Assembly: GCA_041652815.1 (NCBI GenBank)
Contig: JBAZGN010000003.1
Coordinates: 65,530-129,529 of the forward strand
Source: Candidatus Omnitrophota bacterium
GTDB lineage: Bacteria > Omnitrophota > Gorgyraeia > Duberdicusellales > 4484-171
Length of the DNA stretch: 64,000 nt
Direction: 5' to 3'
Below, one piece after another: positions 1 to 64,000 of the stretch. The notes beneath the pieces are model-generated. The model ran no database searches. It had not been told where the DNA came from and saw only the letters and a program-made list of their open reading frames with translations. The position numbers and the translations under genes were made by a program. How positions within the stretch are numbered: position 1 is the first letter of the stretch; every line of letters starts with the position of its first letter.

Positions 1-326
1 GGGGTAAAATAAGCTGGATAATTATTGTCGCCGAAGGCAAGGCTCACGCTAGCGATATAGCAGCAAAAATAACTGAAATAACGGAGCTTGAAACACGTAT
101 AGTTGTTTTAGGCCATATCCAAAGGGGTGGCATGCCAACAGCCGGTGACAGAATACTTGCGGCAAGATACGGAAGTATGGCAGTAGAAATGCTTAAAGAC
201 GGCCATACCGACAAATGTGTAGCACTTAAAAATATGGATTTAATAGAACTTCCTCTTGAAGAAGCAATAAAACCTAAAGACATGGAAGTTGAAGCTTACT
301 ATAGATTGATTAAGATTCTTACATAA
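1..326 (+). CDS. pfkA: 6-phosphofructokinase, C-terminal part (5' end outside the window; reading frame starts at nt 3)
   Basis: Translation in frame 3 gives ...IIVAEGKAH...VVLGHIQRGGMPTAGDRILAARYG..., containing the PFK GHIQRGG motif. The stop is at 324-326. Confidence 0.85.
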   Translation, partial: GKISWIIIVAEGKAHASDIAAKITEITELETRIVVLGHIQRGGMPTAGDRILAARYGSMAVEMLKDGHTDKCVALKNMDLIELPLEEAIKPKDMEVEAYYRLIKILT

Positions 327-339
327 AAGATTATTTGTA

Positions 340-362
340 ACTACCCCGATGTTACGTCGGGG
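340..362 (+). terminator. Small hairpin after pfkA (CCCCGA-tgttacg-TCGGGG)
   Basis: 6-bp GC stem located 14 nt after the pfkA stop. It is followed directly by the RBS (aaggagg) of the next gene, so it may be a weak terminator or attenuator. Confidence 0.3.
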
Positions 363-379
363 CTCATCAAGGAGGCAAA

Positions 380-1783
380 ATGGTTTATCAAAATGAAGCA
401 CAAATTTTTGACGGAAAAACATTAGTTGAGAAAGACGGAAAAATAGAAATTAAAAACCCTGATTTTTTCCGAAAAAAAATAGTCGATGACTTAATCGACA
501 CCATAATACTTTCCGATTCAAATCATCTTAAAAGACTATGTTATTTTGTTGCATATAACGCGGGGCTCGCTTTCGGGGTAATACCATCATCAATACAAGG
601 CTTGTATGAAGCACGGGGGAAGGGCGCTTTTAGCGGATTTACCGTGCCCGCAATGAACATAAGAACTCTTACTTATGACTTGGCGCGAGCGGTATATCGC
701 GCGGCAAACAAGATAAATGCCGGGGCTTTTATCTTTGAGATTGCAAAAAGTGAAATCGGCTACACTGGCCAAAGGCCTTTGGAATACTCTTCGGTTCTTA
801 TACTTGCCGCAATAAAAGAAAATTACACCGGGCCTATTTTTATCCAGGGAGACCATTTTCAGGTAAAAGCAAAAAATTACCTGCAGGACAAAGACAAGGA
901 ACTCAACCCTTTGAAAGATTTAATAAAAGAGGCAATTGATTGTTCTTTCTATAATATTGATATAGATACTTCCACTTTGGTTGACCTGTCGAAAAACAAT
1001 TTGGACGAACAGCAAAAATTAAATTATGAAGTCTGTGGCCAGCTAACAAAACACATACGCAGCCTTCAGCCAAAAAATATCGATATTTCAATAGGTGGCG
1101 AGATTGGAGAAGTCGGTGGAAAGAATTCTACACCGGAGGAATTACACGCATATATCAAAGGCTATCTTAAAGAAATTAAGAAATTAAAAGGTATATCCAA
1201 AATAAGCATACAAACAGGAACCTCGCACGGCGGCGTAGTTTTACCTGACGGCTCAATTGCAAAAGTAAGCATAGACTTTGATACGCTTAAGAAACTTTCT
1301 GAAATTGCCAGAAAAGATTATGGTTTAGCAGGCGCAGTGCAGCATGGCGCATCCACCCTGCCCAATGAAGCATTTCATACTTTCCCTGAAGTAGGCTGCG
1401 CAGAAATACACTTAGCTACACAATTTCAAAATATTGTCTATGATTATCTTCCGTTACCCCTTAAAGAAAAAATCTACGGATGGCTACACACGACTTATGC
1501 CGCAGAAAAGAAACCTGATATAACAAATGACCAGTTTATATATAAGACACGGAAAAATGCTTTAGGTCCGTTTAAAAAAGAAATACATTCACTGCCCAAA
1601 GAGTGGCGCGAGAAGATATCAAGTATACTAGAAGAAGAATTTTCTTTTCTTTTTGATAAGCTGCGCATAAAAGATACAAAAAACTTCGTCAAAGAGTATG
1701 TTCTGCCGGCTATTGTCGAAAAGAAAAAGGAAGATTTTCTTAAAGAAGAAAAAGATCTTGGCAAACTTGAAGGAGCAGACTGA
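380..1783 (+). CDS. Class II (metal-dependent) fructose/ketose-bisphosphate aldolase family protein, long form
   Basis: 467-aa ORF with a QGDHF (DH metal ligand) stretch, a TSHGG stretch and an HGASTLP stretch, resembling class II aldolase motifs. It lies immediately downstream of pfkA. Confidence 0.55.
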   Translation: MVYQNEAQIFDGKTLVEKDGKIEIKNPDFFRKKIVDDLIDTIILSDSNHLKRLCYFVAYNAGLAFGVIPSSIQGLYEARGKGAFSGFTVPAMNIRTLTYDLARAVYRAANKINAGAFIFEIAKSEIGYTGQRPLEYSSVLILAAIKENYTGPIFIQGDHFQVKAKNYLQDKDKELNPLKDLIKEAIDCSFYNIDIDTSTLVDLSKNNLDEQQKLNYEVCGQLTKHIRSLQPKNIDISIGGEIGEVGGKNSTPEELHAYIKGYLKEIKKLKGISKISIQTGTSHGGVVLPDGSIAKVSIDFDTLKKLSEIARKDYGLAGAVQHGASTLPNEAFHTFPEVGCAEIHLATQFQNIVYDYLPLPLKEKIYGWLHTTYAAEKKPDITNDQFIYKTRKNALGPFKKEIHSLPKEWREKISSILEEEFSFLFDKLRIKDTKNFVKEYVLPAIVEKKKEDFLKEEKDLGKLEGAD

Positions 1784-1785
1784 GT

Positions 1786-1852
1786 AAAAAGGTTAAGGCT
1801 TAGGTTAAGAAAGATTAAATTCTTTACGTTTCAACCTTGACTTAAACCTACG
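1786..1852. repeat. GGTTAAG-type inverted repeat element between the aldolase gene and ilvD
   Basis: The sequence aaaaAGGTTAAGGCTTAGGTTAAGaaagattaaattctttacgttTCAACCTTGACTTAAACCT shows partial complementarity between its arms. It is related to the 56746-56820 element. Confidence 0.35.
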
Positions 1853-1860
1853 GAGGTAAT

Positions 1861-3516
1861 ATGCGTTCTGACAAAATAAAAAAGGGAGTTGAAAGGTTTC
1901 CAAATCGTGCTCTTTTGTATGGCACGGGGCTTTCTTCTTCACATATGGAAAGGCCTTTCATTGGTATTGCTTCTTCCTTCACTGATCTTATTCCAGGGCA
2001 TATCAATATGCGCACTTTAGAACGCTATATCGAAAGAGGCATAGAAAACAAAGGTGGGACTCCTTTTATTTTCGGTGTTCCCGGTATTTGCGACGGCATT
2101 GCCATGGGGCATTCGGGTATGAAATATTCCCTGCCTTCGCGGGAACTTGTTGCGGATATTATTGAAACAATTGCCTGTGCCAATAGCTTAGATGGCTTAA
2201 TTCTACTTACCAACTGTGATAAAATCACTCCGGGAATGATTATGGGAAGTTTACGCGTAAATATTCCGACAATCGTTGTGACAGCTGGGCCGATGTTAGG
2301 GGGGCATTTAGGAAAGAAACGGCTTGCCCTTGTGCGCGATGCTTTTGAAGCAGTAGGCAGGTTTAAGGCAGGAACCATAAGCAAAGAAGAGCTACGGACT
2401 ATTGAATGCGAAGCCTGCCCATCATGCGGCTCGTGCCAGGGGTTATATACCGCAAACACAATGGCATGCATTACAGAAGCAATGGGGCTTTCGCTTCCGT
2501 ATTGCGCAGCAACTCCTGCAGTTTTAAACAGAAAAACAAGAATTGCTTATGAAAGCGGCCAACGCATAGTCGATCTGGTCAAAAACGACATAAAACCAAA
2601 GGACATTGTAAATAAAAAATCTTTAGAAAATGCTATTGTCGTTGATATGGCTCTAGGGGGCTCAAGCAACACAGTTTTACATCTTATGGCGATAGCCTCA
2701 GAAGCACAAGTGCCCCTTAGCCTTAAAGATTTTGACAGGATAAGCAAGCTTACACCAAACATTGCCAAGCTTGAGCCGGCGGGAGAATACTACATGGAAG
2801 ATCTTGATAATGCCGGAGGAATCCCCGCAGTTTTACAAAGATTTTTAAAACTAATAAATAACGCGCCAACGGTATGTGGTAAAAAAACCCATGAGATTGC
2901 GAAATCAGCTGTTATTTATGACGACGACATCATACGGCCCCTGGATAATGCTTATCGAAAAGAAGGGGGAATCGCTGTCCTGTACGGAAATCTTGCCCCT
3001 GAAGGTGCAATAGTTAAACAATCTGCGGTCGAACCAGACATGCTTGAATTTAAAGGCACTGCCCGTGTTTACAATTCAGAAGAAGAAGCCATGGAAAATA
3101 TACTAAATGGCAAAATAAAGAAAGGAAACATCGTTGTTATAAGATATGAAGGCCCAAGCGGAGGCCCTGGAATGAGGGAAATGCTTTCACCAACATCTGC
3201 CTTGGTAGGCATGGGGCTGCATAAAAATGTTGCGCTTATCACTGACGGTAGGTTTTCCGGTGGAACCCGCGGCCCTTGTATTGGCCATGTTTCCCCGGAA
3301 GCTGCACTTGGAGGGCTAATTGCTTATATCAAGGATGGTGATATAATACATATCAATATTCCCAAGAGAAAACTTAGCCTGCTGATAAGTAATACCGAAA
3401 TAGAAAAAAGAAAAAAAGAAATAAAATTGCAGCCGGAAAAAATAAAATCAGGGTATCTTTATAGATATTCAAAAATAGTCACTTCCGCATCAACCGGGGC
3501 TATATTAAAAGAATAA
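1861..3516 (+). CDS. ilvD: Dihydroxy-acid dehydratase
   Basis: 551 aa containing [16 protein letters not shown] and SGGTRG motifs typical of the IlvD/EDD family, with 2Fe-2S cysteines. Confidence 0.9.
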
Positions 3517-3519
3517 CAG

Positions 3520-3538
3520 TACCGTAGCGACTACGGTA
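3520..3538 (+). terminator. Short hairpin downstream of ilvD (ACCGTAG-CGA-CTACGGT)
   Basis: 7-bp perfect stem located 4 nt after the ilvD stop codon. It is not followed by a strong T-tract. Confidence 0.3.
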
Positions 3539-3559
3539 TCTAAAATAATCGGAATATCG

Positions 3560-3588
3560 TTGACAAGTGGATAAGCGTTTGTTATCAT
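3560..3588 (+). promoter_or_regulatory. Putative sigma70-type promoter of the mreB operon (TTGACA-N17-TATCAT)
   Basis: A TTGACA at 3560-3565 is followed after a 17-nt spacer by TATCAT at 3583-3588. The mreB ATG is at 3607. Confidence 0.4.
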
Positions 3589-3606
3589 TGCTATAATTAC
3601 CTTAAT

Positions 3607-4683
3607 ATGAAAATAGTCAAATTCATAAACTCAGCTACCAGAATTATCAGCAATCTGCTTGGCGCTTTTTCCAACGATATCGGCATTGATTTAGGCACAG
3701 CGACAACGCTTGTTTATTTACGTGGCCAAGGAATTGTGCTTTGCGAACCTTCCGTCGTTGCAATATACAAAAATAGCGGTGCTGTACTTGCGGTAGGCGA
3801 AGAAGCTAAACGCATGCTCGGCAAAACCCCGGGAAGCATTTCAGCAATAAGGCCGATGAAAGATGGAGTTATCGCTGATTTTGACGTAACCGAAGAAATG
3901 CTTCGTTATTTTATAAACAAAGTTAACCCTCCGAATATATTTAGCAGTTTTCGAAGGCCAAGAATTGTAATAGCGGTACCTTCCGGAATAACCGAAGTTG
4001 AAAAAAGAGCCGTAAAAGATTCCGCTCTTAAGGCCGGCGCCAGAGAGGTTATCCCGGTTGAGCAATCTCTTGCCGCGGCTATCGGCGTAGGACTGCCTAT
4101 AACCGAGCCTCAAGGCAGTATGATTATTGACATCGGCGGTGGCACAACGGAAATAGCGGTAATTTCTTTAGGCGGAGCAGTATATGCACGTTCTGTAAGG
4201 GTAGGGGGAGATGAAATGGATGATGCGATCATAGAACATATGAAAAAAGCTTACAATCTTATGATAGGCGAACGCACAGCCGAAGAAATAAAAATAAAAA
4301 TAGGCTCTGCATGGCCGCTGGAAGAAGAACTAACTATGGAAGTGCGAGGCCGAGATTTGATTACAGGGCTTCCTAAATTTATCAGGATAAATTCGGAAGA
4401 AGTGCGTGAGGCGTTACAGATTCCCTTAAAAGAGATAATCGAGGCAACAAAAGTAACGCTTGAACGCACCCCGCCGGAGCTTGCTGCTGATTTGATCGAA
4501 AAAGGGATAGTACTTTGTGGCGGCGGCTCATTGCTGCGCGGCCTGGATAAATTAGTTTCTGAACAAACCGGCCTTGCCTGTTTTGTTGCAGATGACCCTT
4601 TAACGTCAGTTGCCCTGGGGACAGGCAAAATACTAGAAGACCCCAGGTTTTTAAAGAAGATTTCTCTTGTATCCACCTTCTAA
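3607..4683 (+). CDS. mreB: Rod shape-determining actin-like protein MreB
   Basis: 358 aa with the N-terminal motif [14 protein letters not shown] and the GGGTTEIAV and [13 protein letters not shown] actin-fold motifs. Confidence 0.9.
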
Positions 4684-5392
4684 AATCACATCTAAATATA
4701 TAGCGCTTTTTTTGTTGTTCGCATTGCTTCTAGTGTTACCTTTTAGAAGTTTTATTGCGAATCTACTGGTAGCATTTTCCAGCCAACGCCTCATAGCAAC
4801 ACAAAATTCCTCAAAAACTATCGAAGAATTGGAAAAGAAAAACCTCATCCTATCTTTAGCCATTAAGAAAAGTCAAACTGTCGCTGAAGAAAACGAAAAC
4901 TTAAGAAAAGCGTTAGCTTTTAAAGAAGACAAAAAAATAGACATAGTTGGTGTCGAAATTGCTTCGTTTGACCCTTCAGCGTGGCGCAGGCTCGCAATTA
5001 TCAATGCGGGAAAAGATAAGGGACTAAGAGACGGGATGTTTGCAGTAGATAGCGAAGGCTTTCTGGTAGGCAAAATAGTCGAGGTTAAAAATAATTTTGC
5101 GCGACTTATGCTGGTTGACGACCCTGAATTTAGCCTTGCAGTTTACATTGGAAAGGACGCATTAGGGATGCTCTCCGGCGGGCTTGACGCCGTAAAAATA
5201 CAATATATTGATATGAATGACAATGTTAACCTTAATGATATAGTATGGTTTAAAATGCCTCTAATCTCATATCCCATATATATAGGAAGAGTAAGAAAAA
5301 TTAATGAAAATAAAAATGGCTTGTTTTTAGACGTCGAAGTAAAACTTTTTAGCCAAAACCCGCTTTTAAAGAAAATTTTTATAATAAAATGA
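4667..5392 (+). CDS. mreC: Rod shape-determining protein MreC
   Basis: 241 aa with an N-terminal TM helix and coiled coil, followed by the MreC beta domain (VVGKIVEV...LMLVDDPEF). It sits directly after mreB. Confidence 0.75.
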
Positions 5393-5853
5393 CGGAAAAA
5401 AATCTAAAGGCACTGTCGGCGTTACTGATTTTTTTCCTCCTGGATGTAACAAAGCCATTTGCTTACTCGTTAGCAACTGAATTCACCTTTCTAGGCATCG
5501 TACTAGTTGCTATGAATTACCCGCTAAAAACATCATTAATTTTAGCTATTATATTTGGTTACCTCAAAGATGCGGCCTGCATGGATATGGGCAATTTTAA
5601 TTTGCTTGAATTTAGCGCTATTGTCACGCTCATTCATTATTGCTTACGTAATTTTCATAAAAAAGCAGTGAAGGTTCTCCTTTTTTTTGGCGTGCTTGTC
5701 GCCCATATTGCTATAAATAATTTTCAGATAAACAAGGCTAGTTATTTCTTTTCGCTATTATTTTTTATACATTCATCGGTTATTTTTCTTCTTATAAACC
5801 GCTTATTTACCGAGTGGCTTATCTTAGGGCTAAAAAACGATAATGTCATCTAG
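5389..5853 (+). CDS. mreD: Rod shape-determining protein MreD (polytopic membrane protein)
   Basis: 154-aa hydrophobic protein located between mreC and the PBP2 gene, with start/stop overlaps on both sides. Confidence 0.6.
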   Translation: MTEKNLKALSALLIFFLLDVTKPFAYSLATEFTFLGIVLVAMNYPLKTSLILAIIFGYLKDAACMDMGNFNLLEFSAIVTLIHYCLRNFHKKAVKVLLFFGVLVAHIAINNFQINKASYFFSLLFFIHSSVIFLLINRLFTEWLILGLKNDNVI

Positions 5854-7546
5854 CAAAGATAGTTTTATAATTTTTCTTAAACGTATTTGTATCACGGCAT
5901 TTTTGATACTTTGCGTGTCGCTGTTTTATTATCAAATAATAAAAGGAAATTATTATCTTATTCGTGCTAAAAACAACTATGTGAAAGTAATACCGGAACG
6001 GTCAATCCGCGGAAAGATTTTCGACAGAAATGGAATTGTGCTCGCATATGATAAGCCGTCGTTCAATATTGCGGTAATTCCATATCAAATAAAAAATAAG
6101 AAAACGGCAATTTTTTCAGAACTTGCAAAATTCTCAGGCCTAAATTTAAAAACACTAAACAGAAATTATAGCCGTAAATTCCAGAATTTTTTTGCACCTG
6201 TAGATATAATTACCGATATCGATAAAAGAGAAGCTTTCCGGATAAAAGAAAAATTCAAGGATGAAATATTCATTGACCCGCAACCGCAACGGCATTATGA
6301 CTACCCGTATGAAACTTCCCACTTGCTCGGTTACGTCAAAGAAGCAGCTGCTTTTTCTGAACGTCTTAAAAAATATGGCTACTCGCCTAACGAGCGCATA
6401 GGAATATCCGGCATAGAACAATATTATGATGATTATTTACGCGGAGAAGACGGTGGAGATTTGATCGAAGTTAACTCAAGCGGCAGAATAATCGGCTTTC
6501 TGGGGAAACGCAACTCTATCCGGGGCAAAGATATATACTTAACAGTTGATTCCAAAATGCAGCAAACTGCTTACCAGGCAATTTCCGGCAAGAAAGGTGC
6601 GCTTATTTTTATGGATTCAAAAGACGGTGAAGTTTTCGCGCTGGTTTCCTACCCTTCATTTGACCCTAATAGCTTTGTTAAAGGAAAAGACGAGATTACG
6701 AAAGTTTTTACCGATACAAATAAACCTATGCAAAACAGAGCAATACAGTCAGCATTTCCGCTGGGTTCTACCTTTAAACCCATAGTTGCTATTGCCGGGC
6801 TAGAAGAGAATAAACTAAAACCATCAACTACGTTTATATGCAAAGGTAAACTTAATATAGGAAAAGCGGAATTTGAATGCGAGAATGTTCACGATGACGA
6901 AAATCTCTATGAGGCACTGATGCATTCATGTAATGTGTATTTTTACAATGTTGGTATGCTGCTTGGCCGGCAACTTATGGCCAACTATGCAGAAAAATTA
7001 GGCCTAAATTCGGCCTCCGGCATAGACCTTCCATATGAGAAAAAAGGAACTATACCGGTATCCAGCCTGAAACTTAGAGGTCGTTGGTATTTAGGTGATA
7101 CCCTGAATTTTTCAATAGGCCAAGGCTATACCGAATGTTCGCCCATAGAAATTATGCTGGCAATCAACGTCTTCGCTAACGGCGGATTTCTCGTTAAGCC
7201 GCATTTAATCAAAAAAATAGATAATACTGAGATTGCAATGCCCTATAGCAATAAACTCAATATTTCTGCTCAGAATCTTACGATAGTAAAGAATGCTCTC
7301 AAGCAAGTAGTAGAGAGCGATGAAGGCACTGCGCGGCTGCTAAAACCACTTAATCTCTCAATTGCCGGTAAAACCGGTACCGCTCAAACATCTGGCCGTC
7401 CGCATGGCTGGTTTGTCGGATTTTTTCCGGCAGATGCACCAAAATACACCATATGTGTTTTTCTGGAAAACGGCGGTTCAAGTTATGAGGCATTAAAGGT
7501 AGCCTATTATTTTCTTGAAAAGTTAAAAGAACAACAACTATTATAA
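5843..7546 (+). CDS. mrdA: Penicillin-binding protein 2 (elongasome transpeptidase)
   Basis: 567 aa with a TM anchor and the STFKP (SxxK), SCN (SxN) and KTGTA (KTG) transpeptidase motifs. Confidence 0.85.
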   Translation: MSSSKDSFIIFLKRICITAFLILCVSLFYYQIIKGNYYLIRAKNNYVKVIPERSIRGKIFDRNGIVLAYDKPSFNIAVIPYQIKNKKTAIFSELAKFSGLNLKTLNRNYSRKFQNFFAPVDIITDIDKREAFRIKEKFKDEIFIDPQPQRHYDYPYETSHLLGYVKEAAAFSERLKKYGYSPNERIGISGIEQYYDDYLRGEDGGDLIEVNSSGRIIGFLGKRNSIRGKDIYLTVDSKMQQTAYQAISGKKGALIFMDSKDGEVFALVSYPSFDPNSFVKGKDEITKVFTDTNKPMQNRAIQSAFPLGSTFKPIVAIAGLEENKLKPSTTFICKGKLNIGKAEFECENVHDDENLYEALMHSCNVYFYNVGMLLGRQLMANYAEKLGLNSASGIDLPYEKKGTIPVSSLKLRGRWYLGDTLNFSIGQGYTECSPIEIMLAINVFANGGFLVKPHLIKKIDNTEIAMPYSNKLNISAQNLTIVKNALKQVVESDEGTARLLKPLNLSIAGKTGTAQTSGRPHGWFVGFFPADAPKYTICVFLENGGSSYEALKVAYYFLEKLKEQQLL

Positions 7547-7547
7547 A

Positions 7548-8642
7548 ATGTTTAATAATATTGTACGCATAAAAACAAACTTTAAACCGGCAAAAATAAT
7601 TATTGCCTGCCTAATATTGCTTACAATTTTAAGTTTAAGTTCCATTTATAGCAGCTTGCATCAGGCGGGGGAATTAAAAGAGCAGGAAATTTTTTACAAA
7701 GAAGTTATGTGGGTTGCAATTTCCTGGGTAATTCTTATACTTTTTTTCTTATTAAATTACCGAGTATATTTTGATTTAGCGTATGTATTATACGCTATAA
7801 ACATATTTTTATTAATTGCCGTAGACCTTTTTGGAAGAAGCGCTTTGGGCGCGCAACGCTGGTTAAATATTGGGGGATTCAATTTTCAACCATCGGAATT
7901 ATCTAAAATTATAACTATTTTTTTCCTGGCAAGGGTTTTTTCTTCACAAACGAATAAAGGCTTTTTGAAAGGAGCATTGTTTCCATTTTCACTTTTAATG
8001 ATAAATGTTCTACTGATAATCAAACAGCCGGATTTAGGCACAGCCATGGTTTTAGTCCTTCTGTTTTTTCTAATGGGGTTCGCAAGTCGTAATAAAAAAA
8101 GATATTTTATAGCTATAATAATTGCAGCCATTATGCTTTCTCCTTTAGCGTGGAATCATCTTAAGGATTATCAGAAAAAAAGGTTGATAGTATTTCTTAA
8201 TCCAAACGCAGAACCTCTTGGTGCAGGCTACACAATAATACAATCAAAAATTGCAATAGGGTCAGGAAAGATTTTCGGCAAGGGTTTTCTTTCCGGAACA
8301 CAAAACCAGTTTAATTTTTTGCCGGAACGCCATACTGATTTTATATTCACCGTAATTGCCGAAGAATGGGGTTTTGCCGGAGCGATGGTGCTTCTTTTGA
8401 TTTATCTATTAATAATCAATAACATACTTTTAGTTGCACGATACCAAAAAGATAATTTTGCCCAATTAATTTTGGTTGGAATGGCTTGTCTGTTTTTTCT
8501 TCATGTTTTTATTAATATCGGCATGACCCTTGGAATACTTCCGGTTGTGGGAATACCTTTATTATTTGTAAGTTACGGAGGCACACACTTACTCGTAAGT
8601 TTTATGCTGCTTGGAATTTTTCTTAATATCTACAGGCAATAA
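7548..8642 (+). CDS. rodA: Rod shape-determining protein RodA (SEDS family glycosyltransferase)
   Basis: 364 aa, polytopic, with FtsW/RodA/SpoVE family stretches (QPSELSKI, DFIFTVIAEEWGF). It follows mrdA. Confidence 0.85.
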   Translation: MFNNIVRIKTNFKPAKIIIACLILLTILSLSSIYSSLHQAGELKEQEIFYKEVMWVAISWVILILFFLLNYRVYFDLAYVLYAINIFLLIAVDLFGRSALGAQRWLNIGGFNFQPSELSKIITIFFLARVFSSQTNKGFLKGALFPFSLLMINVLLIIKQPDLGTAMVLVLLFFLMGFASRNKKRYFIAIIIAAIMLSPLAWNHLKDYQKKRLIVFLNPNAEPLGAGYTIIQSKIAIGSGKIFGKGFLSGTQNQFNFLPERHTDFIFTVIAEEWGFAGAMVLLLIYLLIINNILLVARYQKDNFAQLILVGMACLFFLHVFINIGMTLGILPVVGIPLLFVSYGGTHLLVSFMLLGIFLNIYRQ

Positions 8643-8661
8643 CTTTTTTATAAACCGATGT

Positions 8662-8728
8662 CATGGATTATTACGGATTCAAACGGATGAATTTATCCGT
8701 GGCATCTGCAACCATCCGTTACATCCGC
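8662..8728. repeat. Intergenic inverted-repeat element built of ACGGAT / ATCCG sub-repeats
   Basis: The sequence tACGGATtcaaACGGATgaatttATCCGTggcatctgcaaccATCCGTtacATCCGcg contains a hairpin ACGGAT-gaattt-ATCCGT and an outer pairing AACGGATG/CATCCGTT. Confidence 0.5.
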
Positions 8729-8738
8729 GCTAATAAAA

Positions 8739-10394
8739 ATGATTGATTTAAGCACGATACAAAAGCCCCAACGTTATATCGGCAACGAGTGGAATGTAGT
8801 TAAAAAGCCTCGCCAGGGAAAAATTCCTATCTGCCTATCATATCCTGATTTGTACGAAATAGGAATGAGCAACCTGGGACTACGCATAATCTATGGTTTG
8901 CTTAATGAATTCGAAGATGTAGTTTGTGAAAGAGTTTTTCTCCCGGGTGAGGATTTAGCCGTAAATTTATCCAACAATAATCTTAAACTATTTTCCCTTG
9001 AAACAAAGACCACCCTGGATAATTTTGAAGCCATAGGATTTAATCTGTCCTGCGAAATCAATTTCTTAAATTTTTTAAAGATACTGCATCTTGGAGCAAT
9101 TCCCATAAAAGCAAACGAGAGAAAAGAAACAATAGTCTTTGCGGGAGGCATAGCGAACCCGGAGCCCCTTGCGGAATTTGTGGATTTTTTTTATCTCGGT
9201 GAATTCGAGGAAGGAATAGCTGAGTTTGTCGATATACTTAGAAAACACAAAGATAAAAAGACGCGCCTCGAAGCCCTTTCGCAAATCGATGGCTTTTACG
9301 TTCCCAGTTTCTACAGCGTAAGTATCTGTGCAAATAAATATCAATTCAATAAACTGTACAAGTATGCACAATTTCCGCTAAAAAGAGTTTATGTGAAGGA
9401 TTTGGACAAAAGCTACTATCCTGTAAACTGGCTTACCCCTCACACACAAATAATCCATGACCGCGCGCCCGTAGAAATTGCAAGAGGATGCCCAAATGCT
9501 TGCGTTTTTTGCCAGGCAAGAGCAATATATCATCCCTACCGCGAAAAAAAAATTTCAACTATTTGCGATATTGCGAAAAACATCTATAAAAACAGCGGTT
9601 ACGAGAATATTTCTTTGCTTAGTTTAAGCGCTTCCGATTATTCAAATATTGAAGAACTGCTGGATGCGTTAATTGCGCAGTTTAAAAATAAATGCGTAGG
9701 GCTATCGCTGCCATCACTGCGTATTGATGGCGCATTAGGTGAATTATACCGAAAACTTCTTTTTTTACGGAAAACATCGCTTACCGTTGCGCTTGAAACC
9801 GCAAGTGACAGTTTAAGAAGCAAATTAGGAAAAAAAATTGACATGAATAGATTATTTGAAGCCGCAAAGATAATTAAATCATTGAATCTAAGAACAATCA
9901 AATTGTACCTTATGATAGGTTTTCCTGAAGAAACAGATGAGGATTTACTTTTAATCGGTGCCTTTCTGGAACGCCTGCGGCGTGAAACAGGACTTTCGCT
10001 TAATGTAAGTATTAATATTTTTGTGCCAAAACCGTTCTCGCTATGGGAAAACGCATGGATGCCAGAAGAAGAAATTTTGGAAAAAAAAATAAAATTGGTT
10101 TTAAGCTGTATACCAAAAAGACATAATATTAATCTTTCGATCTCGCAGGCAAAGATGAGTATTCTGGAAGCGATACTCTCCCGTGCTGATAGAAATTTTT
10201 CCTCGGTAATTCTGGAGGTATTTAATACCTCGCCCAGTTACGAAACAAACAACAATTGGTCAACTTGGCAGGACGCGATGCATAAAAACGGCATTGACTA
10301 TAAAACTTATTTGCAAAGCGAAAACAAAAATTTTCCCTGGTCTTTTATCGGTAATTCGGAAATACCTACCTGCAAAAATTGCAAGGAAAGCTAA
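8739..10394 (+). CDS. Radical SAM family protein (TIGR03960-like, with an N-terminal B12-binding-like domain)
   Basis: 551 aa with a CPNACVFC (CxxxCxxC) radical-SAM cluster motif. It is followed by its usual DUF2344 partner. Confidence 0.7.
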   Translation: MIDLSTIQKPQRYIGNEWNVVKKPRQGKIPICLSYPDLYEIGMSNLGLRIIYGLLNEFEDVVCERVFLPGEDLAVNLSNNNLKLFSLETKTTLDNFEAIGFNLSCEINFLNFLKILHLGAIPIKANERKETIVFAGGIANPEPLAEFVDFFYLGEFEEGIAEFVDILRKHKDKKTRLEALSQIDGFYVPSFYSVSICANKYQFNKLYKYAQFPLKRVYVKDLDKSYYPVNWLTPHTQIIHDRAPVEIARGCPNACVFCQARAIYHPYREKKISTICDIAKNIYKNSGYENISLLSLSASDYSNIEELLDALIAQFKNKCVGLSLPSLRIDGALGELYRKLLFLRKTSLTVALETASDSLRSKLGKKIDMNRLFEAAKIIKSLNLRTIKLYLMIGFPEETDEDLLLIGAFLERLRRETGLSLNVSINIFVPKPFSLWENAWMPEEEILEKKIKLVLSCIPKRHNINLSISQAKMSILEAILSRADRNFSSVILEVFNTSPSYETNNNWSTWQDAMHKNGIDYKTYLQSENKNFPWSFIGNSEIPTCKNCKES

Positions 10395-10697
10395 ATGCAA
10401 GCGGAAAAATTTGCCTTAAAAACAATTATAGAAAAAAGCCAGGATATGGTTTACTTTTCTCAATTAGACCTCGTATCAATACTTACGCGCGCTTTAAAAA
10501 GAGCAGGCCTACCCTTATATTATACCCAAGGATTTAGGCCGCGCGTAAAATTAAGTTTTGGAAAAGCCCTCAAGGTAGGAGTAGAAGGGCCAGAGGAAGT
10601 AACTTTCTATTTTACTGAAAAAATAACCCCTCAAGAGCTACAAAACAAGCTAACTCTTCAAATGCCTCAAGGTTTAAAAATTCTTAAAATTATTTAA
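10395..10697 (+). CDS. DUF2344 (TIGR03936-like) protein, partner of the upstream radical SAM protein
   Basis: 100-aa ORF whose start overlaps the stop of the radical SAM gene (ATG immediately after TAA). This adjacency is typical of the TIGR03960/TIGR03936 pair. Confidence 0.5.
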   Translation: MQAEKFALKTIIEKSQDMVYFSQLDLVSILTRALKRAGLPLYYTQGFRPRVKLSFGKALKVGVEGPEEVTFYFTEKITPQELQNKLTLQMPQGLKILKII

Positions 10698-10711
10698 ACT
10701 GGTAGAAAGGA

Positions 10712-11203
10712 TTAGCGCACGAGGAAGCGTATTTTGGCGTGCTTTGTCCCGAAAAATTCTTTCGTAAAGTTTGCCGCAAGACGATGGTTGTAAGGTTTGC
10801 AGGAAAAGATATTAATGTAGGATTTACGCCAATACTCGGAGAAATGCCCGGTAATTGAACTGGTCTCGATAAATTGCAAAAGCGAATAACCTTTTGTTTG
10901 AGGCTTTTCAAGCCCAAAATAAGGTAATTGAACCTTACCATACTTTTTCATCTTAATAAGCTTACAGAGTTTATTAACATACTCGGCGAGCTTCTTCTTT
11001 GAGCGCATAACCGACAGGTCACACTCGGAAAGATCCATGACCAATTCATATCCAAATACTTTTTTTTCCATTTCTTCTATTCTCCTTTTTAAACCATTTG
11101 CAAGCTCGCGTTTTTCTAACACACAAGTCAAGCTGCGTTCACTAGAAAGAGGGTACATTAAATTTGTGCTTTCTTCGCTTACTAAATATTTTTGTGCTGC
11201 CAT
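10712..11203 (-). CDS. S-adenosylmethionine decarboxylase-fold (pyruvoyl-enzyme family) protein, possibly a neofunctionalised decarboxylase
   Basis: By-eye alignment to the small bacterial/archaeal AdoMetDC gives GYELVMDLSECD (cf. LVAEFYECD) and FIETSSITGHFSEYW...IFSCKP (cf. ISESHLTIHTWPEY...LFTCG). The expected Glu-Ser processing dipeptide reads Glu-Thr-Ser. Confidence 0.5.
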   Translation of the reverse strand: MAAQKYLVSEESTNLMYPLSSERSLTCVLEKRELANGLKRRIEEMEKKVFGYELVMDLSECDLSVMRSKKKLAEYVNKLCKLIKMKKYGKVQLPYFGLEKPQTKGYSLLQFIETSSITGHFSEYWRKSYINIFSCKPYNHRLAANFTKEFFGTKHAKIRFLVR

Positions 11204-11297
11204 TTTTATTTTTTTGCCTTTCGAATGCTCGTTCGTACTTTAAAAAAATTCAGTTAGTTTTTTATAACATATTTTCACAGTCTTTGCAAGATTTTTT

Positions 11298-12569
11298 TTA
11301 AAATACTTTCAAAACTTTTTTCAAGCAACTTTCAGGACGAAAAAAATTTTTGATTCCGGTTTCACAAATTTCTGTCGGTAAACCCATTATGTTTAATAAT
11401 TCGATAAACGGGTCAGGATTAAGTTCTTCAACGTTAACCATGGTTTTAACATCCCATGCGCCCTGCGCTATTAACATAGCTGCTGCAACCGGAGGAACAC
11501 CCGCAGTATAGGAAATTGCCTGCGATTCAACTTCTTTAAAGCATTCAGCATGGTCGCAAACATTATATATAAAAATTTCCTTATTTTTTCCGTCTTTTTT
11601 TCCTTTGATAAGATTCCCAATGCAGGTTTTGCCGGTGTAATTAGGAGCAAGCGAGGAGGGATCCGGTAAAATCGCTTTTAGAACTTTTAGCGGAACTACT
11701 TCAACGCCCTCTGCAGTTTTTATAGGCTTTTCTGATGTCAAACCAAGATTAGTCAGGACACTAAAAACATTGATATAGTGGTCACTGAAACCCATCCAAA
11801 ACCGGATACTTTTAGCGTCTATATTTTTCGACAAAGAATGAATCTCGTCGTGGCCGTTTAAATACACGGTTTGCTTGCCCACAACAGGAAAATCATATAC
11901 TCTTTTTATCGAATGTACTTTCTCCATCACCCATTTCCTGTCAATCCAGGTCCAGACCTTTTTGAATTCCCTGAAATTTATTTCCGGGTCGAAGTTAGTT
12001 GCGAAATATTTGCCGTGGCTTCCGGCATTTACATCCAATATATCAATTGTATCGATTTTATCGAAATAATGCTTAACGGCATACGCACAATAAGCATTTA
12101 CCACCCCGGGGTCAAACCCTGCACCTAAAATTGCTGTAATACCAGCCTCTTTGCATCGGTCTTTTCTCTTCCATTCATAATTTGCATACCAAGGCGGGTC
12201 TTCGCACACTTTATTTGGTTCTTCATGTATTGCAGTATCCATATACGCAACACCCGCCTGGATGCAGGCCTCAAGTACCGACATATTCACATAAGCTTGC
12301 GCAAGATTAATTACAATTTCTGAATTTGTTTCTTTTATTAGTTTTATAGTAGCGGGAATATCCAGAACGTTTATCTGGCGTGAATATAATTTTTTGGTTT
12401 TGTTTTTTATATTGTTTTTTCTTTTAACGCTTTCAATTATTGCATCGCATTTACCTATCGTCCTGGATGCGATACAAATATCCCCTAAGACATCATTGTT
12501 CTGGGCGCATTTATGCGTAGCCACCTCGGCAACACCCCCAGCGCCAATAATCAGTACATTCTTTTTCAT
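11298..12569 (-). CDS. Carboxynorspermidine dehydrogenase/synthase (saccharopine dehydrogenase family)
   Basis: 423 aa with an N-terminal Rossmann motif VLIIGAGGVA and the length and composition typical of CANSDH. It sits adjacent to nspC. Confidence 0.75.
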   Translation of the reverse strand: MKKNVLIIGAGGVAEVATHKCAQNNDVLGDICIASRTIGKCDAIIESVKRKNNIKNKTKKLYSRQINVLDIPATIKLIKETNSEIVINLAQAYVNMSVLEACIQAGVAYMDTAIHEEPNKVCEDPPWYANYEWKRKDRCKEAGITAILGAGFDPGVVNAYCAYAVKHYFDKIDTIDILDVNAGSHGKYFATNFDPEINFREFKKVWTWIDRKWVMEKVHSIKRVYDFPVVGKQTVYLNGHDEIHSLSKNIDAKSIRFWMGFSDHYINVFSVLTNLGLTSEKPIKTAEGVEVVPLKVLKAILPDPSSLAPNYTGKTCIGNLIKGKKDGKNKEIFIYNVCDHAECFKEVESQAISYTAGVPPVAAAMLIAQGAWDVKTMVNVEELNPDPFIELLNIMGLPTEICETGIKNFFRPESCLKKVLKVF

Positions 12570-12594
12570 TTTATTTTATCCTCCTGCTTGATAA

Positions 12595-12691
12595 TGTTAC
12601 GAAGGTTACGGATGTTACGGGAAGTTACAAAAGTTACATTGAAAACATTGCGATCTATTACAACCTTCGTAACCTGCGTAACTTTCGTAAC
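12595..12691 (-). promoter_or_regulatory. Structured inter-cistronic leader with an inverted array of GUUACG repeats (5 x GTTAC, then 3 x CGTAAC on the + strand)
   Basis: GTTAC occurs at 12595, 12606, 12615, 12625 and 12634, giving a 9-10 nt period. CGTAAC occurs at 12668, 12677 and 12686. The two arms are complementary (GTTACGAAGGTTACG versus CGTAACCTTCGTAAC) and flank the CANSDH RBS (cctcct at 12581-12586). Confidence 0.5.
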
Positions 12692-12692
12692 T

Positions 12693-12722
12693 TAATTCTT
12701 CCGCCGAAGGCGGAAGAATTAA
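12693..12722 (-). other. Perfect GC-rich palindromic hairpin between nspC and the CANSDH gene
   Basis: The sequence TTAATTCTTCCGCC-GAAG-GGCGGAAGAATTAA forms a 13-bp stem. It is not followed by a U-tract on either strand, so it looks more like an mRNA processing or stability element than an intrinsic terminator. Confidence 0.55.
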
Positions 12723-12731
12723 CGTAACCGT

Positions 12732-13850
12732 TCATGATAAACTATTTACAAAATCTTTATATTTAAAATTACGGATTATATCAATTGCGCCATTTAGCCG
12801 TTTTACGACAATCGAAGGCATTGAAAGGCCGTTAAACCAATTCTTTTTAACCATGGTGTAACCGGCAACATCATTAATCCGTAATATATTGCCTATCTTT
12901 AAGCGAGTTTTGAACCGATACGTGCCAAACACATCGCCAGCTAAGCAAGAGCGGCCCGCAATCTGATACCTGAAACGGCCGGTATCTTCGGATTTTATTT
13001 TTGCACTAAGCCGATAGGTGAGCAAATCCAGCATATGTGCTTCGATAGAGGAATCAACTATTGCAATATCTATACCATTATAAATGATATCCAATACTTT
13101 TGTTACAAGCTCAGCTGATTGTGTAATAACTGCTTCGCCCGGTTCAAAATATACCTGCACGGAGAATTTCTTACTGAACTCATTTATTTTCTTGCAAAAT
13201 TTATCCACCGGATAACCGCCTCTAGTAAAATAAATACCTCCGCCAAAGCTGACCCATTTTAATTCTTTCAGAAAATCCGCATACTTGCGGCTTATAAAAT
13301 CAAGGTTTGAAGAAAAATTCTCAAAATCGCTGTTTTCACAATTGAAATGAAACATAACCCCGTTTATTGACGGTAATATTTTAAATAATGCTTTTCTATC
13401 TGTTACGCCAAGCCGGCTATAACGGCGAGCGGGATTGGCCAAATCAAAGCAAGAAAAGCTTACGCCGGGATTAACCCTTAAACCAATTTCTGTATTGCCT
13501 GCATATCGCCGAAACATCAAAAGCTGAGATATGGAATTAAAAATAATTTTATCGGCATATCGCCTTACCTGCCTTATTTCACGAGATGAATATGCCACAC
13601 TATAAGCATGGACTTCTTTTTTAAATTTCTCATATCCTAAACGCGCTTCGTATAACGAGCTGCTGGTTGTTCCATCCAAGTACTTGCGCATAAGAGGAAA
13701 GACGCTCCAGGCAGAAAAACATTTTAGCGCCAAAACAAATTTTGCGCCGCACGATTTTTTTATGTGATCGATTGTTTTTAAATTTTTTAATAATTTACTT
13801 TCGTAAATTAGGTAGTATGGCGTTGTTAAATTTATATTTTTGTTTGACAT
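12732..13850 (-). CDS. nspC: Carboxynorspermidine decarboxylase (PLP-dependent, alanine racemase-fold decarboxylase)
   Basis: 372 aa whose N-terminus (TPYYLIYESKLLKNL...KFVLALKCFSAWSVFPLMRKYLDGTTSSSLYEARLG) matches the NspC/CANSDC family. Confidence 0.8.
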   Translation of the reverse strand: MSNKNINLTTPYYLIYESKLLKNLKTIDHIKKSCGAKFVLALKCFSAWSVFPLMRKYLDGTTSSSLYEARLGYEKFKKEVHAYSVAYSSREIRQVRRYADKIIFNSISQLLMFRRYAGNTEIGLRVNPGVSFSCFDLANPARRYSRLGVTDRKALFKILPSINGVMFHFNCENSDFENFSSNLDFISRKYADFLKELKWVSFGGGIYFTRGGYPVDKFCKKINEFSKKFSVQVYFEPGEAVITQSAELVTKVLDIIYNGIDIAIVDSSIEAHMLDLLTYRLSAKIKSEDTGRFRYQIAGRSCLAGDVFGTYRFKTRLKIGNILRINDVAGYTMVKKNWFNGLSMPSIVVKRLNGAIDIIRNFKYKDFVNSLS

Positions 13851-14033
13851 TTGTTTATAATATCAATGTAACAATATTTAATTGGTCTTGCAAGATTTTT
13901 TTTAACAATTTTAGAAAAAATATTTTTTGGTTTTATTTTTTGAGTAATAAAAGTTTGCTTGAGATATACTTCTGTTTTTGCTACAATCTACATAGCCTTT
14001 AGTCTTCGGTATTTTGCTTTTGGTGTTATTAGT

Positions 14034-14106
14034 GCCCACGTAGCTCAGTTGGTAGAGCAGCGCTTTCGTAAAGCGCAGGTCGGAGGTTCGACCCCTCTCG
14101 TGGGCT
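14034..14106 (+). tRNA. tRNA-Thr (anticodon CGT)
   Basis: Manual cloverleaf folding gives an acceptor stem GCCCACG/CGTGGGC, a D-arm GCTC-AGTTGGTA-GAGC and an anticodon stem GCGCT/AGCGC. The anticodon loop is TTCGTAA and the T-arm is GGAGG-TTCGACC-CCTCT. Total length is 73 nt with a T discriminator. Confidence 0.85.
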
Positions 14107-14210
14107 TTTTAGCAGACAACAGAAAACAGAGTACAGAGAACAGATGGTAAGAAAAATAAAAACACCTTAAGTCGTAAATACGATTTTTTCTGTTATCTGT
14201 ATTCTGAAAT
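14107..14210. repeat. ACAGA-heptad repeat element, copy E1 (REP/MITE-like inverted repeat)
   Basis: The left arm is cagacaACAGAaaACAGAgtACAGAgaACAGAtgg and the right arm is ttCTGTtaTCTGTatTCTG. The left arm is about 85% identical to copy E2 at 20333-20369. Confidence 0.6.
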
Positions 14211-14213
14211 ATT

Positions 14214-15467
14214 ATGATACAGGGATATTTAAAAATTCTGCGGCGTAAAAATTTTGTATTTCTTTGGATAAGCCAGATTATCGCACAATTCGGAGACCGG
14301 CTTACCCAAATGGCTCTTATTGGGTTGGTTTATAAATTAAATCCCGGCTCTTCCTTGGGCCTGGCTAAAATGTTTAGCTTGGCGATAATACCGGTATTTT
14401 TAATTTCTCCTATTTCTGGTGTCTACGTTGACAGGTGGGATAAACGAAAAACTATGTATGCAAGCGATTTTCTACGCTCTCTGTGTATTTTTCTTGTACC
14501 GATTGCGGTTTCCAAATTTCATTCGATACCTTTAGTCTATTTTTTGATTTTTTTATCTTTCTGCGTTGGAAGATTTTTTATTCCCGCCAAAATGGCAGTA
14601 ATACCTTCTTTAGTTGAAAAGGAAAGTTTTTTTATGGCTAATTCTCTGGTTTCTGTAACCGCAACTATCGCGGCGGTTTTAGGATTTGGCTTCGGAGGTA
14701 TGATTGTTGAAAAATGGGGAGTTGAACAGGCATTTTTCATAAACGCCATAACATTTTTAGTTTCCGGCATATTGATAAGTATGATGCGCATGCAGGAAAA
14801 GGCAAAATTTGACCCAAAAGACATCTTAGAATTAGGAAAAGACGCAATCGTTAAAGTCAAAAATTCATTTATTTTCGAAGTGCGGGAAGGGTTAAAATAT
14901 ATATTTAGCTCCAAAGAAACACGTTATGCAGCAAAAGTACAGTTTATTCTTTTCGCATTAATCGGTTCTTTGTATACTGTTTTTATTGTTTTTATACAGC
15001 AGACGCTTTCAACCGGCACTTTTGCGCTTGGATGGCTTGCAGTTGGTTCCGGAGCCGGCCTGTTTATTGGCTCACTTTTTTACGGCAGAATCGGCTCAAA
15101 TATATCCATACAAAAAACAATAAACCTTTCCTTATTTTCTTCTAGCCTTTACTTGATTACATTTGTCTCACTTTTGAAATTTTACCCGTATAAGCTTTTC
15201 GCTTTTATTTCCTGCTTCATCCTTGGCCTGATTGCCTCCCCGGTAGTCATTGCCGTAAATACTTTAATCCACAATGAAAGTGAGAACAAATTCTGGGGTA
15301 GAATTTTTAGCTCGCTGGAAATAATAATCCATATCGCTTTTATTATTTTTATGTTTATTGCTTCCTATCTTGCGGAAAAGTTCAGCCCCTTTACAATAAT
15401 TATAGCGGTAGGTATAATAACTATGATTTTATCGTATATTTTCTTAAGAGAAAAACCTGATGCTTAA
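14214..15467 (+). CDS. MFS-family transporter
   Basis: 417 aa with about 12 predicted TM helices and MFS-like loop motifs (GVYVDRWDKRK). Confidence 0.7.
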   Translation: MIQGYLKILRRKNFVFLWISQIIAQFGDRLTQMALIGLVYKLNPGSSLGLAKMFSLAIIPVFLISPISGVYVDRWDKRKTMYASDFLRSLCIFLVPIAVSKFHSIPLVYFLIFLSFCVGRFFIPAKMAVIPSLVEKESFFMANSLVSVTATIAAVLGFGFGGMIVEKWGVEQAFFINAITFLVSGILISMMRMQEKAKFDPKDILELGKDAIVKVKNSFIFEVREGLKYIFSSKETRYAAKVQFILFALIGSLYTVFIVFIQQTLSTGTFALGWLAVGSGAGLFIGSLFYGRIGSNISIQKTINLSLFSSSLYLITFVSLLKFYPYKLFAFISCFILGLIASPVVIAVNTLIHNESENKFWGRIFSSLEIIIHIAFIIFMFIASYLAEKFSPFTIIIAVGIITMILSYIFLREKPDA

Positions 15468-16743
15468 AATCGAAGAACACAAAGAACCCCAACACAATTT
15501 GCCTTGTGAAAATTTTATAAACCCAAAGCGGCTATACCTGCCGCTATCCCAACATACGGGAAAGCCTTCCTTAGTTTGCATAAAACCGCAAGACATAGTT
15601 GAACAGGGCCAGGTGATTGCAACTGAAGATGGCTATATTTCCAGCCGGTTACATTCGCCAAAGAAAGCAAAAATTATAGGTATTGATGACTGGTATCATC
15701 CGGTATTAAAAAGAGCGAAATGTATTATTGCTGAGCCAATAGAGGAAGAGGAACGCAAATTTACCCCGAAAAGTAAAATAGACAACCTTGACAAAGAAAC
15801 TCTCTTAAAAATAATCAAAGACTCCGGAATAGTGGGAATGGGCGGTGCAGCATTTCCCAGCCACGTAAAATTAAACCCGCCGAAAAAAATTGAAACACTA
15901 ATTGTAAACGGCTGTGAATGCGAACCATATCTTGCCTCTGATTATCGGCTTATGGTAGAAAATTTCGATGCGATATTTAGAGGGATAGAAATAGTTTGTA
16001 AAATCATTGAGCCAAAGAATGTTGTTTTTTCAGTAGAAGAAAACAAACAAGAAGCAATAAAGAAGCTGCACCTTGCGGTGAGCCTTAAAAAATATAATCT
16101 ACCCAACTTGTCTTTGGCTATACTTAAAACCGCCTATCCACAGGGGGGCGAAAAACAACTAATCTATTCACTACTCAAGCGTGAAGTTCCTTCAGGGAGG
16201 CTGCCGCTTGATGTAGGCTGTCTGGTTCATAATGTCGGAACGTTTTTTGCTATTTACGAAGCAGTTTATCTTGATAAGCCTCTCATTGAAAGAGTGGTTA
16301 CTTTTGCCGGAGATGCATTGGTATCGCCTAAAAATATACGATTAAAAATCGGCACAATCTTGCGAGAGCTTTTTGATAAAAAAATATTGGAATTTAAAAC
16401 CGCGCCTTTAAAGATAATTTGCGGTGGGCCGATGATGGGGATAGCCTTAGATAGTCTTGATTACCCTATATTAAAAGGTACGGGCGGTTTTCTATTCTTA
16501 AGTAAGGATGTTTTACTGGGCACAGAAAGGCCTTGTATCCGTTGTGGCGCCTGCGTGCGTGAATGCCCGGTTTCTCTTATGCCTACCTTAATAGATTTAA
16601 CCTCAAGGAGAGAACTTTGGAAAGAATCTGCCTTATATGGCGCTACTGACTGCATAGAATGCGGAGTGTGCAATTACGTGTGCCCGACTAACAGAATGTT
16701 GTTACAATCAATAAAACGCGCAAAATTAGAAATACCCAGATGA
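15460..16743 (+). CDS. rnfC: Rnf electron-transport complex subunit C
   Basis: 427 aa with the GMGGAAFPSHVKL signature and two 4Fe-4S motifs (CIRCGACVRECP, CIECGVCNYVCP). Confidence 0.85.
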   Translation: MLKIEEHKEPQHNLPCENFINPKRLYLPLSQHTGKPSLVCIKPQDIVEQGQVIATEDGYISSRLHSPKKAKIIGIDDWYHPVLKRAKCIIAEPIEEEERKFTPKSKIDNLDKETLLKIIKDSGIVGMGGAAFPSHVKLNPPKKIETLIVNGCECEPYLASDYRLMVENFDAIFRGIEIVCKIIEPKNVVFSVEENKQEAIKKLHLAVSLKKYNLPNLSLAILKTAYPQGGEKQLIYSLLKREVPSGRLPLDVGCLVHNVGTFFAIYEAVYLDKPLIERVVTFAGDALVSPKNIRLKIGTILRELFDKKILEFKTAPLKIICGGPMMGIALDSLDYPILKGTGGFLFLSKDVLLGTERPCIRCGACVRECPVSLMPTLIDLTSRRELWKESALYGATDCIECGVCNYVCPTNRMLLQSIKRAKLEIPR

Positions 16744-17255
16744 AAGAAATGTTAAAATATAGCCTTATTCTTTGTTTTATATGCATAGCTGCCGCAGGGC
16801 TTCTTTCCGGAGTATATTCTATCACCAATCCGCGCATTGAAGCCCAAGCGCAAGCCGAAATTAAAACAAGCTTAAAGCAGGTCTTGCCACAGGCAGCCAC
16901 ATTTGAACCGATTGTGGAAAACAAGGAAATTTTATATTATAAAGCTCGCAATGCAAAAAAAGAAATTATTGGTGTTGTTTTTACTGCAATAGCCAAGGGG
17001 TACTCAAGTGCAATAGAAACAATGGCAGCAATGACACCTAATGGCGAAATAATTGCAATAAAAGTAATTGCTCAAAATGAAACCCCTGGTTTAGGCACGC
17101 GCATAACAGAAAAAGAATTCACCAGTCGATTCGCAAAGAAATCAATTGACGAATTATCTAAAGTTTCTACGATAAGCGGGGCTACCATATCTTCAAGCAG
17201 CGTTATAACATCTATAAAACAAAAAGGCGAGGAAATTAGAAAATATTTAAAATGA
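16740..17255 (+). CDS. rnfG: Rnf complex subunit G (FMN-binding)
   Basis: 171 aa with a single N-terminal TM helix, an FMN_bind domain (ETPGLG) and the covalent-FMN motif TISGATISS. Confidence 0.75.
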   Translation: MKEMLKYSLILCFICIAAAGLLSGVYSITNPRIEAQAQAEIKTSLKQVLPQAATFEPIVENKEILYYKARNAKKEIIGVVFTAIAKGYSSAIETMAAMTPNGEIIAIKVIAQNETPGLGTRITEKEFTSRFAKKSIDELSKVSTISGATISSSSVITSIKQKGEEIRKYLK

Positions 17256-18214
17256 AAAACCTTACCGCATCATATTCACCTCATCTGCACACAAAAGAAT
17301 CTTTAGAAAAAATTATGTGGTTGGTATTTATAAGCTTGATACCTTCCGGTATGGCCGGGGTTTTAATCTTTGGGATGCGGGCTTTATGGGTGATATTCTT
17401 AGGCATAATCAGCGCCATAGCCACGGAAGCTTTAATACAACTGATGGCTAAAAAGAAAGTTGCTATATCAGATGGAAGTGCAGCGCTTACCGGCCTTTTG
17501 CTTAGTTATAATCTTCCAGTTTCCAGCCCCTGGTGGCTGACCGTAACTGGCTCCTTTATAGCAGTTGCTATCGGAAAACAAATATTTGGAGGATTAGGCC
17601 AGAATATTTTTAATCCTGCTTTGGTAGGTAGAGTATTTCTTATGGCATCATGGCCCAAATATATGACTAACTTTACCAGCCCGGTAAACACACAAGCATG
17701 GTTTAAATTTTCTGGCTATGATGCTATAACTGCAGCTACGCCTTTGACTTTGATCAAAGAAGGAAAACCCCTATTGGGCATCTCATATATGGATTTATTC
17801 TTGGGAAAACACGGCGGGTGTATTGGTGAGGTATGCATATTGGCCATACTCGCCGGAGCATTATTCCTTTTGATAAAGAAATATATTTCCTGGCATATAC
17901 CCATAACATACATACTAACGGTAGCCATATTTACCTGGATATTTGGCCCGAAAGGCGCATTTAGCGGAGATTGGCTTTTCGCTATTTTGTCAGGCGGTTT
18001 AATTCTGGGGGCGTTTTTTATGGCCACAGATTATGTTACTTCACCGTTAACCAGAAAAGGGCAACTCATTTTTGGCGTTGGTTGTGGCGTGCTTACCGCA
18101 GTTATCAGGCTTTGGGGAGGTTACCCTGAAGGTGCCTCTTACGCTATTTTAATAATGAACGCAACCACTCCTATTATTGACCGTTATACTAAAAATCGTA
18201 TTTTTGGAAAATGA
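17252..18214 (+). CDS. rnfD: Rnf complex subunit D
   Basis: 320-aa polytopic NqrB/RnfD-like protein with the N-terminal SPHLHT motif. Confidence 0.8.
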   Translation: MKNLTASYSPHLHTKESLEKIMWLVFISLIPSGMAGVLIFGMRALWVIFLGIISAIATEALIQLMAKKKVAISDGSAALTGLLLSYNLPVSSPWWLTVTGSFIAVAIGKQIFGGLGQNIFNPALVGRVFLMASWPKYMTNFTSPVNTQAWFKFSGYDAITAATPLTLIKEGKPLLGISYMDLFLGKHGGCIGEVCILAILAGALFLLIKKYISWHIPITYILTVAIFTWIFGPKGAFSGDWLFAILSGGLILGAFFMATDYVTSPLTRKGQLIFGVGCGVLTAVIRLWGGYPEGASYAILIMNATTPIIDRYTKNRIFGK

Positions 18215-18810
18215 AAATAAACACAAAAGAATTTATTAAAGGTCTGATTAAAGAGAACCCCACATTCGTTCTGGCGTTAGGCTTATGCCCAACATTAGCA
18301 GTTTCAACTTCGCTGAGCAACGGCCTTGGCATGGGGATAGCTGCTACTTTTGTTTTACTGGGTTCCAATATAATTATATCATTAATAAAAAACCTTGTGC
18401 CGAACAAAATAAGGATTCCTTGCTATATAGTTGTTATTGCAACATTTGTTACTATCGCGGAGCTTACCATGAAAGCTTATAGCCCCGCACTAAATCGCGC
18501 TTTGGGAATTTATGTTCCTTTAATTGTGGTAAATTGTATTGTCCTCGGACGCGCTGAAGCTTATGCCTCAAAAGCTTCTTTACTCAATTCAATATTAGAT
18601 GCTTTGGGCATGGGGCTGGGTTTTACCTTGGCATTACTTCTAATTTCCGGCATTCGTGAGATTCTCGGTTCAGGAACATTTTTCGGCCATACCTTGATAA
18701 AAGAGTATGAGCCAATATTTCTTTTTGCTTTGCCTTCAGGTGCACTTTTAGTTATCGGCCTTTTAATGTCTTTTTTTAATATTTTAAAAGAAAGGAAGCT
18801 AAAGCAATGA
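18211..18810 (+). CDS. rnfE: Rnf complex subunit E
   Basis: 199-aa NqrD/RnfE-like membrane protein, assigned as rnfE by its position before rnfA. Confidence 0.65.
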   Translation: MKINTKEFIKGLIKENPTFVLALGLCPTLAVSTSLSNGLGMGIAATFVLLGSNIIISLIKNLVPNKIRIPCYIVVIATFVTIAELTMKAYSPALNRALGIYVPLIVVNCIVLGRAEAYASKASLLNSILDALGMGLGFTLALLLISGIREILGSGTFFGHTLIKEYEPIFLFALPSGALLVIGLLMSFFNILKERKLKQ

Positions 18811-19415
18811 ATTTAGGCCAGTATCTTTCTATTTTTATTTCCGCGGTATTTGTCTATAACGTTATTCTTTCCCGCTTCTTAGGCCTCTGTTCATTCATAG
18901 CTATCTCTAAAGAAACCAAGCCAGCTTTTGCGATGAGCTTAGCGGTAATGTTTGTAACTACAATGTCATCAATAATTACCTGGCTTATTTATAAATTTTT
19001 ACTTATTCCTTTTAATATTACCTATTTACGTACGATATCTTTCATTTTAGTTATAGCGACATTCGTGCAACTAGTAGAAATGATTATCAAAAAAATCAGC
19101 CCGCCAATGTATAGATTTTTCGGCATATATTTGCCGCTCATTACGGTAAATTGCGCAGTGCTTGGAGTGGCAGTCCTTAACATTGATATGTTTTTTACAA
19201 ACGGCAAAGCTATGCCTGGTAGTTTTTATTATTCGGTTTTTCAAGGTATTTGCGTAGGGTTAGGCTATACGATAGCCATGGTTTTAATGTCCGGCATAAG
19301 GGAACGGCTTGAATTTTGCACTGTGCCTAAATGCGTTAAAGATTTTCCTCTTGGTTTTATTATTGCATCAATTATGAGCATGAGTTTTTTTGGTTTTAAT
19401 GGGTTTAGGTTCTGA
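18807..19415 (+). CDS. rnfA: Rnf complex subunit A
   Basis: 202-aa NqrE/RnfA-like membrane protein that is paralogous to the preceding gene. Confidence 0.65.
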   Translation: MNLGQYLSIFISAVFVYNVILSRFLGLCSFIAISKETKPAFAMSLAVMFVTTMSSIITWLIYKFLLIPFNITYLRTISFILVIATFVQLVEMIIKKISPPMYRFFGIYLPLITVNCAVLGVAVLNIDMFFTNGKAMPGSFYYSVFQGICVGLGYTIAMVLMSGIRERLEFCTVPKCVKDFPLGFIIASIMSMSFFGFNGFRF

Positions 19416-19503
19416 AATTTTATCCGCCTGCACCATTTGTTAGGATAGTAATAGCTATGACGGGCTTGCTCCTACGCTAAAGCTTCAGAGGACAAGCCGG
19501 CGG

Positions 19504-20373
19504 ATGTCACTGTATAGGCATGCTGGTTGGTGTTTCATTATGGAAATTTTAGTCCCTGTAATAATTTTGGCAAGTTTAGGTTTACTGTTTGGCGCAGGAC
19601 TCGCTCTTGCCTCTAGGTTTTTGTCAGTTAAAAGCAACCAGCGTCTTGACGCGATACACGGATTACTACCTGGTTCAAATTGTGGCGCTTGCGGAGGAGC
19701 CGGATGTTTTGGTTTCGCAGAGAGCCTGTTAAGCGGTAAGTTGCCACTTCAGGCGTGTAAAGTAAGCACTGAACAAACAAAAGAAAAAATAGCCACGCTA
19801 CTCGGCATAAAATTTGAAAAAACCGTAAAAACTGTTGCAGTTCTCCATTGCAATGGCGGCATAAGAGTAAAGGATAAATTTTTGTACCAGGGACTAGAGG
19901 ATTGCGTAGCTGCAAATTTGGTCTTAGAGGGGCAGAAAGAATGCCGCTTCGGTTGCCTTGGTTTTGGAACCTGTCAAAAAGCTTGTCCATTCGGGGCGAT
20001 AAAAATGACTAACGAACAATTGCCCGAGATTGATAGTACCAAATGCAAGGCGTGCGGTAAATGCGTAAGAGCGTGCCCAAAACATCTTTTTACCTTGATA
20101 CCAATAACGCAAGATATTTACATTGCTTGCAGCTCTCATGACATCGGTAAAAAAACAATCGAAGTTTGCCCTGTTGGCTGTATTGCTTGCGGAATATGCA
20201 CGAAAGTGAATGATTCACCATACTACCTGAAAGATAATCTTTCTCATATAGACTACAAGAAAGTGCTATCCAAGGAACCTCTGGAAGAAGGGCGTAAAAA
20301 ATGCCCTACTAAATGCATATTAGCAAGAAACCAGATAACAGATAACAGAGTACAGAAAACAGAGAAGAAGTAA
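19504..20373 (+). CDS. rnfB: Rnf complex subunit B (polyferredoxin)
   Basis: 289 aa with an N-terminal TM helix and several Cys clusters (CGACGGAGC, CRFGCLGFGTC, CKACGKCVRACP, CIACGICT). The last ~15 codons run into the E2 repeat element. Confidence 0.75.
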   Translation: MSLYRHAGWCFIMEILVPVIILASLGLLFGAGLALASRFLSVKSNQRLDAIHGLLPGSNCGACGGAGCFGFAESLLSGKLPLQACKVSTEQTKEKIATLLGIKFEKTVKTVAVLHCNGGIRVKDKFLYQGLEDCVAANLVLEGQKECRFGCLGFGTCQKACPFGAIKMTNEQLPEIDSTKCKACGKCVRACPKHLFTLIPITQDIYIACSSHDIGKKTIEVCPVGCIACGICTKVNDSPYYLKDNLSHIDYKKVLSKEPLEEGRKKCPTKCILARNQITDNRVQKTEKK

Positions 20374-20398
20374 AAAAATATCTGTAATCTGTGCTCTA
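20333..20398. repeat. ACAGA-heptad repeat element, copy E2
   Basis: The sequence is cagataACAGAtaACAGAgtACAGAaaACAGAgaag ... aTCTGTaaTCTGTgctct. It is near-identical to E1 in the left arm and overlaps the rnfB 3' end. Confidence 0.6.
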
Positions 20399-20419
20399 AC
20401 CGAGCGAAGCGAGGTTAAC

Positions 20420-21025
20420 ATGAATATAGCAATTTTAGCTTCAGGAAACGGAAGTAACTTTGAGGCGATAGTGAAAGCCGCAAAACGCGGTTACATTAAA
20501 GCCTTTATCAAGGTTCTAATTACCGACAAAAGCAATGCATATGTTCGGCAGCGTGCCAAACGCAACAAAATAAAAGATATACTTATCGACCCTTCAAAAT
20601 TTAAATCCAGGCTTGAGTTTGACGAAGAAGTGATTAAGGTCTTAGAAAAAGAAAAAATAGACTTGGTTGTTTTGGCCGGATTTATGCGGATACTTTCTGC
20701 GAAATTTGTAAAAAGGTTCAAAAACAGAATTCTTAATATTCATCCGGCGCTACTGCCTGCTTTTAAGGGAGAGAATGCTATTCGCAGAGCGTTACAACAT
20801 AACTGCAAGGTAACCGGTGTTACTGTTCATTTCGTAGACGAAAAAGTAGATAACGGGCCGATAATATTACAACAAGCCATAGAAATAAAAAGAGGTGAAA
20901 CGCTCGAAAGGCTTGAAGAAAGAATACACAATCTGGAACACAAATTATACCCCTTAGCTGTTAAACTCTTCACGGAAAGACGTATCAAAATAAAAAATAG
21001 AAATGTGGAAATTGAGCCCTTGTAG
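20420..21025 (+). CDS. purN: Phosphoribosylglycinamide formyltransferase
   Basis: 201 aa with an N-terminal ILASGNGSN stretch and the catalytic stretch NIHPALLPAFKG. Confidence 0.85.
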   Translation: MNIAILASGNGSNFEAIVKAAKRGYIKAFIKVLITDKSNAYVRQRAKRNKIKDILIDPSKFKSRLEFDEEVIKVLEKEKIDLVVLAGFMRILSAKFVKRFKNRILNIHPALLPAFKGENAIRRALQHNCKVTGVTVHFVDEKVDNGPIILQQAIEIKRGETLERLEERIHNLEHKLYPLAVKLFTERRIKIKNRNVEIEPL

Positions 21026-21115
21026 TGTTTTATTTCAAAAGGGCTCATCCTGAATAAGCGAAGCAAGTTAAGGATCTCAATAAAAATAAAAACCCAATAT
21101 TACTTTAGCACAAAA

Positions 21116-21556
21116 ATGCATCTAAGAATTTCACTTTTTCGTTTCATAATTCTTATTTTTTTAAGCACTGCAGCTTACGCACAAACTCCTTCAATAATAG
21201 AAGCTTCAGTCAATAAACATAAAATTACAACCGGTGAAATTTTTACCTATACGTTAAAAATTGAAGGGGAGTTTCTTTCGCCAAAATTAACTATACCTAA
21301 ATTTGATAATTTTACAATTGCCTCTCAAGGCCAGCAAAGACAATACACCTCGAAAGGAAACAGAACAACTTTAACAATAAAAATAACTTACCATCTTTTT
21401 GCCCCAAATCCCGGAAGCTTTACGATAGAAGGCGCGAATGTAGCGGATAAAAACAAAAGAATAGAGGCGAAACCGATAGCTATTGAGGTGACTGGCAAAC
21501 CCCTTAAAGAAAAAATTAAAGTAGCTCCTCACATCGAGAGAGGAATAGACATATAA
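21116..21556 (+). CDS. Secreted hypothetical protein, BatD N-terminal-domain-like
   Basis: 146 aa with a signal peptide ending in AYAQ and a beta-rich domain resembling the N-terminal domain of BatD (oxygen-tolerance protein). Confidence 0.35.
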   Translation: MHLRISLFRFIILIFLSTAAYAQTPSIIEASVNKHKITTGEIFTYTLKIEGEFLSPKLTIPKFDNFTIASQGQQRQYTSKGNRTTLTIKITYHLFAPNPGSFTIEGANVADKNKRIEAKPIAIEVTGKPLKEKIKVAPHIERGIDI

Positions 21557-21682
21557 TTCCAACATTTCAGTTACGGTTAGGGTAACGCCCTTCGACGCAT
21601 TTCATTTGCTCAGGGCGTCCTGAGCCTGTCGAAGGACGAAGCCCATATCGGTTATGTCTATCGGTAACGTCCATGAAAATAA

Positions 21683-21800
21683 ATAACCAAGATCCAATAA
21701 ACAATAACCAAACAATATCCAAACAATATCCAATAACCAAATCTCAATAACCAAACATTATCGTTTGGTTATTGGTCATTGGAATTTGGAATTTGTTTGG
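21683..21800. repeat. AT-rich degenerate tandem/inverted repeat block (CCAATAACCAA units and their complement) in a convergent intergenic region
   Basis: The sequence ccaaacaatatCCAAACAATATCCAATAACCAAatctCAATAACCAAAC-attatc-GTTTGGTTATTG contains a 12-bp stem. It also carries GGAATTT x2 and CCGTCAATT...AATTTGACGG. Confidence 0.5.
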
Positions 21801-21871
21801 AGCTTGCCCGTCAATTTCAAGGAATTTGACGGATATCTTGGTTATTGGTTATTTTATTCGTATCTCTGATA

Positions 21872-22687
21872 CTATTTATCTTCCATTAACGCTTTGCGGG
21901 TATAAAAGCGGGATTTTTTATTAAAGACATCATTGATTGTAACTTCGCTTATTTCCACAGGATGCTCATAGATTTTTAAAATCTTCTTGGTAACGGCTAT
22001 TGTTTCATCGAACGGGTATGGTAAACCTTCCTTGTATTTTTTTATCATAATATCGAAATTTATTTCCAGTTTACCGTTATAATATTTGGTATGTAAATCA
22101 TTTATTTTAAAATTGTCTTTCAATCCCTCTTCGGTAAATTTCTTTTCCACGTTTTGCTTTATAAGATACGAAATGAATTCTCCCAAATTTATGTCGTACC
22201 GCGAAATATGATCACCTTGAGTATCGCCGAGGGCCTTGGTGTTGACGGCGTTAATGAAAGCTTCCCGCTCCTGAAAATTACCAAGGGAAATATAGCCAGT
22301 TTCAAACATAACTAAATCCCTTATGTACCAAACATAATATATATCAAAGCCTGAGGTTATATCCGAGGCTACAAAGCAGTAGAATTTCGGGCGCTTGTCC
22401 ATACTTAATATTACGCGCCGAAGAGACAGAAATATTTTACGTATTTTATCAGATACGTCTTTTTCTAATTCACCCCTCTTATCTACAATTTTTTCAAACG
22501 GAGAATAAACCCAAATAGTATCGCCAACCTCCCAGACCTTAACATCAATATTGAATTCTTTTTGACAGAGATTTTTTATGGCTGCTTCAACGTCCTTACG
22601 GGAATAAGTCGGCGGCGTAGGAGAACAGGAAACAGAAAAAGTAATACAATAAATCAAGATACACGTAATAAATTTTCTTTTAGTCAT
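21872..22687 (-). CDS. Lipoprotein of unknown function (co-transcribed downstream of the tandem FtsH)
   Basis: 271 aa with a lipobox-like signal (ILIYCITFSVSC). No motif was recognised. Confidence 0.5.
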   Translation of the reverse strand: MTKRKFITCILIYCITFSVSCSPTPPTYSRKDVEAAIKNLCQKEFNIDVKVWEVGDTIWVYSPFEKIVDKRGELEKDVSDKIRKIFLSLRRVILSMDKRPKFYCFVASDITSGFDIYYVWYIRDLVMFETGYISLGNFQEREAFINAVNTKALGDTQGDHISRYDINLGEFISYLIKQNVEKKFTEEGLKDNFKINDLHTKYYNGKLEINFDIMIKKYKEGLPYPFDETIAVTKKILKIYEHPVEISEVTINDVFNKKSRFYTRKALMEDK

Positions 22688-22723
22688 TCTAGAATAATTA
22701 TAATTGGATTAAAATTGATGGTT

Positions 22724-25700
22724 TTAAATTTGATTTTCAGAGTCAGGAGATTTTGTGGGTTTATTTTTCGCATATTTCTTAAAAATTTCTTCTAATTCAG
22801 GATAGGAGAGTTCTTCTTTTTGTAATAATTGTTCTGCGATATATTCAAGAAGTTCTGATTCACGTTTTAACATATCTTCTGTTTGTTTAAGGCATTCCCG
22901 CAGTATATCCTGCGTTTCCGAATCAAGCTTTGACCGCATCTCTTCGGATAAGAACGGTTCTTTTTGCTGATTGCTAAAGCTTAACGCTTCCTGGAAATTT
23001 CCAATATACCCTGATGCGCCCATACCTACCTGCCACACCATGAAATGAGCGGTCCTTAAAGCGTTCTCAAAGTCAGCGGTAACGCCCGCGGTGGTAGTTC
23101 CAAATTTTAATTTCTCAGCAACATAACCAGCCAATGCACTGCGTATCCTGCCTAATAATTCTTCTTTAGTTCCATTCGAGATGTCGCCTTCGGAAGCATA
23201 CCACGCTACCCCTAAAGTACCGGTACGCGGGACAATGGAAACTTTAAACGGAAACCTTCCTTTTGCATAATACTGGGCAACACAATGTCCCGCCTCATGG
23301 TATGCAGTAAATTTAAGTGTTTCTTTGGTCTGTGTTAATTTTCGTTTAAGGCCCAGTGAAATTCTTTCCCGGGCTTCATCAAATTCCTTAAGCTCCATTG
23401 ATTCTTTCTTGTTTCTCACAGCGATAAGAGCCGCCTCCCTGACAAGGTTAGCAATATCAGCAGGAGACCACCCATGAGTAATACCTGCGAGTTTTTCAGG
23501 ATTTATCTCTTGAGGATTATATTTGACTTTAGCAAGATAATAATTAAATAGTTTTTTCCGGTCTTCATACGTAGGTAAATCCACATGTATTTTCCTATCA
23601 AACCTCCCTGGCCTAAGTAACGCCGGATCCATAAATTCTTCTTTCATGTTGGTTGCGCCAATAACTACTATATTATACTGCTCTTCCTTTTCCTTAAAGT
23701 TATCCATCTCTGCCAATAGTTGATTAAGTGTTTGATTATATTCCCTGTCGCCGCCGCTATGAGTATCGCCGCGTTTACCACCCACAGCATCAATCTCGTC
23801 GATAAAAATGATACAACCGCCTTTTGATAAAGCCAGTTCCTTAGCTTCCTGGAAAAGATGCCTAACGCGGCTGGCTCCTACGCCAACATACATTTCCACA
23901 AACTCAGAGCCAACCCTGTTTAAAAAAGGTACGCCCGCCTCATTAGCCATAGCGCTTGCAAGATAAGTTTTGCCACAACCAGGAGGGCCAAACATAAGTA
24001 ATCCACGAATAATTCTTCCACCTACCTGCTGTAAATGCGCTCTATCCTTTATGAGACTTACAATCTCTTTTGCTTCTTCTTTTGTCTCTTCCATTCCAAT
24101 TACATCATCCCAGCCAATTTCTTTTTTGCCTTTTTCCTTTTCTTTTTCTATTACCCTGGTTTTTCCAAAACTCTTGAATATATCTTCTATCGCATCATAA
24201 TCCAATTCGTCTTTCGTCAAAAGATCTGTAGCTATTTTCTCAAAAATCGGCAGTTCTTTTCTCATCATTTCATTTACTTCATTCAGACAAGCAGTGATTA
24301 TGTCGTCTTTATCTCTTTCTGCTACACCATATGCACCAAAACGGCTATCAGTAACCGATGTCGCACCGGAAGTGCCCATTCCCCATAAGGTAACCATCTT
24401 CTCTGCTAATTCGTTCGCGCGTTTTAAATCATCGCTTACCCCGCTTGAAGTGATTCCAAATTTTACTTTTTCAGCGCAATATCCGGCCAAAAGTATTTTT
24501 ATTTCTGCTAAAAGGTCTCCTTTGTCAGGAATAAATGATTCTTCTTTCTTTATCATCCATGTAGCACCACCATGGCTTTTGCGCGGAACAATACTTGCCT
24601 TAAAAACATCCTTTGTGGGCACCAGAAGATAAGTAACTATTACATGGCCTGCTTCGTGGTATGCTGCAATTTTTTTATCTTTTTCACTCATTTTAATATT
24701 AAGCCTTATGCCCATAGCTATTTTTTCTCTAGCCTCTTGAAGATCTACCATAGAAATCACATATTTTTTCCGACGTGCAGCAATAAGCGAAGCTTCCTTT
24801 ACAATATTTGCTATGTCTGCCGGACTGTTACCAACAGTGAGACGCGCCAGGCGGCCGACATGTATGTTTTGGCGGTCGTATTCTGTTTTATTAAGATAAA
24901 ATCTAAATAAATCTTCTCGGTCTTCAAGGCTTGGCAAACCTATGGATATTTTTCTGTCAAATCTGCCTGCCCGCATAAGCGCTGGCTCAAGCTCGTCTTC
25001 GCCAACATTTGTTGCAGCAATAACCACTATGTTATGCTCTTTTTGCCTAAGCCCATCCATTTCCGCGAGAAGCTGGTTGACTGCCATATTATAGCTTTCC
25101 GAGCCACCCAAACCAACGCCAGCTCGACGCGGACGAGCCACAGAATCTATCTCATCAATAAAAATAATACAACCGCCATGAAGCTCGGCTAAGGTACGCG
25201 CGGCATTAAACAATTTACCAATTTTTTTAGCGCCTAAACCCACAAAAATTCCTTCAAGCTCACTTCCTAAAACTGAAAGAAACGGCATATCACACTCTGT
25301 AGCTATAGCTTTAGCAAGATAAGTTTTGCCTACGCCAGGGCTACCGACAAATAAAACACCCTTTATAATTTGTCCGCTCATCTTTTCTAAACGCGCCCGT
25401 TCTCGTATTAATTCAACAACCTCCCAAGCTTCACGTTTTGCTTCTTTCAATCCAATAACATCTTTCCATGCCACACCAACATCCCCACCTTTAATTGCCT
25501 TCGTTGATATCTTGGATAGATCCTTCATTCCGCCGCCGCGATACATCATTGTTACGAACAAGTAGACATAAACAGCGCCAGTGATTATGCCTCCTACTAT
25601 ATATAAATAGAACTGGACCCCCATACTAGCCTTCATCTGTTCTTTGTAGAACGATTCCATCTTTACGTATGATTTTATGCTGGAAAGAATAACGAACACG

Positions 25701-25789
25701 AAAGAAACAGCAAGAATTACGAGGGTGGTGATAACGAGGATTCTAACCCAATATAATCGCCAAAATATTTTTAATTTTTTCGAACCCAT
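22724..25789 (-). CDS. ftsH: Tandemly duplicated FtsH-like protease: two complete AAA+ ATPase/M41 zinc-metalloprotease modules in one membrane-anchored polypeptide
   Basis: A 1021-aa continuous ORF has two N-terminal TM helices with a loop of only ~20 aa, so no periplasmic domain. Module 1 has GSPGVGKT (Walker A), IIFIDEID (Walker B), pore loop FVGLGA, arginine finger RAGRFDR and zinc site HEAGH. Module 2 has [29 protein letters not shown] and a second HEAGH. Confidence 0.8.
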
Positions 25790-25892
25790 AATGTTACCTT
25801 TCGTTAAAGAGTATCATATAAGTTTTATCTTGTCAAAAAGAGATGTTACTTTTTCTAAACAACAATAGAAAAACTTTGTATAACTTTTAGTA

Positions 25893-25921
25893 ATTATACC
25901 ATACTTATTAACGTTTTGCAA
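25893..25921 (-). promoter_or_regulatory. Putative sigma70 promoter for the tandem-FtsH operon (minus strand: TTGCAA-N17-TATAAT)
   Basis: The reverse complement reads TTGCAAaacgttaataagtatggTATAAT. The ftsH ATG lies about 100 nt downstream (25789). Confidence 0.5.
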
Positions 25922-25943
25922 AGGCGATAGAACAAGGAAAATA

Positions 25944-25971
25944 TTGATTTTATTAAAAAAGATAATATAAT
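25944..25971 (+). promoter_or_regulatory. Putative sigma70 promoter of purU (TTGATT-N16-TATAAT)
   Basis: TTGATT at 25944-25949 and TATAAT at 25966-25971. The purU ATG is at 25982, which implies a very short or absent leader. Confidence 0.45.
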
Positions 25972-25981
25972 TAGTACTTAT

Positions 25982-26833
25982 ATGCTAACTGCTATATTAT
26001 TAATTTCTTGTCCGGATAAGAAGGGCATCACTGCCCAGGTTTCCAATTTTATTTATACAAATAACGGTAATATTGAGCATGCCGACCAGCATATCGATAG
26101 CCAGACAAACACTTTCTTTATGCGCATAGAATGGTCATTGAAGAATTTTGACATCAAAAAAGAAAATATCACAAAAGAATTTTCCACCTTGGCCAAAAAG
26201 TTTAACATGCATTATTCGTTAAGCTTTAACGAAAGTATCCAGCGTGTTGCTATTTTTGCCTCACGCAATTTGCATTGTTTGCACGATCTTCTGCTGCGCC
26301 ACGCCGAAGGCCAATTACATTGTGAGATACCACTTGTAATTAGCAACCACTATACTGCGGAAAAAATCGTAAAAGGTTTTGGCATAAAATTTTTCGAATT
26401 TCCAATTACCAAGAAAAACAAATCCCAAGCCGAAGATAAAACTGCCAAGCTGCTTGTCAAAGAAAAAATAGATTTAATTGTTTTAGCCAGGTATGGCCAG
26501 ATACTTACCAGGAAATTTTTGGATAAATTCCCTGGTCGCATAATAAATATACATCATTCGTTTTTGCCGGCATTCATAGGAGAAGATCCCTATGGCCAGG
26601 CTTACAGAAGAGGGGTAAAGATAATAGGGGCAACCAGCCATTACGTAACCGAGGAACTGGATGCCGGGCCAATAATTGAACAAGACACTGTAAGGATAAA
26701 TCACAGAGATACGATAGACGATTTAAAAATTAAAGGCCAGGATTTAGAAAAAATTGTTTTAAGCCGGGCTGTACGCTGGCATTTGGAAAGAAAAATACTG
26801 GTATACAACAACAAAACTGTTGTTTTTGATTGA
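25982..26833 (+). CDS. purU: Formyltetrahydrofolate deformylase
   Basis: 283 aa with an N-terminal ACT domain (LLISCPDKKGITAQVSNFIY) followed by a formyltransferase domain (NIHHSFLPAFIG). Confidence 0.85.
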   Translation: MLTAILLISCPDKKGITAQVSNFIYTNNGNIEHADQHIDSQTNTFFMRIEWSLKNFDIKKENITKEFSTLAKKFNMHYSLSFNESIQRVAIFASRNLHCLHDLLLRHAEGQLHCEIPLVISNHYTAEKIVKGFGIKFFEFPITKKNKSQAEDKTAKLLVKEKIDLIVLARYGQILTRKFLDKFPGRIINIHHSFLPAFIGEDPYGQAYRRGVKIIGATSHYVTEELDAGPIIEQDTVRINHRDTIDDLKIKGQDLEKIVLSRAVRWHLERKILVYNNKTVVFD

Positions 26834-27008
26834 CGAGACCTGCCTCGATGGAGTCGAAACTTAATCGGATTATACCCGACGATAGGCCTTAAAAGGTAAA
26901 GGTCAAACCGCATATAAACACTCAAGTTTTGTTTGCATTAACATTTAAAATATGATAAAGTATATGTCTTTTCGGCAGCGGTAGAATTTATTAAACAAGG
27001 GAGAAAAA

Positions 27009-28301
27009 ATGATTAATCTAAAAAAATGTGTTGTATCGTTTTTATCTATAATTATTCTGCTTGGCGGCTGCGGCCCTCAAAAACCTAAAGAAAATAAAAT
27101 CGTCATCTGGCACTGGCTAAATGACCGCAAAGAAGCCCTCAATAAGCTTGCCGCTGACTATAAAACAAAAACGGGGGTTGAGGTTGAATTCAAATTGTTT
27201 TCTCCGGCTGATATATATTCACAAAAGGTCATCGCTGCGGCGCGCGCCGGAAACCTGCCTGATATTTTTGGCATTTTAGGCGAAAAACGTACGCTTGGTT
27301 CATTCATCAAAGCCGGGCACATCTTAAACCTAACGCCTTACATGCAAGCAAACCAAGCAGAATGGAAACAAAGATTTTATCCTAAAACCATAGAAGTTGT
27401 TACATTCAAATCCGATAATAGCTTTAAGGTTCCGGAAGGAATATATGGCGCCCCGATAGATACAACAATCATAAATTTTGTATATAACAAATCGCTGTTT
27501 AAGGAAGCTGGCCTAAACCCGGAAAACCCGCCCAAGACTTTCAACGAATTTATAGATTTCGCTAAAACGATAAAAACAAAGAAAAATGTAAACGGATTTG
27601 TATGCGGTTGGGGAGAGGGCTGGCTTCTTGATTGTCTTGCCACTGAATGGGCTATAAATCTAATGGGGGAAGATAAGTTTTTTAAAACAATAAAAGGTGA
27701 AGTGCCCTACACAGATAAAAATTGGATAGAAGTTTTTTCGTACTTTGCCAAAATGCGTGATAGCGGCGTGCTTGCTCCAAATATAACGACAACGATAAAC
27801 AAAGAGTCCGAAGATTCCTTCTCTAAGGGAAATGCCGCCTTTTCGTTTAACGGAAGCTGGGCAGTCAATGTTTATAAGCAGCTTGGCGGGGATTTAGATT
27901 ATGGTTTTTTTCCGCTTCCAAAAATTTCTCAAAATTTTCCCGCTAAAGTATGGGGTGGAGCCGGCACATCGTTTATGGTAAACGCACATAGCGCCAACCG
28001 TGAGGAAGCAGTTAAATTCTTAAACTGGATTACCGAAAAACAGCAACAGGATTTTCTCGTAAAAGAAACCAATAATTTGCCTGCCATAAAAACAAGTGAA
28101 GAGGCACTTTCTCCTATATTAAAAACACTCCTTGGAAGCTTAACGATATTAACTCATCCAAATACATGGCCCTACAATGAAGATTCAAGGGTAATAGAAG
28201 TTATGGATAAAGGGCTACAGCAGATTGTTATGGGCTTAAAAACACCGGAAGAAGTTGCAAAAGATATCCAAGAAGTTAAAAATCGCGTTATGAGCAAATA
28301 A
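27009..28301 (+). CDS. ABC transporter substrate-binding protein (carbohydrate family)
   Basis: 430 aa with a lipoprotein signal (LLGGCG). Its size and composition fit a family-1 sugar-binding protein, and it precedes two permease genes. Confidence 0.7.
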   Translation: MINLKKCVVSFLSIIILLGGCGPQKPKENKIVIWHWLNDRKEALNKLAADYKTKTGVEVEFKLFSPADIYSQKVIAAARAGNLPDIFGILGEKRTLGSFIKAGHILNLTPYMQANQAEWKQRFYPKTIEVVTFKSDNSFKVPEGIYGAPIDTTIINFVYNKSLFKEAGLNPENPPKTFNEFIDFAKTIKTKKNVNGFVCGWGEGWLLDCLATEWAINLMGEDKFFKTIKGEVPYTDKNWIEVFSYFAKMRDSGVLAPNITTTINKESEDSFSKGNAAFSFNGSWAVNVYKQLGGDLDYGFFPLPKISQNFPAKVWGGAGTSFMVNAHSANREEAVKFLNWITEKQQQDFLVKETNNLPAIKTSEEALSPILKTLLGSLTILTHPNTWPYNEDSRVIEVMDKGLQQIVMGLKTPEEVAKDIQEVKNRVMSK

Positions 28302-28330
28302 GTGCATGGTAGCTAAATTTAGCTTACAGC

Positions 28331-29230
28331 ATGAATAGCAACAACAATACATTTACCGACCAGTTTAAAAACTTTTCTTTTGTCCTGCCGGCATTTTTGA
28401 TTTTTTCTGTTTTTTATATTTACCCATTTATCTATACCTTTATTTTAAGTTTTCACCGCGGAGACGCTATATCCAGCCTTGAATTCGTAGGATGGGCAAA
28501 TTTTAAAGAAATCCTTTTTTACGATCGTGACTGGTGGCGTTCAATGTATAACGGCGGGTTTATTACTTTCTGGGCATTTACTTTTCAAAACATACTTGCA
28601 TTTTGCCTGGCACTTGGTGTAGACAGGGCAACACGGACAGGAAAAATATACCGCGTAATATTTTTTATATTGCCGGTGCTTTCAGAAATCATCATCGGAC
28701 TGCTCATGCGGGAAATTCTCATCTCTAATCCAGGGATTTTAAACCAGTGGCTTAAAAATATTGGCTTGGGGTTTATCGCTAACGATTGGCTTGGCAATAA
28801 TAAAGTATTGCTTACAACCGCCCTTGTCCATTGCTGGAAAGGATTTGGCTGGGCTTTCGTAATTTTACTTGCGGGGCTACAAACAATACCGGAACAGCTT
28901 TACGAAGCAGCGCGAATTGATGGCGCAAACGCATGGCAAACTTTTCGTAAAGTCACGCTGCCGCTTTTAACTCCGGTAATTACCATGGTTCTTGTGCTTA
29001 CAATTTTAGGCACAATGCAGGCATTTGCAATGATTCTTGCTTTAACCAGAGGCGCGGGCGGGCTTACAGAAGTGCCGGTAATGAGAATTTACAACCATTT
29101 ACGCGGCAATCAAGTAGGGCTTGCTTGCGCAGAAGGTGTAGTTCTTGGAATTATACTCATAACTTTTTCATTTGTAATGTTAGACGTTTCAAAAAGAGTA
29201 CGCAGGCGCTGGGGTGTGCTACCAACATAG
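28331..29230 (+). CDS. ABC sugar transporter permease (MalF/UgpA-like)
   Basis: 299 aa with 6 TM helices and the EAA-like loop EAARIDGANAWQTFRKVTLP. Confidence 0.8.
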   Translation: MNSNNNTFTDQFKNFSFVLPAFLIFSVFYIYPFIYTFILSFHRGDAISSLEFVGWANFKEILFYDRDWWRSMYNGGFITFWAFTFQNILAFCLALGVDRATRTGKIYRVIFFILPVLSEIIIGLLMREILISNPGILNQWLKNIGLGFIANDWLGNNKVLLTTALVHCWKGFGWAFVILLAGLQTIPEQLYEAARIDGANAWQTFRKVTLPLLTPVITMVLVLTILGTMQAFAMILALTRGAGGLTEVPVMRIYNHLRGNQVGLACAEGVVLGIILITFSFVMLDVSKRVRRRWGVLPT

Positions 29231-29235
29231 TAACA

Positions 29236-29370
29236 TGAATGAAGCTCTAAACCCTAAACTCGAAACCCTAAACAAACTACAAACAAGAAACCATAAACTC
29301 GAAACGTTTAGAGCTTGTGATTTATAGTTTCGAGTTTGTTTAGGGTTTCGGATTTAGAGTTTTAAAATAT
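29236..29370. repeat. Long composite inverted repeat between the two permease genes (units AACCCTAAAC / CTCGAAAC and their complements)
   Basis: GAAGCTCTAAAC at 29241-29252 pairs with GTTTAGAGCTTG at 29306-29317. A second arm (TAGTTTCGAGTTTGTTTAGGGTTTCGGATTTAGAG) is complementary to AAACCCTAAACTCGAAACCCTAAAC. Confidence 0.55.
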
Positions 29371-29393
29371 AAGAACTGAGGTGGAAGAAACAA

Positions 29394-30272
29394 GTGTATT
29401 ACAGGGCTAAAAAAGTAATTATTTTGATTTTGCTGCATACGTTCTTATTGAGCGTAGCTTTAAGCTGCGTTTATCCGTTAGTCTGGATGCTTAATGTATC
29501 CCTTAAAACCGAGGAACAATTTCGTTCGGACTATGGAATGGAACTAAGCAGCAAACCTAACTTCGACAACTATAAAACAGTAATCTTCGAAGGAAAACTC
29601 GGCTATTATTTCATTAACAGTGTTTTTTATACATTTATTACGGTGTTTTTCATTGTGATAATTTCCTCTCTGGCTGCTTATTCTTTTGCGCGGCTTACCT
29701 TTCCCGGAAAGAATGTGATATTTTTTATGTTTCTTGCCGCAATGATGATACCCTTGCCTGCCGGATTTGTGCCGGTTTACATATTATTAAACAAGTTTTT
29801 TGTATTTTTCAATACAACATTTCCTTATTTACAAAAATGGGCCATTGCCGAACGTGGCGGTTATATTTTTGCAATGACAAATATGGGGCTTTCCTTAAGT
29901 ATTTACCTTCTTAAAACTTTTTTTGACCAGCTGCCGCGCGACCTGGAAGATGCCGCGAGAATTGATGGTTGTAATCGCATCCAAATCTGGTGGAACGTAG
30001 GCCTCCCTCTAGTTGCGCCTGCGCTTGCGGTGGTTATAATTTTTAATGCTATGACGGTGTGGAATGAATTTGTCCTTGCATCATTAATGTTTACAGAGGA
30101 TAGCCTTATGCCGCTTCAGGTAGGTTTAATGGAGATATATAACCGAAACATCATACAGCATACACTGATAATGTCAGCGCTTGCGCTTGCAGCATTACCT
30201 ATTATTTTTCTTTATTTAAAAATGCAGAAACAAATTATTAAAGGCCTTACAGCGGGAGCGGTGGTGGGATGA
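29394..30272 (+). CDS. ABC sugar transporter permease (MalG/UgpE-like)
   Basis: 292 aa with 6 TM helices and the EAA loop DAARIDGCNRIQIWWNVGLP. Confidence 0.8.
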   Translation: MYYRAKKVIILILLHTFLLSVALSCVYPLVWMLNVSLKTEEQFRSDYGMELSSKPNFDNYKTVIFEGKLGYYFINSVFYTFITVFFIVIISSLAAYSFARLTFPGKNVIFFMFLAAMMIPLPAGFVPVYILLNKFFVFFNTTFPYLQKWAIAERGGYIFAMTNMGLSLSIYLLKTFFDQLPRDLEDAARIDGCNRIQIWWNVGLPLVAPALAVVIIFNAMTVWNEFVLASLMFTEDSLMPLQVGLMEIYNRNIIQHTLIMSALALAALPIIFLYLKMQKQIIKGLTAGAVVG

Positions 30273-32596
30273 TGAGAATAGTCAGCCGTCGAAAGTCGAT
30301 AGTCCACAGAAAAATACGTATATTTGTTATTCTGTTTTCTTTGCTTGCTATGGACTATGGGCTATGGACTATGGACTCTTTTGCGCAAGAAGACTCAAGC
30401 GAATACGTAAATAAAGCCTGGGCGCTTAAAGGGGAAGGCAAGCTCGAGGAAGTGCATAAGATATGCGATGAAGCAATAACTAAATTTTCTCCCGAGGCTG
30501 ACAGGCTAGCCGCAACCTTAACCGCATTTCCTCCTCAACAGGAAGAAAGCGCTTATAAAATTATGAACGATGTGGCGATATGCTATTTTATAAAAGGCGA
30601 AACTTTGCGTGATGAAGGAAATTTTGAAGAAGCGGTAAAAGTATTCAAAGAAGTTATAAAAAAATATCCGTATGCCCAAGGTTTCGACCCCTCACGTGGC
30701 ACGTTTTGGTCAATAAAAGAAACCTCGCAAACAGTAATAGACGAAATTATCGGAAAAACAAAAGATGAAAAGTGGGAAATTGAAAAAAATATTCCTATTG
30801 AATTATACGACAAAGGACAATTCCCTGTTGATTATTCAAAATACGGACAGTTTCAGGGGCTTGGAACAAAAGATTATAAATATGAAATAAAAGACCCTAT
30901 CGGCTTGTCTAAAGCTGTGGGCGAAGGTATTTACCCGAATACAACCTCAGTAAAGTTTGACCCGGAATTTATAAAGATAAAAAAAGGGCTTTCAGGCATT
31001 GACCATTGGAAAGTGCTTAATGGCCGGGACTTTAAAACTGCTTTTTATAAATGGAATATGGCTCCTGAGCCGCAAGGCGTGCGGCAATTTTATATAGCAG
31101 ATATTTTAGAAAGAAGTGGCTTGCTTGAGCAGGCGATTAAATCTTACTATGCTGTTTTAGTACATTTTCCTAAAGAATATGGCTGGACCTATTGGCATAC
31201 CCCTTGGTACATCGGTAAAGCTTCGCTATACCGCATAAAATACCTGCTGCGCGAACATCCTGAATTGGGTTTTAAATTGGAAGGCGCATCAATAAAAATA
31301 GAAAACGGCTTCGATAACGATATCCGAAACGACATATTTATCGTAAATCCCGGTAAGTTAGTTAAAATTAACCTTTGGAATAAAATGACTTGCCCTAAAA
31401 CTGACATTTGCCTTACAAAACCGAAAAAATTAGGCAAAATCACAGAAATCCGTGGGGGGAACAAAGCAAGGCTCGTAAAATACGAAAATGGGGATTGGCA
31501 ACTGCTGGTTGACGGAAAACCCTTTATGATTAAAGGTGTCACCTACGGGCCCACAAGGGTCGGGGAATCCCCTGATAAAGGCACACAGCAGAACTGGACC
31601 CTTCAGGATATGAATAAAAACGGTATAATAGATGCACCTTTTGAGGCTTGGGCTGACCTAAACGATAATAATACCCAGGATACAGGGGAAGAGGCTGTCG
31701 GTGATTTTAACCTTATGAAAGAAATGGGGATAAACTGCATAAGGCTGTACCATCAGCCGTTTAAAATAAATAAGGAAGTTATTAGGCAAATTCATAAAAA
31801 ATATGGTATATATATAATATTAGGCGATTTTCTTGGAAAATACGCCCTAGGAAGCAAAGCCGCCTGGAATCCAGGCACTGACTACGATAACCCTGAGCAT
31901 AAGAAAAATATGCTCGAAAGCATAAAAGAAATGGTCATGGAATTCCGGGACGAAGATTCAGTGCTTATCTGGATGCTGGGTAACGAAAATGTTTATGGTG
32001 TTGCCTGTAACGCGGATAAAAAGCCTGAAAGCTTTTTTAAATTTGCAAACGAAGCAGCTCTTTTGATAAAATCGCTTGACCCGAAAAAACGGCCTGTAGC
32101 TATCGCTTCGGGGGATACTTTATACCTGGATATTTTTGCAAAAAATTCTCCCGATATAGATATATTCGGCTCCAATTGTTATCGCGGCAAATACGGTTTT
32201 TTGGATTTTTGGGATGAAGTAAGGAGAGTTGCAGACAGAGCAGCCATACTTACCGAATATGGCGCTCCTTCTATCGCTAAAGGTTATTCGATGATTGATG
32301 CTGAAAATTTTCAGGCAGAATACCATAAAGCAGCCTGGACAGATATATATTGTAACTCAGCTGGTTTTGGAACAGGAGATTCCGTTGGCGGAATTGTATT
32401 TGAGTGGCTTGATGAGTGGTGGAAAGCATACGCTCCATTCTATCATGACAAAAAAGCTCTTTTTGCCGGGCCATTTCTAGACGGATACATGCACGAAGAG
32501 TGGCTTGGCGTAACCGGCCAAGGCGATGGGAAACACTCTCCTTACATGCGCCATCTTAAAAAAGCATATTACATGTATAAAAACTTATGGAATTAA
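30269..32596 (+). CDS. Large secreted protein with an N-terminal TPR-like region and a C-terminal clan GH-A (TIM-barrel) glycoside-hydrolase-like domain, plus two EF-hand/dockerin-like Ca-binding loops
   Basis: 775 aa with a signal/TM at the N-terminus. It carries the acid/base-type motif WMLGNEN and the nucleophile-type motif ILTEYGAPS. The loops DMNKNGIIDAPFE and DLNDNNTQDTGEE match the D-x-N-x-N/D-G-x-x-D-x-x-E pattern. It is paralogous to the gene at 33981-35222. Confidence 0.5.
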   Translation: MMRIVSRRKSIVHRKIRIFVILFSLLAMDYGLWTMDSFAQEDSSEYVNKAWALKGEGKLEEVHKICDEAITKFSPEADRLAATLTAFPPQQEESAYKIMNDVAICYFIKGETLRDEGNFEEAVKVFKEVIKKYPYAQGFDPSRGTFWSIKETSQTVIDEIIGKTKDEKWEIEKNIPIELYDKGQFPVDYSKYGQFQGLGTKDYKYEIKDPIGLSKAVGEGIYPNTTSVKFDPEFIKIKKGLSGIDHWKVLNGRDFKTAFYKWNMAPEPQGVRQFYIADILERSGLLEQAIKSYYAVLVHFPKEYGWTYWHTPWYIGKASLYRIKYLLREHPELGFKLEGASIKIENGFDNDIRNDIFIVNPGKLVKINLWNKMTCPKTDICLTKPKKLGKITEIRGGNKARLVKYENGDWQLLVDGKPFMIKGVTYGPTRVGESPDKGTQQNWTLQDMNKNGIIDAPFEAWADLNDNNTQDTGEEAVGDFNLMKEMGINCIRLYHQPFKINKEVIRQIHKKYGIYIILGDFLGKYALGSKAAWNPGTDYDNPEHKKNMLESIKEMVMEFRDEDSVLIWMLGNENVYGVACNADKKPESFFKFANEAALLIKSLDPKKRPVAIASGDTLYLDIFAKNSPDIDIFGSNCYRGKYGFLDFWDEVRRVADRAAILTEYGAPSIAKGYSMIDAENFQAEYHKAAWTDIYCNSAGFGTGDSVGGIVFEWLDEWWKAYAPFYHDKKALFAGPFLDGYMHEEWLGVTGQGDGKHSPYMRHLKKAYYMYKNLWN

Positions 32597-32717
32597 AACA
32601 TATAATGATGATGAAGCATTCAAGAACGATAATTAAAGGAGGTGAAAAGCAGCGCGATTTACAAAAACAATTATTAACCAAGATGAAAAAAATTATTTAT
32701 CAGAAAGGAGGAGAATA

Positions 32718-33887
32718 ATGCGTAAGATATTATTTTTGTGTCTAATTTCACTATTGGCTCTTGGCACTTTTGCGCAGGCTGAGAATAAAAAATTCGATGT
32801 TTATACCGACAAGGGCGCTTCCGGCAATCATTTTATTCCAAGCGGATGGATGGGTGACTACGGCGATTTAAAATTCAGCGACCAGGATACTGAATCTCCG
32901 GCAAGCGGCTCCACAGCAATAAAAATAGACTACAGCGCAAAAAAATCGCAAGGCAACGGTTGGGCAGGCATATATTGGCAATCTTCACAAAATAACTGGG
33001 GAACAAAAGATACCGGTGTCGATTTAACCGGTTTTAATAAATTAGTATTTAAAGCAAAAGGTAAAAACGGCGGGGAAGTTATCAATATGGTTAAGATTGG
33101 CGGAATCACAAAAACGCCGGCGGGTGAAGCCGTTGCTTTCCCTGATTCAACCAATGTTGAGTATGGGCCAATCAGGTTAACCAAGGATTGGCAGGAATAT
33201 TCAGTGAATTTAACCGACAAAGACCTTCATTATATAAACGGCGGCTTATGCGTAATTTTCAATGCGGATCAGACAGCTGGCGCAGAGCAGACCGTATACA
33301 TCGATGATGTTTACTACACATATGACCCGGAGCTTAAAAAAGAAGAAGCGAAAATGAATTTTCCTTTTTACGTTTATGCCGATGCCGGCTCTTTAGACAA
33401 TCATTTTATCCCAAGTGGCTGGATGCCTGCAACTGCAGCTAAAGATTTAAAGCTTGATACAAACTGGAAGAATTTACCCTTTAGCGGAGATTCTTGTATA
33501 CGCGTAGAATACAGAAACAACTCAGGGACTCGTTGGGCAGGAATATATTGGCAGCAACCGGCAAACAACTGGGGTTCAATTGCAAACGCAGGATACAACC
33601 TTCAAGGCGCAGGCAAGCTTACCTTCTGGGCAAGAGGAGATAAGGGCGGAGAAGTCATTAATGAATTTAAAATCGGCGGTATTTCCAGCGGGGAATACAT
33701 TGATTCCGACAGCGTAAGCGTAGGGCCAATACAGCTTACAAAAGATTGGAAGCAGTATGAAATTGACTTACGCGGTAAAGACCTTTCCTATATAATAGGA
33801 GGTTTTTGCTGGGCAACAAACATTGACGTAAACGAACCCGAAGGCATAGTATTTTACTTAGACGATATCAAATACGAAAAAGAGTAA
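32718..33887 (+). CDS. Secreted protein with two tandem ~170-aa repeats (putative carbohydrate-binding/CBM-like modules)
   Basis: 389 aa with a signal peptide. The internal duplication reads HFIPSGWMGDYGD...GWAGIYWQSSQNNWG...KGKNGGEVIN...KIGGI versus HFIPSGWMPATAA...RWAGIYWQQPANNWG...RGDKGGEVINEFKIGGI. Confidence 0.4.
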   Translation: MRKILFLCLISLLALGTFAQAENKKFDVYTDKGASGNHFIPSGWMGDYGDLKFSDQDTESPASGSTAIKIDYSAKKSQGNGWAGIYWQSSQNNWGTKDTGVDLTGFNKLVFKAKGKNGGEVINMVKIGGITKTPAGEAVAFPDSTNVEYGPIRLTKDWQEYSVNLTDKDLHYINGGLCVIFNADQTAGAEQTVYIDDVYYTYDPELKKEEAKMNFPFYVYADAGSLDNHFIPSGWMPATAAKDLKLDTNWKNLPFSGDSCIRVEYRNNSGTRWAGIYWQQPANNWGSIANAGYNLQGAGKLTFWARGDKGGEVINEFKIGGISSGEYIDSDSVSVGPIQLTKDWKQYEIDLRGKDLSYIIGGFCWATNIDVNEPEGIVFYLDDIKYEKE

Positions 33888-33911
33888 TAAAACGAATACA
33901 CACGAATTAGA

Positions 33912-33947
33912 GACGAATTACCACGAATATATTAGTGGTAATTCGTC
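33912..33947. repeat. Perfect 13-bp palindromic hairpin flanked by ACGAAT / ATTCGT sub-repeats
   Basis: The hairpin is GACGAATTACCAC-gaatatatta-GTGGTAATTCGTC. ACGAAT occurs 4 times upstream at a ~10-nt period and ATTCGT twice downstream. It lies between the tandem-repeat protein gene and the GH gene. Confidence 0.6.
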
Positions 33948-33980
33948 CTTCTATTGGTGGTCATTCGTGTATAAAACAAA

Positions 33981-35222
33981 ATGAAAAAATCCTTAATTTT
34001 AATAATTTGTTTAGGCTTAAATTTATTTATAAGCTTGTCTTTATTTGCAGAGGCATCAAAAGTTGCAATCAAAACTACAGAAGAAGGCGGATATTATCTT
34101 ACCGTAGACAATAAACCATTCTTAATTAAAGGTATAATTTACAACCCCACGCCTATTTGCAAAGGTTACGATTACGAATTTTTTACTGACACGAATAAGC
34201 AATGGTTGATAGACGGAAAACTCATGAAGGATGCCGGTATAAACTGTGTAAGGATTTATTCAACCGGCGAAGACCTTGATAAAGTCAAAGCATTTATAAA
34301 CGAAATGTACACTAAATTCGGAATTTACACAATCGTAAGTGATTGGTTAGGCCTGTGGTCTTACCCTGGCGTAAATTACGCTGACGCGCAGTTTCAAAAA
34401 AACACAAAAGAACGTATATTGAAAATCACTGAGGCCCTGAAGGGTGAAAAAGGGTTGCTTCTTTGGGTTTTAGGTAATGAAAACAGTTATACCTTTTCGG
34501 GAAAAATCTGCTTTTGGACGTGCCCGGAAATAGACAAAATAAAAGAGTTGCGAAAACAGATAGAAAAACGGGCACAAATTTACTATACTTTTGTAGATGA
34601 GCTAGCTGCTGAAATCAAAAAAATTGACCCAAATCATCCTGTGGCTTTAGGAAATGGCGAAGAAAGCTTTTTAGACATCGCATCGAAGGTATGCGACGAT
34701 ATAGACATTTTGGCCATAATTTCATACAGGGGAAAGAAATTTGGCAATTTATTCAACCACATAAAAAGCTATTTTAACAAACCGATTTTTATCTCAGAAT
34801 TCGGAGCAGACTCCTATGATGCTTACCTAGAGAAAGAAGCAGAAGATACCCAATCAGAATATATAATTTCTCAATGGAACAACTTATTCGAACATACCGT
34901 ATTTAGTAAAAATACACAGGGAAATTGCCTGGGCGGCACTCTCTTTGAATGGAGCGATGAGTGGTGGAAACATGATGAAGGATACACTCCCAATTGGTGC
35001 ATCCATAACACTGAAGCCGGATGGTCTAATGGCTCGTATTATTTTGATATAAAGGCAAAAAATAACGGCCTGAATATGAATGAAGAATGGTTTGGCATAG
35101 TCGCACTTTCCGATAAGAAAATAAAGGCAACCGATGTGGATCAAAGGATTCCTAAAAAATCTTATTATGCTCTTAAGGATTTCCTAAACCGCATTTCTAG
35201 AGAATCTATAAAAATAAAATAA
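33981..35222 (+). CDS. Secreted clan GH-A TIM-barrel glycoside-hydrolase-like protein (paralog of the C-terminal domain of the 775-aa protein)
   Basis: 413 aa with a signal peptide and the motifs LWVLGNENSYT and ISEFGADSYD. Confidence 0.5.
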   Translation: MKKSLILIICLGLNLFISLSLFAEASKVAIKTTEEGGYYLTVDNKPFLIKGIIYNPTPICKGYDYEFFTDTNKQWLIDGKLMKDAGINCVRIYSTGEDLDKVKAFINEMYTKFGIYTIVSDWLGLWSYPGVNYADAQFQKNTKERILKITEALKGEKGLLLWVLGNENSYTFSGKICFWTCPEIDKIKELRKQIEKRAQIYYTFVDELAAEIKKIDPNHPVALGNGEESFLDIASKVCDDIDILAIISYRGKKFGNLFNHIKSYFNKPIFISEFGADSYDAYLEKEAEDTQSEYIISQWNNLFEHTVFSKNTQGNCLGGTLFEWSDEWWKHDEGYTPNWCIHNTEAGWSNGSYYFDIKAKNNGLNMNEEWFGIVALSDKKIKATDVDQRIPKKSYYALKDFLNRISRESIKIK

Positions 35223-35271
35223 ACCCGCCTTACTGCAGACACCAGTTACCTTTAATTTCCCTCAAAAACGT

Positions 35272-35300
35272 TTGACAGATAATCAATTATTGTTTAAAAT
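35272..35300 (+). promoter_or_regulatory. Near-consensus sigma70 promoter (TTGACA-N17-TAAAAT)
   Basis: TTGACA at 35272-35277 is followed after a 17-nt spacer by TAAAAT at 35295-35300. It lies upstream of a ~190-nt GC-rich leader and the gene at 35499. Confidence 0.55.
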
Positions 35301-35302
35301 CT

Positions 35303-35498
35303 AATAAGGCTTTGTTTTCTGGAGCCCCACGGGTACGCCGAAGGCTTCCCGTGGCAGTTACAATACGTCCCGTGGGGCGACGTCCCGCTCCGCCATTCAT
35401 CCACGGGCGCAGCCTCGCCCACCGGAGGCGGGCAGGGTATTATGGTAAAGGGAATAACTAAACTGGGGCAAGGTTATTAGTTCTAACTAAAAGGGGGG
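35303..35498 (+). ncRNA. GC-rich structured leader / candidate cis-regulatory RNA (riboswitch-like) upstream of the PagL-like gene
   Basis: Locally high GC in a low-GC genome. Mutually exclusive pairings are possible: GCCCCACGGG (35323-35332) can pair with CCCGTGG (35349-35355) or with CCCGTGGGGC (35369-35378), and CCACGGG recurs at 35401. The motifs CUGGAG...CGCCGAAGG and CACCGGAGGCGGGCA weakly recall glycine-riboswitch cores. Confidence 0.35.
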
Positions 35499-36131
35499 TT
35501 GGAAAGGATGAAGAAAGCTTTAGCTGTAGCAGTATTTTTTTTATGTTTCGCAAGTTTGCCGAAAGCTTATGCGCTGGATGGCGTAGAAGTATTTAGCGGG
35601 TACCTTGATGGCCATTTGGACGATACAAAAAAAGATTACCAGGCTGTGCCTTTATTGGTCGGCCTTATTTTTGACTTAAAACCCTTGACCAGTAAAATCG
35701 GAATAAATCCTAAAGGCCGGGTTGATTTTATACTCGAGCCCTTTATAAATACGGTAACTTCCCCTAATTCCAATGTCGAAGTTGGCTCAAATTTTTTATT
35801 TGAATATGTTTTCCCGCTTTCAGAAAAAATTCAACCATATGTTAAGGGTGGCGTTGGCGCATTATACATGAGCCAACACACATTAGAACAATCAACTCAA
35901 TACAATTTCCTGCCTCAGGGAGGAGGAGGTTTACGTTATTTTATAAAAGATAATATTGCTCTTAACTTTGAATACCGCTACCGGCATCTTTCTAATGCGA
36001 GTTTAAAACACCCTAATAGCGGTATAGATGCGAATATGTATCTGGGAGGCATTACAATATTTTTCGATAAAGGAAAAAGCACCGGTGCAAAAGAAGATGA
36101 CACAAAGAATACGGAAAGCAAAGATAAGTGA
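35499..36131 (+). CDS. Outer-membrane beta-barrel protein, PagL-like lipid A deacylase / acyloxyacyl hydrolase family (tentative)
   Basis: 210 aa with a signal peptide, alternating beta-strand pattern and a C-terminal aromatic residue. The motif YRYRHLSNA matches a His-x-Ser-Asn catalytic pattern. Confidence 0.4.
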   Translation: MERMKKALAVAVFFLCFASLPKAYALDGVEVFSGYLDGHLDDTKKDYQAVPLLVGLIFDLKPLTSKIGINPKGRVDFILEPFINTVTSPNSNVEVGSNFLFEYVFPLSEKIQPYVKGGVGALYMSQHTLEQSTQYNFLPQGGGGLRYFIKDNIALNFEYRYRHLSNASLKHPNSGIDANMYLGGITIFFDKGKSTGAKEDDTKNTESKDK

Positions 36132-36573
36132 CGCTAAAGAAATATACTCTCTGATTAATTCCTGGTCTAAGGAAGGAAAAGTCCTAGAAAGGTCTCTTAA
36201 TTATATTTACGAGAATATAAGGGATTTCTGGGTTTACGAGGCCAGGAATGAAATCATAGGGTCTTGCGCACTTCACGTAGTCGGCTGGCAAGACTTAGGA
36301 GAAATAAAATCACTGGTGATTTTAAAAAAATTTCAGGATAAAGGCATAGGAACAAAACTTGTTACACGTTGTGCTACTGAAGCAAAAAGCATAGGCATAA
36401 AAAACGTATTCGCGCTAACGTTTGTTCCTCAATTTTTTAAAAAGCTTGGCTTTCGCGAAATAGACAGGAAAAATCTTCCACATAAAATCTGGAGTGATTG
36501 TGTCAATTGCATCTATTTTCCAGATTGCCAAGAAAAAGCTGTAATTCTGCATTTAAAATCTTTACACAGATGA
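36097..36573 (+). CDS. GNAT-family N-acetyltransferase (short amino-acid N-acetyltransferase-like)
   Basis: The ORF track starts at 36028, but the start chosen here is the Met at 36097, outside the upstream gene. The acetyl-CoA binding motif is QDKGIGTKLV. Confidence 0.55.
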   Translation: MTQRIRKAKISDAKEIYSLINSWSKEGKVLERSLNYIYENIRDFWVYEARNEIIGSCALHVVGWQDLGEIKSLVILKKFQDKGIGTKLVTRCATEAKSIGIKNVFALTFVPQFFKKLGFREIDRKNLPHKIWSDCVNCIYFPDCQEKAVILHLKSLHR

Positions 36574-36650
36574 TCACAGACGGCAGACACAGATGATCGC
36601 AGATAAAATCATCTGCGATCATCTGCTTTTAAATCTGTGCCAATCTGTGT
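36574..36650. repeat. CAGA-repeat element, copy E3 (diverged relative of E1/E2), containing the GNAT terminator hairpin
   Basis: The left arm has CACAGAC...CAGACACAGAT, the right arm has ATCTGTGccaATCTGTGT, and the centre is a palindrome. Confidence 0.45.
36590..36630 (+). terminator. Rho-independent terminator (15-bp perfect stem plus T-tract)
   Basis: The sequence CAGATGATCGCAGAT-aaaatc-ATCTGCGATCATCTG is followed by CTTTT, 17 nt after the GNAT stop codon. Confidence 0.65.
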
Positions 36651-36668
36651 TAAAAAAGGAGAGAAAAA

Positions 36669-37832
36669 ATGTTTCTTGTTGATTATCCAATGACCGAAGA
36701 GCAAAAAATGCTGAGGGAACTTTGCCGCCAAATTGCAGAAGAAAAAATACGGCCGGTTTCGCGGCAGCTTGATGAAAAAGAAGAATTCCCCTCGGAGGTG
36801 ATTAAAACTCTGGCACAAGCTGATTTATTCAGATTATGCATACCTGAAACTTACGGAGGCATGGGCTCCGGGCTTTTAAACCTTTGCATAGCTACCGAAG
36901 AGATTTCTCGTGTAGACGGCGGTATCGCAACGAGTTATGCCGCATCATTCTTGGGAATGTTTCCAATACTTTTATTCGGAACAGAAGAACAAAAGAAAAA
37001 ATACCTTCCGGATATAGCCAGCGGAAAACACCTTACAGCGTTTGCTCTCACAGAGCCCGAGGCCGGCTCAGATGCTTCAGCCGTAAAGACTGTTGCAAAG
37101 AAAGACGGCGATTACTATATAATCAATGGGACAAAACATTTTATCACAAACGGCGGCGATGCGGATATATACACTGTAATTGCGGTAACCGATAAAGCTA
37201 GGGGCGCTAGAGGAGTTTCTGCTTTTATAGTTGAAAAAGGAACCCCGGGTTTTACTTTCGGAAAAAAAGAAGAAAAACTTGGCATACGTGCGTCATCCAC
37301 AAGAGAACTAGTTTTCACAGATGTAAAAGTACATAAAAATAATTTGCTGGGACAACGCGAAGGCATAGGCTTTATTGCTACCATGAAAACATTCGATAAT
37401 TCACGGCCGGGTGTAGCAGCGCAGGCTGTTGGTATCGCCCAAGGCGCACTTGAGCTTGCTACAGAATATGCACACAAAAGAATACAATTCGGTAAACCCA
37501 TAAGCTCATTCCAAGGCATACAATGGATGCTAGCAGATATGGCAACGAAAGTAGAAGCAGCCAGAAGCCTCGTATACGCAACAGCCGGGATGGTTGATAG
37601 AGGGCTAAAAGATGTGGGTACCGCCTCAGCTGCTGCCAAGCTTTTTGCCTCAGAAGTTGCAATGCAGGTTTCAACCGATGCCGTTCAGATATTTGGCGGC
37701 TACGGCTATATGCGTGATTATCCGGTTGAAAAATTTATGCGCGATGCAAAAATTACGCAAATTTACGAAGGAACAAATCAGATACAAAAAAACATAATCG
37801 CCCTAGCGCTTATAAAAAAATACGGCAAATAA
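36669..37832 (+). CDS. Acyl-CoA dehydrogenase (short-chain/butyryl-CoA dehydrogenase-like)
   Basis: 387-aa FAD enzyme with the motifs FALTEPEAGSDA, YIINGTKHFITNG and a C-terminal GGYGYMRDYPVEKFMRDAKITQIYEGTNQIQ stretch. Confidence 0.85.
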   Translation: MFLVDYPMTEEQKMLRELCRQIAEEKIRPVSRQLDEKEEFPSEVIKTLAQADLFRLCIPETYGGMGSGLLNLCIATEEISRVDGGIATSYAASFLGMFPILLFGTEEQKKKYLPDIASGKHLTAFALTEPEAGSDASAVKTVAKKDGDYYIINGTKHFITNGGDADIYTVIAVTDKARGARGVSAFIVEKGTPGFTFGKKEEKLGIRASSTRELVFTDVKVHKNNLLGQREGIGFIATMKTFDNSRPGVAAQAVGIAQGALELATEYAHKRIQFGKPISSFQGIQWMLADMATKVEAARSLVYATAGMVDRGLKDVGTASAAAKLFASEVAMQVSTDAVQIFGGYGYMRDYPVEKFMRDAKITQIYEGTNQIQKNIIALALIKKYGK

Positions 37833-37905
37833 TCCGGTTATTAAGCATACAATCGCCGTATAGATAAAAAATTGCTATTCTCTTGAAATGATGGGGGGAT
37901 ACTAA

Positions 37906-38409
37906 GTGAAAAACATTTACCTTGTTGGTTTCATGGGGGTAGGCAAAACTGTTGTAGGCAAAATTATTGCCGACAAGCTTAAATTGAAGTTCATTGAAAC
38001 GGATGGCACAATCGAAAAAGAAGAAGGCTGTCCCATAACCGAAATTTTTGCAACAAAAGGTGAACAACATTTCAGGCAGCTGGAGAGTAACCTTCTTAAA
38101 AAAATATCCAAAGAAACAAATCTTATAGTCAGCTGCGGAGGAGGGCTCGTCTGTAACAAAGAAAATTTACGAATACTAAAAGAAACCGGTACAGTATTTA
38201 ACCTTACTGCGGAAACTAAAACTATTTACGAAAGAATTAAAAAATACAGCCATCGGCCGCTCCTTAATGTAGAGGACCCTGTGGCGAAGATAGATGAACT
38301 TATGCAAAAACGAAGCCCATACTACAAACAGGCGCATCACACAATAGATACGACCAAGATAAGCCCTGATGAAGTTTCCGATAAAATAATCGACATACTG
38401 AATGGCTAA
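37906..38409 (+). CDS. aroK: Shikimate kinase
   Basis: 167 aa with a P-loop GFMGVGKT and the LID/SB region SCGGG. Confidence 0.8.
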   Translation: MKNIYLVGFMGVGKTVVGKIIADKLKLKFIETDGTIEKEEGCPITEIFATKGEQHFRQLESNLLKKISKETNLIVSCGGGLVCNKENLRILKETGTVFNLTAETKTIYERIKKYSHRPLLNVEDPVAKIDELMQKRSPYYKQAHHTIDTTKISPDEVSDKIIDILNG

Positions 38410-39481
38410 AAAAAGCACGATTTTTTTAAATCTTTTAAAATCTCTTAACCCAAAAAAGATTGAATCTATTATAAGCTTCCTTTCTGATACCGAAGACATA
38501 TTTAACCTCTCACAAAGTGCCATTTCGGAAATACCTTTACTCGAAAAAAAAGATATTGATGCCATTATAAACGAAAGGCGCAGCCGGGCGCTCGATGATG
38601 AATTAGAACGTATAGGGAAGGAGAGAATAAACGTTGTCGATGTCTTTGACGAAGATTATCCAAAGCTACTAAAAGAGATAGCGCATCCGCCGCTTGTCCT
38701 TTACGTAAAAGGCAACGTAAAGATACTGAATGAATATATCTTTGCCATAGTCGGCAGCCGGATACCCACTGTATACGGCCTTTTAAGTGCAAAAGAATTC
38801 GCGGCTAAATTGGCGTCTCTTGGGATAACAATAATCTCCGGGCTCGCCCGGGGGATAGATACAGCAGCACACAAAGGTGCGTTAGAAAGAGGAAAAACAA
38901 TTGCTGTTTTAGGTAGCGGCCTGATGAATATCTATCCAAAGGAAAACACCGCTCTGGCAGAAACTATTATAAAAAATGGGGCACTTGTTTCCGAATTTCC
39001 GCTAGATGAAAGCCCCTATAAGGAAAATTTTCCGCGGCGCAATCGCATAGTGAGCGGACTTTCGCACGGTGTACTCGTAGTTGAGGCGGCAGAGAAAAGC
39101 GGAGCGCTTATTACCGCGCATTGTGCTCTGGAACAAAACCGGGAAGTATTTGCTCTGCCTGGCAAAATAGATTCACCCGTAAGCCGCGGCGCGCATGTTC
39201 TGATTAAGGAAGGAGCGAAACTTGTGGATTCTATCAGCGATATATTGGAAGAATTGAATATTAAAGTTGAAAACACCGAAACCCGCGAAAATACAATAAA
39301 ACTTAAAAGTGATGAAACAATTGTTTTTGATATAATCGGTAGCGACGGTGCGCACCTTGAAGAAATAATATTAAAAAGCAAAATGGCGCAATCATCCATT
39401 AATAGGATAATATTAGATTTGCAGTTAAACGGTGTAATTTCCGAAATCAAACCATCTTACTTCGCAAGGACAAAACTATGA
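38402..39481 (+). CDS. dprA: DNA-processing protein A (Smf)
   Basis: 359 aa with the Rossmann-like DprA core stretches SGLARGIDTAAHKGAL and ITAHCALEQNREVFALPG. Confidence 0.85.
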   Translation: MAKKSTIFLNLLKSLNPKKIESIISFLSDTEDIFNLSQSAISEIPLLEKKDIDAIINERRSRALDDELERIGKERINVVDVFDEDYPKLLKEIAHPPLVLYVKGNVKILNEYIFAIVGSRIPTVYGLLSAKEFAAKLASLGITIISGLARGIDTAAHKGALERGKTIAVLGSGLMNIYPKENTALAETIIKNGALVSEFPLDESPYKENFPRRNRIVSGLSHGVLVVEAAEKSGALITAHCALEQNREVFALPGKIDSPVSRGAHVLIKEGAKLVDSISDILEELNIKVENTETRENTIKLKSDETIVFDIIGSDGAHLEEIILKSKMAQSSINRIILDLQLNGVISEIKPSYFARTKL

Positions 39482-41484
39482 CTAAATACCTGGTAATAGT
39501 TGAATCTCCGACCAAAGCTAAAACAATTCATGCTATTTTAGGAGCTGACTATGAAGTTACCTCATCCATGGGCCATGTCGTAGATTTGCCTCCAAAAAGG
39601 ATTTCCGTAGATATCGAAAATAATTTCCTTCCGCATTATAAAGTCATGCCCGGCAAGGAAAAAATAATAAAACAACTCAAAAAAAGCGCCAAAGGAAAGG
39701 AAATAATATACATTGCAACTGACCCTGACAGAGAAGGAGAAGCCATAGGCTGGCACATACAAGAAAAATTAGCAAAAGAAGCTGCTAAATTTTGCAGAAT
39801 AACATTCCATGAAATTACAAAAGAGGCGCTAAAAGAAGCTTTTGCAAACCCTTCAACTCTTGACCTGAATAAAGTTAATTCTCAAATTGCAAGGCGTGTC
39901 TTAGATAGAGTGGTTGGTTACAACCTTTCGCCGCTTTTATGGAAAAAAATAGTAAGGGGATTATCTGCCGGAAGAGTGCAATCTGTTGCTTTGAAATTTA
40001 TTGTTGACCGGGAAAAAGAGGTAAAAGCCTTCATTCCTAAAACCACCTACTCTGTTTCCGCAACCTTTAAGGTGGGTAATGAAACATTCTCTGCGAAACT
40101 TGAAAAATATAAAACCAACAAAGCAATATTCGAAACAAAAGAAGCTGCGCTTAAATGTATAGAAGAAATAAAAAATGAGCACTTTGCGGTAAAAGAAGTA
40201 ATAAAGAAACAGTCAAAACGCAATCCGCCGTCGCCGTTTACAACTTCCCTGTTGCAGCAGGATGCCTTTAATAAACTGCGCTTTTCTTCGCAGAGAACAA
40301 TGATTGTTGCGCAAAAATTGTACGAAGGCATTCAGGTAAAAGATGTTATGGTCGGACTTATCACCTATATGCGTACTGATTCGTTTGCGGTAAGCGACCG
40401 CGCCAAAGAAGAAGCGAAAGAATTTATAGTAAAAAAATTCGGGCAGGATTATGCAGCAAAGAAGGAATATAAATATAAAACTAAAAAATTAGCCCAGCTG
40501 GCACACGAAGCTATAAGGCCAACCAGCATACAGAGGATAACGCGGGATGTTGCACCATACGTTTCTGAAGAAGAGACAAAACTTTACGATTTGATATGGA
40601 AAAGGTTTACCGCATCCCGAATGAGTGAAGCAATATCTGAAAGCACAAAAGCAATAATTGCTTCAAACTTCGCTGAATTTATCGCTGAAGGTCGAAAAAT
40701 AGTTTTTGAAGGATACCTTAAAGTATTTGGGGTAGACGATGAAATTGAATTGCCTCAGTTACATGCCAAACAGAATTTAATATTGGAAAAATGCGAGATT
40801 TGCGAGCATACGACAAAACCACCCGCAAGGTTTAATGACGCTTCCTTGGTAAAATTACTGGAAGAAAAAGGAATAGGCAGGCCTTCCACTTATGCACCGA
40901 TAATTTATACTCTTCTTAAAAGAAATTATATAAAAAGGGAACGAAATGCCCTTCAGCCCACGGACTTAGGCATAAAAGTGAGTGAGATGCTTGGAAAATA
41001 TTTTTCCGAAATAATAAATGAAGACTTTACCGCACTCATGGAAGAAGAGCTTGATAGAGTTGAAGAAGGAAAAATGGAATGGCAAAGAATATTGAAAGAT
41101 TTTTACCCTTCCTTCAAAGAAAAAATAGACAAGGCAAGCCGTTTAATTACCAAAGAAGTTGAATTTTCTGAAAAGATTTGTCCGAAGTGCCACAGCCCGC
41201 TGGTTATAAAATGGTCAAGGCGCGGAAGATTTTTAAGTTGTTCAAAATTTCCAGAATGTCGTTACGCGGAAAGTATTACCACCGAGATAATATGCCCGCT
41301 TTGTAAGGAAGGAAAACTCATCGAACGCAGGAATAAACGCGGACAGAATTTTTATGGCTGCTCGAAATTTCCAAACTGCCGCTATACATCCAGGCAACTA
41401 CCGCAGGCTGAAAGCCCAAACGTAGGCACAGGACAAAACGAAGACAACAATGAAACTACTAGCCTTTCCGATATAGTTGAATAA
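39478..41484 (+). CDS. topA: DNA topoisomerase I
   Basis: 668 aa with an N-terminal Toprim (LVIVESPTKAKTI), the active-site region (TYMRTDS) and C-terminal C4 zinc ribbons (CPKC...C..C, CPLC...C..C). Confidence 0.95.
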   Translation: MTKYLVIVESPTKAKTIHAILGADYEVTSSMGHVVDLPPKRISVDIENNFLPHYKVMPGKEKIIKQLKKSAKGKEIIYIATDPDREGEAIGWHIQEKLAKEAAKFCRITFHEITKEALKEAFANPSTLDLNKVNSQIARRVLDRVVGYNLSPLLWKKIVRGLSAGRVQSVALKFIVDREKEVKAFIPKTTYSVSATFKVGNETFSAKLEKYKTNKAIFETKEAALKCIEEIKNEHFAVKEVIKKQSKRNPPSPFTTSLLQQDAFNKLRFSSQRTMIVAQKLYEGIQVKDVMVGLITYMRTDSFAVSDRAKEEAKEFIVKKFGQDYAAKKEYKYKTKKLAQLAHEAIRPTSIQRITRDVAPYVSEEETKLYDLIWKRFTASRMSEAISESTKAIIASNFAEFIAEGRKIVFEGYLKVFGVDDEIELPQLHAKQNLILEKCEICEHTTKPPARFNDASLVKLLEEKGIGRPSTYAPIIYTLLKRNYIKRERNALQPTDLGIKVSEMLGKYFSEIINEDFTALMEEELDRVEEGKMEWQRILKDFYPSFKEKIDKASRLITKEVEFSEKICPKCHSPLVIKWSRRGRFLSCSKFPECRYAESITTEIICPLCKEGKLIERRNKRGQNFYGCSKFPNCRYTSRQLPQAESPNVGTGQNEDNNETTSLSDIVE

Positions 41485-41485
41485 A

Positions 41486-41513
41486 TCCCGTTAGAAAGAA
41501 ACATCTAACGGGA
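41486..41513 (+). terminator. Hairpin downstream of topA (TCCCGTTAG-aaagaaacat-CTAACGGGA)
   Basis: 9-bp perfect stem immediately after the topA stop codon, without a T-tract. Confidence 0.35.
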
Positions 41514-41602
41514 TCCACGCAAAATATCAAGGCATTGTTCGTAAGATAGGCAATAATCCTGCGGTAAACCGCAGAACATTTTCTAACGGGATAAAAAACT
41601 AG

Positions 41603-42481
41603 ATGGTTCCTTTTTCTTATTATATAGATAAATTCCTGAATTACCTGACAATAGAAAAAAACTATTCCAACCATACCGTTACGAATTATCGCATTGACCT
41701 TAAGGAATTCGAACGTTTTCTTATAAACCACGCCCCTAAGGATATAAAAGAAATCGATTATTTTATTTTACGTAAGTTCTTATCGCTGCTTTCCGAAAGA
41801 AATCTGAATAAACGTACAGTTTCGCGAAAAATATCCACGTTAAAAAGTTTTTTTAAATTTATGGTCAGGGAAGCAGAAATAAAAAGCAACCCGGCGAATT
41901 CGCTTATTTACCCCCGCCTGGATAAAAATCTGCCGGTATTCCTGACGGAGGAGCAGGTTGTAAAAATAATAAACCTGCCAAAGGAAAATTCCATACTTAG
42001 TTTACGGGATAAATCAATCCTGGAAGCTCTTTATTCTACCGGCGCAAGAGTCTCTGAATTAGTTAAGCTTAAAATAAACGACGTTGACTTAATAAGCGGG
42101 ATAATCAAAGTAATGGGCAAAGGCCGGAAAGAAAGGCTTCTTCCGTTAGGGGAACCCGCCCTGTTAAGCATCAAAAATTATCTGGATAAACGTAGCGACA
42201 AAAACCCCTCGCTATTTTTGAATAGAAATAACGGCTCATTAACCGACAGAGGAATACGGTTAATCGTAGATAAATATATACGCCAGGCAGCAACGAATTT
42301 AAAGGTTTCACCGCATACCTTCCGGCATTCATTCGCAACGCACCTTTTAAGCCGGGGGGCGGATTTACGAAGCGTTCAGGAATTACTGGGGCACTCCAGT
42401 ATAGCCACCACGCAGATTTATACTCATTTAACTATCGACACCCTAAAAAAGGTTTACGACAAGGCCCACCCAAGAGCATAG
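41603..42481 (+). CDS. xerC: Tyrosine site-specific recombinase XerC/XerD
   Basis: 292 aa with an N-terminal SAM-like domain and a C-terminal catalytic domain (R...HxxR...Y; HTFRHSFATHLL, LGHSSIATTQIYTH). It sits in the conserved dprA-topA-xer context. Confidence 0.85.
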   Translation: MVPFSYYIDKFLNYLTIEKNYSNHTVTNYRIDLKEFERFLINHAPKDIKEIDYFILRKFLSLLSERNLNKRTVSRKISTLKSFFKFMVREAEIKSNPANSLIYPRLDKNLPVFLTEEQVVKIINLPKENSILSLRDKSILEALYSTGARVSELVKLKINDVDLISGIIKVMGKGRKERLLPLGEPALLSIKNYLDKRSDKNPSLFLNRNNGSLTDRGIRLIVDKYIRQAATNLKVSPHTFRHSFATHLLSRGADLRSVQELLGHSSIATTQIYTHLTIDTLKKVYDKAHPRA

Positions 42482-42485
42482 AATC

Positions 42486-43766
42486 ATGGAATATTTATTT
42501 TTTCTAATTTATGACATAGTGTTTATCTTGGGATTAAGCATTTACCTGCCTTTTTATATCCGAAGGAAAAAAATTAACCTATCCGCCCTTAAGCAAAAAA
42601 TTGGGCTTATCGAAAAAACCGGGTTAGGGCGGCATAATACCATCTGGATTCATGTTGTAAGCGTTGGCGAATTAAATTTAATAGAAAAATTAACAAGAAG
42701 AATACATGAACTTTTCAATTACGAAATAATAATCACAACTACGACTCTTAGCGCTAATTCGCTGGCCAGGAAAAAATACGCCAAACTTGCTAAAATATTT
42801 TTCTTTCCTTTCGATATATCTTTTATTATAAACAAAACAATCAAAGCATTCCGGCCTAAAATATTTATCGCAGCAGAGACAGAACTGTGGCCAAACCTTT
42901 TTTACCGGCTTAAAAAGAAAAATATTCCTATTGTAATAGTAAATGCAAGGATATCCGATAGGGCATTCAAACGTTATAAAATAATACGGCCGTTTATGCG
43001 TAAGGTACTAAAAAAATGCAGCTATATCGGAGTACAAAACGAATCATACAAGAATAGATTTGTCTATCTAGGCGCTAATATAAACACAACACTAATAAGT
43101 GGAAATATGAAATTCGAAAGCCTGGATATAAACGAAAATCAGCTGGATTCCTTACGGAAAAAATATCTAAATTTACTAAAGCAGGAAAATTCATGCCTGA
43201 TTGTAGCCGGCAGCACACACAATCCTGAAGAAGAAAGCTTGCTCGCCGTATACAAGGAAATAAACGCTTTGAGGAAAAACATTTCTTTGCTTATTGCGCC
43301 AAGACATCCAGAAAGAATACCGGTAATAGAAAAAATCGTCAAAGCTTACGGTTTTAATCCCGTAAAAATAAGCGACATCGACAGAATAAGCCAGCAAAGC
43401 AATAATGTTTTTCTGCTCGATACCATTGGTGAATTGCTGTATTTCTATAGTTTTTCGGATATTTCTTTTGTTGGAGGAAGCCTGTCAAATTATGGCGGAC
43501 ACAATATACTTGAGCCGATATTTTTCCTAAAACCTACAATATTCGGGCCAAACATGGCAAATTTCCAAGACATAAAAGAAATAATACTCAAAAACAAAGC
43601 AGGAATACAGATAGAAAATTGCGCCGGGCTGAAAGAAAAACTACTTGAATTGATAGATAACAACTCCCTGCGAAAAGAGCTTTCACTGCATTGCGCCCAG
43701 GTTTTTGAAGAAGAACGTAAAAGCTTGGATGAAAATTTAAAAATAATATTACAATGCGTAAACTGA
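42486..43766 (+). CDS. waaA: 3-deoxy-D-manno-octulosonic acid (Kdo) transferase
   Basis: 426 aa with the N-terminal TM helix and the IWIHVVSVGE motif characteristic of KdtA/WaaA (GT30). Confidence 0.8.
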   Translation: MEYLFFLIYDIVFILGLSIYLPFYIRRKKINLSALKQKIGLIEKTGLGRHNTIWIHVVSVGELNLIEKLTRRIHELFNYEIIITTTTLSANSLARKKYAKLAKIFFFPFDISFIINKTIKAFRPKIFIAAETELWPNLFYRLKKKNIPIVIVNARISDRAFKRYKIIRPFMRKVLKKCSYIGVQNESYKNRFVYLGANINTTLISGNMKFESLDINENQLDSLRKKYLNLLKQENSCLIVAGSTHNPEEESLLAVYKEINALRKNISLLIAPRHPERIPVIEKIVKAYGFNPVKISDIDRISQQSNNVFLLDTIGELLYFYSFSDISFVGGSLSNYGGHNILEPIFFLKPTIFGPNMANFQDIKEIILKNKAGIQIENCAGLKEKLLELIDNNSLRKELSLHCAQVFEEERKSLDENLKIILQCVN

Positions 43767-44761
43767 AAGAGTGGTATGTAAATTTTCTCGAAAAAGAAAA
43801 GAAAAGCATAATTGAGAAAATCATTAATTTTTTTCTTTTCCTGCTTTCGTTAGTTTATGGTGCTGTTATAGCATGTCGAAACTTTCTTTATAACAAGGGT
43901 ATATTTCAAACATATAAATGCCCGAAAAAATTGATAAGTATAGGTAATCTTTCCTGGGGCGGAAGCGGCAAAACCACACTTTCATTTTTTCTTTATGAAA
44001 AATTTATATCTAATTATAAAGTTGCAGTTTTACGCCGAGGCTATGGCTCTGACGAAGGAAAAATGTTTGAAGAGAAAAATATGCAGGTTTTTTCTTCGCC
44101 GAACAGAGTCAAGCTCGCAAAGGGGCTTTCGGATAAATTCGATTTGTTTATCCTGGATGATGGATTCCAGTATCGTAAATTATACCGCGACATAAATATT
44201 CTGGTTATGGCGGCACGTGAACTAAAAACGAAAACGCGGCTGTTGCCTTTAGGTTTTTTCAGGGAACCATTCAAAGCCTTGCGGCGTGCCGATATTCTAA
44301 TAATCAACCATAGAAACGAGCTTAAGCCAATTGATAGACTAATAAATAAACTGCAATCAGATTTTAAGCATTTATCTATATACACAGCAGAATATAAGTT
44401 TAAAAGAATTATAGATACAAAAAATAAAGAAATAGATTTAGGGCTCATAAAAGAAAGGAAAGTCGCCGCAGTTACAGGGATAGGTTACCCTCAGGGATTT
44501 TTTAATAAACTAGAGCAGATAGGCATTAAAATTGATAAAAAAATAACGTATCCTGACCATTACGATTTAACCATCGATGAGTTTAACTCTTTGCAGGAAA
44601 ATCTCATTAAGGATGGCATACGAGATGCCCTCATAACTGGAAAGGACAAATACCATCTGCCAAACGTGGATATAAAGATAAATTTTTATATTTTGGAAAT
44701 AGAAATGGAAATAATCGAAGAACAAAGATTTTTGAATGATTTAAAAAGCCGGCTGCAATAA
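43754..44761 (+). CDS. lpxK: Tetraacyldisaccharide 4'-kinase
   Basis: 335 aa with a P-loop SIGNLSWGGSGKT and the downstream DDGFQ motif of LpxK. Confidence 0.8.
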   Translation: MRKLKEWYVNFLEKEKKSIIEKIINFFLFLLSLVYGAVIACRNFLYNKGIFQTYKCPKKLISIGNLSWGGSGKTTLSFFLYEKFISNYKVAVLRRGYGSDEGKMFEEKNMQVFSSPNRVKLAKGLSDKFDLFILDDGFQYRKLYRDINILVMAARELKTKTRLLPLGFFREPFKALRRADILIINHRNELKPIDRLINKLQSDFKHLSIYTAEYKFKRIIDTKNKEIDLGLIKERKVAAVTGIGYPQGFFNKLEQIGIKIDKKITYPDHYDLTIDEFNSLQENLIKDGIRDALITGKDKYHLPNVDIKINFYILEIEMEIIEEQRFLNDLKSRLQ

Positions 44762-44762
44762 G

Positions 44763-46568
44763 ATGTATTATTTAGCCAAACTCATACAAAAAACTCTGGA
44801 AAAATTGCCATTAGGCGTATGTTTATTATTGGGGCAATTAATAGGTTTTATTTTATCTTTAAACAGGAAAAAGTGGGAAATCTCTTTTAAAAACATAAAA
44901 TCAATATTTCCGCAGAAATCAAATCGTGAAATTAAAGCTATAATTAGACGCTCCTTCCGTAATTTCGGATTAGGCCTTATCGAAAGCTTAATCGCCGCAA
45001 AGCTATACCGCCGTATTGAGCTTCGAGGAAAAGAAAACATAGAGAGCGGCGGTGGGGTTTTAGTTGCAATACATGAAGGCAGCTGGGAACTCTATAATTT
45101 CTTTATTGCAAAGCAGTTAAAATACAAGATGTTTGCAAAAGAACAAAAACAAAAAAATTTCGATAAATTCCTAAGCGAATTAAGAAAAAAATATTCACTC
45201 GGGGTCTGCTTCACGCTAAAAAAAGCTATTCAGGCTCTTTATGATGGCTTTCTTATCGGCATGGTTATCGATCATGGCGCAGAAGATAATGCTTTGATTG
45301 TAGACTTTTTTTCGCACTCTGTGCCAACGCCAAAAGGCGCAGTATATCTCGCCAAAAAGCTTAACAAAAAAATATACCCGTGTTTTGGTTATAGAAAAAA
45401 AGGGTTTTCACATGTAATTGAAATAGGAAAACCAATAAATCCGGCTGAATTGGATGAATATGCACTTTTGACTAAACTCAATAAAATATACGAAAACTAC
45501 CTTAAGGAATATCCGTGGGAATATCTTTGGTTCTATAAAAGATTTAAACGGAAAAAGGATATGGACATATTAATACTTAGCGACGGTAAAGCCGGCCACC
45601 TAAAGCAATCCCAGGCATTTTTGTCTGTTTTAAAGGAAGAGCACCTTATGGTAAGGGGCCAGGTTATAGAAATCAAACCAACCGGAGGAGCCGTAAGGTT
45701 TATTTCTGAGGTTTGCGCTTTTTTTGCAGGAAAACATTGTCTTGGTTGCGGCAGCTGCCTTAATCGCATGACAGATAAAGAAGCATTTGAAAAAATAAAA
45801 AGAACATATGCCGATATTATAGTTTCTACCGGAAGCAGTGTAGCTTACTTAAACCGGATAATTGCATCAACATTAGGAGCAAAGTCAGTCGTAATCTTGC
45901 GCCCGAATACCCCCCTTAGGAAATTTGACCTAAGCATAATCCCTTCGCATGACCGCATAAGTGCCAACAATAGCGTTACGATTAAAGGCGCACTTTCTTA
46001 TCCGGAGGATGTTAACGAGAAAACAGAAAACTGCAAAAAGTTTTTCCATCTAGATTCAAACAAAAAGATTTCGTTTTTTGCCGGGGGATACCTGTCCGAC
46101 AAAAAGAAATATTTGGAAAATTTACAATTGTTCCTGAAAGAACTAAAGAAATTTTCATCTAAAAATAACTTTAAATTGCTTGCAAGCACATCCCGCAGAA
46201 CGCAGAAAGAAATAGAAGAATTGATAGAGAAAGAACTTTATGGCTTTAAGAATTGCGAAGCAATCGTAATCCCAAGTAAAGAAAATTACGATTTTGTATT
46301 CGAAGGATTTGTAAACCTTTCGGAAATAGTTTTTGTAAGCAGCGAAAGTATTTCCATGATTTCTGAAATATTAGCATTAAAAAAACCGTGTGTCTGCGTA
46401 CTTCTTGAACAATACGTGGATAAACATAAAGTTTTTCTGCAATCCTTAGAAAAAGATGTATTTTTTTCAGATAATCCATATAATATAGATGGCATTAAGC
46501 CAACGACTTCATCTATTTTTGATAACAATAAAGCTGTCATAAAAGAAGCGATTAGAAAGTTATTCTAA
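44763..46568 (+). CDS. Fusion protein: lipid A biosynthesis late acyltransferase (LpxL/HtrB family) N-terminal domain plus C-terminal ELM1/DUF1022-like putative GT-B glycosyltransferase domain
   Basis: 601 aa in total. The N-terminal ~290 aa has an LpxL-like TM helix and an HEGSWE motif (the HX4E-type acyltransferase motif). The C-terminal ~300 aa starts with the DILILSDGKAGHLKQSQAF signature. Confidence 0.55.
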   Translation: MYYLAKLIQKTLEKLPLGVCLLLGQLIGFILSLNRKKWEISFKNIKSIFPQKSNREIKAIIRRSFRNFGLGLIESLIAAKLYRRIELRGKENIESGGGVLVAIHEGSWELYNFFIAKQLKYKMFAKEQKQKNFDKFLSELRKKYSLGVCFTLKKAIQALYDGFLIGMVIDHGAEDNALIVDFFSHSVPTPKGAVYLAKKLNKKIYPCFGYRKKGFSHVIEIGKPINPAELDEYALLTKLNKIYENYLKEYPWEYLWFYKRFKRKKDMDILILSDGKAGHLKQSQAFLSVLKEEHLMVRGQVIEIKPTGGAVRFISEVCAFFAGKHCLGCGSCLNRMTDKEAFEKIKRTYADIIVSTGSSVAYLNRIIASTLGAKSVVILRPNTPLRKFDLSIIPSHDRISANNSVTIKGALSYPEDVNEKTENCKKFFHLDSNKKISFFAGGYLSDKKKYLENLQLFLKELKKFSSKNNFKLLASTSRRTQKEIEELIEKELYGFKNCEAIVIPSKENYDFVFEGFVNLSEIVFVSSESISMISEILALKKPCVCVLLEQYVDKHKVFLQSLEKDVFFSDNPYNIDGIKPTTSSIFDNNKAVIKEAIRKLF

Positions 46569-46593
46569 TCCGGATTCATCTAAAAGGAAAATT

Positions 46594-48687
46594 ATGCGCA
46601 TAATGCAAATTTTACCACGTATGGAAGTGGGCGGGGTTGAACGCGGAGTTCTAGACTTGGCTATTTATTTCAAAAAAACGCAAGCCGCCAGCGTTGATGC
46701 CAGCATAGAAAATATTGTCATAAGCGGCGGCGGAAGGCTGATAAAAGAGCTGGAAAAAGAAGATATTACGCATTATGAACTTCCCGTATATAAAAAATCA
46801 CTTTTTTCCCTATTTCTCATTCCTAAACTTAAAAAAATAATCGATAAAGAGAAAATAAACATTATTCATGCGCGTTCAAGAGTTCCCGGGTGGCTAAGCT
46901 TTTTCGCCTCCCGGGGAAAAAGCGCCTGCTTTGTCACAACAATTCACGGGATTTATAAAAACAAATCATCCAGCGAAGTCATGGGGTGGGGGAAATTCGT
47001 AATTTGCCCATCACGAGCTGTTGCGCGGCACATGAAAGAGAAATTCTTTGTACCGGAAGAAAAAATCGTTGTTATCAACCGCTGGGTTAATCTGAATAAA
47101 TTCAAATTTACCGAGAGCCACAAACGAAAACAAAGCAATACCGTTGTAAGCATAGGACGAATATCGCCTTCCAAAGGTTATGAATATCTGATAGAAGGTT
47201 TTAAGAAAGTCATACGCCAAAACCCTTATTTAAAACTTAAAATAGTAGGTTCCCCGGATAAAACAAAAATGGATTACTTCCAGCACTTAAAAACGTTAGT
47301 TAATCGTTTTTCCCTAAACCATAACGTGGAATTTTTGGGGTTTAGGCAAGACATCGAAAACGTACTTAGCGAAGCAAAGATAGCAGTGTCGTCATCCGTG
47401 ATAGATGAAGCTTTTCCAAGGAGCGTGCTGGAAGCTTCAGCCTGCGGCATACCGATAATTGCAACGCAAGTTGGAGGAGTATCCGAAATAATTGAAAACG
47501 AAGTAAACGGCATAATGGTTGAACCAAAAAATAGCGAAGCAATAGCCAGAGCCATATTGAAACTAGCGGATGATACAGCTTTAGCCGATATAATTGCTCA
47601 AAAAGGCAGGGAAAAAATCGAGAGAATGTATTCAATGGAAAAATCCCTTAAGGAAACAGCTCAAGTTTACAGCCAAGCTTTAAGCCTAAAACGTATTCTA
47701 GTAATTAAAACCTCTTCCCTTGGAGATATTATTCTTGCAATACCATCATTTAAAGCTCTTAAAGAAAATTTTCCGGAAGGCAAAATCAGTGTCCTGGTCC
47801 TTAAAAAGTATGCTGCTATTCTTTACGGTTGCCCTTATATCGATGAAATAATAACACTGGAAAATGACTATAAACGCCTGAAAAATATTTTAGCCATAAC
47901 AAAGGAATTACGCAGAAAATCTTTCGACTACATAATAGACCTGCAGAACAACCGTGCATCGCATCTGATTTCTTTTCTAACCTTTCCTCAATATTCTTTC
48001 GGCTATTTGCGTAAATGGGGAATATTACTTACAAAGCATATAAGATATGTACGTAATCTCGATCCGCTTTCTTCCCAGGAAAAGATCTTGGAACTTATCG
48101 GCGCCCGCATCAAAGAAAAAAAGTTGACCTTTTGGGATATAAAAACCGATATTTCGGAAAAATTTTTGGGAAACGAAGAAAACTTAATAGGAATAAATAT
48201 ATCTGCTTCAAAAAAATGGCTTACCAAAAACTGGCCGGTAAGCCATATAAAATCGCTTATTGAACTCATAAATAAAAATTTACCCTTGTACAAAGTCGTC
48301 CTATTGGGCGACCCTGACAGTAAAAGGATTACTACGGAGATAGAGTCAACCGCAGTAAGAGCGCCTGTTAATTTATGCGGCAAAACAAACCTACAGGACT
48401 TGCCGTCGGTAATTAAACGGTTAAAAGTTTTTATCACTCCTGATACAGCCACGCTTCATCTCGCGCAGGCCTTAGGCGTACCCACAATTGGCCTTTTTGG
48501 CCCGACAGACCCGCTCCGGCATACCGTAAAAAGCAAAAATCTTTATATAATCTGTAAAGAGCTGCTTTGTTCTTTTTGCTATAACCCGAAGTGCAAGCTT
48601 GACAAGATAAATTTGTGTATGGAAAAAATATCTGCACAGGAAGTGTTCTCGCAAATCAAAGAAATAACCACATTCGAAAAACCGTAA
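46594..48687 (+). CDS. Bifunctional glycosyltransferase fusion: GT4 (GT-B, retaining) N-terminal domain plus GT9 heptosyltransferase-like C-terminal domain
   Basis: 697 aa in total. Residues ~1-360 have the GT4 E-x7-E region (EAFPRSVLEASACGIPIIATQVGG). Residues ~365-697 start with ILVIKTSSLGDIILAIPSFKALKENFP, the GT9 N-terminal signature. Confidence 0.65.
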   Translation: MRIMQILPRMEVGGVERGVLDLAIYFKKTQAASVDASIENIVISGGGRLIKELEKEDITHYELPVYKKSLFSLFLIPKLKKIIDKEKINIIHARSRVPGWLSFFASRGKSACFVTTIHGIYKNKSSSEVMGWGKFVICPSRAVARHMKEKFFVPEEKIVVINRWVNLNKFKFTESHKRKQSNTVVSIGRISPSKGYEYLIEGFKKVIRQNPYLKLKIVGSPDKTKMDYFQHLKTLVNRFSLNHNVEFLGFRQDIENVLSEAKIAVSSSVIDEAFPRSVLEASACGIPIIATQVGGVSEIIENEVNGIMVEPKNSEAIARAILKLADDTALADIIAQKGREKIERMYSMEKSLKETAQVYSQALSLKRILVIKTSSLGDIILAIPSFKALKENFPEGKISVLVLKKYAAILYGCPYIDEIITLENDYKRLKNILAITKELRRKSFDYIIDLQNNRASHLISFLTFPQYSFGYLRKWGILLTKHIRYVRNLDPLSSQEKILELIGARIKEKKLTFWDIKTDISEKFLGNEENLIGINISASKKWLTKNWPVSHIKSLIELINKNLPLYKVVLLGDPDSKRITTEIESTAVRAPVNLCGKTNLQDLPSVIKRLKVFITPDTATLHLAQALGVPTIGLFGPTDPLRHTVKSKNLYIICKELLCSFCYNPKCKLDKINLCMEKISAQEVFSQIKEITTFEKP

Positions 48688-48700
48688 GCGTAGATAAAAG

Positions 48701-49774
48701 ATGAGGATACTGCTTATCTCAACCCACTTAAATGCCGGTGGTATTTCCCGTTATATACTCACGCTCGCCAAAGGCCTTAAAAAAAACGGGCACGAGGTGT
48801 GGGTTTCATGCGCACCACACGGAGAGTGGCTTACGAGGCTAGAGGAAGAAGGCATCTCCTATATAACCATACCGATAAAAACAAAATCTATATTAAGCAT
48901 AAAGATATTAATTTCCTTTTTCATCCTCGCTAAATTCATAAAAAAAGAAAAAATCGATATCATTCATTCTAACAGCCGGGTTACCCAGTTCTTAGGGTTT
49001 CTTTTGTATAAATTCACGCGCGTTCCATATGTAGCCACTTTCCACGGATTTTACCGTAAAAGCCATGCCAGAAAAACATTAAAATTCGAAGGATTACGAA
49101 CCATTGCAATCAGCCAAAATGTAAAAACGCATTTATCACAGGATTTAAATATCCCGGAAGAAAAAATACGGGTTGTTTATAACGGTGTTTGCCGCGAGGA
49201 ATTTTCCCTCCGTAAAAAAACAAAAACAGATTACGGGTTCAAAGAAAATGATTTTGTCATCGGCATCCTGGGGCGGTTTTCCGAAGAAAAAGGGCATTTC
49301 CTGGCGATTGAAGCATTTAAGCTTCTCTCAGACAAGCATAGCAACGTCTATCTTGCAATATCAGGCAAAGGAAGGCTCAAGGAAGAACTAAAAACGTTCA
49401 TAAGACTAACCGATATTGAAAATAGAACAAAATTCTTTGACATGGAAGCTAAGGATTTTCTTGATATTCCGGATATATTGATTGTTCCCTCAAGAAGAGA
49501 AGGATTCGGCTATGTCATAATAGAAGCATTATTAAAAGAAGTCCCGGTAATTGCCTTTAACGGTGGGGCTATTTCTGAAATAATAAAAAATGAGAAGAAC
49601 GGTTTACTTTTTAATAAATATGAAGGTTTTTGCTTAAAACAAGCGATAGAACAGCTTATGTCTGATAGGCCGCTGCGGGAAAGAATCGTAAAAAAAGCAA
49701 AAGAAGACGCACAGATTTTCTCAATGGAGAATATGGCATTAAACACGGAAAAGGTATACAAAGAAGTCTTATGA
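48701..49774 (+). CDS. Glycosyltransferase family 4 protein (LPS core)
   Basis: 357 aa with an N-terminal LLISTHLNAGGISRY and a C-terminal EGFGYVIIEALLKEVPVIAFNGGAISEII. Confidence 0.75.
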   Translation: MRILLISTHLNAGGISRYILTLAKGLKKNGHEVWVSCAPHGEWLTRLEEEGISYITIPIKTKSILSIKILISFFILAKFIKKEKIDIIHSNSRVTQFLGFLLYKFTRVPYVATFHGFYRKSHARKTLKFEGLRTIAISQNVKTHLSQDLNIPEEKIRVVYNGVCREEFSLRKKTKTDYGFKENDFVIGILGRFSEEKGHFLAIEAFKLLSDKHSNVYLAISGKGRLKEELKTFIRLTDIENRTKFFDMEAKDFLDIPDILIVPSRREGFGYVIIEALLKEVPVIAFNGGAISEIIKNEKNGLLFNKYEGFCLKQAIEQLMSDRPLRERIVKKAKEDAQIFSMENMALNTEKVYKEVL

Positions 49775-50589
49775 AATTTAAGGCGCATGACCAAAAATCA
49801 AAAACCGGAAAGAATCAATCAAAAGCATTTTGCGTAAGAATAATTTTTGGCCTAATTTTAGTTATCGCTTTTACATTCTATGCATATATATATATTAATT
49901 ATAAGACCCCTATACTTATGTATCATTCCTTTGATGATTCCCGGATTAAAGACTTTGCAGCAGTTTCTAATGCAAATTTTTATAAGCAAATGAAGTTTAT
50001 AAAAGAAAAAGGCTATAAAGTTATATCTTTGAATAATTATTGCCAGTTACTCAAAGATAAAAAGCCTATATCGAAGAATTTGGTTGTATTAACAATTGAT
50101 GACGGATATAAAGATAATTTAGAAGCTATAGAAATATTGAAAAAATTTGATTTTCCGGCGACCTTATTTATAACCGTTGACCGTATAGGAAAACCGGGAT
50201 TTCTCTCGGAAAAAGATATACGCTTAATTTTACAGGAAACAAAAATAACCATAGGTTCGCATACGGCAACGCATCCTGACCTCCCTCAAGTTTCAGACGC
50301 AGAACTTAAAAACGAAATTTCTAGCCCAAAACATAAGCTTGCGCGGCAATTCACAACCAAAATAGAAACCATAGCTTATCCGGGAGGAGCATACGATGAA
50401 AGGGCATTGAAGGAAGTTGAAAGCGCAGGATATCTTTGCGCTTGCACAACAAACAGAGGATTTTCCAAAAAACTTAACAGATTCTCCCTACGCAGGGTAA
50501 AAATGACCAATCGCGATACCGAGTTTAGCCTTTGGTCTAAATTGAGCGGTTTTTATAACTTTTTCAAAAAACCTAAGAAACCGTATTAA
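49771..50589 (+). CDS. Polysaccharide deacetylase (CE4 family)
   Basis: 272 aa with an N-terminal TM helix, a NodB motif (TIDDGYKDN) and HTATHPDL. Confidence 0.7.
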   Translation: MKFKAHDQKSKTGKNQSKAFCVRIIFGLILVIAFTFYAYIYINYKTPILMYHSFDDSRIKDFAAVSNANFYKQMKFIKEKGYKVISLNNYCQLLKDKKPISKNLVVLTIDDGYKDNLEAIEILKKFDFPATLFITVDRIGKPGFLSEKDIRLILQETKITIGSHTATHPDLPQVSDAELKNEISSPKHKLARQFTTKIETIAYPGGAYDERALKEVESAGYLCACTTNRGFSKKLNRFSLRRVKMTNRDTEFSLWSKLSGFYNFFKKPKKPY

Positions 50590-50590
50590 G

Positions 50591-51601
50591 ATGAAACGAA
50601 TTCTTGTCGTAAATGTAAACTGGCTTGGCGATGCGATAATGACGACACCCGCCTTTAAGGCAATAAAAGAAAAATTCCCTTCTTCTTTTGTCGCAGTAAC
50701 GGCGCCTGAAAGAGTAAAAGAGGTATTCAGCGATAATCCCCATATCGATGAAGTAATAATTTTTGATGAAAAGAAAAACCAAAAAGCTTTTTCACAAAAA
50801 TTACGTTTCATACAACAATTACGAGCAAAAAAGTTTGACACAGCTTTTCTTATACACCGTTCATTTACTCGTGCCCTTATCTGTCTTCTTTCCGGAATAA
50901 AGGTAAGAATCGGCTACAGAAGGCTTAAGAATATATTCATAGTAAACAAGATGATTAATCCACCGGCAAAAAATATACATAAACAGGATTATTACCTATA
51001 TCTATTTGAAAAAGCTGCAATAGCTATTGCCGATAAGTTGCCCAAAGTGTATATTCAACAGCAAATACAGGAAAAATACAAAGCCGACATATCTATCATA
51101 CGCCAAAAACACACCTATCTTGTAGGCGTGAATCCTTCTGCAAACTGGCTGCTTAAACAATGGCCCCAAGAAAACTTTGCAATACTTTGCGATAAGCTCA
51201 TAAGAGAATTAAACTGCGGCATTCTTTTTATCGGTGCCAAGATTGATACAGCTATAGTCGACGGAGTTATTAATAAAATGGTAGGGGATGCCTATAATTT
51301 CTGCGCAAAAACAAATATAAAAGAACTTGCAGCAATAATAAAAAATGTTGATTTGTTTATATCCAATGACTCTGGCCCGGCACATTTATCTGCCTCGCTT
51401 GGAGTTAACACCCTTGTATTATTCGGGCCAACATCGTCCAAGCTTAGTGCGCCACGCGGCAAGGCAGTACAAATCTTAGAGAAATCCATACATTGCGAAA
51501 TACCGTGCTATAGTACAAGCTGCCAGGACAATCTTTGCATAAAAAATATAACAGTAGAGGACGCCTACATCAAAGCAAAAGAGTTTTTGAAAAATGTTTA
51601 A
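50591..51601 (+). CDS. Glycosyltransferase family 9 (LPS heptosyltransferase-like)
   Basis: 336 aa with an N-terminal ILVVNVNWLGDAIMTTPAFKAIKEKFP and a C-terminal FISNDSGPAHLSASLGVNTLVLFGPT. Confidence 0.7.
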   Translation: MKRILVVNVNWLGDAIMTTPAFKAIKEKFPSSFVAVTAPERVKEVFSDNPHIDEVIIFDEKKNQKAFSQKLRFIQQLRAKKFDTAFLIHRSFTRALICLLSGIKVRIGYRRLKNIFIVNKMINPPAKNIHKQDYYLYLFEKAAIAIADKLPKVYIQQQIQEKYKADISIIRQKHTYLVGVNPSANWLLKQWPQENFAILCDKLIRELNCGILFIGAKIDTAIVDGVINKMVGDAYNFCAKTNIKELAAIIKNVDLFISNDSGPAHLSASLGVNTLVLFGPTSSKLSAPRGKAVQILEKSIHCEIPCYSTSCQDNLCIKNITVEDAYIKAKEFLKNV

Positions 51602-52532
51602 AAACATAATCGTAAACCTGCCAAGCAATATCGGAGATACTATTTTAACGCTTCCAGCTCTCAACCGGCTCCACTTAAACTACCCGCAGGCAAAATTAAC
51701 TTTAATTTGCTCAAAACAAACACAAGAGTTTCTTTCGCATTACTCTGATGCTAACGAAACGCTTCTCTTCGATAAACGCTGGCCGGCAATGCGAAAATTT
51801 AAATTTTCGCTTAGCTTACGCCAAAAATACGACCTTATTGTCGATTTTAAAAATTCACTTTTACCATTATTTACCGGGGCGAAACGAACTCCATTTTTTA
51901 GAAAGTTTACGAAAAACTTGCCCGCAAAAGATAGATATCTTTATCTGATAAAAGATATCGCGCCAATTGATGCAAAAAAAACTGCACAATTTTTACTCAC
52001 GGAAGACGAAGAAAAAAAATGGAAATTGCCGCAAATTGAACAATCCGTATTCGTTGCCTGCGCATCGAATGCGCTTCAAAAACGCTACCCCTATAACCTA
52101 CTTAAAGAACTTGTAAAAAATCTTGCCAAACGCACGCCGGTTACGATATTGGGGCAGGAAGCAGACAGACAATTCTATAAAGATATTTTAAACATTCCCG
52201 GCGTAAATGACCTTGTCGGAAAAACAAAAATCCACGAAGTCTTTTATCTTCTAACGGCATACGCGCGCTTACTTGTATGCGTAGATTCAAGCATAATGCA
52301 TATCGCAAGCTACCTTGACATACCAATAGTAGCAATGTTTGGGCAAACCAGCGTTCTTAAATACGGCCCTTGGTCAAAAAAATATATTGTAGTGAAAAGA
52401 GACGACCTCGATTGTGTGCCTTGCGAAAATCCACATTGCCGGTTTAATCATGAATGCATGGAAATAGACCCAAAGCGCGTGCTTAGCGCGATAGATAAAT
52501 TAAACCCAAATAATCATGGAACAAATACGTAA
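51594..52532 (+). CDS. Glycosyltransferase family 9 (LPS heptosyltransferase-like)
   Basis: 312 aa with an N-terminal NIGDTILTLPALNRL and a C-terminal VCVDSSIMHIASYLDIPIVAMFGQT. Confidence 0.7.
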   Translation: MFKNIIVNLPSNIGDTILTLPALNRLHLNYPQAKLTLICSKQTQEFLSHYSDANETLLFDKRWPAMRKFKFSLSLRQKYDLIVDFKNSLLPLFTGAKRTPFFRKFTKNLPAKDRYLYLIKDIAPIDAKKTAQFLLTEDEEKKWKLPQIEQSVFVACASNALQKRYPYNLLKELVKNLAKRTPVTILGQEADRQFYKDILNIPGVNDLVGKTKIHEVFYLLTAYARLLVCVDSSIMHIASYLDIPIVAMFGQTSVLKYGPWSKKYIVVKRDDLDCVPCENPHCRFNHECMEIDPKRVLSAIDKLNPNNHGTNT

Positions 52533-53541
52533 AAAAATATTAATAATGCGTACGGATAGATTAGGGGATGTAATTCTCTCTACGCCCGCGATAGCAAACT
52601 TACGTAAATTCTATCCCGATAGCTATATTGCCTTTCTCTGCAGGCCATACACAAAAGAAGTTATAGAAGGCAATCCCCATCTAGATGAAATTATTATCTA
52701 TGACAAAAATAAAGAACATAAAAGCATTTTTGCATCAATAAAATTCTGCCTTGCCTTGCGTAAAAAAAAGTTTGATACTGTTTTTATCTTAAATCCAAAT
52801 AACCGCTCAAACATAATTGCATTATTTGCTGGTATTCCAGAGCGTATTGGGTTAAACCGGAAAATGGGTAGGCTGTTGACTCATCCTATAGAAGATAAGA
52901 AACATGAAGGAAAAAAACACGAGCTGGAATATACTTTGGACATCCTAAAAGAAGCCGGGGTTACAATTACAGAGAAACACACTTATTTTCCGATAAAAAA
53001 AGAATCGGAGGAACGGATAGAGGATTTGCTCGTAACGCATGGGATAAAAAATAATTCATTTTTAGTGATTCATCCTTCTGCCTCATGCCCGTCAAAACGC
53101 TGGCCGCAGGATTACTTCGTAAAACTGATAAGATTAATAAACGAAAGAACAAACTTAAGAATAGTTTTAATAAGTGCAGAGAATGAAAAGAAATTTGCTG
53201 ATAGCCTGGTAAAAGAAAAAAATACAATAGACCTAAGAGGGATTTTAAGCATTTCGGATATAGGTGCGCTTCTTAAACGCTCAAAACTATTCATATCAAA
53301 CGATTCAGGGCCTGTGCATATTGCGGCAAGCTTAAATTGCCCTGTGATTTCTATCTTCGGAAGGAATGACCCAGGCCTTTCACCTGTACGTTGGAGGCCG
53401 CTTGGTGAAAAATCATTTTATATCCATAAAGGAAATTCTTGCAAAAATTGCCTAGCTCATAATTGCGTTTTGGGTTTTCTGTGCCTTAAATCCATAACAC
53501 CGGAAGAAGTATTTGCTTTGGCCTTAAAAATATTAGAATAA
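52516..53541 (+). CDS. Glycosyltransferase family 9 (LPS heptosyltransferase-like)
   Basis: 341 aa with an N-terminal ILIMRTDRLGDVILSTPAIANLRKFYP and a C-terminal FISNDSGPVHIAASLNCPVISIFG. Confidence 0.7.
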   Translation: MEQIRKKILIMRTDRLGDVILSTPAIANLRKFYPDSYIAFLCRPYTKEVIEGNPHLDEIIIYDKNKEHKSIFASIKFCLALRKKKFDTVFILNPNNRSNIIALFAGIPERIGLNRKMGRLLTHPIEDKKHEGKKHELEYTLDILKEAGVTITEKHTYFPIKKESEERIEDLLVTHGIKNNSFLVIHPSASCPSKRWPQDYFVKLIRLINERTNLRIVLISAENEKKFADSLVKEKNTIDLRGILSISDIGALLKRSKLFISNDSGPVHIAASLNCPVISIFGRNDPGLSPVRWRPLGEKSFYIHKGNSCKNCLAHNCVLGFLCLKSITPEEVFALALKILE

Positions 53542-53598
53542 AGTTTGGAATCAAAAATCTAATGCGTCATAAAAAAACTGCTATAATATGCTTATAAG

Positions 53599-54786
53599 AT
53601 GAAAAAGGTTAAGCGGATTTTAATTATATCTTCCGACAAACACTTAAGCGATATTCTTCATTTCTGTTTCGACGGCTGGGGATACGAAGTTTTTGTACAC
53701 GAACCGAACATAGACGATATAATTGTAATTAAAAAAATATCACCTGACGCGATAGTAATAGACGTACATTCTGCAACCAAATCGCATCTTGAAATATGCA
53801 GGCTCCTTAAAGAAGATTTCATTACCGCTCTTATACCTATAATTGCTTTAATAAATAAAAGGCAGCTTAGAGAACAGCTTCTCACCTTAAAACAAGGAGT
53901 CGATGATTACTTGATAAAGCCTCCCGACCCACTGGACTTAAGAACACGCATAGAAATCGCGATAAAACGCTCGCAGTATAGCTTTTATTCAAGCCCTTTA
54001 ACCGGGCTTCCGGGTGCGCGGCTCATCGAAGATATCGTGAAAGAAAGAATCGAAAAAAATACTCCTTTTTCTTTCGCCCATATAGACATCGATAACTTTA
54101 AATCCTTTAATGATGTTTACGGCTACATAAAAGGCGACAAAGCCCTTATGCAAACTGCCTACATACTTTACAGCGTAATCAAGAAAATCGGAAATGCTGA
54201 TGATTTTATGGGCCATATAGGCGGTGATGATTTTGTTTTTATCACAACTCCCGATAAACATAAGGAAATTTGCCGCTATTTTATTTTTATGTTTGATAAC
54301 CTTATACCGTACCACTACTCAAAAAAAGATAGGGAACAGAACTTCGTAATTGCACGTAACCGTGCAAAACAGATAAGAAAAATGCCCCTTATGAGTGTAA
54401 CAATAGCTGTAGTGAATAAAAATAAACCAAATGAATTCAAGAATATAGTAGAAATCAACGAGAGGATAGCAGAGGTAAAAAAATATTTGAAAACTGTTCC
54501 GGGCAGCAAGTTTATGGCAGACAGGCGTACTTCTACCAATGACAAAGAAGACCTGCAGGTTTATAAAAAAGAGGACTTCTTTATAAACTCATACAAACCG
54601 ATAGGCCAAATCCTAATCGAACAACATAAGATAACCGGGGCACAGCTGGAAGAAGCCCTTACGGCAAATTGGAAGAGAGGAATAATACTGGGAGAAATAC
54701 TTCGAGATTGCGGCTTTGTAACCGAAGAGGACATTGAAAAAGCTTTAAAGATACAAAAAGAAATTCTTGAAAAATCGCGCAGCTGA
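53599..54786 (+). CDS. Response-regulator receiver domain / GGDEF-family domain (motif GGDDF) / C-terminal MshEN-like (T2SSE_N) c-di-GMP-binding domain
   Basis: 395 aa with an N-terminal REC-like domain (ILIISSDKH...AIVIDVHS...LIKP). The central domain has DIDNFKSFND and HIGGDDFVFI, which is GGDDF in place of GG[DE]EF. The C-terminus carries two 24-aa motifs of the MshEN consensus, IGQILIEQHKITGAQLEEALTAN and ILGEILRDCGFVTEEDIEKALKIQ. Confidence 0.65.
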   Translation: MKKVKRILIISSDKHLSDILHFCFDGWGYEVFVHEPNIDDIIVIKKISPDAIVIDVHSATKSHLEICRLLKEDFITALIPIIALINKRQLREQLLTLKQGVDDYLIKPPDPLDLRTRIEIAIKRSQYSFYSSPLTGLPGARLIEDIVKERIEKNTPFSFAHIDIDNFKSFNDVYGYIKGDKALMQTAYILYSVIKKIGNADDFMGHIGGDDFVFITTPDKHKEICRYFIFMFDNLIPYHYSKKDREQNFVIARNRAKQIRKMPLMSVTIAVVNKNKPNEFKNIVEINERIAEVKKYLKTVPGSKFMADRRTSTNDKEDLQVYKKEDFFINSYKPIGQILIEQHKITGAQLEEALTANWKRGIILGEILRDCGFVTEEDIEKALKIQKEILEKSRS

Positions 54787-54810
54787 CCTATAAAACTTTC
54801 CGTTTTTGTC

Positions 54811-54838
54811 TTGACAGGAAAAGGTTTATTGCTATACT
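54811..54838 (+). promoter_or_regulatory. Putative sigma70 promoter of the hydrogenase cluster (TTGACA-N16-TATACT)
   Basis: TTGACA at 54811-54816 and TATACT at 54833-54838. Confidence 0.5.
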
Positions 54839-54870
54839 ATCTAAATCCATTTTTTTTATTTTGAAATTGA

Positions 54871-54888
54871 TTGTGAAAAAATTCACAA
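54871..54888 (+). promoter_or_regulatory. Perfect CRP/FNR-family operator (TTGTGA-N6-TCACAA) immediately upstream of the first hydrogenase-cluster gene
   Basis: The sequence TTGTGAaaaaatTCACAA is a perfect 18-bp palindrome of the TGTGA-N6-TCACA type. It is centred about 40 nt downstream of the predicted -10 element and 16 nt before the ATG at 54896. Confidence 0.55.
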
Positions 54889-54895
54889 AAGACCA

Positions 54896-55936
54896 ATGAT
54901 CAACAAATATTTATATATAAAAAACAACAATTTTTTAAGGCTTCTGGATAATTTATCTGCGGATTATAAAGTATTTACACCACAAGAAACACGAAAAAAC
55001 TATTTCTGGAAAGAATATAAAGGCGCCTTTGAATTCTCTAAATACCGCTCAGTAACGAACCTCAGGCAATTCTTTACGCCTGCCGTAGAACAAATCGATA
55101 ACTATTTTGGCTCGAATAAAGCTCAAGAAAGAAAACCCATCTGCATCGTTGGCGCAAAGGCATGCGACCTCGGGAATGCCCTTAAAATACACGATTATGT
55201 TTTCCTTGAAGGAGACGTTGATAGTGCCTATAAACAACTAAGAGAAAAAAATCTCATAATTTCCAGTGACTGTACTGCCTTTAAGGAAACTTGCTTCTGC
55301 CTTGCCTTGGGTAATATGCCATACCCGGAAGAATTATTCGATTTAAACATTTCATGCGTAAACGATGGTTACCTTGTGGAAATCGGTTCTAAAAAAGGAG
55401 AAGGTACTGTAGCTTCAAATAAAAGCCTTTTTGAAACAGTAAATGACACAACACTTAAAGAACGTGAGAATAACCGAAATAGCGTAACGAAAGAATTCCG
55501 CTGTCAAATAGAACCCCTGGAATTTCCGAAAGATTCATTGCTTTATAATCTTATAAAAAACGGTTACGGCGATAAATTATGGCCTGAAGAAGCTTTAAAA
55601 TGCGTTGAATGCGGCGCTTGCATTATGAACTGCCCAACCTGCCATTGTTTTCTTTTATTTGATACAAAAGATAAGGACGGATATTTCAAGGGAAGGGTTT
55701 GGGACGGTTGCCAATATAAAAATTTCACACGCGTTGCCGGAGGCGCTAATGCGCTTAGGCTACGCGAACAAAGACTGCGTAACCGTTATATCAAAAAATT
55801 CGAATTTTTCCCTGAAAGAATAAAATTATATGCCTGCACGGGATGCGGTAGGTGCGTTGAAGGCTGCCCTGCGAAAATAGATATACGAAAAATTTTTAAG
55901 CTACTCAACGAAAATCAAAATAGCGCTAAAAAATGA
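54896..55936 (+). CDS. Iron-sulfur oxidoreductase subunit, AsrA / sulfhydrogenase-beta (HydB)-like
   Basis: 346 aa with C-terminal 4Fe-4S motifs CVECGACIMNCPTCHC and CTGCGRCVEGCP. Its size and cysteine pattern match AsrA/HydB-type subunits. Confidence 0.55.
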   Translation: MINKYLYIKNNNFLRLLDNLSADYKVFTPQETRKNYFWKEYKGAFEFSKYRSVTNLRQFFTPAVEQIDNYFGSNKAQERKPICIVGAKACDLGNALKIHDYVFLEGDVDSAYKQLREKNLIISSDCTAFKETCFCLALGNMPYPEELFDLNISCVNDGYLVEIGSKKGEGTVASNKSLFETVNDTTLKERENNRNSVTKEFRCQIEPLEFPKDSLLYNLIKNGYGDKLWPEEALKCVECGACIMNCPTCHCFLLFDTKDKDGYFKGRVWDGCQYKNFTRVAGGANALRLREQRLRNRYIKKFEFFPERIKLYACTGCGRCVEGCPAKIDIRKIFKLLNENQNSAKK

Positions 55937-56745
55937 GCATATATCTACCGAATAAAGCAACAATTACCAATATAATCGAGGAAACCCCGACAATAAAAAC
56001 TTTTGTCTTTAAGCCTGTTGATTCTTTTTCTTTTAAAACAGGCCAATTTATTGAATTAAGCTATCCGGGTATAGGCGAAGCGCCCTTTACGCCGTCTTCT
56101 GACCCAAATAATAAAAAAGCTTTCGAGGTAACCATAATGAAGGTAGGCAAAGTAACGGAACTGTTTCATAAAGCAAAAATAGGGGATTGTTTAGGCATGC
56201 GCGGGCCTTACGGAAACGGCTATCCGGTTGATAGTTTTAAAAACAAAGAACTTTTGATAGTTGGCGGAGGCGTGGGCTTAGCACCACTGCGCTCATTGAT
56301 TTATGCCCTTTACAACCGCATAAATGATTTTAAAAAAATAGTTATATGCTACGGGGCACGCAGCCCTCAGGATATTGTATATAAATATCTTCTTGAAGAG
56401 TTTAAAAAACCAAAAAATGTAGAATTCAGGCTTACTGTCGATAGAGCCGACAACACCTGGAAAGGAAACGTAGGTATTGTGACAACTCTTTTAGAAAAAT
56501 TGCCTTTGGATATTAAACAAGCCACGGGTATAGTTTGCGGGCCGCCGATTATGATGAAATTCGCAAGCCTTAAACTCTTAGAACTGGGTTTTTCTCCAAA
56601 AAACATACACTTATCCATGGAAAAGAACATGAGTTGCGGCTTGGGTAAATGCGGCCATTGCCGGCTTGGCAAATACTATATATGTAAAGACGGCCCTGTT
56701 TTTATATTCGATGATATAAAAGATATGTGGGACATTTGGGATTAG
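55933..56745 (+). CDS. FAD/NAD(P)-binding oxidoreductase subunit, AsrB / sulfhydrogenase-gamma (HydG) / PyrK-like, with a C-terminal 2Fe-2S site
   Basis: 270 aa with an FNR-like beta-barrel (GQFIELSYPG), an NAD(P)-binding GGGVGLAPL and a C-terminal CGLGKCGHC cluster. Confidence 0.65.
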   Translation: MSIYLPNKATITNIIEETPTIKTFVFKPVDSFSFKTGQFIELSYPGIGEAPFTPSSDPNNKKAFEVTIMKVGKVTELFHKAKIGDCLGMRGPYGNGYPVDSFKNKELLIVGGGVGLAPLRSLIYALYNRINDFKKIVICYGARSPQDIVYKYLLEEFKKPKNVEFRLTVDRADNTWKGNVGIVTTLLEKLPLDIKQATGIVCGPPIMMKFASLKLLELGFSPKNIHLSMEKNMSCGLGKCGHCRLGKYYICKDGPVFIFDDIKDMWDIWD

Positions 56746-56820
56746 AAAAAAGGCTAAGGTTAAATCTGAAGTTGAGTTAAAAATAGCGCCTTAACCTAAA
56801 CCTTAACTTCAACCTTTTTA
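56746..56820. repeat. GGTTAAG/CTTAACC-type inverted repeat element, possibly related to the one at 1786-1852
   Basis: The sequence aaaaaaGGCTAAGGTTAAatctGAAGTTGAGTTAA...CCTTAACCTAAACCTTAACTTCAACC forms an imperfect hairpin. It shares the k-mers TCAACCTT, TAAACCT and AAAAAGG with the 1786-1852 element. Confidence 0.35.
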
Positions 56821-56825
56821 AAGAA

Positions 56826-57320
56826 ATGAAAAGAATATTGCTAGATTTAGAGAAATGCGATAACTGCCCTGAGTGTGTCGTTAAATGCAGTTATATTTAT
56901 CATCCCCAAAATAAAGGAATAACCTCCTTGAGGGAATTCGCAACCTTTGCCGTTGTCTGCCACAGGTGTGAAGAAGCCCCTTGCATTAATTCGTGCTACC
57001 ACAATGCGCTGGCGAAGGACGAAAATAAAATAATAAAACGGGCAAAATTTTTATGCACCTCCTGCAAAACCTGTACACATGCTTGCCCTTTTGGAGTAAT
57101 ATTCGATGATTTCCTGGATTTCCTTGATTCAAAATGTGATTTTTGTATTGGTAGAAATAAACATCTGTGCATCGAAACTTGCACACATAAAGCATTAGAA
57201 ATCCTGGACATCGACAAAGATGATATAGCTCAGAATACTTACGTTATCTCTGATTATCTTGCAATTAAGCATCCGAAAAAATGGTTCCTTGATGATAAAG
57301 TGCTCTATAAGAAAAAATAA
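56826..57320 (+). CDS. 4Fe-4S ferredoxin-like electron-transfer subunit
   Basis: 164 aa with several Cys motifs (CDNCPECVVKC, CHRCEEAPCINSC, CTSCKTCTHACP, CDFCIGRNKHLCIETC). Confidence 0.6.
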   Translation: MKRILLDLEKCDNCPECVVKCSYIYHPQNKGITSLREFATFAVVCHRCEEAPCINSCYHNALAKDENKIIKRAKFLCTSCKTCTHACPFGVIFDDFLDFLDSKCDFCIGRNKHLCIETCTHKALEILDIDKDDIAQNTYVISDYLAIKHPKKWFLDDKVLYKKK

Positions 57321-57322
57321 TA

Positions 57323-58252
57323 ATGATAAAGATGATTTTACAGTATTTAATTTTCCCTGGCCTGGCATTTTGTTTCTTTATGGGCGCTATGGGTTTCTGG
57401 CTTGAAAGAAAACTAACTGCCCGCTTCCAGTATCGAGTGGGCCCGCCCTGGTATCAGAATTTTATTGACGTAATGAAATTATTTCTAAAAGAAACAATGA
57501 TACCGCGCGATGCGACAAAAACTATTTTTATAGCTTCACCAATTATAAGTTTATCGGCAGTAATTTTAGTAAGTATAATACTGGCAAATAATTACTTTCT
57601 AAACATAAGTTTTATCGGCGATGTTATCGTAATTTTATATTTACTGCTCATACCATCGCTTTTCATTATTCTCGGCGCACTTTCCTCAAAAAACCCCTTA
57701 GCGCTTGTGGGGGCCGCAAGAGAAACAAAACTTATGCTTGCTTACGAATTTGTATTTATCGCAAGCTTAATAATTGCGATAATTAAATCGGGTAATTCAA
57801 TTATGATGGCGGACATAATCGGTATCCAGATACTAAATAAACCTAATATAGCCAGTTTCTCAGGCGCAATCGCCTTTGTGCTGGCTATTTTTTATGCTCA
57901 GGCAAAATTAGGTATAGTGCCGTTTGATATGGCTGAAGCAGAGCAGGAAATTATGGCAGGTACTGTAATTGAGTATTCCGGGCCGCTTCTCGGCTTTTAT
58001 AAAATATCAAAATTAATGCTTTATTTTTCCCTGCCGTTATTTATAATTTCCTTATTCGTAAAAATTTCTGTAGAATCTGCATTTTTAAGATATTTAATAT
58101 TTTTTGCAGAATATATACTTATCATTTTTATTATGTCTGTAATTAAAAATATAAATCCAAGGCTGCGGATAAAAGATGCTTTGGGATTTTTTTGGTTTTT
58201 ACTTTTTCCTCTTGGAATTTTGGGTATAATTTTGGCGCAATTCGGACTATAA
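57323..58252 (+). CDS. Membrane subunit of an energy-converting hydrogenase, NuoH/HycD/EchB family
   Basis: 309 aa, polytopic, with a NuoH-like motif near the N-terminus (WLERKLTARFQYRVGP). Confidence 0.7.
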   Translation: MIKMILQYLIFPGLAFCFFMGAMGFWLERKLTARFQYRVGPPWYQNFIDVMKLFLKETMIPRDATKTIFIASPIISLSAVILVSIILANNYFLNISFIGDVIVILYLLLIPSLFIILGALSSKNPLALVGAARETKLMLAYEFVFIASLIIAIIKSGNSIMMADIIGIQILNKPNIASFSGAIAFVLAIFYAQAKLGIVPFDMAEAEQEIMAGTVIEYSGPLLGFYKISKLMLYFSLPLFIISLFVKISVESAFLRYLIFFAEYILIIFIMSVIKNINPRLRIKDALGFFWFLLFPLGILGIILAQFGL

Positions 58253-58686
58253 TGAAACTAAAAGAAAAGATACTTACAAAATCGCTGTGGGTGTATCATT
58301 TAAGTGCAGGCTCGTGCAACAATTGCGATATAGAAATACTGGACTGCCTTACCCCGCGATTTGATATCGAACGTTTCGGAATGCAGCTGGTAGGCAGCAT
58401 TCGCCACGCAGACGTTTTACTTATAACCGGCGCGATGAATAAAAAATCGGCAAAAATCCTTAAAAGCCTCTATGAACAGGCGCCAAAACCATTGTTCGTT
58501 GCTGCTGTCGGGACTTGCCCATGCTCTCAGCATATGTTTAAAGGAAGTTACCCTATGCTTAGTGCCCTTGATGAAATAATTCCTGTTGACGTATACATTC
58601 CGGGATGTCCTCCAAAGCCCGAAGCTATAATTGCCGGAATTGCCAAGTTAATTAATAAACTTACTGCAAAAGATAAAAAAGGATAG
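58252..58686 (+). CDS. [NiFe]-hydrogenase small subunit, NuoB/HycG/EchC family
   Basis: Four proximal-cluster Cys are present (GSCNNC ... GTCPCS ... PGCPP). The start is set at 58252 (TAATG overlap with the upstream stop) rather than the 58192 of the ORF track. Confidence 0.75.
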   Translation: MKLKEKILTKSLWVYHLSAGSCNNCDIEILDCLTPRFDIERFGMQLVGSIRHADVLLITGAMNKKSAKILKSLYEQAPKPLFVAAVGTCPCSQHMFKGSYPMLSALDEIIPVDVYIPGCPPKPEAIIAGIAKLINKLTAKDKKG

Positions 58687-58688
58687 AA

Positions 58689-59123
58689 ATGATAAAAGAC
58701 GAAGTTAAAAAAATATTGGCAGCAAAGATAAAAAATTGGGAAGTAAAAAACCCTAAAAGAATATATTTTGAGGTAGATAAAAAAGATATAAAGGAAATTG
58801 CCCGTAGCCTTTACAAAGATTTTAACATGAGGCTCTCAACTATTACCGGTATAGATAACGAAAAGAATTTTGAATTAATTTTCCATTTTGGCTTAGATAA
58901 AACAGGGGAACTTTTTAATGTAAGAACTTTTATCAACGATAAGGATAACCCGGAGATAGATTCTCTTGTTGATCTATTCAAATCATCCGACTGGGTAGAA
59001 AGAGAAATTCATGAGCTTCTCGGCATAAATTTTAAAGGCCATCCCAACTTAAAACATCTATTGCTTGATGACGACTGGCCAAAAGACAGTTACCCCTTAA
59101 GGAAGGATTATAAAAATGAGTGA
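58689..59123 (+). CDS. Hydrogenase subunit of the NuoC (30 kDa) family
   Basis: 144-aa NuoC/EchD-like protein (LSTITGID, HPNLKHLLLDDDWPKD) located between the small and large subunit genes. Confidence 0.6.
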   Translation: MIKDEVKKILAAKIKNWEVKNPKRIYFEVDKKDIKEIARSLYKDFNMRLSTITGIDNEKNFELIFHFGLDKTGELFNVRTFINDKDNPEIDSLVDLFKSSDWVEREIHELLGINFKGHPNLKHLLLDDDWPKDSYPLRKDYKNE

Positions 59124-60303
59124 GAAAAAAGTAATACCTATAGGGCCGTATCATCCCTTACAGGAAGAACCAGAATTTTTCCGCCTGATAGTTGAAGGCG
59201 AACGCGTAACCGAACTTGAAATAGAAATTGGCTATAATCACCGTGGCATTGAAAAAATCGCCGAATCAAAACATTGGGACCAGGTACCGTTTGCGGTAGA
59301 GCGAATCTGTGGTATATGTTCGAGTTCTCACCCTTTTGCTTATTGCCTTGCAGTTGAAGACTTGCTCGGCATAACTGTGCCGGAACGCGCTAATTATATA
59401 AGAATGATAATCGATGAACTCCAGCGTATACATTCACACCTGCTTTGGCTGGGGCTTGCCGGACACTTTATCGGTTACAACACTGTCTGGATGTGGGCAT
59501 GGAAAGCAAGGGAACCAATTTTAGATTTATTTGAATTAATCTGCGGTAACCGCCAAAATTACGCGATGATGAAAATAGGCGGAGTAAGAAGGGATATAAA
59601 AGAAGAAACCTATTCTGTCATCAAAAAAACCATCAAAGAATTGTATCCGGTGCTTAATATGTTTAAAAAAGTAGTCAATGACGACCCGGTGATTGGCAAA
59701 CGCACAAAAGGCGTAGGTATTTTAAAAAAAGAGGAAGGCATATCTCTTGGCGTAGTTGGCCCGACAGCACGCGCAAGCGCAATTGACGTAGATGTGCGCC
59801 GTGATGATGCCTATGCGTTTTATAATAATATTAATTGGTCGGTCATTGTAAGAAACGAAGGGGATATTTACGCAAAAATTATAGTAAGAGTGCTTGAGAT
59901 GTTTGAGTCTTGCTCAATCATCGAACAATGCCTCGAAAAAATTACTAAGGGCCCGATAGAAGTTGAAGTAAGAGATATACCCGAAGGCGAAGGCATAGGA
60001 CGGGTGGAGGCCCCGCGCGGCGAATGCTTCCATTATGTTCGAAGCGACGGGACTAACCGGCCGGTAAGGCATAAAATAAGGGCGCCTTCCTTTGTGAATG
60101 TTCCAAGCAATATCGTTACTGTACCGGGCTATACTATTTCAGATGCTGCATTGACACTCGCGGCAGTTGACCCGTGTTACTGCTGCACTGAAAGATGCGC
60201 AGTGTTTACAAAGAACGGGCAAAAGGTTTTTACCGGAGACGATCTTATCAAACTATCCATAGAAAAAACCGCAAAGCTTAAAAATGAATATGGCCTTGAA
60301 TAA
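59116..60303 (+). CDS. Group 4 (energy-converting, membrane-bound) [NiFe]-hydrogenase large subunit, NuoD/HycE/EchE family
   Basis: 395 aa with the N-terminal Ni-binding motif RICGICSSSH (RxCGxCxxxH) and the C-terminal DPCYCCTER (DPCxxCxxR). Both Cys pairs are retained, unlike in complex I NuoD. Confidence 0.8.
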   Translation: MSEKKVIPIGPYHPLQEEPEFFRLIVEGERVTELEIEIGYNHRGIEKIAESKHWDQVPFAVERICGICSSSHPFAYCLAVEDLLGITVPERANYIRMIIDELQRIHSHLLWLGLAGHFIGYNTVWMWAWKAREPILDLFELICGNRQNYAMMKIGGVRRDIKEETYSVIKKTIKELYPVLNMFKKVVNDDPVIGKRTKGVGILKKEEGISLGVVGPTARASAIDVDVRRDDAYAFYNNINWSVIVRNEGDIYAKIIVRVLEMFESCSIIEQCLEKITKGPIEVEVRDIPEGEGIGRVEAPRGECFHYVRSDGTNRPVRHKIRAPSFVNVPSNIVTVPGYTISDAALTLAAVDPCYCCTERCAVFTKNGQKVFTGDDLIKLSIEKTAKLKNEYGLE

Positions 60304-61915
60304 TCTATTTATATTTGATTCTCTTTCGAAACTAGTGGGTTTTTTTGTTATATTTTTTAGCGTCCTTATGGCTATTTATTCTGCGGGATTTCTCAAAAGC
60401 AGAAGGATAACTTATTATATCTGGTTTTTCCTGACGATGATAGCTTCACTGGGAGTTGTTTTTTCGGACAACATCATACTTATTGCTGTCTTCTGGGGTT
60501 TTCTCGGTTTAAGTTTATTTAAATTAATAAATCTCTACGATGACGAAAACGCATCTAGTATAGCTAAAAAAACTTTTATTATCATCGGCGCAACCGACGG
60601 ATTCTTATTGTTTGGATTTTTACTTTATAACTTTTTGACATCTTCTATGAGCTTAACCGCGAATACACTGATTATAAACAATAATCTTTCTTTTGTTTCT
60701 TTTATTTTTATAGCGATAGCCTGTTTCGCCAAGGCAGGCTGCATGCCAATGCATACCTGGATTCCCGAAACCGCCAAATGCGCACCTTTACCTGTTGTAG
60801 CATATTTGCCGGCTTCATTGGATAAACTTTTAGGAATATATTTGCTGGTACGCATAGTAAAAAATTCCTTTTTCCTCGATACAACGGCAAAATTTACGCT
60901 TATAATCGCCGGAGCAGCTACCGTAATCTTTGCCGTTATGATGGCGCTTATTCAGCATGATATCAAAAAGCTACTAGGCTACCATGCGATAAGCCAAGTC
61001 GGTTATATGGTGCTTGGGCTAGGCTGCGCAACACCTATAGGCATTGCCGCAGGCCTATATCATATGATTAATAATGCTATATATAAATGCTGTTTGTTCT
61101 TAGGCGCGGGAAATGTAGAAAACCAAACCGGCACAACCAGGCTTCATGATTTAGGCGGTTTAGCTCGCTTTATGCCTATAACCTTTATCACATTTTTAGT
61201 AGCTGCATTTTCAATATCCGGCATTCCGCCGCTTAACGGGTTCGTTTCGAAATGGATGATCTACCAGGCGCTTAGCGAATTTATGAATTCTCTCAGCTCT
61301 TATCCTTTAAAAATAATCGTCGCCTTAGCATTGCTAAGCGCTCTCATAGGGAGCGGCCTTACGTTGGCTTCCTTCTTAAAAGTAATTTCCAGCGTATTTT
61401 TTGGAAATGCCAGAAAACGCGCGAAAGAAAGCAGTTTCCTGCTTTTGCTTCCGGTTATAATATTAGCTTTTTTATGCATTATTTTCGGAGTGTTTGCCTA
61501 TTCAACCATACTTAAAGTTATCGAAGAAGCTATAGGAAGTTTTAATATGGTGGGTTTATGGCAACCTGTAGGCGCTACAGCTTTTATGGCGCTTGGCATA
61601 ATTATCGGCCTGATTGTTTTTAAATTTTCTTCGAAAAATCTGCGCATCAGCCCGACGTATACGGGAGGAGAAGAATCAAACCCTCACGAAGAAGCAAAAA
61701 TAGAGGATTTCTATGCAACAATCAGTGATATACCATTTTTGAAGAAAATCTATGCTCTTGCCGAAGGTAAAGTATTCGATATATACGAGCAATTAAAAAA
61801 AATAGCCTTTATTTTGTCCACTTTGTTAAAAAGATTGCACAATGGAGTGCTGCCGACATACTTAATCTGGTGTCTTTTAGGCATGATGGGATTATTTTTT
61901 GTATTTTTCAAATAA
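60284..61915 (+). CDS. NuoL/MrpA/MbhH-like antiporter-type membrane subunit
   Basis: 543 aa with about 14 TM helices and a conserved Nuo L/M/N-family core (HTWIPETAKCAPLPVVAYL). Confidence 0.7.
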   Translation: MNMALNNLFIFDSLSKLVGFFVIFFSVLMAIYSAGFLKSRRITYYIWFFLTMIASLGVVFSDNIILIAVFWGFLGLSLFKLINLYDDENASSIAKKTFIIIGATDGFLLFGFLLYNFLTSSMSLTANTLIINNNLSFVSFIFIAIACFAKAGCMPMHTWIPETAKCAPLPVVAYLPASLDKLLGIYLLVRIVKNSFFLDTTAKFTLIIAGAATVIFAVMMALIQHDIKKLLGYHAISQVGYMVLGLGCATPIGIAAGLYHMINNAIYKCCLFLGAGNVENQTGTTRLHDLGGLARFMPITFITFLVAAFSISGIPPLNGFVSKWMIYQALSEFMNSLSSYPLKIIVALALLSALIGSGLTLASFLKVISSVFFGNARKRAKESSFLLLLPVIILAFLCIIFGVFAYSTILKVIEEAIGSFNMVGLWQPVGATAFMALGIIIGLIVFKFSSKNLRISPTYTGGEESNPHEEAKIEDFYATISDIPFLKKIYALAEGKVFDIYEQLKKIAFILSTLLKRLHNGVLPTYLIWCLLGMMGLFFVFFK

Positions 61916-62456
61916 TATGATTGAAATAAATTTACTCTTAATATTTATAATTATTGCGGCTATAGCTGCAGTTAAAATGAAAGACCTGCTTGGTTCGGTT
62001 GTAGCAGTGGGTGTAGCCGGGTTTGGTTTAGTAGTTAGCTTTTTATCCCTTAAAGCACCTGACTTGGCAATTACGCAGCTTGTAGTTGAAATTTTATGCC
62101 TGATTATACTTATCCGTGCAACCATAAAAGTAGACCTTCCTTTTTCCACATCCGGCAGATGGTTAGTAAACACGACAGCCGCTATAGCATTTCTTGTTAT
62201 GTTTCTCATCTATGGCTATAAAGCTATTTTGAACTTGCCGTATTTTGGAAACCCTACGATGACAACATCGGTTTTCTATTTTAATAAAACTATGGAAAGT
62301 GTCCATGCAACTAATGTCGTATCGGCAATAAACCTGAATTTCCGCGCCTACGATACATTAGGCGAAGCCACGGTATTATTTGCCGCAGCTGTAGGGATTA
62401 TGGTAATAATGCGCAAAAAAGGCAGACTCACTAACGAAAACAAAAATGATGAATAA
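61899..62456 (+). CDS. Mrp/Mbh antiporter-module small subunit (DUF4040 plus MnhB-related, MbhD/E-like)
   Basis: 185 aa. The C-terminal part has the MnhB-related motif NLNFRAYDTLGEATVLFAAAVGI. Confidence 0.5.
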   Translation: MYFSNNMIEINLLLIFIIIAAIAAVKMKDLLGSVVAVGVAGFGLVVSFLSLKAPDLAITQLVVEILCLIILIRATIKVDLPFSTSGRWLVNTTAAIAFLVMFLIYGYKAILNLPYFGNPTMTTSVFYFNKTMESVHATNVVSAINLNFRAYDTLGEATVLFAAAVGIMVIMRKKGRLTNENKNDE

Positions 62457-62916
62457 AAATAACGGAATGAGCCTGATAGTTAAGACAGTAACGCGCCTGC
62501 TTGTAGGTTTTATACTGCTTTACGGAATCTACATAGTTTTACACGGGCATATTTCCCCGGGCGGAGGCTTTGCCGGCGGTTTTATTATAGCTTTATCGTA
62601 CATTCTTTTCATGCTCGCTTTCGGCAAAGAAGAGATACTGAAAAGAATACCTCAACCAATGATATCGTTTTTGGAAAGCCTTGGAGCGCTTTTATTTCTC
62701 GTAATCGCTGTGTTTGGATTTTTTGGCGGATATTTCTTCGCAAACTGGCTGCCTAAGGGGGCGCCCTTTAAGCTGCTTTCTGCCGGCACTATTCCTATTT
62801 CAAATATTGCGCTTGCTTTACTTGAAGTTTCTCTTGGGTTATTTGGAATATTTTTAGTATTGGTATTATTAAAATTTACACCTCTTAAAGAGGGGAAAAT
62901 AAAGGACAATAAATAA
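62446..62916 (+). CDS. Mrp/Mbh antiporter-module subunit, MnhB-like
   Basis: 156 aa with the MnhB signature motif HGHISPGGGFAGGF. Confidence 0.55.
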   Translation: MMNKNNGMSLIVKTVTRLLVGFILLYGIYIVLHGHISPGGGFAGGFIIALSYILFMLAFGKEEILKRIPQPMISFLESLGALLFLVIAVFGFFGGYFFANWLPKGAPFKLLSAGTIPISNIALALLEVSLGLFGIFLVLVLLKFTPLKEGKIKDNK

Positions 62917-62917
62917 C

Positions 62918-63256
62918 ATGCTTACTTACTTTTTATGCTTAGTACTGTTTTGCGTAGGGCTATATGCGATTTTACGTAAGCGTAACATCATAAAGATAAT
63001 AATCGGTATAGTAATCTGCGAGTATGCGATTAATCTTTTCCTTATCCTTTTCGGCTACAAAATGAACGGCCGTTCCCCTTTATATTCACCAGACCAGGAA
63101 ATTGTTAGTATGGTTGACCCGCTTCCGCAGGCACTGGCAATGACGGCTATAGTTATCAGCTTGGCGACAACGGCGCTCTTGGTGGCTATTGCAATAAGAA
63201 TATACGAAAAATACGGGACTTTCGATATTACAAAAATAAATAAACTGAAAGGTTAA
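62918..63256 (+). CDS. Mrp/Mbh antiporter-module subunit, MnhC/NuoK-like
   Basis: 112 aa with 3 TM helices, positioned between the MnhB-like and MnhD-like genes. Confidence 0.5.
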   Translation: MLTYFLCLVLFCVGLYAILRKRNIIKIIIGIVICEYAINLFLILFGYKMNGRSPLYSPDQEIVSMVDPLPQALAMTAIVISLATTALLVAIAIRIYEKYGTFDITKINKLKG

Positions 63257-63257
63257 A

Positions 63258-64000
63258 ATGCAATTTATTCCCTTATTCATTATTTTGCCTCTTGGCGCTG
63301 CCTTCCTTATTTCGCTTGCCGGAAAAAATAAGACAAAGTTTTGCGATGTTTTTTCGGTTATCATTACTTTTGCTCTTTTTATTCTTTCGCTGTTTTTTGT
63401 TTTTAAAGCAAAAATGTGCGCTACTGCGCTAATTTATAAAGTTGGAGGTTGGGGATTACCGGGCGGAATTATTCTGGTACTGGATGGCTTAAGCATTTTC
63501 ATGCTTACGATAATAAACTTTATTGCTTTTATAATTAATATTTTTTCTATTAATTACATGAAAAGGTTCAGCGCAAAACATAGATTCTACACTCTTTTCA
63601 TGCTTATGATCGCAGGTATGAATGGGGTGGCTATGACCGGTGATATTTTTAATCTTTTTGTCTTTTATGAGATAGCTTCGATAGCAAGCTACGCGCTGGT
63701 AGCATTTGGCACAGAAAAAGAAGAGCTTGAAGCTTCCTTAAAGTATACAATCATAGGTGTTGTTGGCTCTTTATTCATACTTCTCGGCATAGCTTTCCTG
63801 TATGCTTATACCTCTACGCTGAATATGGCAGAAATCGCATCTCGCTTAGCGCAAAACGGCATAAATTCCGCTGTTATTTTCGTAAGTATTTTGTTTATCG
63901 CGGGTTTCGGCATCAAATCCGCAATAGTACCTTTTCATGCCTGGCTACCGGATGCTCATCCTGCTGCTCCTGCACCTATTTCAGCAATGCTTTCGGGAAT
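63258..64000 (+). CDS. MnhD/NuoM/NuoN-like antiporter membrane subunit (5' part only; continues beyond the window)
   Basis: The ORF starts at ATG 63258 and stays open to the end of the window. It is polytopic with the NuoN/MrpD-type core AWLPDAHPAAPAPISAMLSG. Confidence 0.6.
   Translation, partial: MQFIPLFIILPLGAAFLISLAGKNKTKFCDVFSVIITFALFILSLFFVFKAKMCATALIYKVGGWGLPGGIILVLDGLSIFMLTIINFIAFIINIFSINYMKRFSAKHRFYTLFMLMIAGMNGVAMTGDIFNLFVFYEIASIASYALVAFGTEKEELEASLKYTIIGVVGSLFILLGIAFLYAYTSTLNMAEIASRLAQNGINSAVIFVSILFIAGFGIKSAIVPFHAWLPDAHPAAPAPISAMLSG

Follow-up and report, generated by a model that had tools for sequence, protein, structure and literature searches.

The window analysed here, a stretch of 64,000 nucleotides from a Candidatus Omnitrophota bacterium, carries on its reverse strand one unbroken open reading frame that starts with ATG and encodes a protein of 1021 amino acids, followed, 36 nt past its stop codon, by a co-oriented gene for a predicted lipoprotein (Table 1). 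No other FtsH-like genes were found within the 64-kb window. In the 1021-aa protein, the Pfam families AAA (E = 3.4e-77), AAA_lid_3 and Peptidase_M41 (PF01434, E = 1.1e-70) each match in two stretches, as does the NCBIfam model TIGR01241 (FtsH_fam). The classical AAA set, that is, Walker A and B, sensor-1 and the arginine fingers of the SRH, is present twice, and both M41 domains contain the HEAGH zinc site and the region of the third zinc-ligand Asp, features that are kept in at least 90% of the 22 members of the class with both HExxH motifs. The preliminary description of a single-chain tandem FtsH-like protein with two full modules is thus borne out: PF00004-type AAA and PF01434 domains are doubled within one ORF, all the Walker A/B, pore-loop, arginine-finger and HEAGH motifs that it quoted are found at both modules, and neither module lacks catalytic motifs. 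Judging from these motifs, both modules are quite probably competent as ATPases and as proteases.

Table 1. Features of the tandem FtsH-like gene and its surroundings (positions in the window; residue numbers refer to the 1021-aa protein)
Feature	Coordinates	Strand	Evidence
Tandem FtsH-like CDS (TM hairpin, A1, P1, linker, A2, P2)	22724..25789	-	ORF listing of the window, domains, motifs, full-length orthologs
N-terminal membrane hairpin of two helices (residues ~13-82); loop short and conserved (11-residue motif), periplasmic domain absent	25544..25753	-	hydropathy, ortholog alignment, AF2
AAA module 1 (A1), residues 106-361: Walker A GSPGVGKT at 149, pore loop FVG182, Walker B IIFIDE at 208, sensor-1 AATN258, arginine fingers RAGRFD273	24707..25474	-	
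M41 protease module 1 (P1), residues 369-539: HEAGH378, third-ligand Asp region GVSDDL450	24173..24685	-	
Inter-module linker, residues 539-559 (21 residues): sequence variable, length conserved, predicted disordered	24113..24175	-	alignment, pLDDT
AAA module 2 (A2), residues 556-815: Walker A GPPGCGKT at 601, pore loop YVG634, Walker B IIFIDE at 660, sensor-1 GATN711, arginine fingers RPGRFD726	23345..24124	-	
M41 protease module 2 (P2), residues 816-1005: HEAGH831, third-ligand Asp region GVTADF902	22775..23344	-	
Conserved partner gene, 271-aa predicted lipoprotein, signal peptide ending ...SVSC21, repeated alpha-beta-beta units	21872..22687	-	
Promoter-like site preceding the tandem gene, TTGCAA-17-TATAAT with TG	25893..25922	-	consensus match only
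Terminator-like hairpin (13 bp) following the lipoprotein gene	21745..21774	-	

In the membrane anchor, hydropathy places two hydrophobic helices at about residues 13-36 and 58-82, separated by a loop of at most ~20 aa, and in the AF2 model, helices 3-43 and 46-83 form a hairpin without a folded periplasmic domain, so that hydropathy, orthologs and AF2 all agree with the earlier reading of two TM helices and no periplasmic domain. The N-termini of the orthologs align from residue 1, which supports the 1021-aa start; the 978-aa call of JGI (P0001) would drop TM1. Hydropathy and the ortholog alignment reveal no TM segment in module 2. The Lys/Glu-rich stretch that was said to join the two modules was found at residues 539-565 (27 residues).

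For a metagenome-derived contig, the obvious a priori worry is that a frameshift, an assembly error or a chimera fused two neighbouring ftsH paralogs, and apart from this general concern, we found nothing that would support such an artefact. The search for proteins with the same double architecture recovered more than 50 independent full-length orthologs (A-P-A-P, where A stands for the AAA and P for the M41 module) from NCBI, JGI, ENA and Logan, labelled Ca. Omnitrophota, that keep the continuous frame at 50-80% identity and 99% coverage. Among independent assemblies, the continuous frame is seen in 22 proteins with both HExxH motifs and in about 40 in which the first one is degenerate; the latter form a sister subclass, A-P*-A-P, with YExxH in P1. 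A TM segment or start region of its own never precedes module 2 in any of the orthologs. The merger was rejected on the strength of the full-length orthologs from independent assemblies and, at the level of sequence comparison, is effectively refuted; we regard it as exceedingly improbable. Another protein with the A-P-A-P order, P0169 (1428 aa), has a TM pair before each module; this candidate for a second example was set aside as not comparable given that its N-terminus is Ala-rich and resembles a transit peptide and that it is probably a eukaryotic gene-model fusion.

The relationship of the tandem protein to FtsH is clear. Both modules can be aligned with solved FtsH over their full length (E = 1e-100), and each superposes on FtsH, AFG3L2 and YME1 protomers with a TM-score, normalised to the target, of about 0.8. 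The whole protein scores 862.7 bits against TIGR01241, but only by summing the two modules; taken singly, module 1 (405.7 bits), module 2 (461.8 bits) and, likewise, the single-module relative P0099 (485.8 bits) stay below the equivalog cutoff of 600 bits that is set for one FtsH unit. With both modules individually below this cutoff, the protein belongs to a divergent FtsH-like clade. Whereas canonical FtsH, a homo-hexamer, has one AAA and one M41 domain per chain and a TM pair flanking a folded periplasmic domain of ~70-100 aa, the window protein has the TM pair but not the domain, and carries two of each catalytic unit; and whereas the m-AAA proteases consist of separate, individually anchored subunits, it is a single chain. 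Like the type II tandem AAA proteins, it has more than one classical AAA module in its chain. Its AAA modules are, however, separated by M41, whereas those of the A-A-A-P and A-A-A-A-P proteins, found at the same genomic position in other lineages, are directly consecutive. The only label that PGAP gives to these proteins is 'AAA family ATPase', and surveys of FtsH in Omnitrophota thereby fail to see them. In the literature, we found no description of a tandem or multi-AAA FtsH, nor of any FtsH from Omnitrophota; the supplement of the Omnitrophota survey paper lists K03798 by presence only, without copy number or architecture. As far as this literature goes, two complete FtsH copies per chain is a previously undescribed design, in keeping with the initial impression that the architecture is not a known family.

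The two modules, which had been described as diverged, are 45% identical over ~450 aa (E = 1e-131), a similarity that, at the sequence level, is far above chance. Their AAA domains differ in the distance to outside references: module 2 is the closer one both to the single-module A-P proteins (65% identity, vs 58% for module 1) and to 7zbh (49% vs 46%), so that, by sequence identity, module 2 is nearer than module 1 to the single-module relatives and canonical FtsH. When the two A-P-A-P subclasses are compared, the P1 of one has its closest counterpart in the P1 of the other, and likewise for P2, and in a neighbour-joining tree of the AAA modules, all A2 modules fall into one clade, which together points to a single old duplication. 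The internal branches of this tree are very short, and its placement of the window-type A1 with the A-A-A-P modules finds no clear support in the identity matrices (58% to A-P, 56% to A1 of the subclass with degenerate P1, 54% to AAAP_A1); we relied on the tree solely in combination with the N-terminal anchor motif that is shared.

The downstream gene, which had been noted as co-oriented and as coding for a possible partner, is indeed conserved. At each of the 11 related loci with a gene for a relative (L001-L011), it lies immediately downstream, and it accompanies every architecture class: profile matches (E = 1e-19 to 1e-135) also place it at A-P, A-A-A-P, A-A-A-A-P and A-P*-A-P loci, with a signal peptide and Cys in every copy. 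The 271-aa protein matches no Pfam family; it is a conserved partner of the tandem protein and, on sequence grounds, is predicted to face the periplasm. The 36-nt gap, in which the terminator scan found no terminator, and the hairpin after the lipoprotein gene are consistent with a bicistronic operon, and the promoter and terminator scans can be taken as consistent with it only, given that the counts of such sites are not above those in shuffled sequences. Taken jointly, the identity and conservation of the tandem gene, its origin by duplication and its operon are conclusions that we hold with great confidence.

The genomic slot itself, located upstream of the lipoprotein gene, with a convergent purN beyond the latter, is occupied, depending on the lineage, by an A-P, A-P-A-P, A-A-A-P or A-A-A-A-P protein. 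The last two forms, with 3 or 4 AAA modules and one protease, share with the tandem form the anchor motif and the lipoprotein partner. The tandem form is, then, no one-off: it is one state in a lineage-wide series of module numbers.

The question that these observations raise is how the chains assemble. The preliminary description envisaged a trimer of covalent dimers, a built-in hetero-hexamer analogous to Yta10/Yta12. Spelled out further, this would mean that three chains form one planar ring, with modules 1 and 2 alternating and only 6 TM helices in the membrane, as a covalent counterpart of Yta10/Yta12 or of the type A/type B complexes; the K/E-rich linker would start at the P1 base and climb the exterior until it meets the N-terminal end of the A2 next to it. 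Such an assembly is possible, if on the unlikely side in our estimation. The FtsH family is known to make use of alternating hetero-hexamers, both modules retain every catalytic residue along with the arginine fingers that act in trans, and the subclass with an inactive P1 would fit a ring of three live and three dead proteases. Furthermore, the route has a precedent in AFG3L2, where, according to the structure preprint, 29-30 ordered residues of the C-terminal extension climb along an exterior groove from the M41 base to the membrane-proximal ATPase face, touching the neighbour subunit. However, from the equivalent of AFG3L2 residue 750 to the start of the next AAA domain, the window protein has only ~17 residues (~17-22 from the M41 base to the AAA start), about 40% fewer than the 30-residue path of AFG3L2, and it is a neighbour that must be reached. 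A taut strap would also impede the spiral-staircase movements that the ATPase domains of YME1 and AFG3L2 are reported to make above a flat ring of proteases. Fully extended, a linker of 22 residues spans ~75 A and so is not strictly too short for a planar ring, and the tight conservation of its length (21-27 residues) could mean that it is a strap just long enough for this purpose.

The alternative is a hexamer of six chains in two stacked tiers. M41 ends, with its C-terminus, at the base of the protease ring, directed away from the ring in YME1, which places the N- and C-termini of a module on opposite axial faces, and the linker between P1 and A2 (22 residues here, 21-27 in the family) is about as long as the tether between TM2 and A1 (~18-22 residues), both being predicted to be disordered. 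The D1 modules of p97 and NSF likewise have their termini on opposite axial faces, and the tandem ATPases of these proteins are stacked. The multi-AAA relatives bear on the choice as well: with four AAA modules per chain, a planar hexamer cannot be tiled, and with three, a planar ring would have an incomplete M41 ring, a dimer of A-A-A-P leaving only two M41 domains. The AF2 monomer, in which the modules are modelled confidently and their packing is not (pTM 0.47; linker pLDDT < 50 at residues 548-555), was set aside as a readout of the geometry between modules, about which chain-level Foldseek matches cannot report either; the absence of a confident interface between modules 1 and 2 is in line with stacking and argues against the planar ring. 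On the other side, the A-A-A-P relatives may be independent in origin, so that their geometry need not carry over, and the subclass with YExxH in P1 would more simply fit a mixed planar ring, half-inactive rings being tolerated in m-AAA and FtsHi-type complexes. We know of no machine with a protease ring between AAA rings. Considering the short linker, the position of the M41 C-terminus and the multi-AAA relatives, the stacked two-tier hexamer seems at least as likely as the trimer of covalent dimers, and it is the geometry that we prefer, with a probability of roughly 0.5.

A third reading, in which the chain is a polyprotein precursor whose charged linker is cut, possibly autocatalytically, releasing a soluble module 2 that assembles with or beside the membrane-bound module 1, appears improbable. 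By analogy with E. coli FtsH, which trims its own C-terminus, an exposed, Lys/Glu-rich and predictedly disordered linker might be a substrate, but there is no conserved cleavage motif in the linker, the sequence of which is free to vary among the orthologs while its length is retained, and the fusion persists across deep divergence (50% identity), which suggests that the covalent linkage itself is under selection.

The chain, consisting of the hairpin, A1-P1, a linker of ~20 aa and A2-P2, goes back to an ancient duplication within the gene that copied the cytosolic AAA-lid-M41 unit as a whole. Under the preferred stacked arrangement, six such chains would join via their M41 and AAA domains, as in FtsH. 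The membrane-proximal A1/P1 hexamer would handle membrane substrates, and the A2/P2 hexamer, suspended from the base of the P1 ring by six short flexible tethers just as A1 is from the membrane, would take soluble or handed-over ones. More tentatively still, Omnitrophota might possess a multi-tier FtsH, encoded at one conserved locus with one conserved lipoprotein partner and built, depending on the lineage, of 1-4 AAA tiers and 1 or 2 protease rings, of which the window protein would be a four-layer A1-P1-A2-P2 hexamer of ~690 kDa.

Like canonical FtsH (TIGR01241; MEROPS M41; T. maritima, T. thermophilus, E. coli), the window protein has an N-terminal 2-TM anchor, classical-clade AAA domains with the pore-loop aromatic, SRH arginine fingers and the lid, and M41 with HExxH and Asp; unlike it, the protein has two modules per chain, no periplasmic domain and a dedicated lipoprotein partner gene, and its modules are only 46-49% (AAA) and 34-35% (M41) identical to FtsH. 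As in the hetero-hexameric FtsH proteases (Yta10/Yta12, AFG3L2/SPG7, cyanobacterial and chloroplast type A/B), two diverged modules would serve one complex, making sub-functionalisation possible, but the subunits of those proteases are separate and each TM-anchored, whereas here the modules are covalently joined, the second is anchorless, and the sharing of one ring is only a candidate. The Ycf2-FtsHi chloroplast import motor (8xku, chain 8xku_E of which is among the fold matches) combines inactivated with active FtsH protease sites, in parallel with the A-P*-A-P subclass; the window protein differs from it in being bacterial, a covalent tandem, and intact at both HExxH sites. Type II AAA proteins (p97/Cdc48, NSF, NVL) have two AAA modules of the same clade per chain, joined by a linker of ~20 residues and arranged in stacked hexameric rings, and p97 and NVL are strong matches in both sequence and fold. 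In the window protein, by contrast, M41 intervenes between the AAA modules, and each tier would bear its own protease ring; no layered protease of this kind is known to us. The concept behind the planar model, neighbouring AAA+ subunits joined covalently into a ring of dimers or trimers, was reportedly realised in the linked ClpX pseudo-hexamers engineered in the Sauer and Baker laboratories; these are artificial, and the termini of ClpX are close together on one face, unlike those of FtsH modules.

FtsH, which acts in membrane quality control, is the universal AAA+ protease anchored in the membrane; to our knowledge, its mechanism has been studied only in forms with one module per chain. A conserved natural chain with two intact modules would imply one of two assemblies: a hetero-hexamer with covalently joined modules, or a double-decker with an unfoldase/protease stage on each deck. 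If stacked, the window protein would be the first AAA+ protease in nature in which two complete stages of this kind follow one another on a single membrane anchor; if planar, it would be the first covalent pseudo-hexamer among natural AAA+ proteases; either way, it would be structurally unprecedented. The relatives with three or four AAA modules at the same locus offer natural variants that bear on subunit order, ring number and protease-site dosage, questions approached so far with engineered linked subunits. Finally, for an FtsH that lacks the periplasmic domain, the locus identifies a previously unannotated, clade-wide lipoprotein partner.

By domain content the tandem protein belongs to the FtsH family, but unlike canonical FtsH it has two modules per chain and lacks the periplasmic domain. 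The preliminary description proposed two complete AAA/M41 modules in one continuous ORF, and the scans bear this out: AAA (3.4e-77), AAA_lid_3 (1.9e-23), and Peptidase_M41 (1.1e-70) from Pfam, and TIGR01241 (FtsH_fam) from NCBIfam, each match the 1021-aa protein in two stretches, as had been expected for AAA and Peptidase_M41. The motifs quoted there are all in place in modules 1 and 2, respectively, namely, Walker A (149 GSPGVGKT, 601 GPPGCGKT), Walker B (IIFIDE at 208 and 660), the pore-loop aromatic (FVG182, YVG634), the arginine fingers (RAGRFD273, RPGRFD726), and the zinc site HEAGH (378 and 831), along with sensor-1 (AATN258, GATN711) and the region of the third zinc ligand, Asp (GVSDDL450, GVTADF902). 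The two halves (residues 96-545 and 546-1021) align with 45% identity (E = 1e-131), and the solved FtsH chains 7zbh, 2ce7, and 7tdo match module 2 end to end (E ~1e-94 to 1e-100). The AlphaFold2 model has a mean pLDDT of 78.7, and a whole module from it can be overlaid on the FtsH, AFG3L2, and YME1 protomers with a target-normalised TM of ~0.8. The N-terminus consists of two hydrophobic helices with a short conserved loop ([11 protein letters not shown]), modelled as a helical hairpin (3-43 and 46-83); therefore, a folded periplasmic domain is absent, as originally proposed for this pair of TM helices. In the public JGI annotation, this gene (P0001, 978 aa) is begun 43 codons too far downstream, which removes TM1; the 1021-aa start is right because the orthologs align from residue 1.

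Orthologs with the same double architecture are numerous. Among 5.8 billion clustered proteins, the homologue search recovered dozens of relatives of 1005-1027 aa with 50-80% identity and 99% coverage from NCBI, JGI, ENA, and Logan assemblies, most of the named ones carrying the label Candidatus Omnitrophota/Omnitrophica. Seven further loci in species-representative genomes encode a full-length relative (47-80% identity), with titles naming Ca. Omnitrophota (4/7), 'uncultured Planctomycetales' (2/7), or 'bacterium' (1/7). The continuous A-P-A-P frame (A, AAA and lid; P, M41 protease; P*, M41 with degenerate HExxH) is common to all full-length relatives found, which rules out a merged pair of adjacent genes; an artefact of any kind is hardly credible. 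Within the 64-kb window, there is no FtsH-like gene other than the tandem one.

The window protein is one member of a module-number series, which emerged when module 2 was used as the probe and the architectures of the best 120 matches, all with a short 2-TM N-terminus, were counted (see the table). Walker A/B, sensor-1, and the two arginine fingers are present in each AAA module of the A-P, A-P-A-P, A-P*-A-P, and A-A-A-P classes; in A-A-A-A-P, the extra second module has partly degenerated, its Walker A reading GPxGxGKt and its first arginine finger lacking conservation. Both modules of the A-P-A-P classes retain the pore-1 aromatic, which has decayed in the A-A-A-P middle module. Within the subclass of the window protein, conservation of HExxH and of the third-ligand Asp reaches at least 90%, in P1 as well as in P2. 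The larger sister subclass, A-P*-A-P, no longer has the first His of the P1 HExxH motif; to judge from its sequence, the retained domain is a built-in pseudo-protease module. P0022, with an extra inactive M41 between the modules, could be an artefact because its sole source is one short contig.

Features of the window and related loci, and architectures among the best 120 matches
Feature	Position	Strand	Length	Number	Remarks
tRNA-Thr (CGT)	14034-14106				only RNA gene detected in the window; no other Rfam match there at the gathering threshold
Probable Rnf-type operon	14214-20373				co-oriented ORF run
FeS/4Fe-4S protein	19504-20373				ends the run; domain scan covered the run from 19504 onwards
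purN	20420-21025				window neighbour
Partner	21872-22687	-	271 aa		predicted lipoprotein
Tandem FtsH-like CDS	22724-25789	-	1021 aa		single ORF, ATG start
Partner-TPR genes	L003 9008-11005; L004 9014-11065		665-683 aa		
Two Band_7/SPFH genes	L004 3876-5829				GCA_021735655.1
A-P			~561 aa	23	single module
A-P-A-P			~1000-1025 aa	22	both HExxH present; window included
A-P*-A-P	L013 5001-8054		~1020 aa	~40	first site YExxH; P0025, P0030-P0070
A-A-A-P	L014 5001-8306		~1100 aa	26	three consecutive AAA, single M41; P0065-P0118
A-A-A-A-P	L015 5001-9110		~1367 aa	6	four consecutive AAA, single M41; P0026, P0028, P0034, P0035, P0038
A-P*-P*-A-P			1217 aa	1	P0022

The two modules have diverged, as had been noted at the outset. 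In the identity matrices, each protease domain of one A-P-A-P subclass has its nearest counterpart at the same position in the other subclass, P1 with P1 and P2 with P2. The A2 modules all group together, and both the single-module form and canonical FtsH resemble module 2 more than module 1. These groupings suggest a single old duplication, after which module 1 diverged faster, a scenario that falls short of a supported phylogeny, the internal branches of the neighbour-joining tree being very short.

In the window, the probable Rnf genes are followed by purN, a BatD-like gene, the 271-aa gene, the tandem gene, the divergent purU, and an ABC sugar-binding protein gene; the Rnf-type assignment comes from synteny with Rnf-annotated genes in L003, L004, and L016. 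The related loci share a layout of the FtsH-like gene, a no-Pfam gene of ~270-360 aa directly downstream, convergent purN, and Rnf or MFS genes (A-P-A-P in L001, L003, and L004; A-P in L016; A-A-A-P in L014; A-A-A-A-P in L015). The longer chains fill the same lipoprotein/purN slot in other Omnitrophota; in the A-P*-A-P locus L013, the partner gene is present within a different neighbourhood. The suggestion that the co-oriented lipoprotein gene encodes a partner holds: a profile of the partner family matches the gene downstream of the protease gene in every class (E = 1e-19 to 1e-135), the partner directly follows the protease gene in 11/11 loci encoding a relative by tblastn (L001-L011), and every copy starts with a signal peptide ending in Cys. 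The window genes are separated by 36 nt, with no terminator-like site in this gap; a promoter-like site upstream and a 13-bp hairpin downstream of the pair are consensus matches only. The partner domain of L003 and L004 carries a long TPR-repeat region as a C-terminal fusion, and the gene start overlaps the protease gene end; in L004, two HflK/HflC-like genes are divergently adjacent to the tandem gene.

For the quaternary structure, the planar trimer of covalent dimers proposed initially, in which three chains would make up a single alternating ring, is one of two models under consideration. In its favour, the FtsH family commonly forms alternating hetero-hexamers, the trans-acting residues are all intact in both modules, and the dead-P1 subclass would simply have three live and three dead sites. 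Against it, the N- and C-termini of a module lie on opposite axial faces, an arrangement that leads to stacked rings in the tandem ATPases p97 and NSF. Such positions follow from AFG3L2, where the M41 C-terminus lies at the protease ring base and residues 750-779 are required to reach the membrane-proximal ATPase face, and from YME1, where the C-terminus points away from the ring. AFG3L2 residue 750 aligns with about residue 543 of the tandem protein (C-terminal helices), leaving a linker of 17 residues to W560 (22 from the last helix end; family range 21-27), ~40% shorter than the AFG3L2 path, that would need to reach the neighbour and tolerate the spiral-staircase excursions of the ATPase domains described for YME1 and AFG3L2. 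The linker is also about as long as the TM2-to-A1 tether (~18-22 residues), both being predicted disordered; the AlphaFold2 pTM of 0.47 approximates the share of one module, with no confident inter-module packing; and A-A-A-A-P orthologs, which have the same partner and an anchor loop motif of the window type, cannot be fitted into a planar hexamer. Because of these points, we lean, with a probability of about 0.5, to a two-tier stacked hexamer, in which an A1/P1 ring would lie at the membrane with an A2/P2 ring tethered beneath, and regard the planar trimer as less likely. The two-tier hexamer has weak points of its own, namely, the substrate route to tier 2 and the dead-P1 subclass, which is awkward to explain, and we know of no precedent for a stacked two-tier protease. 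A self-cleaved precursor seems improbable, the remaining probability falling to arrangements beyond these.

The tandem protein and its relatives constitute a divergent clade of FtsH-like proteins. Modules 1 and 2 alone (405.7 and 461.8 bits) and the single-module relative P0099 (485.8 bits) score below the 600-bit TIGR01241 equivalog cutoff, and because single modules do so, the NCBI pipeline names the orthologs only 'AAA family ATPase'. In a set of 1.84 billion representatives at 50% identity, essentially a single full-length entry, P0049, stands for the window-type A-P-A-P class, in the company of many other multi-AAA FtsH-like chains; P0162-P0306 include 36 A-A-P clusters (740-1120 aa) as well as chains that have 4-6 classical AAA modules and no protease (for example, P0176, 2124 aa, and P0192, 2055 aa). 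Full-text literature searches found no description of tandem, multi-AAA, or Omnitrophota FtsH. The sequences of this tandem FtsH-like class are public yet unrecognised. The initial interpretation is upheld as to identity and partner, and to that description the present analysis adds the series of module numbers, the conservation of the partner, and the status of a divergent clade.

Follow-up and report, generated by a model that had tools for sequence, protein, structure and literature searches.

Genomic locus and domain architecture

The window, by which we mean the whole 64-kb stretch of DNA that was analyzed, carries a complete open reading frame whose product is annotated in the public records only as a "diguanylate cyclase" of a Candidatus Omnitrophica/Omnitrophota bacterium. 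The protein has three parts, each homologous to a named family: a receiver (REC) domain, a domain of GGDEF fold whose motif reads GGDDF, and an MshEN_N-type tail of 53 residues. This three-part architecture, initially proposed in a first-pass annotation of the same DNA, is borne out by profile matches and by alignments to solved structures. The tail strings quoted in that annotation correspond to residues 335 to 357 (IGQILIEQHKITGAQLEEALTAN) and 363 to 386 (ILGEILRDCGFVTEEDIEKALKIQ), and the short motifs to residues 9 to 13 (IISSD), the segment containing D55 (IVIDVH), and residues 208 to 212 (GGDDF). The features of the locus are as follows.

42486..53541, + strand: lipid A/core lipopolysaccharide (LPS) cluster with genes for a Kdo transferase, LpxK, an acyltransferase, GT4-GT9, GT4, a deacetylase, and three GT9 proteins; upstream, co-oriented, ending 57 nt before the gene
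53599..54786, + strand: complete open reading frame, 395 amino acids plus stop (MCK9615166.1 / MFA5305177.1)
53611..53973, + strand: putative pseudo-receiver (REC fold), residues 5 to 125; YycF/MtrA alignments and Pfam PF00072
53995..54528, + strand: GGDEF-fold domain of the GGDDF subfamily, residues 133 to 310; PF00990 on the N-terminal half, Foldseek, and signature counts
54193..54204, + strand: site equivalent to the inhibitory RxxD I-site of PleD, occupied by N199-A-D-D202, with the Arg absent; PleD alignment
54220..54234, + strand: GGDDF active-site motif, following the invariant H206
54529..54597, + strand: linker, residues 311 to 333; poorly conserved, pLDDT 62 to 65
54598..54669, + strand: MshEN_N motif I, residues 334 to 357, PIGQILIEQHKITGAQLEEALTAN; NF053729 and MshE alignment
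54670..54684, + strand: five-residue spacer WKRGI, residues 358 to 362; W358 invariant in the close family
54685..54756, + strand: MshEN_N motif II, residues 363 to 386, ILGEILRDCGFVTEEDIEKALKIQ; NF053729 and MshE alignment
54811..54838, + strand: near-consensus sigma-70-type promoter-like site (TTGACA, 16 nt, TG-TATACT), recognized by its match to the consensus

Downstream of the gene lies a NiFe-hydrogenase/complex-I-like cluster. Gene annotation on both sides hence agrees with the position initially noted, between an LPS core cluster and a hydrogenase operon. The upstream gene order, from GT4 to the three GT9 genes and then the cyclase gene, is kept in relatives at 72 to 80% identity; across the whole family, the gene neighborhood varies and is not conserved. 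As the promoter-like site intervenes, the sequence suggests that the downstream cluster is transcribed separately. Coupling of the gene to the hydrogenase cluster is unlikely, given this site and the different downstream genes of a 72%-identical relative.

Among the relatives, a STAS-PilZ protein is encoded next to the gene at three of 15 tail-bearing loci and at none of 72 tail-less loci, and a PAS-GGDEF-HD-GYP protein is a neighbor at one relative's locus (L006). Within the window, a regular-expression match to "HDIGK" at 19504 to 20373 was considered as an HD-GYP candidate and rejected as a chance match in an RnfB-like Fe-S protein.

Receiver domain

Residues 5 to 125 align with the solved receivers YycF and MtrA (E = 7e-14), and the AF2 model of the domain shows five alternating strands and helices. 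The receiver fold assigned in the first-pass annotation stands on these alignments, but the Pfam score proposed as its check, 27.4 bits for PF00072, lies slightly below the gathering cutoff of 30.2. The acidic pair that binds Mg2+ after β1 is replaced by S11-S12, opposite DD in YycF and MtrA, confirming the SS-for-DD change noticed initially, and the two serines are nearly invariant within the close family. Similarly, the conserved Thr/Ser at the end of β4 is I85, opposite the Thr in PIIMLTAK of YycF. The phospho-acceptor D55 (end of β3) and K107 (end of β5) are kept and invariant. A conservation analysis of 120 relatives shows that IISSD and LIN are kept as well.

With S11-S12 and I85 at these positions, three of the five residues of phosphorylation chemistry are lost, and the domain is, judged from its sequence, a pseudo-receiver. 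Non-canonical REC domains occur in 11 of 14 tail-bearing representatives and in 23 of 122 tail-less ones (P = 1e-5, a value that ignores phylogeny). In alignments to PleD of Caulobacter crescentus, the REC domain matches the non-phosphorylated D2 adaptor and D1 about equally. It would probably act as a phosphorylation-independent scaffold or dimerization domain.

GGDDF cyclase domain

The cyclase domain is recognized by TIGR00254 (53.3 bits; cutoff, 37.4) and, as the first-pass annotation had anticipated, by PF00990 (53.6 bits; cutoff, 23.8). The PF00990 match is confined to residues 133 to 220, equivalent to profile positions 5 to 92 of 161. The C-terminal half of the domain is highly divergent in sequence, and sequence and profile alignments to solved GGDEF domains end at approximately residues 216 to 239; the phosphate-binding Lys/Arg (PleD K442 and R446) are beyond their reach. 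Structurally, the GGDEF (palm-like) fold is complete: about 185 columns align with isolated GGDEF domains, and the Foldseek TM scores, normalized to those domains, are 0.7 to 0.82. A relationship to the GGDD-containing Cas10 palm was rejected, as it came down to one weak, sub-threshold match in one relative (E = 0.0078).

In the PDB, PleD, WspR of Pseudomonas aeruginosa, and DgcR of Leptospira match best in sequence as well as in fold; like the window protein, they place a GGDEF domain after an N-terminal receiver fold, and they have the same metal- and guanine-binding residues. In the PleD alignment, the metal-binding Asp (PleD D327) corresponds to D163 and the guanine readers (PleD N335 and D344) to N171 and D180. 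In contrast to these three proteins, the window protein has GGDDF instead of GG(D/E)EF, a His (H206) in place of the Arg that canonical cyclases carry two residues before the motif, and no RxxD I-site. It further differs in a cyclase C-terminal half that the Pfam model misses, in a REC domain without the acidic pair and Thr, and in its additional C-terminal MshEN_N module.

The RxxD I-site, located five residues before the motif, is common in diguanylate cyclases but not universal. Its absence here is a family trait, with Arg at this position in only four of 150 representatives. The active-site motif test [G/A/S]G[D/E]E[F/Y] failed on the fourth residue, which is Asp in 145 of 147 representatives (130 GGDDF and 15 AGDDF, with no GGDEF or GGEEF). 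Among 150 representatives, D163 is conserved in 147, K168 in 146, N171 in 147, D180 in 141 (Asn in six others), and H206 in 145. Relative to canonical cyclases, the subfamily thus defined differs by E to D, R to H, and H to Y or F. At E <= 1e-30, 813 cluster representatives match, and the subfamily reaches into many phyla, cultured Micromonospora and Salinispora included. By these counts, GGDDF marks a large GGDEF subfamily spread over multiple phyla and is not a product of decay, so that the label "degenerate GGDEF" given at first pass does not hold: the catalytic and guanine-binding residues that can be mapped are conserved.

With its invariant metal- and guanine-binding residues and no RxxD I-site, the cyclase domain is likely active. 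A GGDDF domain has been shown to be active in GSU1937 of Geobacter sulfurreducens (PMC8835794), and our literature search yielded no other example with demonstrated activity; according to the authors of that study, an Asp as the fourth motif residue is shorter than Glu and could impair catalysis across the dimer. These points bear on the suggestion, also raised initially, that the protein is a pure receptor, with a catalytically dead GGDDF domain and the messenger only being bound. Several proteins with GGDDF have indeed been regarded as degenerate, among them PA3258, Bordetella DdpB, and an EAL-GGDEF protein of Streptomyces, and the loss of REC input would fit such a role. However, dead GGDEF receptors usually retain RxxD and lose active-site residues, whereas the opposite is seen here: the I-site Arg is rare, while D163, K168, N171, D180, and GGDD hardly vary from phylum to phylum. 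Together with the activity of GSU1937, this makes a pure receptor very unlikely.

The product of the subfamily could also be another molecule, such as the cGAMP made by Hypr GGDEF enzymes or a linear dinucleotide, with the tail sensing either that molecule or, as a cross-signal, c-di-GMP. GSU1937, the sole tested GGDDF enzyme, is a Hypr cGAMP synthase, and both the systematic active-site differences of the subfamily and the tail's ligand-contact residues, which are unlike those of c-di-GMP binders, would be in line with a different product. GSU1937 nevertheless carries an N-terminal membrane domain and the Hypr Ser, where the window protein has Asp. The position of this Ser (PleD D344, GacA S348) is occupied by D180, which, with N171, forms the canonical guanine readers; D180 rather than Ser favors specificity for GTP. 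PilZ and HD-GYP neighbors in some relatives also speak for c-di-GMP, and we regard a different product as highly improbable.

MshEN_N-type tail

The tail has the 24+5+24 layout of the MshEN_N c-di-GMP-binding module. The NCBIfam profile NF053729 ("cyclic di-GMP-binding domain, MshE-related") covers residues 334 to 386 over its full length (positions 1 to 53 of 53), with 48.7 bits for the whole protein and 54.1 bits for the tail alone (cutoff, 38). The isolated tail aligns in register with Vibrio cholerae MshE (5HTL; E = 3.3e-4), with K333 opposite K8, and a profile of tails matches the N-domains of PilF, PilB, MshE, and XpsE with E values from 1e-10 to 1e-64. The predicted tail model contains four helices (pLDDT 89) and superimposes on 5HTL with an rmsd of 0.7 Å over 56 columns (36% identity; probability, 1.0), and its top 17 structural matches are all MshEN/GSPII domains. 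As judged from these alignments, the resemblance to MshE is far beyond chance. Other searches returned little: the 70-residue tail used as a query in a word-indexed homology search gave one match only, and a search with tail profile A2 retrieved mainly short contig-edge fragments and DUF4388 proteins.

PF05157 (T2SSE_N/MshEN) gave no match to the 395-residue protein. This is because PF05157 models MshEN_C, the part that follows the 53-residue motif; the protein ends nine residues beyond motif II, and the MshEN_C/T2SSE_N1 subdomain is absent. Relatives of about 480 residues match NF053729 and then PF05157, equivalent to a full MshEN, and also match the PilB N terminus and the MshEN region of NfrB. 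The MshEN-type nature of the tail, as read at first pass, is therefore upheld by the profile, the alignment and fold match to 5HTL, and these long-form relatives, even though the annotation had tied it to a PF05157 match, which was a mis-specified test.

The protein falls in the "MshEN_N only" class of Wang et al. (2016), whose members (Bd2402, with a REC-MshEN_N-UNK layout, cce_1044, EpsG, and Glov_2742) carry the 53-residue module without MshEN_C on signaling domains, including REC. Their list contains no GGDEF architecture, and its sole c-di-GMP turnover enzyme is the HD-GYP protein MXAN_2809. No description of a GGDEF-MshEN fusion was found in the literature searched. In a tree built from the cyclase domain only, one clade of 19 leaves holds all 17 tail-bearing proteins. 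This shows a single acquisition in this clade; the tail descends from a full MshEN whose MshEN_C half was lost later.

Putative ligand-contact residues of the tail

The tail shares with MshE (5HTL) and with PilF GSPII-B of Thermus thermophilus (8PDK) the four-helix fold (rmsd, 0.7 to 0.8 Å), the motif glycines, hydrophobic residues at each of the six guanine-stacking positions, and the Gln of motif II (Q386). Both glycines, G336 and G365, occur in every one of 120 relatives. Unlike in these two proteins, the module sits at the C terminus of a cyclase and not at the N terminus of an ATPase, it lacks MshEN_C, and it has an invariant Trp after motif I. The contact positions also differ: R9 is replaced by Pro (120 of 120 relatives), G18 by His, I19 by Lys, and Q32 by Asn, the latter position being His in 115 of 120 relatives.

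The tail fails the strict MshEN motif, RLGxx(L/V/I)(L/V/I)xxG(L/V/I)(L/V/I)xxxxLxxxLxxQ. Its deviations from the relaxed version from Wang et al. are at positions 10 (H) and 11 (K) of motif I and positions 1 (I) and 7 (R) of motif II, and 115 of 120 close relatives lack a relaxed-motif match as well. A hydrophobic residue at motif II position 1 is also found in PilF GSPII-B, a 6 nM c-di-GMP binder with Leu (L196) at this position, and an isolated MshEN_N subdomain is able to bind c-di-GMP. From these residues, the tail may bind c-di-GMP.

Alternatively, the cyclase could be active and the tail a degenerate, non-binding MshEN_N kept for structure, dimerization, or partner docking, like XpsE, Xanthomonas citri PilB, and PilF GSPII-A. 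The failed motifs and the four altered contact positions fit this reading. XpsE also has I19R, and the non-binder GSPII-A has His at the Q32 position, which is one of three changes that were reverted to restore binding. A protein-docking role is known for degenerate MshEN domains, and some relatives have STAS-PilZ neighbors. Known non-binders, however, have lost one or more motif glycines (G11V and G40L in XpsE, A41 in GSPII-A), whereas here both are invariant, as are the exposed hydrophobic triangles; in addition, all six short-form tails tested pass NF053729. Docking by analogy to X. citri PilB-PilZ is weakened further, as PilZ contacts mainly ND1, the equivalent of the missing MshEN_C, and no STAS-PilZ homolog is present within the window. 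We therefore consider a non-binding tail a possible, though rather unlikely, explanation.

Proposed mode of action

We favor, with slightly more confidence than doubt, the reading that the protein belongs to a conserved Omnitrophota family in which a REC-GGDEF module of the GHIGGDDF subfamily is joined to a C-terminal MshEN_N four-helix module, with a cyclase predicted to be active and the tail as its regulator. [quoted passage not shown] The most likely mechanism would be the binding of one c-di-GMP molecule across both 24-residue motifs. Such binding would give a cyclase without an I-site a product-sensing site, used for feedback or local signaling; feedback specifically is a tentative proposal. 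The signal would probably be read by the adjacent STAS-PilZ protein in some lineages, and in the lineage of the window, the gene stands at the end of the LPS-core glycosyltransferase cluster.

NfrB of Escherichia coli offers a parallel for an enzyme regulated by a C-terminal MshEN, and its MshEN region is matched by the window tail as well as by the long-form relatives. In NfrB, it is the glycosyltransferase that c-di-GMP activates, with DgcJ as a separate cyclase protein, whereas in the window, MshEN_N is fused to the cyclase and the glycosyltransferase genes adjoin. A bolder version of our reading, which we think improbable as a whole, is that the GHIGGDDF proteins form a distinct, active class of diguanylate cyclases without the RxxD I-site and that, in the Omnitrophota-centered clade, the tethered MshEN_N replaces phosphorylation control and would bind the enzyme's own product via altered contacts, with Pro, His, and Trp in place of Arg and Gln. 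It would serve as a modular "I-site in trans" through which c-di-GMP synthesis is controlled by feedback or by the local pool.

Implications for c-di-GMP signaling

In the usual picture of c-di-GMP networks, the proteins that make, degrade, and sense the messenger are separate, and product feedback on cyclases is ascribed to the RxxD I-site. The window protein, whose receiver input has decayed, joins a cyclase without this site to a homolog of the c-di-GMP receptor domain that ranks second in how widespread it is. Should the tail bind c-di-GMP, cyclases would have a further way of sensing their product, in the form of a module, and the sequence rules of MshEN binding would widen to Pro, His, and Trp variants. 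Separately, the invariance of the GGDDF motif in hundreds of protein clusters from many phyla argues against the common habit of counting GGDDF proteins as inactive in genome censuses. The family also appears to be a conserved part of signaling in Omnitrophota, a phylum whose biology has hardly been studied by experiment.

Architecture of the cyclase protein

The gene at 53599..54786 (+) encodes a protein of 395 aa, which is identical to the public entries MCK9615166.1 and MFA5305177.1, named 'diguanylate cyclase [Candidatus Omnitrophica/Omnitrophota bacterium]'. By fold and descent, it combines a REC-GGDEF cyclase and an MshEN_N module. The first-pass annotation had the ORF position exact, every string it quoted occurs in the protein, and its three-part REC, GGDEF, and MshEN-type observation is borne out by fold, homology, and curated-HMM tests. 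Judged strictly, however, the protein does not qualify as having a phosphorylatable receiver, the canonical GG(D/E)EF motif, or the published MshEN binding motif. The Pfam GGDEF model PF00990 scores 53.6 bits (cutoff, 23.8), as the annotation's domain assignment implied, but aligns to residues 133 to 220 only, with its first half.

Pfam gave no T2SSE_N/MshEN match in this protein, contrary to what had been anticipated. The 53-position NCBIfam model NF053729 ('cyclic di-GMP-binding domain, MshE-related') does align, end to end, with residues 334 to 386, scoring 48.7 bits for the whole protein and 54.1 bits for the tail alone (cutoff, 38). Pfam missed the tail because its MshEN model is the portion termed MshEN_C by Wang et al. 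(2016), while the protein stops 9 residues past motif II. The tail alone matches MshE (5HTL) with its register kept (E = 3.3e-4), and a tail profile from diverse relatives matches the N-domains of PilF, PilB, MshE, and XpsE (E, 1e-10 to 1e-64). For the tail by itself, AF2 predicts four helices (pLDDT, 89.1) that fit c-di-GMP-bound MshE at 0.7 Å across 56 columns (36% identity), and the best 17 PDB matches of this model are all MshEN/GSPII/PilB N-domains. In long-form relatives (~480 aa), the same 53-residue motif is followed by Pfam PF05157; these proteins also match the PilB N terminus and the c-di-GMP-sensing region of NfrB. The MshEN nature of the tail is thus upheld by NF053729, the MshE match, the fold, and the long forms. 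Many ~243-aa proteins annotated with DUF4388 only (PF14332; P0288 to P0317) likewise match the tail profile (E, ~1e-18 to 1e-21); Wang et al. describe DUF4388 beside MshEN in MXAN_2809.

Family distribution and origin of the tail

More than 100 full-length relatives of ~395 aa share at least 60% identity with the protein, and the named ones are nearly all from Omnitrophota. Common to them are IISSD in REC, GHIGGDDF, and the tail pattern P-x-G...L...L..H-W...G. Searched exhaustively, 1.84 billion cluster representatives yielded 813 matches at E ≤ 1e-30; most align only over residues ~5 to 311, so that REC plus variant GGDEF forms a large family in its own right. This module occurs as stand-alone proteins of ~310 aa, joined to EAL or ROK, or as the last part of hybrid histidine kinases. 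Among the fusions P0144, P0192, P0147, and P0137, that with EAL has 754 aa and that with ROK 661 aa; the module also lies behind triple REC arrays and terminates GAF-PAS-HisKA-HATPase-3xREC hybrid kinases, where the motifs read AGDDF, DLDNLK, and YGYAKAD. When one genome per species was scanned, the module turned up in Omnitrophota, Clostridia, Chloroflexota, Actinomycetota (cultured Micromonospora and Salinispora among them), Gemmatimonadota, Elusimicrobiota, Nitrospirota, and further phyla. The Nitrospirota homolog (L066, 3986-5617) is divided between two ORFs (3986-4936 and 4985-5617), with tblastn covering query residues 4 to 386, and is a frameshift, pseudogene, or assembly error.

A neighbor-joining tree restricted to the cyclase domain puts the 17 tail-bearing proteins in a single 19-leaf clade, with the short forms nested among the long forms, a topology that fits a single acquisition of MshEN and subsequent loss of MshEN_C. 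Wang et al. list REC, HD-GYP, CheA, CheX, adenylate cyclase, Ser/Thr kinase, glycosyltransferase, and others as partners of MshEN or MshEN_N; GGDEF is absent among these, in contrast to the MshEN_N-GGDEF combination found here. Full-text literature searches on GGDEF-MshEN fusions and on Omnitrophota c-di-GMP returned nothing relevant.

Genomic neighborhood

The proposed placing of the gene between an LPS core cluster and a hydrogenase operon agrees with the window:

42486-53541 (+), lipid A/core LPS cluster, co-oriented upstream, 57 nt from the start codon
54811-54838 (+), near-consensus sigma-70-type promoter-like site (TTGACA, 16 nt, TG-TATACT; 11/12 matches)
54896-61915 (+), Fer4/oxidoreductase/NiFe-hydrogenase-like cluster, downstream

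The LPS cluster encodes a Kdo transferase, LpxK, an acyltransferase, a GT4-GT9 fusion, a GT4, a deacetylase, and three GT9 proteins. One of its ORFs (44763-46568, +) is a fusion of PF03279 (lipid A biosynthesis acyltransferase) and PF06258 (ELM1-like), and a XerC/XerD-type tyrosine recombinase (Phage_integrase plus SAM-like N-domain; 41603-42481, +) lies directly 5' of the cluster. The downstream cluster comprises a Fer4_22 protein, an FAD/NAD oxidoreductase with a DHODB-type Fe-S domain, a Fer4_11 protein, NuoH-, NuoB-, NuoC-, and NuoD/NiFe-large-subunit-like proteins, and an antiporter-like subunit, and looks like a group-4-type membrane hydrogenase or a complex-I-like assembly. The promoter-like site, in the 109-nt gap ahead of the Fer4_22 gene, suggests that this cluster is under its own promoter. 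Elsewhere in the window, an RnfA-like and RnfB-like gene pair occupies 18807-20373 (+); an 'HDIGK' string in the RnfB-like ORF was rejected as HD-GYP, being a chance match.

Relatives at 72 to 80% identity (L002/L003, 1-6940; L004, 1-5964) likewise have GT4..GT9x3 and then the GGDDF gene, and L004 has the same hydrogenase-like cluster 3' of that gene. At 61 to 64% identity, the LPS-cluster order is missing and the neighbors differ: in L005, a STAS-PilZ gene begins 3 bp past the cyclase stop codon, and a REC-AraC regulator is next in L006 and L007, with PAS-GGDEF-HD-GYP additionally in L006. Homologous STAS-PilZ genes adjoin a long-form relative (L011) and a Candidatus Gygaella gene (L008), so placing them beside tail-bearing cyclases in three Omnitrophota lineages:

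L005, 7230-7952
L011, 5442-6161
L008, 2723-3439

Their products share 32 to 55% mutual identity. STAS-PilZ neighbors occur at 3/15 tail-bearing loci versus 0/72 tail-less loci, and none was found in the window. The neighbors of relatives support a role in c-di-GMP signaling but point to no single output.

The cyclase domain

The GGDDF motif had been called degenerate and possibly inactive, a view that conservation contradicts. GGDDF occurs in 130 and AGDDF in 15 of the 147 scorable representatives, GGDEF or GGEEF in none, and the catalytic-site residues are near-invariant.

Cyclase residues, PleD equivalents, and conservation among 150 representatives
D163, PleD D327, metal binding, 147
K168, PleD K332, 146
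N171, PleD N335, guanine reader, 147
D180, PleD D344, guanine reader, 141
H206, PleD R366 (His replacing Arg), 145

The I-site Arg (PleD R359) is kept in only 4/150. An AF2 model of the protein (mean pLDDT, 81.8) superimposes on complete canonical GGDEF domains with target-normalized TM scores of 0.7 to 0.8, and the half missed by Pfam therefore retains the standard GGDEF fold. Motif, near-invariant residues, and complete fold thus make GGDDF the hallmark of an active site maintained by selection, not a decayed motif. Other papers regard GGDDF simply as probably inactive; the only experimental precedent for activity in the literature searched is Geobacter GSU1937, whose GGDDF domain yielded both cGAMP and c-di-GMP when assayed with biosensors (PMC8835794). 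The protein lacks the Ser for D344 that is the determinant of Hypr (cGAMP) enzymes, so the expected product is c-di-GMP.

The receiver domain

Pfam places REC slightly below threshold (27.4 versus 30.2). The receiver aligns directly to YycF and MtrA, with these placings:

S11-S12, on the Mg2+-binding acidic pair
D55, on the phospho-acceptor
I85, on the conserved Thr
K107, on the conserved Lys

The replaced acidic pair had been recognized correctly at first pass. Loss of this pair and of the Thr makes phosphotransfer unlikely, and the domain is therefore a pseudo-receiver. Non-canonical REC domains occur in 11/14 tail-bearing versus 23/122 tail-less representatives (Fisher p = 1.2e-5, shared ancestry ignored). 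The REC domain (53599-53973) aligns about equally well to PleD D2 (non-phosphorylated adaptor, residues ~155-277) and phosphorylatable D1, and the D2 likeness is consistent with an adaptor-like role.

Possible c-di-GMP binding by the tail

MshE positions were mapped onto the protein and 120 close relatives.

MshE residues and their equivalents in the tail
G11, G336, kept, 120/120
G40, G365, kept, 120/120
L10, I335, kept, stacking hydrophobic
L25, L350, kept, stacking hydrophobic
L29, L354, kept, stacking hydrophobic
L39, L364, kept, stacking hydrophobic
L54, I379, kept, stacking hydrophobic
L58, L383, kept, stacking hydrophobic
G47, G372, kept
Q61, Q386, kept
R9, P334, changed, Pro in 120/120
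G18, H343, changed, variable across the family
I19, K344, changed, variable across the family
Q32, N357, changed, His in 115/120
R38, I363, changed, family mostly I, L, M, or V
K33, W358, changed, new invariant Trp

The tail fails the relaxed motif of Wang et al. at two positions in each half, and 115/120 relatives lack a match; in one relative, the long form P0130, both halves satisfy it. Experimental benchmarks pull both ways. Against binding, PilF GSPII-A has His where MshE has Q32 and Ser where MshE has R38, two of three changes whose reversion is required for binding (PMC12002112). For binding, PilF GSPII-B, a 6 nM binder, naturally has Leu at the start of motif II; its L196R variant binds more weakly, K167L remains a binder, and mutants with one Q-to-E change retain binding at 0.5 to 1 µM (PMC11731258). 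Known non-binders have lost a motif Gly, namely, XpsE (G11V and G40L) and GSPII-A (A41; PMC12002112), whereas both are invariant in this family, which favors binding. On balance, the chances that the tail binds c-di-GMP seem about even.

Overall, the original observation stands and its interpretation does so in part, the 'degenerate' GGDDF having to be abandoned. The best reading would be an active GGDDF-type diguanylate cyclase without an I-site, in which the receiver has turned pseudo-receiver and the truncated MshEN_N tail is the likely regulatory element, possibly as a c-di-GMP sensor. One recombinant protein would be enough to test this reading of an active, I-site-less GGDDF cyclase with an MshEN_N tail.

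Follow-up and report, generated by a model that had tools for sequence, protein, structure and literature searches.

A hun operon for a group-4 [NiFe]-hydrogenase in an Omnitrophota genome, with a predicted Rex operator and a plausible pyridine-nucleotide link

The gene cluster at the end of the 64,000-nucleotide stretch of Omnitrophota DNA analysed here (the window) is the hun operon. It encodes a membrane-bound [NiFe]-hydrogenase of group 4 (HydDB '4g') that has 16 subunits, including an Mrp-type arm for ion translocation. [quoted passage not shown] (bioRxiv 10.1101/536078), who gave CGIC-CYCC as the signature of HunG and named Omnitrophica, Atribacteria, Elusimicrobia, Firmicutes and Kosmotoga as carriers. 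Our identification is based on the 16 genes in the published order, on the presence of this signature in HunG and on the closest homologues of the locus, which are from Omnitrophota. Both the published operon and ours have AsrAB-like HunAB without AsrC, an Mrp-like Na-module and the NuoI-like HunP as the last gene, and there is no structural difference between them. Other names for the operon are 'Mbh-Mrp-oxidoreductase type' and group 4g, again with Omnitrophica included, and the phylum is already listed as a carrier of Mrp-linked 4g hydrogenases. The module combination regarded as unusual in an earlier note on this DNA is thus a published and named one, and relatives of HunG occur in no fewer than 549 species-level genomes. 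New relative to the published Hun are the Rex operator at the 5' end, a HAD-HycI protease fusion and the argument for NAD(P)H at HunB. A literature search found no follow-up study of Hun (purification or assay), no Kosmotoga data on it, and no published Rex site for Hun or for Omnitrophota.

According to Pfam and NCBIfam profiles, the cluster (54896-64000, forward strand) comprises 11 complete genes and one truncated gene, all co-directional. Every reading frame described in the earlier note is present at its position, although the eleven genes counted there add up to twelve in its own list. The features are as follows.

54811-54838, forward strand: promoter-like site TTGACA-16 nt-TATACT with an upstream TG, the best sigma-70-type match in 53000-64000
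54871-54888, no strand assigned: predicted Rex operator TTGTGAAAAAATTCACAA, a perfect palindrome (TTGTGAA-AAAA-TTCACAA) that ends 7 nt ahead of the start codon of hunA
54896-55936, forward strand: hunA, AsrA/HydB-like Fe-S subunit (346 aa; Fer4_22)
55933-56745, forward strand: hunB, AsrB/HydG-like flavoprotein (270 aa; FAD_binding_6, NAD_binding_1, DHODB_Fe-S_bind)
56826-57320, forward strand: hunC, HycB/CooF-type polyferredoxin (164 aa; Fer4_11)
57323-58252, forward strand: hunD, NuoH-like membrane subunit (PF00146, E 1e-55)
58252-58686, forward strand: hunE, NuoB-like small subunit (PF01058, E 2e-28)
58689-59123, forward strand: hunF, NuoC-like subunit (PF00329, E 6e-31)
59116-60303, forward strand: hunG, NuoD-like [NiFe] large subunit (PF00346 and PF00374)
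60290-61915 (alternative start 60284), forward strand: hunH, NuoL/MrpA-like antiporter subunit (PF00361, E 7e-52)
61917-62456, forward strand: hunI, fused MbhD and MbhE-like subunit (PF13244 and PF20501)
62446-62916, forward strand: hunJ, MnhB-like subunit (PF04039, E 3e-25)
62918-63256, forward strand: hunK, MnhC/NuoK-like subunit (PF00420)
63258-64000, forward strand: hunL, MrpD-like antiporter subunit, truncated where the window stops (full length 500 aa, L001:12270-13772)
L001:13762-16663: hunM (MnhE), hunN (MrpF), hunO (MrpG), hunP (HycF/NuoI-like), then the HAD-HycI protease gene

L001 is the ENA contig ERZ27247363:k141_883937, which holds the same DNA (window position = L001 position + 50988) and in whose gene call hunH starts at 9302. 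Beyond the window it continues with the rest of MrpD, MnhE, MrpF, MrpG and a NuoI/HycF-like 2x[4Fe-4S] protein, giving a total of 16 genes. The 16 cysteines of HunC form four [4Fe-4S] motifs. HunE, which scores 143 bits against the NuoB subfamily NF005012 (cut-off 116), has the four canonical proximal-cluster cysteines and two extra ones, while HunK reaches at most 84 bits against the NCBIfam models for Na+/H+ antiporter subunit C, under their cut-offs.

The large subunit HunG keeps both cysteine pairs for Ni-Fe binding in its L1 (RICGICSSSH) and L2 (DPCYCCTER) motifs, and the residues C65, C68, C354, Y355, C356 and C357 are invariant among 15 homologues. Among solved structures it matches MbhL best (297 bits) and then HycE (250 bits), whereas NuoD reaches no more than 221 bits and MBS 174 bits. 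The sequence comparison therefore supports the assignment of HunG, proposed earlier from its cysteine pairs, as the large subunit of a group-4 [NiFe]-hydrogenase rather than a relic. A reading as a complex-I or Mbx-like relic was ruled out, as the four Ni-Fe cysteines are invariant and MbhL and HycE outscore NuoD and MBS. MbhL belongs to the Pyrococcus furiosus MBH (group 4d, PDB 6cfw), whose L2 motif is CxxC and lacks the extra cysteine of HunG.

HunA and HunB resemble the electron-input module of a soluble enzyme. The only solved relative of HunA is the beta subunit of Pyrococcus furiosus sulfhydrogenase I (group 3b, PDB 9nez/9nf0), to which it aligns over the full length with all cysteines matched (9nez_B, E 1e-40); 15 cysteines are invariant in 20 family members. 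HunB is closest to the gamma subunit of the same enzyme (9nez_C, E 2e-54), again homologous over the full length, and then to PyrK and NfnA. It has motifs for FAD, for NAD(P)H and for a [2Fe-2S] cluster. Across 122 HunB sequences with an overall identity of 50-93%, conservation of GEAPFTPSS, GGGVGLAPL, CGPPIMMKF and the Cys motifs is 95% or higher. The HydB/HydG (AsrA/AsrB)-type character that the earlier note gave to these genes is thereby borne out at the level of family resemblance. It does not extend to equivalog assignment: HunA scores 164, 146 and 125 bits against ShyB, HydB and AsrA, all far under the cut-offs, and HunB scores 243 bits against TIGR02911 (cut-off 288.6). In sulfhydrogenase I the beta-gamma pair is an NADPH-binding FAD/[2Fe-2S]/[4Fe-4S] module that docks on cytoplasmic group-3 delta/alpha subunits, whereas in the hun locus, where the profiles found no delta-type small subunit, hunAB precede a membrane-bound group-4 enzyme.

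The gene order recurs in related loci. hunA runs 4 nt into hunB, and the pair lies upstream of the large subunit in 58 of the 59 loci with enough upstream DNA, the exception being L006, which keeps hunC-P. Starting from HunA-like proteins, hunB is next in 56 of 57 loci, hunC follows in 48 of 49, and hunG lies within 5 kb in 37 of 37; short hun forms without the Mrp block also retain hunAB. Taken together with the lack of a terminator or stable hairpin before 56826 (fold not significant, z = -0.75) and with a conserved operator upstream of hunA and not of hunC, this synteny supports hunAB as an integral part of the hydrogenase operon. It could still be argued that the first two genes belong to an unrelated sulfite- or polysulfide-reductase-like system beside the hydrogenase, because AsrA, AsrB and sulfhydrogenase subunits are among their top NCBIfam names and an 80-nt gap precedes hunC. 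In most loci, however, no more than 13 nt separate hunB from hunC, the association holds in both directions across several phyla, the Asr, Hyd and Shy scores all fall short, and no asrC or other catalytic partner is found in the window; we consider this explanation extremely improbable and effectively refuted. The intact ligands and MbhL match of HunG, the operon evidence and the lack of asrC thus remove both grounds on which the earlier note's reading could have fallen, a complex-I-like large subunit and a separately transcribed first pair.

The promoter-like site agrees with the consensus at 11 of 12 positions, a consensus match only, as such sites are no commoner in the region than in shuffled sequence; its -35 hexamer lies at 54811, the start coordinate of the earlier note. 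Between it and hunA stands the predicted Rex operator, which is identical to the experimentally defined site TTGTGAAW4TTCACAA (PMC2883068); the window holds no other perfect match. When no more than one mismatch is allowed, 25 sites occur in 1.26 Mb of related loci, and every one marks the 5' end of a hun operon: 24 precede hunA and one precedes a rex-hunA pair. Further sites were found in metagenome loci. None precedes hunC among the loci scanned, and L006 has none; at this threshold a site is present in only 24 of 59 genome loci. In 8 loci rex is the gene immediately before hunA, but the window contains no rex gene. The same motif is found ahead of a hydrogenase operon in Rex regulons of anaerobic bacteria such as Caldicellulosiruptor bescii. 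A shared feature is that rex often lies next to the operon and apparently regulates itself, as in the hun locus L071. The operator suggests that the hun operon is Rex-controlled. Such control does not reveal the substrate, because Rex of C. bescii represses a ferredoxin-dependent membrane-bound [NiFe] hydrogenase.

The overall logic of Hun is that of E. coli formate hydrogenlyase (group 4a, PDB 7z0s) and of the Mrp-linked formate- and CO-dependent hydrogenases (group 4b), in which electrons from a soluble dehydrogenase run through a four-cluster protein of the HycB/CooF type and one of the HycF type to the small and large subunits. HunC (HycB-type; best solved relatives 9mqx_E, HDCR HycB3/4 and FHL HycB), HunP (resembling HycF/MbhN), HunE (small) and HunG (large) match these parts of the Fe-S wire. 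The dehydrogenase module differs: a HydB/HydG-type flavo-Fe-S pair stands in place of the molybdopterin protein FdhF or the Ni-CODH CooS, which would make NAD(P)H the substrate instead of formate or CO.

Could Hun be linked to NADH, and not to ferredoxin alone as published? The first two genes and the Rex operator suggest such a link, and a pyridine-nucleotide link is plausible because HunB keeps its FAD/NAD motifs and because HunA and HunB are closest, among solved structures, to the beta and gamma subunits of sulfhydrogenase I; it also fits Rex control. The A3 hydrogenases are an NAD(P)-linked type. Ace Lake Omnitrophota have one hydrogenase per genome (3b, 3d, A3 or 4g), and of the non-4g alternatives 3b and 3d are NAD(P)-linked types by HydDB definitions. 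As the best explanation of the whole we lean, with some reserve, towards a Hun hydrogenase with NAD(P)H entry at HunAB, Rex control and ion coupling through the Mrp arm. HunAB would then take the place of FdhF in formate hydrogenlyase and of CooS in the CO-dependent hydrogenases. The FAD of HunB would exchange hydride with NAD(P)H, and electrons would travel from its [2Fe-2S] cluster through the clusters of HunA to HunC, HunP, HunE and finally the Ni-Fe site of HunG, which would reduce protons to H2. Rex would leave its operator as NADH/NAD+ rises, so that Hun would be made when reductant needs disposal as H2. This reaction would be uphill except at low H2 pressure, and NuoH, NuoL and the Mrp arm would probably drive it with a Na+/H+ gradient, for instance one built by the Rnf complex, which is indeed encoded at 15460-20373 of the same window as the earlier note had said; the reverse direction would conserve energy. 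The counterpoint is that H2 formation from NADH is thermodynamically unfavourable under standard conditions and that the ion-driven step is something we purely infer.

In the scheme predicted by Glass et al. (bioRxiv 10.1101/536078), ferredoxin is the donor to HunABC. Reduced ferredoxin would pass electrons through HunABC or HunP to protons, this exergonic formation of H2 would pump H+/Na+ as in Pyrococcus MBH, and the NAD(P)-type domain of HunB would not be the physiological entry point. We regard this as a real possibility, though an unlikely one. It is thermodynamically straightforward, agrees with the putative ferredoxin coupling of 4g in HydDB and fits Rex control (compare C. bescii Ech); MbhL is the closest solved large subunit; and a NIL-domain ferredoxin gene lies just upstream of hunA in 6 loci, which counts against NAD(P)H. 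The retention of hunC-P in L006, which presumably works without hunAB, implies that the core presumably accepts electrons by another route. On the other hand, the scheme leaves unexplained why a flavoprotein whose FAD and NAD(P)H motifs are strictly conserved heads the operon in nearly all loci, and the PDB relatives of HunB (sulfhydrogenase gamma, PyrK, NfnA, NqrF and cytochrome b5 reductase) use pyridine nucleotides. MBH shares with Hun the NuoB/C/D/H/I-like core and the Mrp-derived ion module but is without HunAB and HunC; it needs no HunAB-like module and takes electrons straight from ferredoxin. The order of mbhA-N is inverted relative to hun, the mrp-like genes coming first. The statement that ferredoxin is the donor of AsrAB is also at odds with the Salmonella enzyme, which is NADH-linked.

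Hun might instead join three pools, with ferredoxin connected at HunC and HunP, NAD(P)(H) at HunAB, and H2 as the third, either by making H2 from NADH together with reduced ferredoxin or, as an uptake enzyme, by reducing NAD(P)+ and building an ion gradient for acetogenic growth. Acetogenic Omnitrophota lineages do have a 4g hydrogenase together with Wood-Ljungdahl genes, Rnf is within the same window, and the exergonic transfer from H2 to NAD+ could drive one ion-translocation step. A molybdopterin oxidoreductase reported between hunB and hunC in some lineages and MAGs shows the HunAB end acting as an exchangeable junction for redox partners; this insert is absent from our locus and from all 160 of the loci examined. 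We hold this two-substrate or reverse operation to be improbable. No known bifurcating cofactor is present, and because Rex-repressed genes normally consume NADH, the operator speaks against NADH production as the main role. In NfnAB, the FAD of the HunB type is a simple, non-bifurcating site.

HunG shares a further feature with formate hydrogenlyase, a 35-residue C-terminal tail that aligns with that of HycE, and in both systems a HycI-type protease accompanies the large subunit. The tail is probably cut off during maturation by the protease encoded after hunP, which in this sublineage is a HAD-HycI fusion forming a 17th gene (L001:15566-16663; 58 bits against TIGR00072, cut-off 47). A protease gene follows hunP in 17 of 44 loci.

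On the + strand of the window, a tight series of open reading frames runs from 54896 to the window end in the ORF listing. The assignments of these genes are as follows.

Genes of the cluster within the window
Start 54896, + strand: AsrA/HydB-like Fe-S protein (hunA), Fer4_22 (Pfam/NCBIfam)
+ strand: AsrB/HydG-like flavoprotein (hunB), FAD_binding_6, NAD_binding_1 and DHODB_Fe-S_bind (Pfam/NCBIfam)
+ strand: polyferredoxin (hunC), Fer4_11, 16 cysteines
+ strand: NuoH-, NuoB-, NuoC- and NuoD-like subunits (hunD to hunG; Pfam/NCBIfam)
+ strand: NuoL/MrpA-like subunit (hunH), fused MbhD/MbhE (hunI), MnhB (hunJ), MnhC/NuoK (hunK) and the start of an MrpD-like subunit (hunL; Pfam/NCBIfam)

All genes that the earlier note had placed in a single co-directional cluster are present on this strand according to the ORF listing, Pfam and NCBIfam. 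Its count of eleven is correct for the complete genes, while its own list comes to twelve, and with the gene truncated at the window end the number was too low by one. The genes hunA and hunB overlap by 4 nt. A NuoB-like small subunit with the proximal-cluster cysteines and NuoC-, NuoI-, NuoH- and NuoL-like partners are all present, as expected of group 4. By exact-protein look-up we found a 21.5-kb ENA contig with the same DNA (L001, the first of the homologous loci, which are designated by such handles; window position = L001 position + 50988). Beyond the window it encodes the rest of MrpD, MnhE, MrpF, MrpG and a 200-aa 2x[4Fe-4S] protein, which brings the series to 16 co-directional genes. 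The gene just upstream of the promoter-like site (53599-54786, + strand) codes for a response-regulator receiver and GGDEF diguanylate cyclase that also has, in its C-terminal part, an MshE-like c-di-GMP-binding motif (NF053729, residues 334-386); only the closest relatives (L002, L003 and L082) share this gene 5' of hunA. The sole Rfam or ARAGORN match in the 64-kb window is a tRNA-Thr (CGT) at 14034-14106 on the + strand.

The cluster is a copy of the hun operon, because it matches the published features of Hun in gene content, gene order and metal-site signature. Glass et al. define Hun as a 16-subunit supercomplex (hunA-P), in which HunAB are AsrAB-like with AsrC missing and HunH-O are Mrp-like; HunG is assigned to group 4g by HydDB, yet is distant from other 4g enzymes, and carries the signature CGIC-CYCC (10.1101/536078). 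The same 16-gene order, from AsrA-like and AsrB-like through an Fe-S protein, NuoH/B/C/D and eight Mrp/Nuo-like membrane genes to NuoI-like, was seen in the gene table of L001 and in the phmmer synteny of 80 genome loci. The CGIC ... CYCC signature is shared, and, as in the published Hun, AsrC is absent, here from the locus and the 64-kb window. The carriers of hun reported by Glass et al. are Atribacteria, Firmicutes, Omnitrophica, Elusimicrobia, Bacteroidetes and the cultured Kosmotoga (10.1101/536078). Matheus Carnevali et al. described an “enigmatic” group-4 hydrogenase of Saganbacteria with Mrp-like subunits, cooF, asrA and asrB, whose nearest relatives are in Zixibacteria and Omnitrophica (PMC6349859), and “group 4g, Mrp-linked” hydrogenases, so classed by HydDB, have been reported in Omnitrophota by Williams et al. 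and Seymour et al. (PMC8542988, PMC10066038). What the earlier note took for an unusual module combination had thus already been published and named. The only new facts are a predicted Rex operator and, past the window end, a protease fusion; otherwise the window holds one more copy of a described operon. None of the 160 loci contains the molybdopterin insert that has been reported for Saganbacteria and for some MAGs with Hun; the hunB-hunC gap is 503 nt at most. In the literature searched we found neither a biochemical follow-up of Hun nor expression data for Kosmotoga, and nothing usable on the hydrogenase of Ca. Velamenicoccus.

Could hunA and hunB belong to a separate, sulfite-reductase-like unit? 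A scan of the 80-nt gap between hunB and hunC, in which an attenuator was also sought, found no terminator-like site, and the predicted fold of the gap is no better than that of shuffled sequence (z = -0.75). The GTDB representatives (one genome per species) were scanned with the large-subunit alignment, yielding at least 549 relatives; the best 80 loci (63-94% identity) were analysed, and each was annotated by phmmer with the 16 Hun proteins as queries. These 80 are mostly from Omnitrophota, and a few are labelled Clostridia, Elusimicrobiota/Endomicrobia, NPL-UPA2 or Patescibacteria. The gene order recurs in these related genomes: AsrA-like and AsrB-like genes lie directly ahead of the polyferredoxin gene in 58 of the 59 loci for which 4.4 kb or more of upstream sequence is available. 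The sole locus with hunC-P but without adjoining hunAB is L006, on a complete Omnitrophota chromosome (CP070807.1, ~7250-11185), where ArgRS and RecJ genes stand in place of hunAB upstream of hunC, followed by a 480-nt gap. In the reverse test, the AsrA-like alignment was run against metagenome contigs and gave 80 loci (39-66% identity); the AsrB-like gene comes next in 56/57, the polyferredoxin in 48/49, and the large subunit is found within 5 kb in 37/37. The gap without a terminator, the synteny in both directions and the lack of an asrC-like gene argue against a separate unit. We also rejected an anaerobic sulfite reductase AsrABC, since the scores lie under the cut-offs of both the AsrA model TIGR02910 (125 versus 323 bits) and the AsrB model TIGR02911 (243 versus 288.6), and neither an asrC/sirohaem subunit nor a further Asr-like gene occurs in the locus or the 64-kb window.

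At the other end, a NuoI-like gene closes the operon in all 46 loci with enough downstream DNA, and 42 of these have the full Mrp block. The four loci without it are short forms, which still keep the AsrAB-like pair; the HunAB head is therefore retained independently of the Mrp-type Na-module. Short operons, with hunA-H and hunP present and the entire MbhD/E-MnhB-MnhC-MrpD-MnhE-MrpF-MrpG block missing, were seen in L038, L046, L050, L062, L068 and L160. The same parts are arranged differently in L084 (5551-11105), where the contig end cuts the cluster: a HunA-like gene, preceded by a 1294-aa ORF, is directly followed by MnhE, MrpG, MnhB, MnhC and MrpD-like genes, and both hunB and hunC are missing. 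Two loci, L013 (~1-5000) and L046 (upstream of 5777), carry a second hydrogenase cluster directly upstream of hun. That of L013 comprises AsrA-like, AsrB-like, large-subunit and HycI-type protease genes and resembles group 3b; one genome can therefore hold both kinds of beta/gamma pair.

Two motifs of the large subunit HunG, RICGICSSSH close to the N-terminus and DPCYCCTER close to the C-terminus, make up the CGIC ... CYCC signature. The claim that this NuoD-like subunit retains both NiFe-binding cysteine pairs is borne out by an alignment of 15 homologues, 68-82% identical to HunG of the window, in which the four metal-binding cysteines, Tyr-355 and the extra Cys-356 are invariant (Cys-354, Tyr-355, Cys-356 and Cys-357 for the C-terminal motif). 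Against all PDB sequences, HunG scores best with MbhL of P. furiosus (297 bits), then with E. coli HycE (250 bits), and lower with NuoD/Nqo4 of complex I (at most 221 bits) and subunit L of the sulfane reductase MBS (174 bits). With MbhL and HycE scoring best and the ligands intact, the assignment to a group-4 hydrogenase stands, and a placement in a non-hydrogenase, complex-I-like clade, which would have refuted the earlier note, is not supported. The present and invariant Ni-Fe ligands, as well as the MBS score of 174 compared to 297 bits for MbhL, led us to reject a relative of Mbx/MBS, Ehr or complex I. A group 3b sulfhydrogenase (HydABDG/ShyABCD) was rejected too, given the Complex1_49kDa/NuoD-type large subunit and the NuoB-type small subunit. 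With the NCBIfam group-3 models HunG reaches 56 bits for ShyA (cut-off 700) and 24 bits for HydA (cut-off 880), and the scores of the beta- and gamma-like HunA and HunB are far under the sulfhydrogenase equivalog cut-offs.

A perfect palindrome, TTGTGAAAAAATTCACAA (54871-54888), is located between a promoter-like site (54811-54838) and the start codon of hunA (54896). It equals the experimentally defined Rex operator TTGTGAAW4TTCACAA (PMC2883068) and is the sole perfect match to a Rex site in the 64-kb window. When up to one mismatch was allowed, the genome loci (1.26 Mb in total) gave only 25 sites. In 24 of the 59 loci such a site precedes hunA at a distance of 2-70 nt; the remaining site, in L071, precedes a rex gene whose direct downstream neighbour is hunA. 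Further Rex-type sites occupy the same position in metagenome loci, and L006, the locus without hunAB, has none. In eight loci the gene next to hunA on its 5' side is rex (PF06971 and PF02629). The 64-kb window contains no rex gene, and its ORFs gave only weak Fe-S cross-matches in a search for rex, hycI, hypA, a NIL-domain ferredoxin, yqeY and second hun copies. The conserved predicted operator places the operon's regulatory 5' end at hunA, and the predicted Rex site implies expression that would follow the NADH/NAD+ ratio. This is no proof of NADH as the substrate, because in C. bescii Rex also represses a ferredoxin-dependent membrane-bound [NiFe] hydrogenase (PMC6391272).

Which electron donor does the complex use? 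Over their full length, HunA and HunB are homologous to the beta (9nez, E 1e-40) and gamma (9nez, E 2e-54) subunits of P. furiosus sulfhydrogenase I, their nearest matches, and the cysteines of HunA align with those of beta; the HydBG-type character ascribed to the first two genes is thereby upheld, and at the level of sequence the predicted folds are settled by these full-length PDB matches. HunC is a HycB/CooF-type four-cluster protein and HunP is of the HycF/MbhN type. The parts list would be that of formate hydrogenlyase or a CO-dependent hydrogenase, in which HunAB would take the place of FdhF or CooS. In the published model, ferredoxin donates electrons to HunABC (Glass et al., 10.1101/536078), and we keep this model alive: it agrees with thermodynamics, with L006, which has hunC-P without hunAB, and with the NIL-domain 2x[4Fe-4S] ferredoxin gene immediately before hunA in six loci. 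Donation by ferredoxin only, however, sits poorly with HunB, whose motifs for FAD, NAD(P)H and [2Fe-2S] show a conservation of 95% or more across 122 sequences with an overall identity of only 50-93%. Mainly because these nucleotide and flavin motifs are strictly conserved and the retention of hunAB is near-universal, we consider an NAD(P)H-linked enzyme more likely than a ferredoxin-only one, and NAD(P)H coupling of Hun can reasonably be inferred. The comparison of HunB with sulfhydrogenase gamma gave no reliable determinant of a preference for NADH or NADPH. The six loci with the NIL-domain ferredoxin gene 5' of hunA are L064, L065, L069, L072, L078 and L079; in those lineages this protein could be a dedicated ferredoxin partner of Hun.

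In an NAD(P)H-linked Hun, electrons would pass from NAD(P)H via FAD and [2Fe-2S] to the HunA clusters, and on through HunC, HunP and HunE to the Ni-Fe site. Since Rex control suggests synthesis at high NADH, the complex would be made when NADH accumulates, and H2 evolution would be the main direction. NAD(P)H-to-H2 electron transfer would be uphill unless the H2 pressure is low, so that the ion-translocating arm would need to draw on a Na+/H+ gradient; the Rnf complex of the same window could supply this gradient from reduced ferredoxin. We tentatively propose, as a possibility that we ourselves regard as doubtful in its full form, that Hun is a Rex-controlled, ion-gradient-coupled NAD(P)H:proton oxidoreductase and not a ferredoxin-dependent MBH look-alike, with the Mrp/Nuo arm pushing the uphill NADH-to-H2 reaction by a Na+/H+ gradient, e.g. 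one built by Rnf. A mixed or reverse-direction role, with H2-dependent NAD(P)+ reduction in acetogenic lineages, is possible. The Rnf complex noted at 15460-20373 was confirmed by Pfam on the + strand. Its gene order is apparently rnfC, FMN_bind (RnfG-like), rnfD, two Rnf-Nqr membrane genes and rnfB, i.e. C-G-D-E/A-A/E-B compared to the common C-D-G-E-A-B. A Rex-like site with two mismatches downstream of rnfB (20706-20723) is probably due to chance.

How fermenting and syntrophic anaerobes dispose of NADH electrons as H2 is a standing problem, and the accepted answer is soluble electron-confurcating hydrogenases. Hun is usually annotated as a ferredoxin-dependent ‘Mbh’ or ‘group 4g’ enzyme. 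It is common in uncultured subsurface and freshwater phyla, with large-subunit relatives in at least 549 species-level genomes. Should the NAD(P)H:proton reading hold, Hun would be a chemiosmotic counterpart to the soluble enzymes, and one with a wide distribution in Omnitrophota, Atribacteria, Elusimicrobia and Kosmotoga. If the HunAB head binds NAD(P)H, the redox and ion balance in metabolic models of Omnitrophota, Atribacteria and other carriers would have to be changed, and NADH-dependent H2 production (or H2-dependent NAD+ reduction) would exist in a new, membrane-coupled form. Two points make the cluster interesting: which donor supplies its electrons, and the predicted Rex operator, for which we found no earlier report for Hun in the literature searched.

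The gene 15 nt after hunP (L001:15566-16663, corresponding to 66554-67651 in window numbering, past the window end) encodes an N-terminal HAD phosphatase domain fused to a C-terminal HycI-type hydrogenase maturation protease (TIGR00072, 58 bits versus a cut-off of 47). The five closest loci (L001, L002, L003, L006 and L007) are the only ones with this fusion, and a stand-alone protease follows hunP in twelve others. A conserved 35-residue tail after DPCYCCTER of HunG aligns with the C-terminal tail of HycE, and the predicted HycI-type protease after hunP fits this tail. The ~150-aa gene that recurs upstream of hunA was discarded as a candidate maturation protease, as it is YqeY in 14 loci and HycI is found there only in L013. 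In about 15 loci the gene after hunP, of ~400 aa, appears by eye to encode an MFS-like multi-pass membrane transporter and is probably unrelated. Directly after hunP in L034 (16022-16696) is an ORF that, as read by eye, joins a HypC-like N-terminus (MCYAIPGKIIDI...) to an apparent radical-SAM CxxxCxxC region.

Follow-up and report, generated by a model that had tools for sequence, protein, structure and literature searches.

The window, the 64-kb stretch of DNA analysed here, ends inside a hydrogenase operon on the forward strand, which continues beyond the last position (64000). The operon, the predicted promoter before it and the inverted repeat that lies between the two are made up of the following features.

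54811..54838, + strand: sigma-70-type promoter, with the -35 hexamer TTGACA at 54811-54816, a 16-nt spacer, a TG at 54830-54831 and the -10 hexamer TATACT at 54833-54838
54839..54870, + strand: T-rich spacer or leader, 32 nt from the -10 hexamer to the operator; its length (28-33 nt) and T-richness are kept in the clade
54871..54888, + strand: inverted repeat TTGTGAAAAAATTCACAA, the predicted operator
54896..55936, + strand: first operon gene, predicted Fe-S protein of the Fer4_22 family (sulfhydrogenase beta / AsrA-like), an assignment at the family level only, below the equivalog cutoffs
55933..56745, + strand: predicted FAD/NAD(P)-binding Fe-S flavoprotein (sulfhydrogenase gamma / AsrB-like), with FAD_binding_6, NAD_binding_1 and DHODB_Fe-S_bind domains
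56826..57320, + strand: 4Fe-4S ferredoxin-like subunit (Fer4_11)
57323..58252, + strand: NuoH/MbhM-like membrane subunit (PF00146)
58252..58686, + strand: NuoB-like hydrogenase small subunit (PF01058)
58689..59123, + strand: NuoC-like subunit (PF00329)
59116..60303, + strand: [NiFe]-hydrogenase large subunit, NuoD-like (PF00346 and PF00374)
60290..64000, + strand: Mrp antiporter-like module (Proton_antipo_M, MbhD/E, MnhB, NuoK-like and a further antiporter subunit)

The translated large subunit carries RICGICSSSH near its N-terminus and DPCYCC near its C-terminus, that is, both CxxC Ni-Fe ligand motifs. A NuoB/C/D/H-like core, a multi-subunit Mrp module and an extra oxidoreductase module occur together here, as they do in the Mbh-Mrp-oxidoreductase type of group 4 [NiFe] hydrogenase reported in Elusimicrobia, Saganbacteria and Thermococcales (bioRxiv 10.1101/765248); judged from its predicted products, the operon encodes an enzyme of that type. 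The same report gives the function of the oxidoreductase module as unknown, reports no regulator for the Mbh-Mrp-oxidoreductase type and mentions Rex only beside [FeFe] group C hydrogenases.

The gene immediately upstream of the promoter (53599-54786) encodes a REC-GGDEF protein with GGDDF in place of GGDEF/GGEEF. The Pfam GGDEF match of this protein is partial (profile positions 5-92 of 161), and no Pfam match is found past residue 220 or thereabouts. The gene adjoins the operon only in the three closest relatives (loci L002-L004). Genes for family 9 glycosyltransferases (heptosyltransferases) form a cluster at 50591-53541 that is syntenic 5' of the operon in many Omnitrophota loci (L002, L004, L006, L031, L069, L071, L075 and L076); such genes make up 24 of the 82 upstream neighbour genes.

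The inverted repeat sits between the promoter (54811-54838) and the first start codon (ATG at 54896), as the earlier note on this DNA had proposed. Coming after GAAATTGA, it reads TTGTGAA AAAA TTCACAA and is followed by AAGACCA and the ATG. It had been described as an exact 18-bp palindrome; its symmetry is in fact confined to two 7-nt arms, TTGTGAA (54871-54877) and TTCACAA (54882-54888), which enclose a non-palindromic AAAA spacer (54878-54881). The distances given earlier also need adjustment. The gap between the site and the ATG is 7 nt and not 16, and the site begins 32 nt past the end of the -10 hexamer, somewhat closer than the 35-40 nt assigned to it. The TTGACA-N16-TATACT promoter itself is borne out: with its TG extension (TTGACA-16-TGcTATACT) it scores 11 of 12. 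Transcription would start near 54845, about 7 nt past the -10 hexamer, and the repeat would then cover +27 to +44, with its centre at about +35. This is the position of a repressor site, and on this point the earlier suggestion of a repressor or roadblock agrees with what is seen, a genuine operator with a strong promoter on one side and the hydrogenase operon on the other. The centre of the site lies 16.5 nt 5' of the start codon of the first gene, whose N-terminus is conserved in its homologues.

An identical promoter, TTGACA-16-TGnTATACT, is present in the window and in the nine closest relatives (55-80% protein identity). In the same 10 loci the -10 hexamer and the operator are separated by 28-33 nt, the operator deviates from the consensus at one position at most, and the start codon follows 0-7 nt later; promoter, spacer, operator and start codon are thus kept as one module while the surrounding DNA diverges. 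In the aligned loci L002-L010, the T-rich spacer of about 30 nt that corresponds to 54839-54870 is conserved in length and composition. One relative (L003, 66% identity) has a perfect operator (1233-1250) and the same promoter, with the operator 124 nt 5' of the start of the protein match; no long ORF begins beside this operator. Insertion, frameshift or a difference in assembly may account for this.

The earlier note had assigned the site to a regulator of the CRP/FNR family. The E. coli CRP site is TGTGA-N6-TCACA, and HcpR and CooA use variants of it. The core of the window site equals this CRP-type consensus; such a core is common to several regulators of the CRP family, and the motif alone does not discriminate. 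A second protein to be considered is Rex, a winged-helix/Rossmann-fold repressor that senses the NADH/NAD+ ratio. Its operator in S. aureus was defined by EMSA as TTGTGAAW4TTCACAA (PMC2883068), and the cross-phylum consensus of Ravcheev et al. 2012, as cited in PMC6391272, is TTGTGAANNNNTTCACAA. The window site matches this consensus (TTGTGAA-N4-TTCACAA) at all 14 specified positions, and its spacer consists entirely of A.

Could such a site have arisen by chance? The window has a G+C content of 38% and its intergenic DNA is rich in A and T, which makes a fortuitous palindrome conceivable. The site is, however, the only match to TTGTGA-N6-TCACAA in the window, against a mean of 0.01 per window in dinucleotide-preserving shuffles, where one shuffle in 100 had any match. 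Block shuffles gave 0.025 sites per window for the 18-mer Rex consensus at one mismatch and none at zero mismatches. A single other site in the window, inside a gene at 20706, comes within two mismatches of the Rex consensus, where 0.5 would be expected by chance. The looser pattern TGTGA-N6-TCACA with up to two mismatches is no more frequent than chance predicts (13 matches versus 15.7 expected). The related idea that the repeat is the terminator of the upstream GGDEF gene is contradicted by its make-up: the stem is not G+C-rich, there is no T-run, and no terminator is predicted at the site.

Forty homologues of the first operon gene were aligned, and with this alignment 80 loci were fetched from species-representative genomes. 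A perfect TGTGA-N6-TCACA is present in 27 of 79 upstream regions of the first gene (about 250-270 nt each), where about one would be expected from the locus-wide rate. All 37 perfect occurrences in 783 kb are accounted for by these 27, directly 5' of the first gene, and by 10 others that lie just 5' of a preceding rex gene, about 650 nt 5' of the Fe-S gene; none is found elsewhere. A search of 78 loci (779,385 bp) with the 18-mer Rex consensus, allowing up to two mismatches, gave a similar picture. The operon-head regions, 45,084 bp in all, hold 50 of the 52 sites obtained, among them every one of the 30 with no more than one mismatch. An operon-head site within two mismatches is found in 46 of the 78 loci, 21 of the 32 that are led by rex and 25 of the 46 others, and these loci belong to several phyla. 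The remaining 32 loci have no site within two mismatches; control through this operator is thus not universal in the set. Conservation at the orthologous position across several phyla refutes the chance palindrome, and we consider it extremely improbable that the repeat is an accident of A/T-rich DNA or a terminator.

In 32 of the 78 loci (about 40%) the rex gene just mentioned is the immediate 5' neighbour of the operon and has the same orientation; the operator is found either before rex or between rex and the operon. Its product has the Pfam domains Put_DNA-bind_N (PF06971) and CoA_binding (PF02629), as in locus L019 (5356-5988), and scores above the NCBIfam equivalog cutoffs for Rex (NF003993, with 251-275 bits where the cutoff is 217; NF003995, likewise above cutoff). 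It aligns over its full length with T. aquaticus Rex, entry 3IKT included (E = 9e-50), and with the PDB Rex entries 3IKT and 1XCB at E values of about 1e-49, and seven representative sequences keep both the QVRKDL-YFG-FG stretch and the GxGxxG motif. By these signatures the linked gene is a bona fide rex, with predicted winged-helix DNA-binding and Rossmann NAD(H)-binding domains. The apparent control of this hydrogenase by Rex is seen in Omnitrophota and in MAGs that were deposited under the labels Planctomycetia, Atribacterota, Latescibacterota and Spirochaetota. Operons led by rex often have two Rex-like sites 5' of rex, 21 nt or two helical turns apart (L039, L043 and L073), a spacing that suggests cooperative binding of two Rex dimers.

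No such linkage is seen in the clade of the window. No rex was found in the window, in the flanks (up to 6 kb per side, less at contig ends) of L002-L012, the 11 relatives closest to it (55% identity or more), or on the ENA and Logan contigs of 4.8-21.5 kb that were matched by proteins from both ends of the window and from the operon. The earlier statement that the window holds no gene for the CRP/FNR-type regulator was confirmed and extends to rex. A regulator encoded outside the window is thus called for equally if the site is bound by a CRP-, HcpR- or CooA-like protein, acting as repressor or class II activator, and if it is bound by Rex. The neighbourhood of the operon elsewhere tells the two apart. 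The gene that adjoins orthologous operons, in 32 of 78 loci, is rex and not a member of the CRP/FNR family. Searches with phmmer, using E. coli CRP and FNR as queries (a method of limited sensitivity), gave no hit to any ORF of the window or of the 80 loci. Likewise, no recurrent cNMP-binding or HTH_Crp family was found by Pfam among the 82 upstream neighbours at the 25 operator-bearing loci without an adjoining rex; these neighbours are glycosyltransferases, Fe-S proteins and the like, with no recurrent regulator, and the one regulator that Pfam scans of the upstream neighbours did show is the REC-GGDEF protein limited to L002-L004. Rex is the only regulator that is recurrently linked to the operon.

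The letters of the site and its position point the same way. None of the 47 best sites departs from TGTGA and CACAA, a T precedes TGTGA in 41 of them and an A in none, positions 7 and 12 are A...T in the clade of the window, and the spacers of the 47 related sites are overwhelmingly A/T. The window site thus resembles CRP/FNR sites (those of E. coli CRP, HcpR and CooA) in its TGTGA-N6-TCACA core and dimer symmetry and departs from them at the flanking and inner positions, which follow the TTGTGAA-N4-TTCACAA pattern of Rex. CRP/FNR sites activate transcription from near -41.5 (class II) or from -61.5 and beyond (class I). Activation of either class from the window site would put the transcription start inside conserved coding sequence: the class II option raised in the earlier note requires a start about 41 nt downstream of the site centre, which would fall within the first gene. 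What the site has in common with a CRP/FNR operator is its symmetric core; it has neither the activation spacing nor, in the window and the 80 loci, a linked cognate regulator. We therefore regard binding by an off-window CRP/FNR-family protein as improbable and do not retain that assignment. As for the expectation of a redox-, CO- or NO-type regulator, its redox part fits Rex well, and its CO and NO part (CooA, HcpR) finds no support.

A different kind of explanation places the function of the repeat in the RNA. Transcribed into the leader, it would form a hairpin of 7 bp with a 4-nt loop (predicted at -5.6 kcal/mol; z = -3.45 relative to shuffled 24-mers) against the start codon of a gene that lacks a Shine-Dalgarno sequence, and could in that way control translation or mRNA stability and not transcription. 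The close approach of the site to the start codon in the clade, ending 0-7 nt before it, would suit such a role. However, the stem is weak and A-U rich, and the 81-nt leader as a whole folds like shuffled sequence (z = -0.05). The lack of a Shine-Dalgarno sequence is also the normal state in the source genome (about 34 of 54 window genes), and in distant loci the site stands 30-170 nt from the start codon. The arms frequently lose their symmetry at pairs 1-18, 6-13 and 7-12; the departures are one-sided in every case (C-A, A-G and T-T, for example), and not one compensatory pair change is seen in the 47 sites, in which the TGTGA and CACAA segments are invariant across phyla to a degree that a stem alone would not require. 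One-sided departures together with invariant TGTGA/CACAA are what contacts between a protein and specific bases would be expected to produce. Base-specific recognition by a protein explains these data and an RNA stem does not, and any effect on translation would be secondary and incidental. A hairpin as the main function of the repeat is accordingly judged very improbable. In the clade of the window, where the operator abuts a start codon without a Shine-Dalgarno sequence, the repeat might nevertheless act as an mRNA hairpin in addition.

Taken together, these observations make it very probable that 54871-54888 is a Rex operator of the group 4 hydrogenase operon, at which a Rex protein encoded outside the window would block transcription until NADH releases it. 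The site has the 18-bp inverted repeat and A/T spacer of a Rex operator, a promoter/leader position compatible with repression, and a phylogenetic footprint. In pattern, spacer and placement in the promoter or leader of an energy or redox operon it is like the Rex operators of Bacillota, Actinomycetota and Thermotogota; as in S. coelicolor, where rex is autoregulated, there are related genomes with a rex gene that itself bears the site. It differs from other Rex systems in its host phylum, Omnitrophota, and in that rex is unlinked to the operon in the clade of the window. There is also a difference in geometry: the Rex sites mapped in S. aureus overlap the promoter (PMC2883068), whereas the operator of the window lies farther downstream, centred at about +35 from the predicted start and abutting the start codon. 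The possibility of a second promoter within the operator itself (TGaAAAAAT, its end 14 nt 5' of the ATG) was considered and set aside, as its letters are inseparable from the Rex consensus; bound Rex would occlude it too.

Rex operators before hydrogenase operons are already well known. In EMSA, Rex of Caldicellulosiruptor bescii binds 5' of two hydrogenase operons, Ech [NiFe] and Hyd [FeFe] (PMC6391272), and control of the Ni-CODH/ECH genes by Rex is among the predictions for Parageobacillus given in PMC13077300. The window shares with C. bescii Ech and Parageobacillus CODH-ECH a Rex operator 5' of an operon for a group 4, membrane-bound, energy-converting [NiFe] hydrogenase, and a logic in which abundant NADH or a lack of electron acceptors lifts repression. 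It differs from them in that its enzyme is of the Mbh-Mrp type with a HydB/HydG-like (AsrA/AsrB-like) oxidoreductase module added, and in that its operator is predicted from sequence. Compared with the Mbh-Mrp-oxidoreductase hydrogenases described previously (bioRxiv 10.1101/765248), the operon of the window is set apart by its tie to Rex, through the operator here and through an adjoining rex in 32 loci.

[quoted passage not shown] Applied to the window, a low ratio would lead a Rex dimer, encoded elsewhere in the genome, to occupy both TTGTGAA half-sites at about +27 to +44. Bound there, it would stop RNA polymerase, by hindering promoter clearance or by standing as a roadblock at an early stage of elongation. 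Accumulating NADH would bind Rex and remove it from the DNA, the operon would be transcribed, and the hydrogenase complex would then dispose of excess reducing power as H2. The first two subunits resemble the NAD(P)H-binding sulfhydrogenase beta and gamma subunits, and control by NADH would make physiological sense because a predicted FAD/NAD(P)-binding flavoprotein stands at the head of the operon. We infer that Rex binds the site in the source organism, that it acts there as a roadblock and that the complex is linked to NAD(P)H. Most likely, then, a build-up of NADH is the signal on which this Omnitrophota bacterium turns on its membrane-bound hydrogenase.

The distribution of operator and rex over loci from several phyla bears on a broader and more tentative proposal, which we put forward as possible, at somewhat less than even chances: that control of the Mbh-Mrp-oxidoreductase hydrogenase by Rex is ancestral and extends across phyla. 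If so, the oxidoreductase module with its HydG-like subunit would be the entry point for NAD(P)H, and the complex would function as an NADH-responsive, ion-coupled, H2-evolving redox valve.

Omnitrophota are an uncultured phylum, often with ultra-small cells. No report linking Rex to Omnitrophota or to the Mbh-Mrp-oxidoreductase hydrogenase was found in the literature searched, and within that literature the site is the first regulatory handle on the energy metabolism of the phylum. Assignment to a specific regulator, Rex with its NADH/NAD+ signal, would replace a CRP/FNR-type sensor of CO, NO or redox state. It would also link a widespread and functionally unassigned hydrogenase to the cellular NADH pool, and it supports the idea of a role for the extra flavoprotein module in coupling NAD(P)H to H2 production. 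A reconstruction of the Rex regulon across these MAGs can, moreover, take the operator as its seed.

Genes of glycolysis are common targets of Rex elsewhere. Phosphofructokinase and fructose-bisphosphate aldolase genes are present at the start of the window (380-1783) and also in L082; the 18-mer scan of the window found no Rex-like site before the two genes of the window.

A feature of the translation signals may be added. Even with lenient scoring, a Shine-Dalgarno sequence precedes only about 20 of 54 crude gene calls across the window. Several window genes have instead a TGnTATAAT-like extended -10 element that ends 10-12 nt before the ATG, for example at 53579-53601 (tgctataatatgcttataagATG) and at 3587-3609 (attgctataattaccttaatATG). 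In the Omnitrophota source genome, mRNAs with a very short leader, or with none, may be common.
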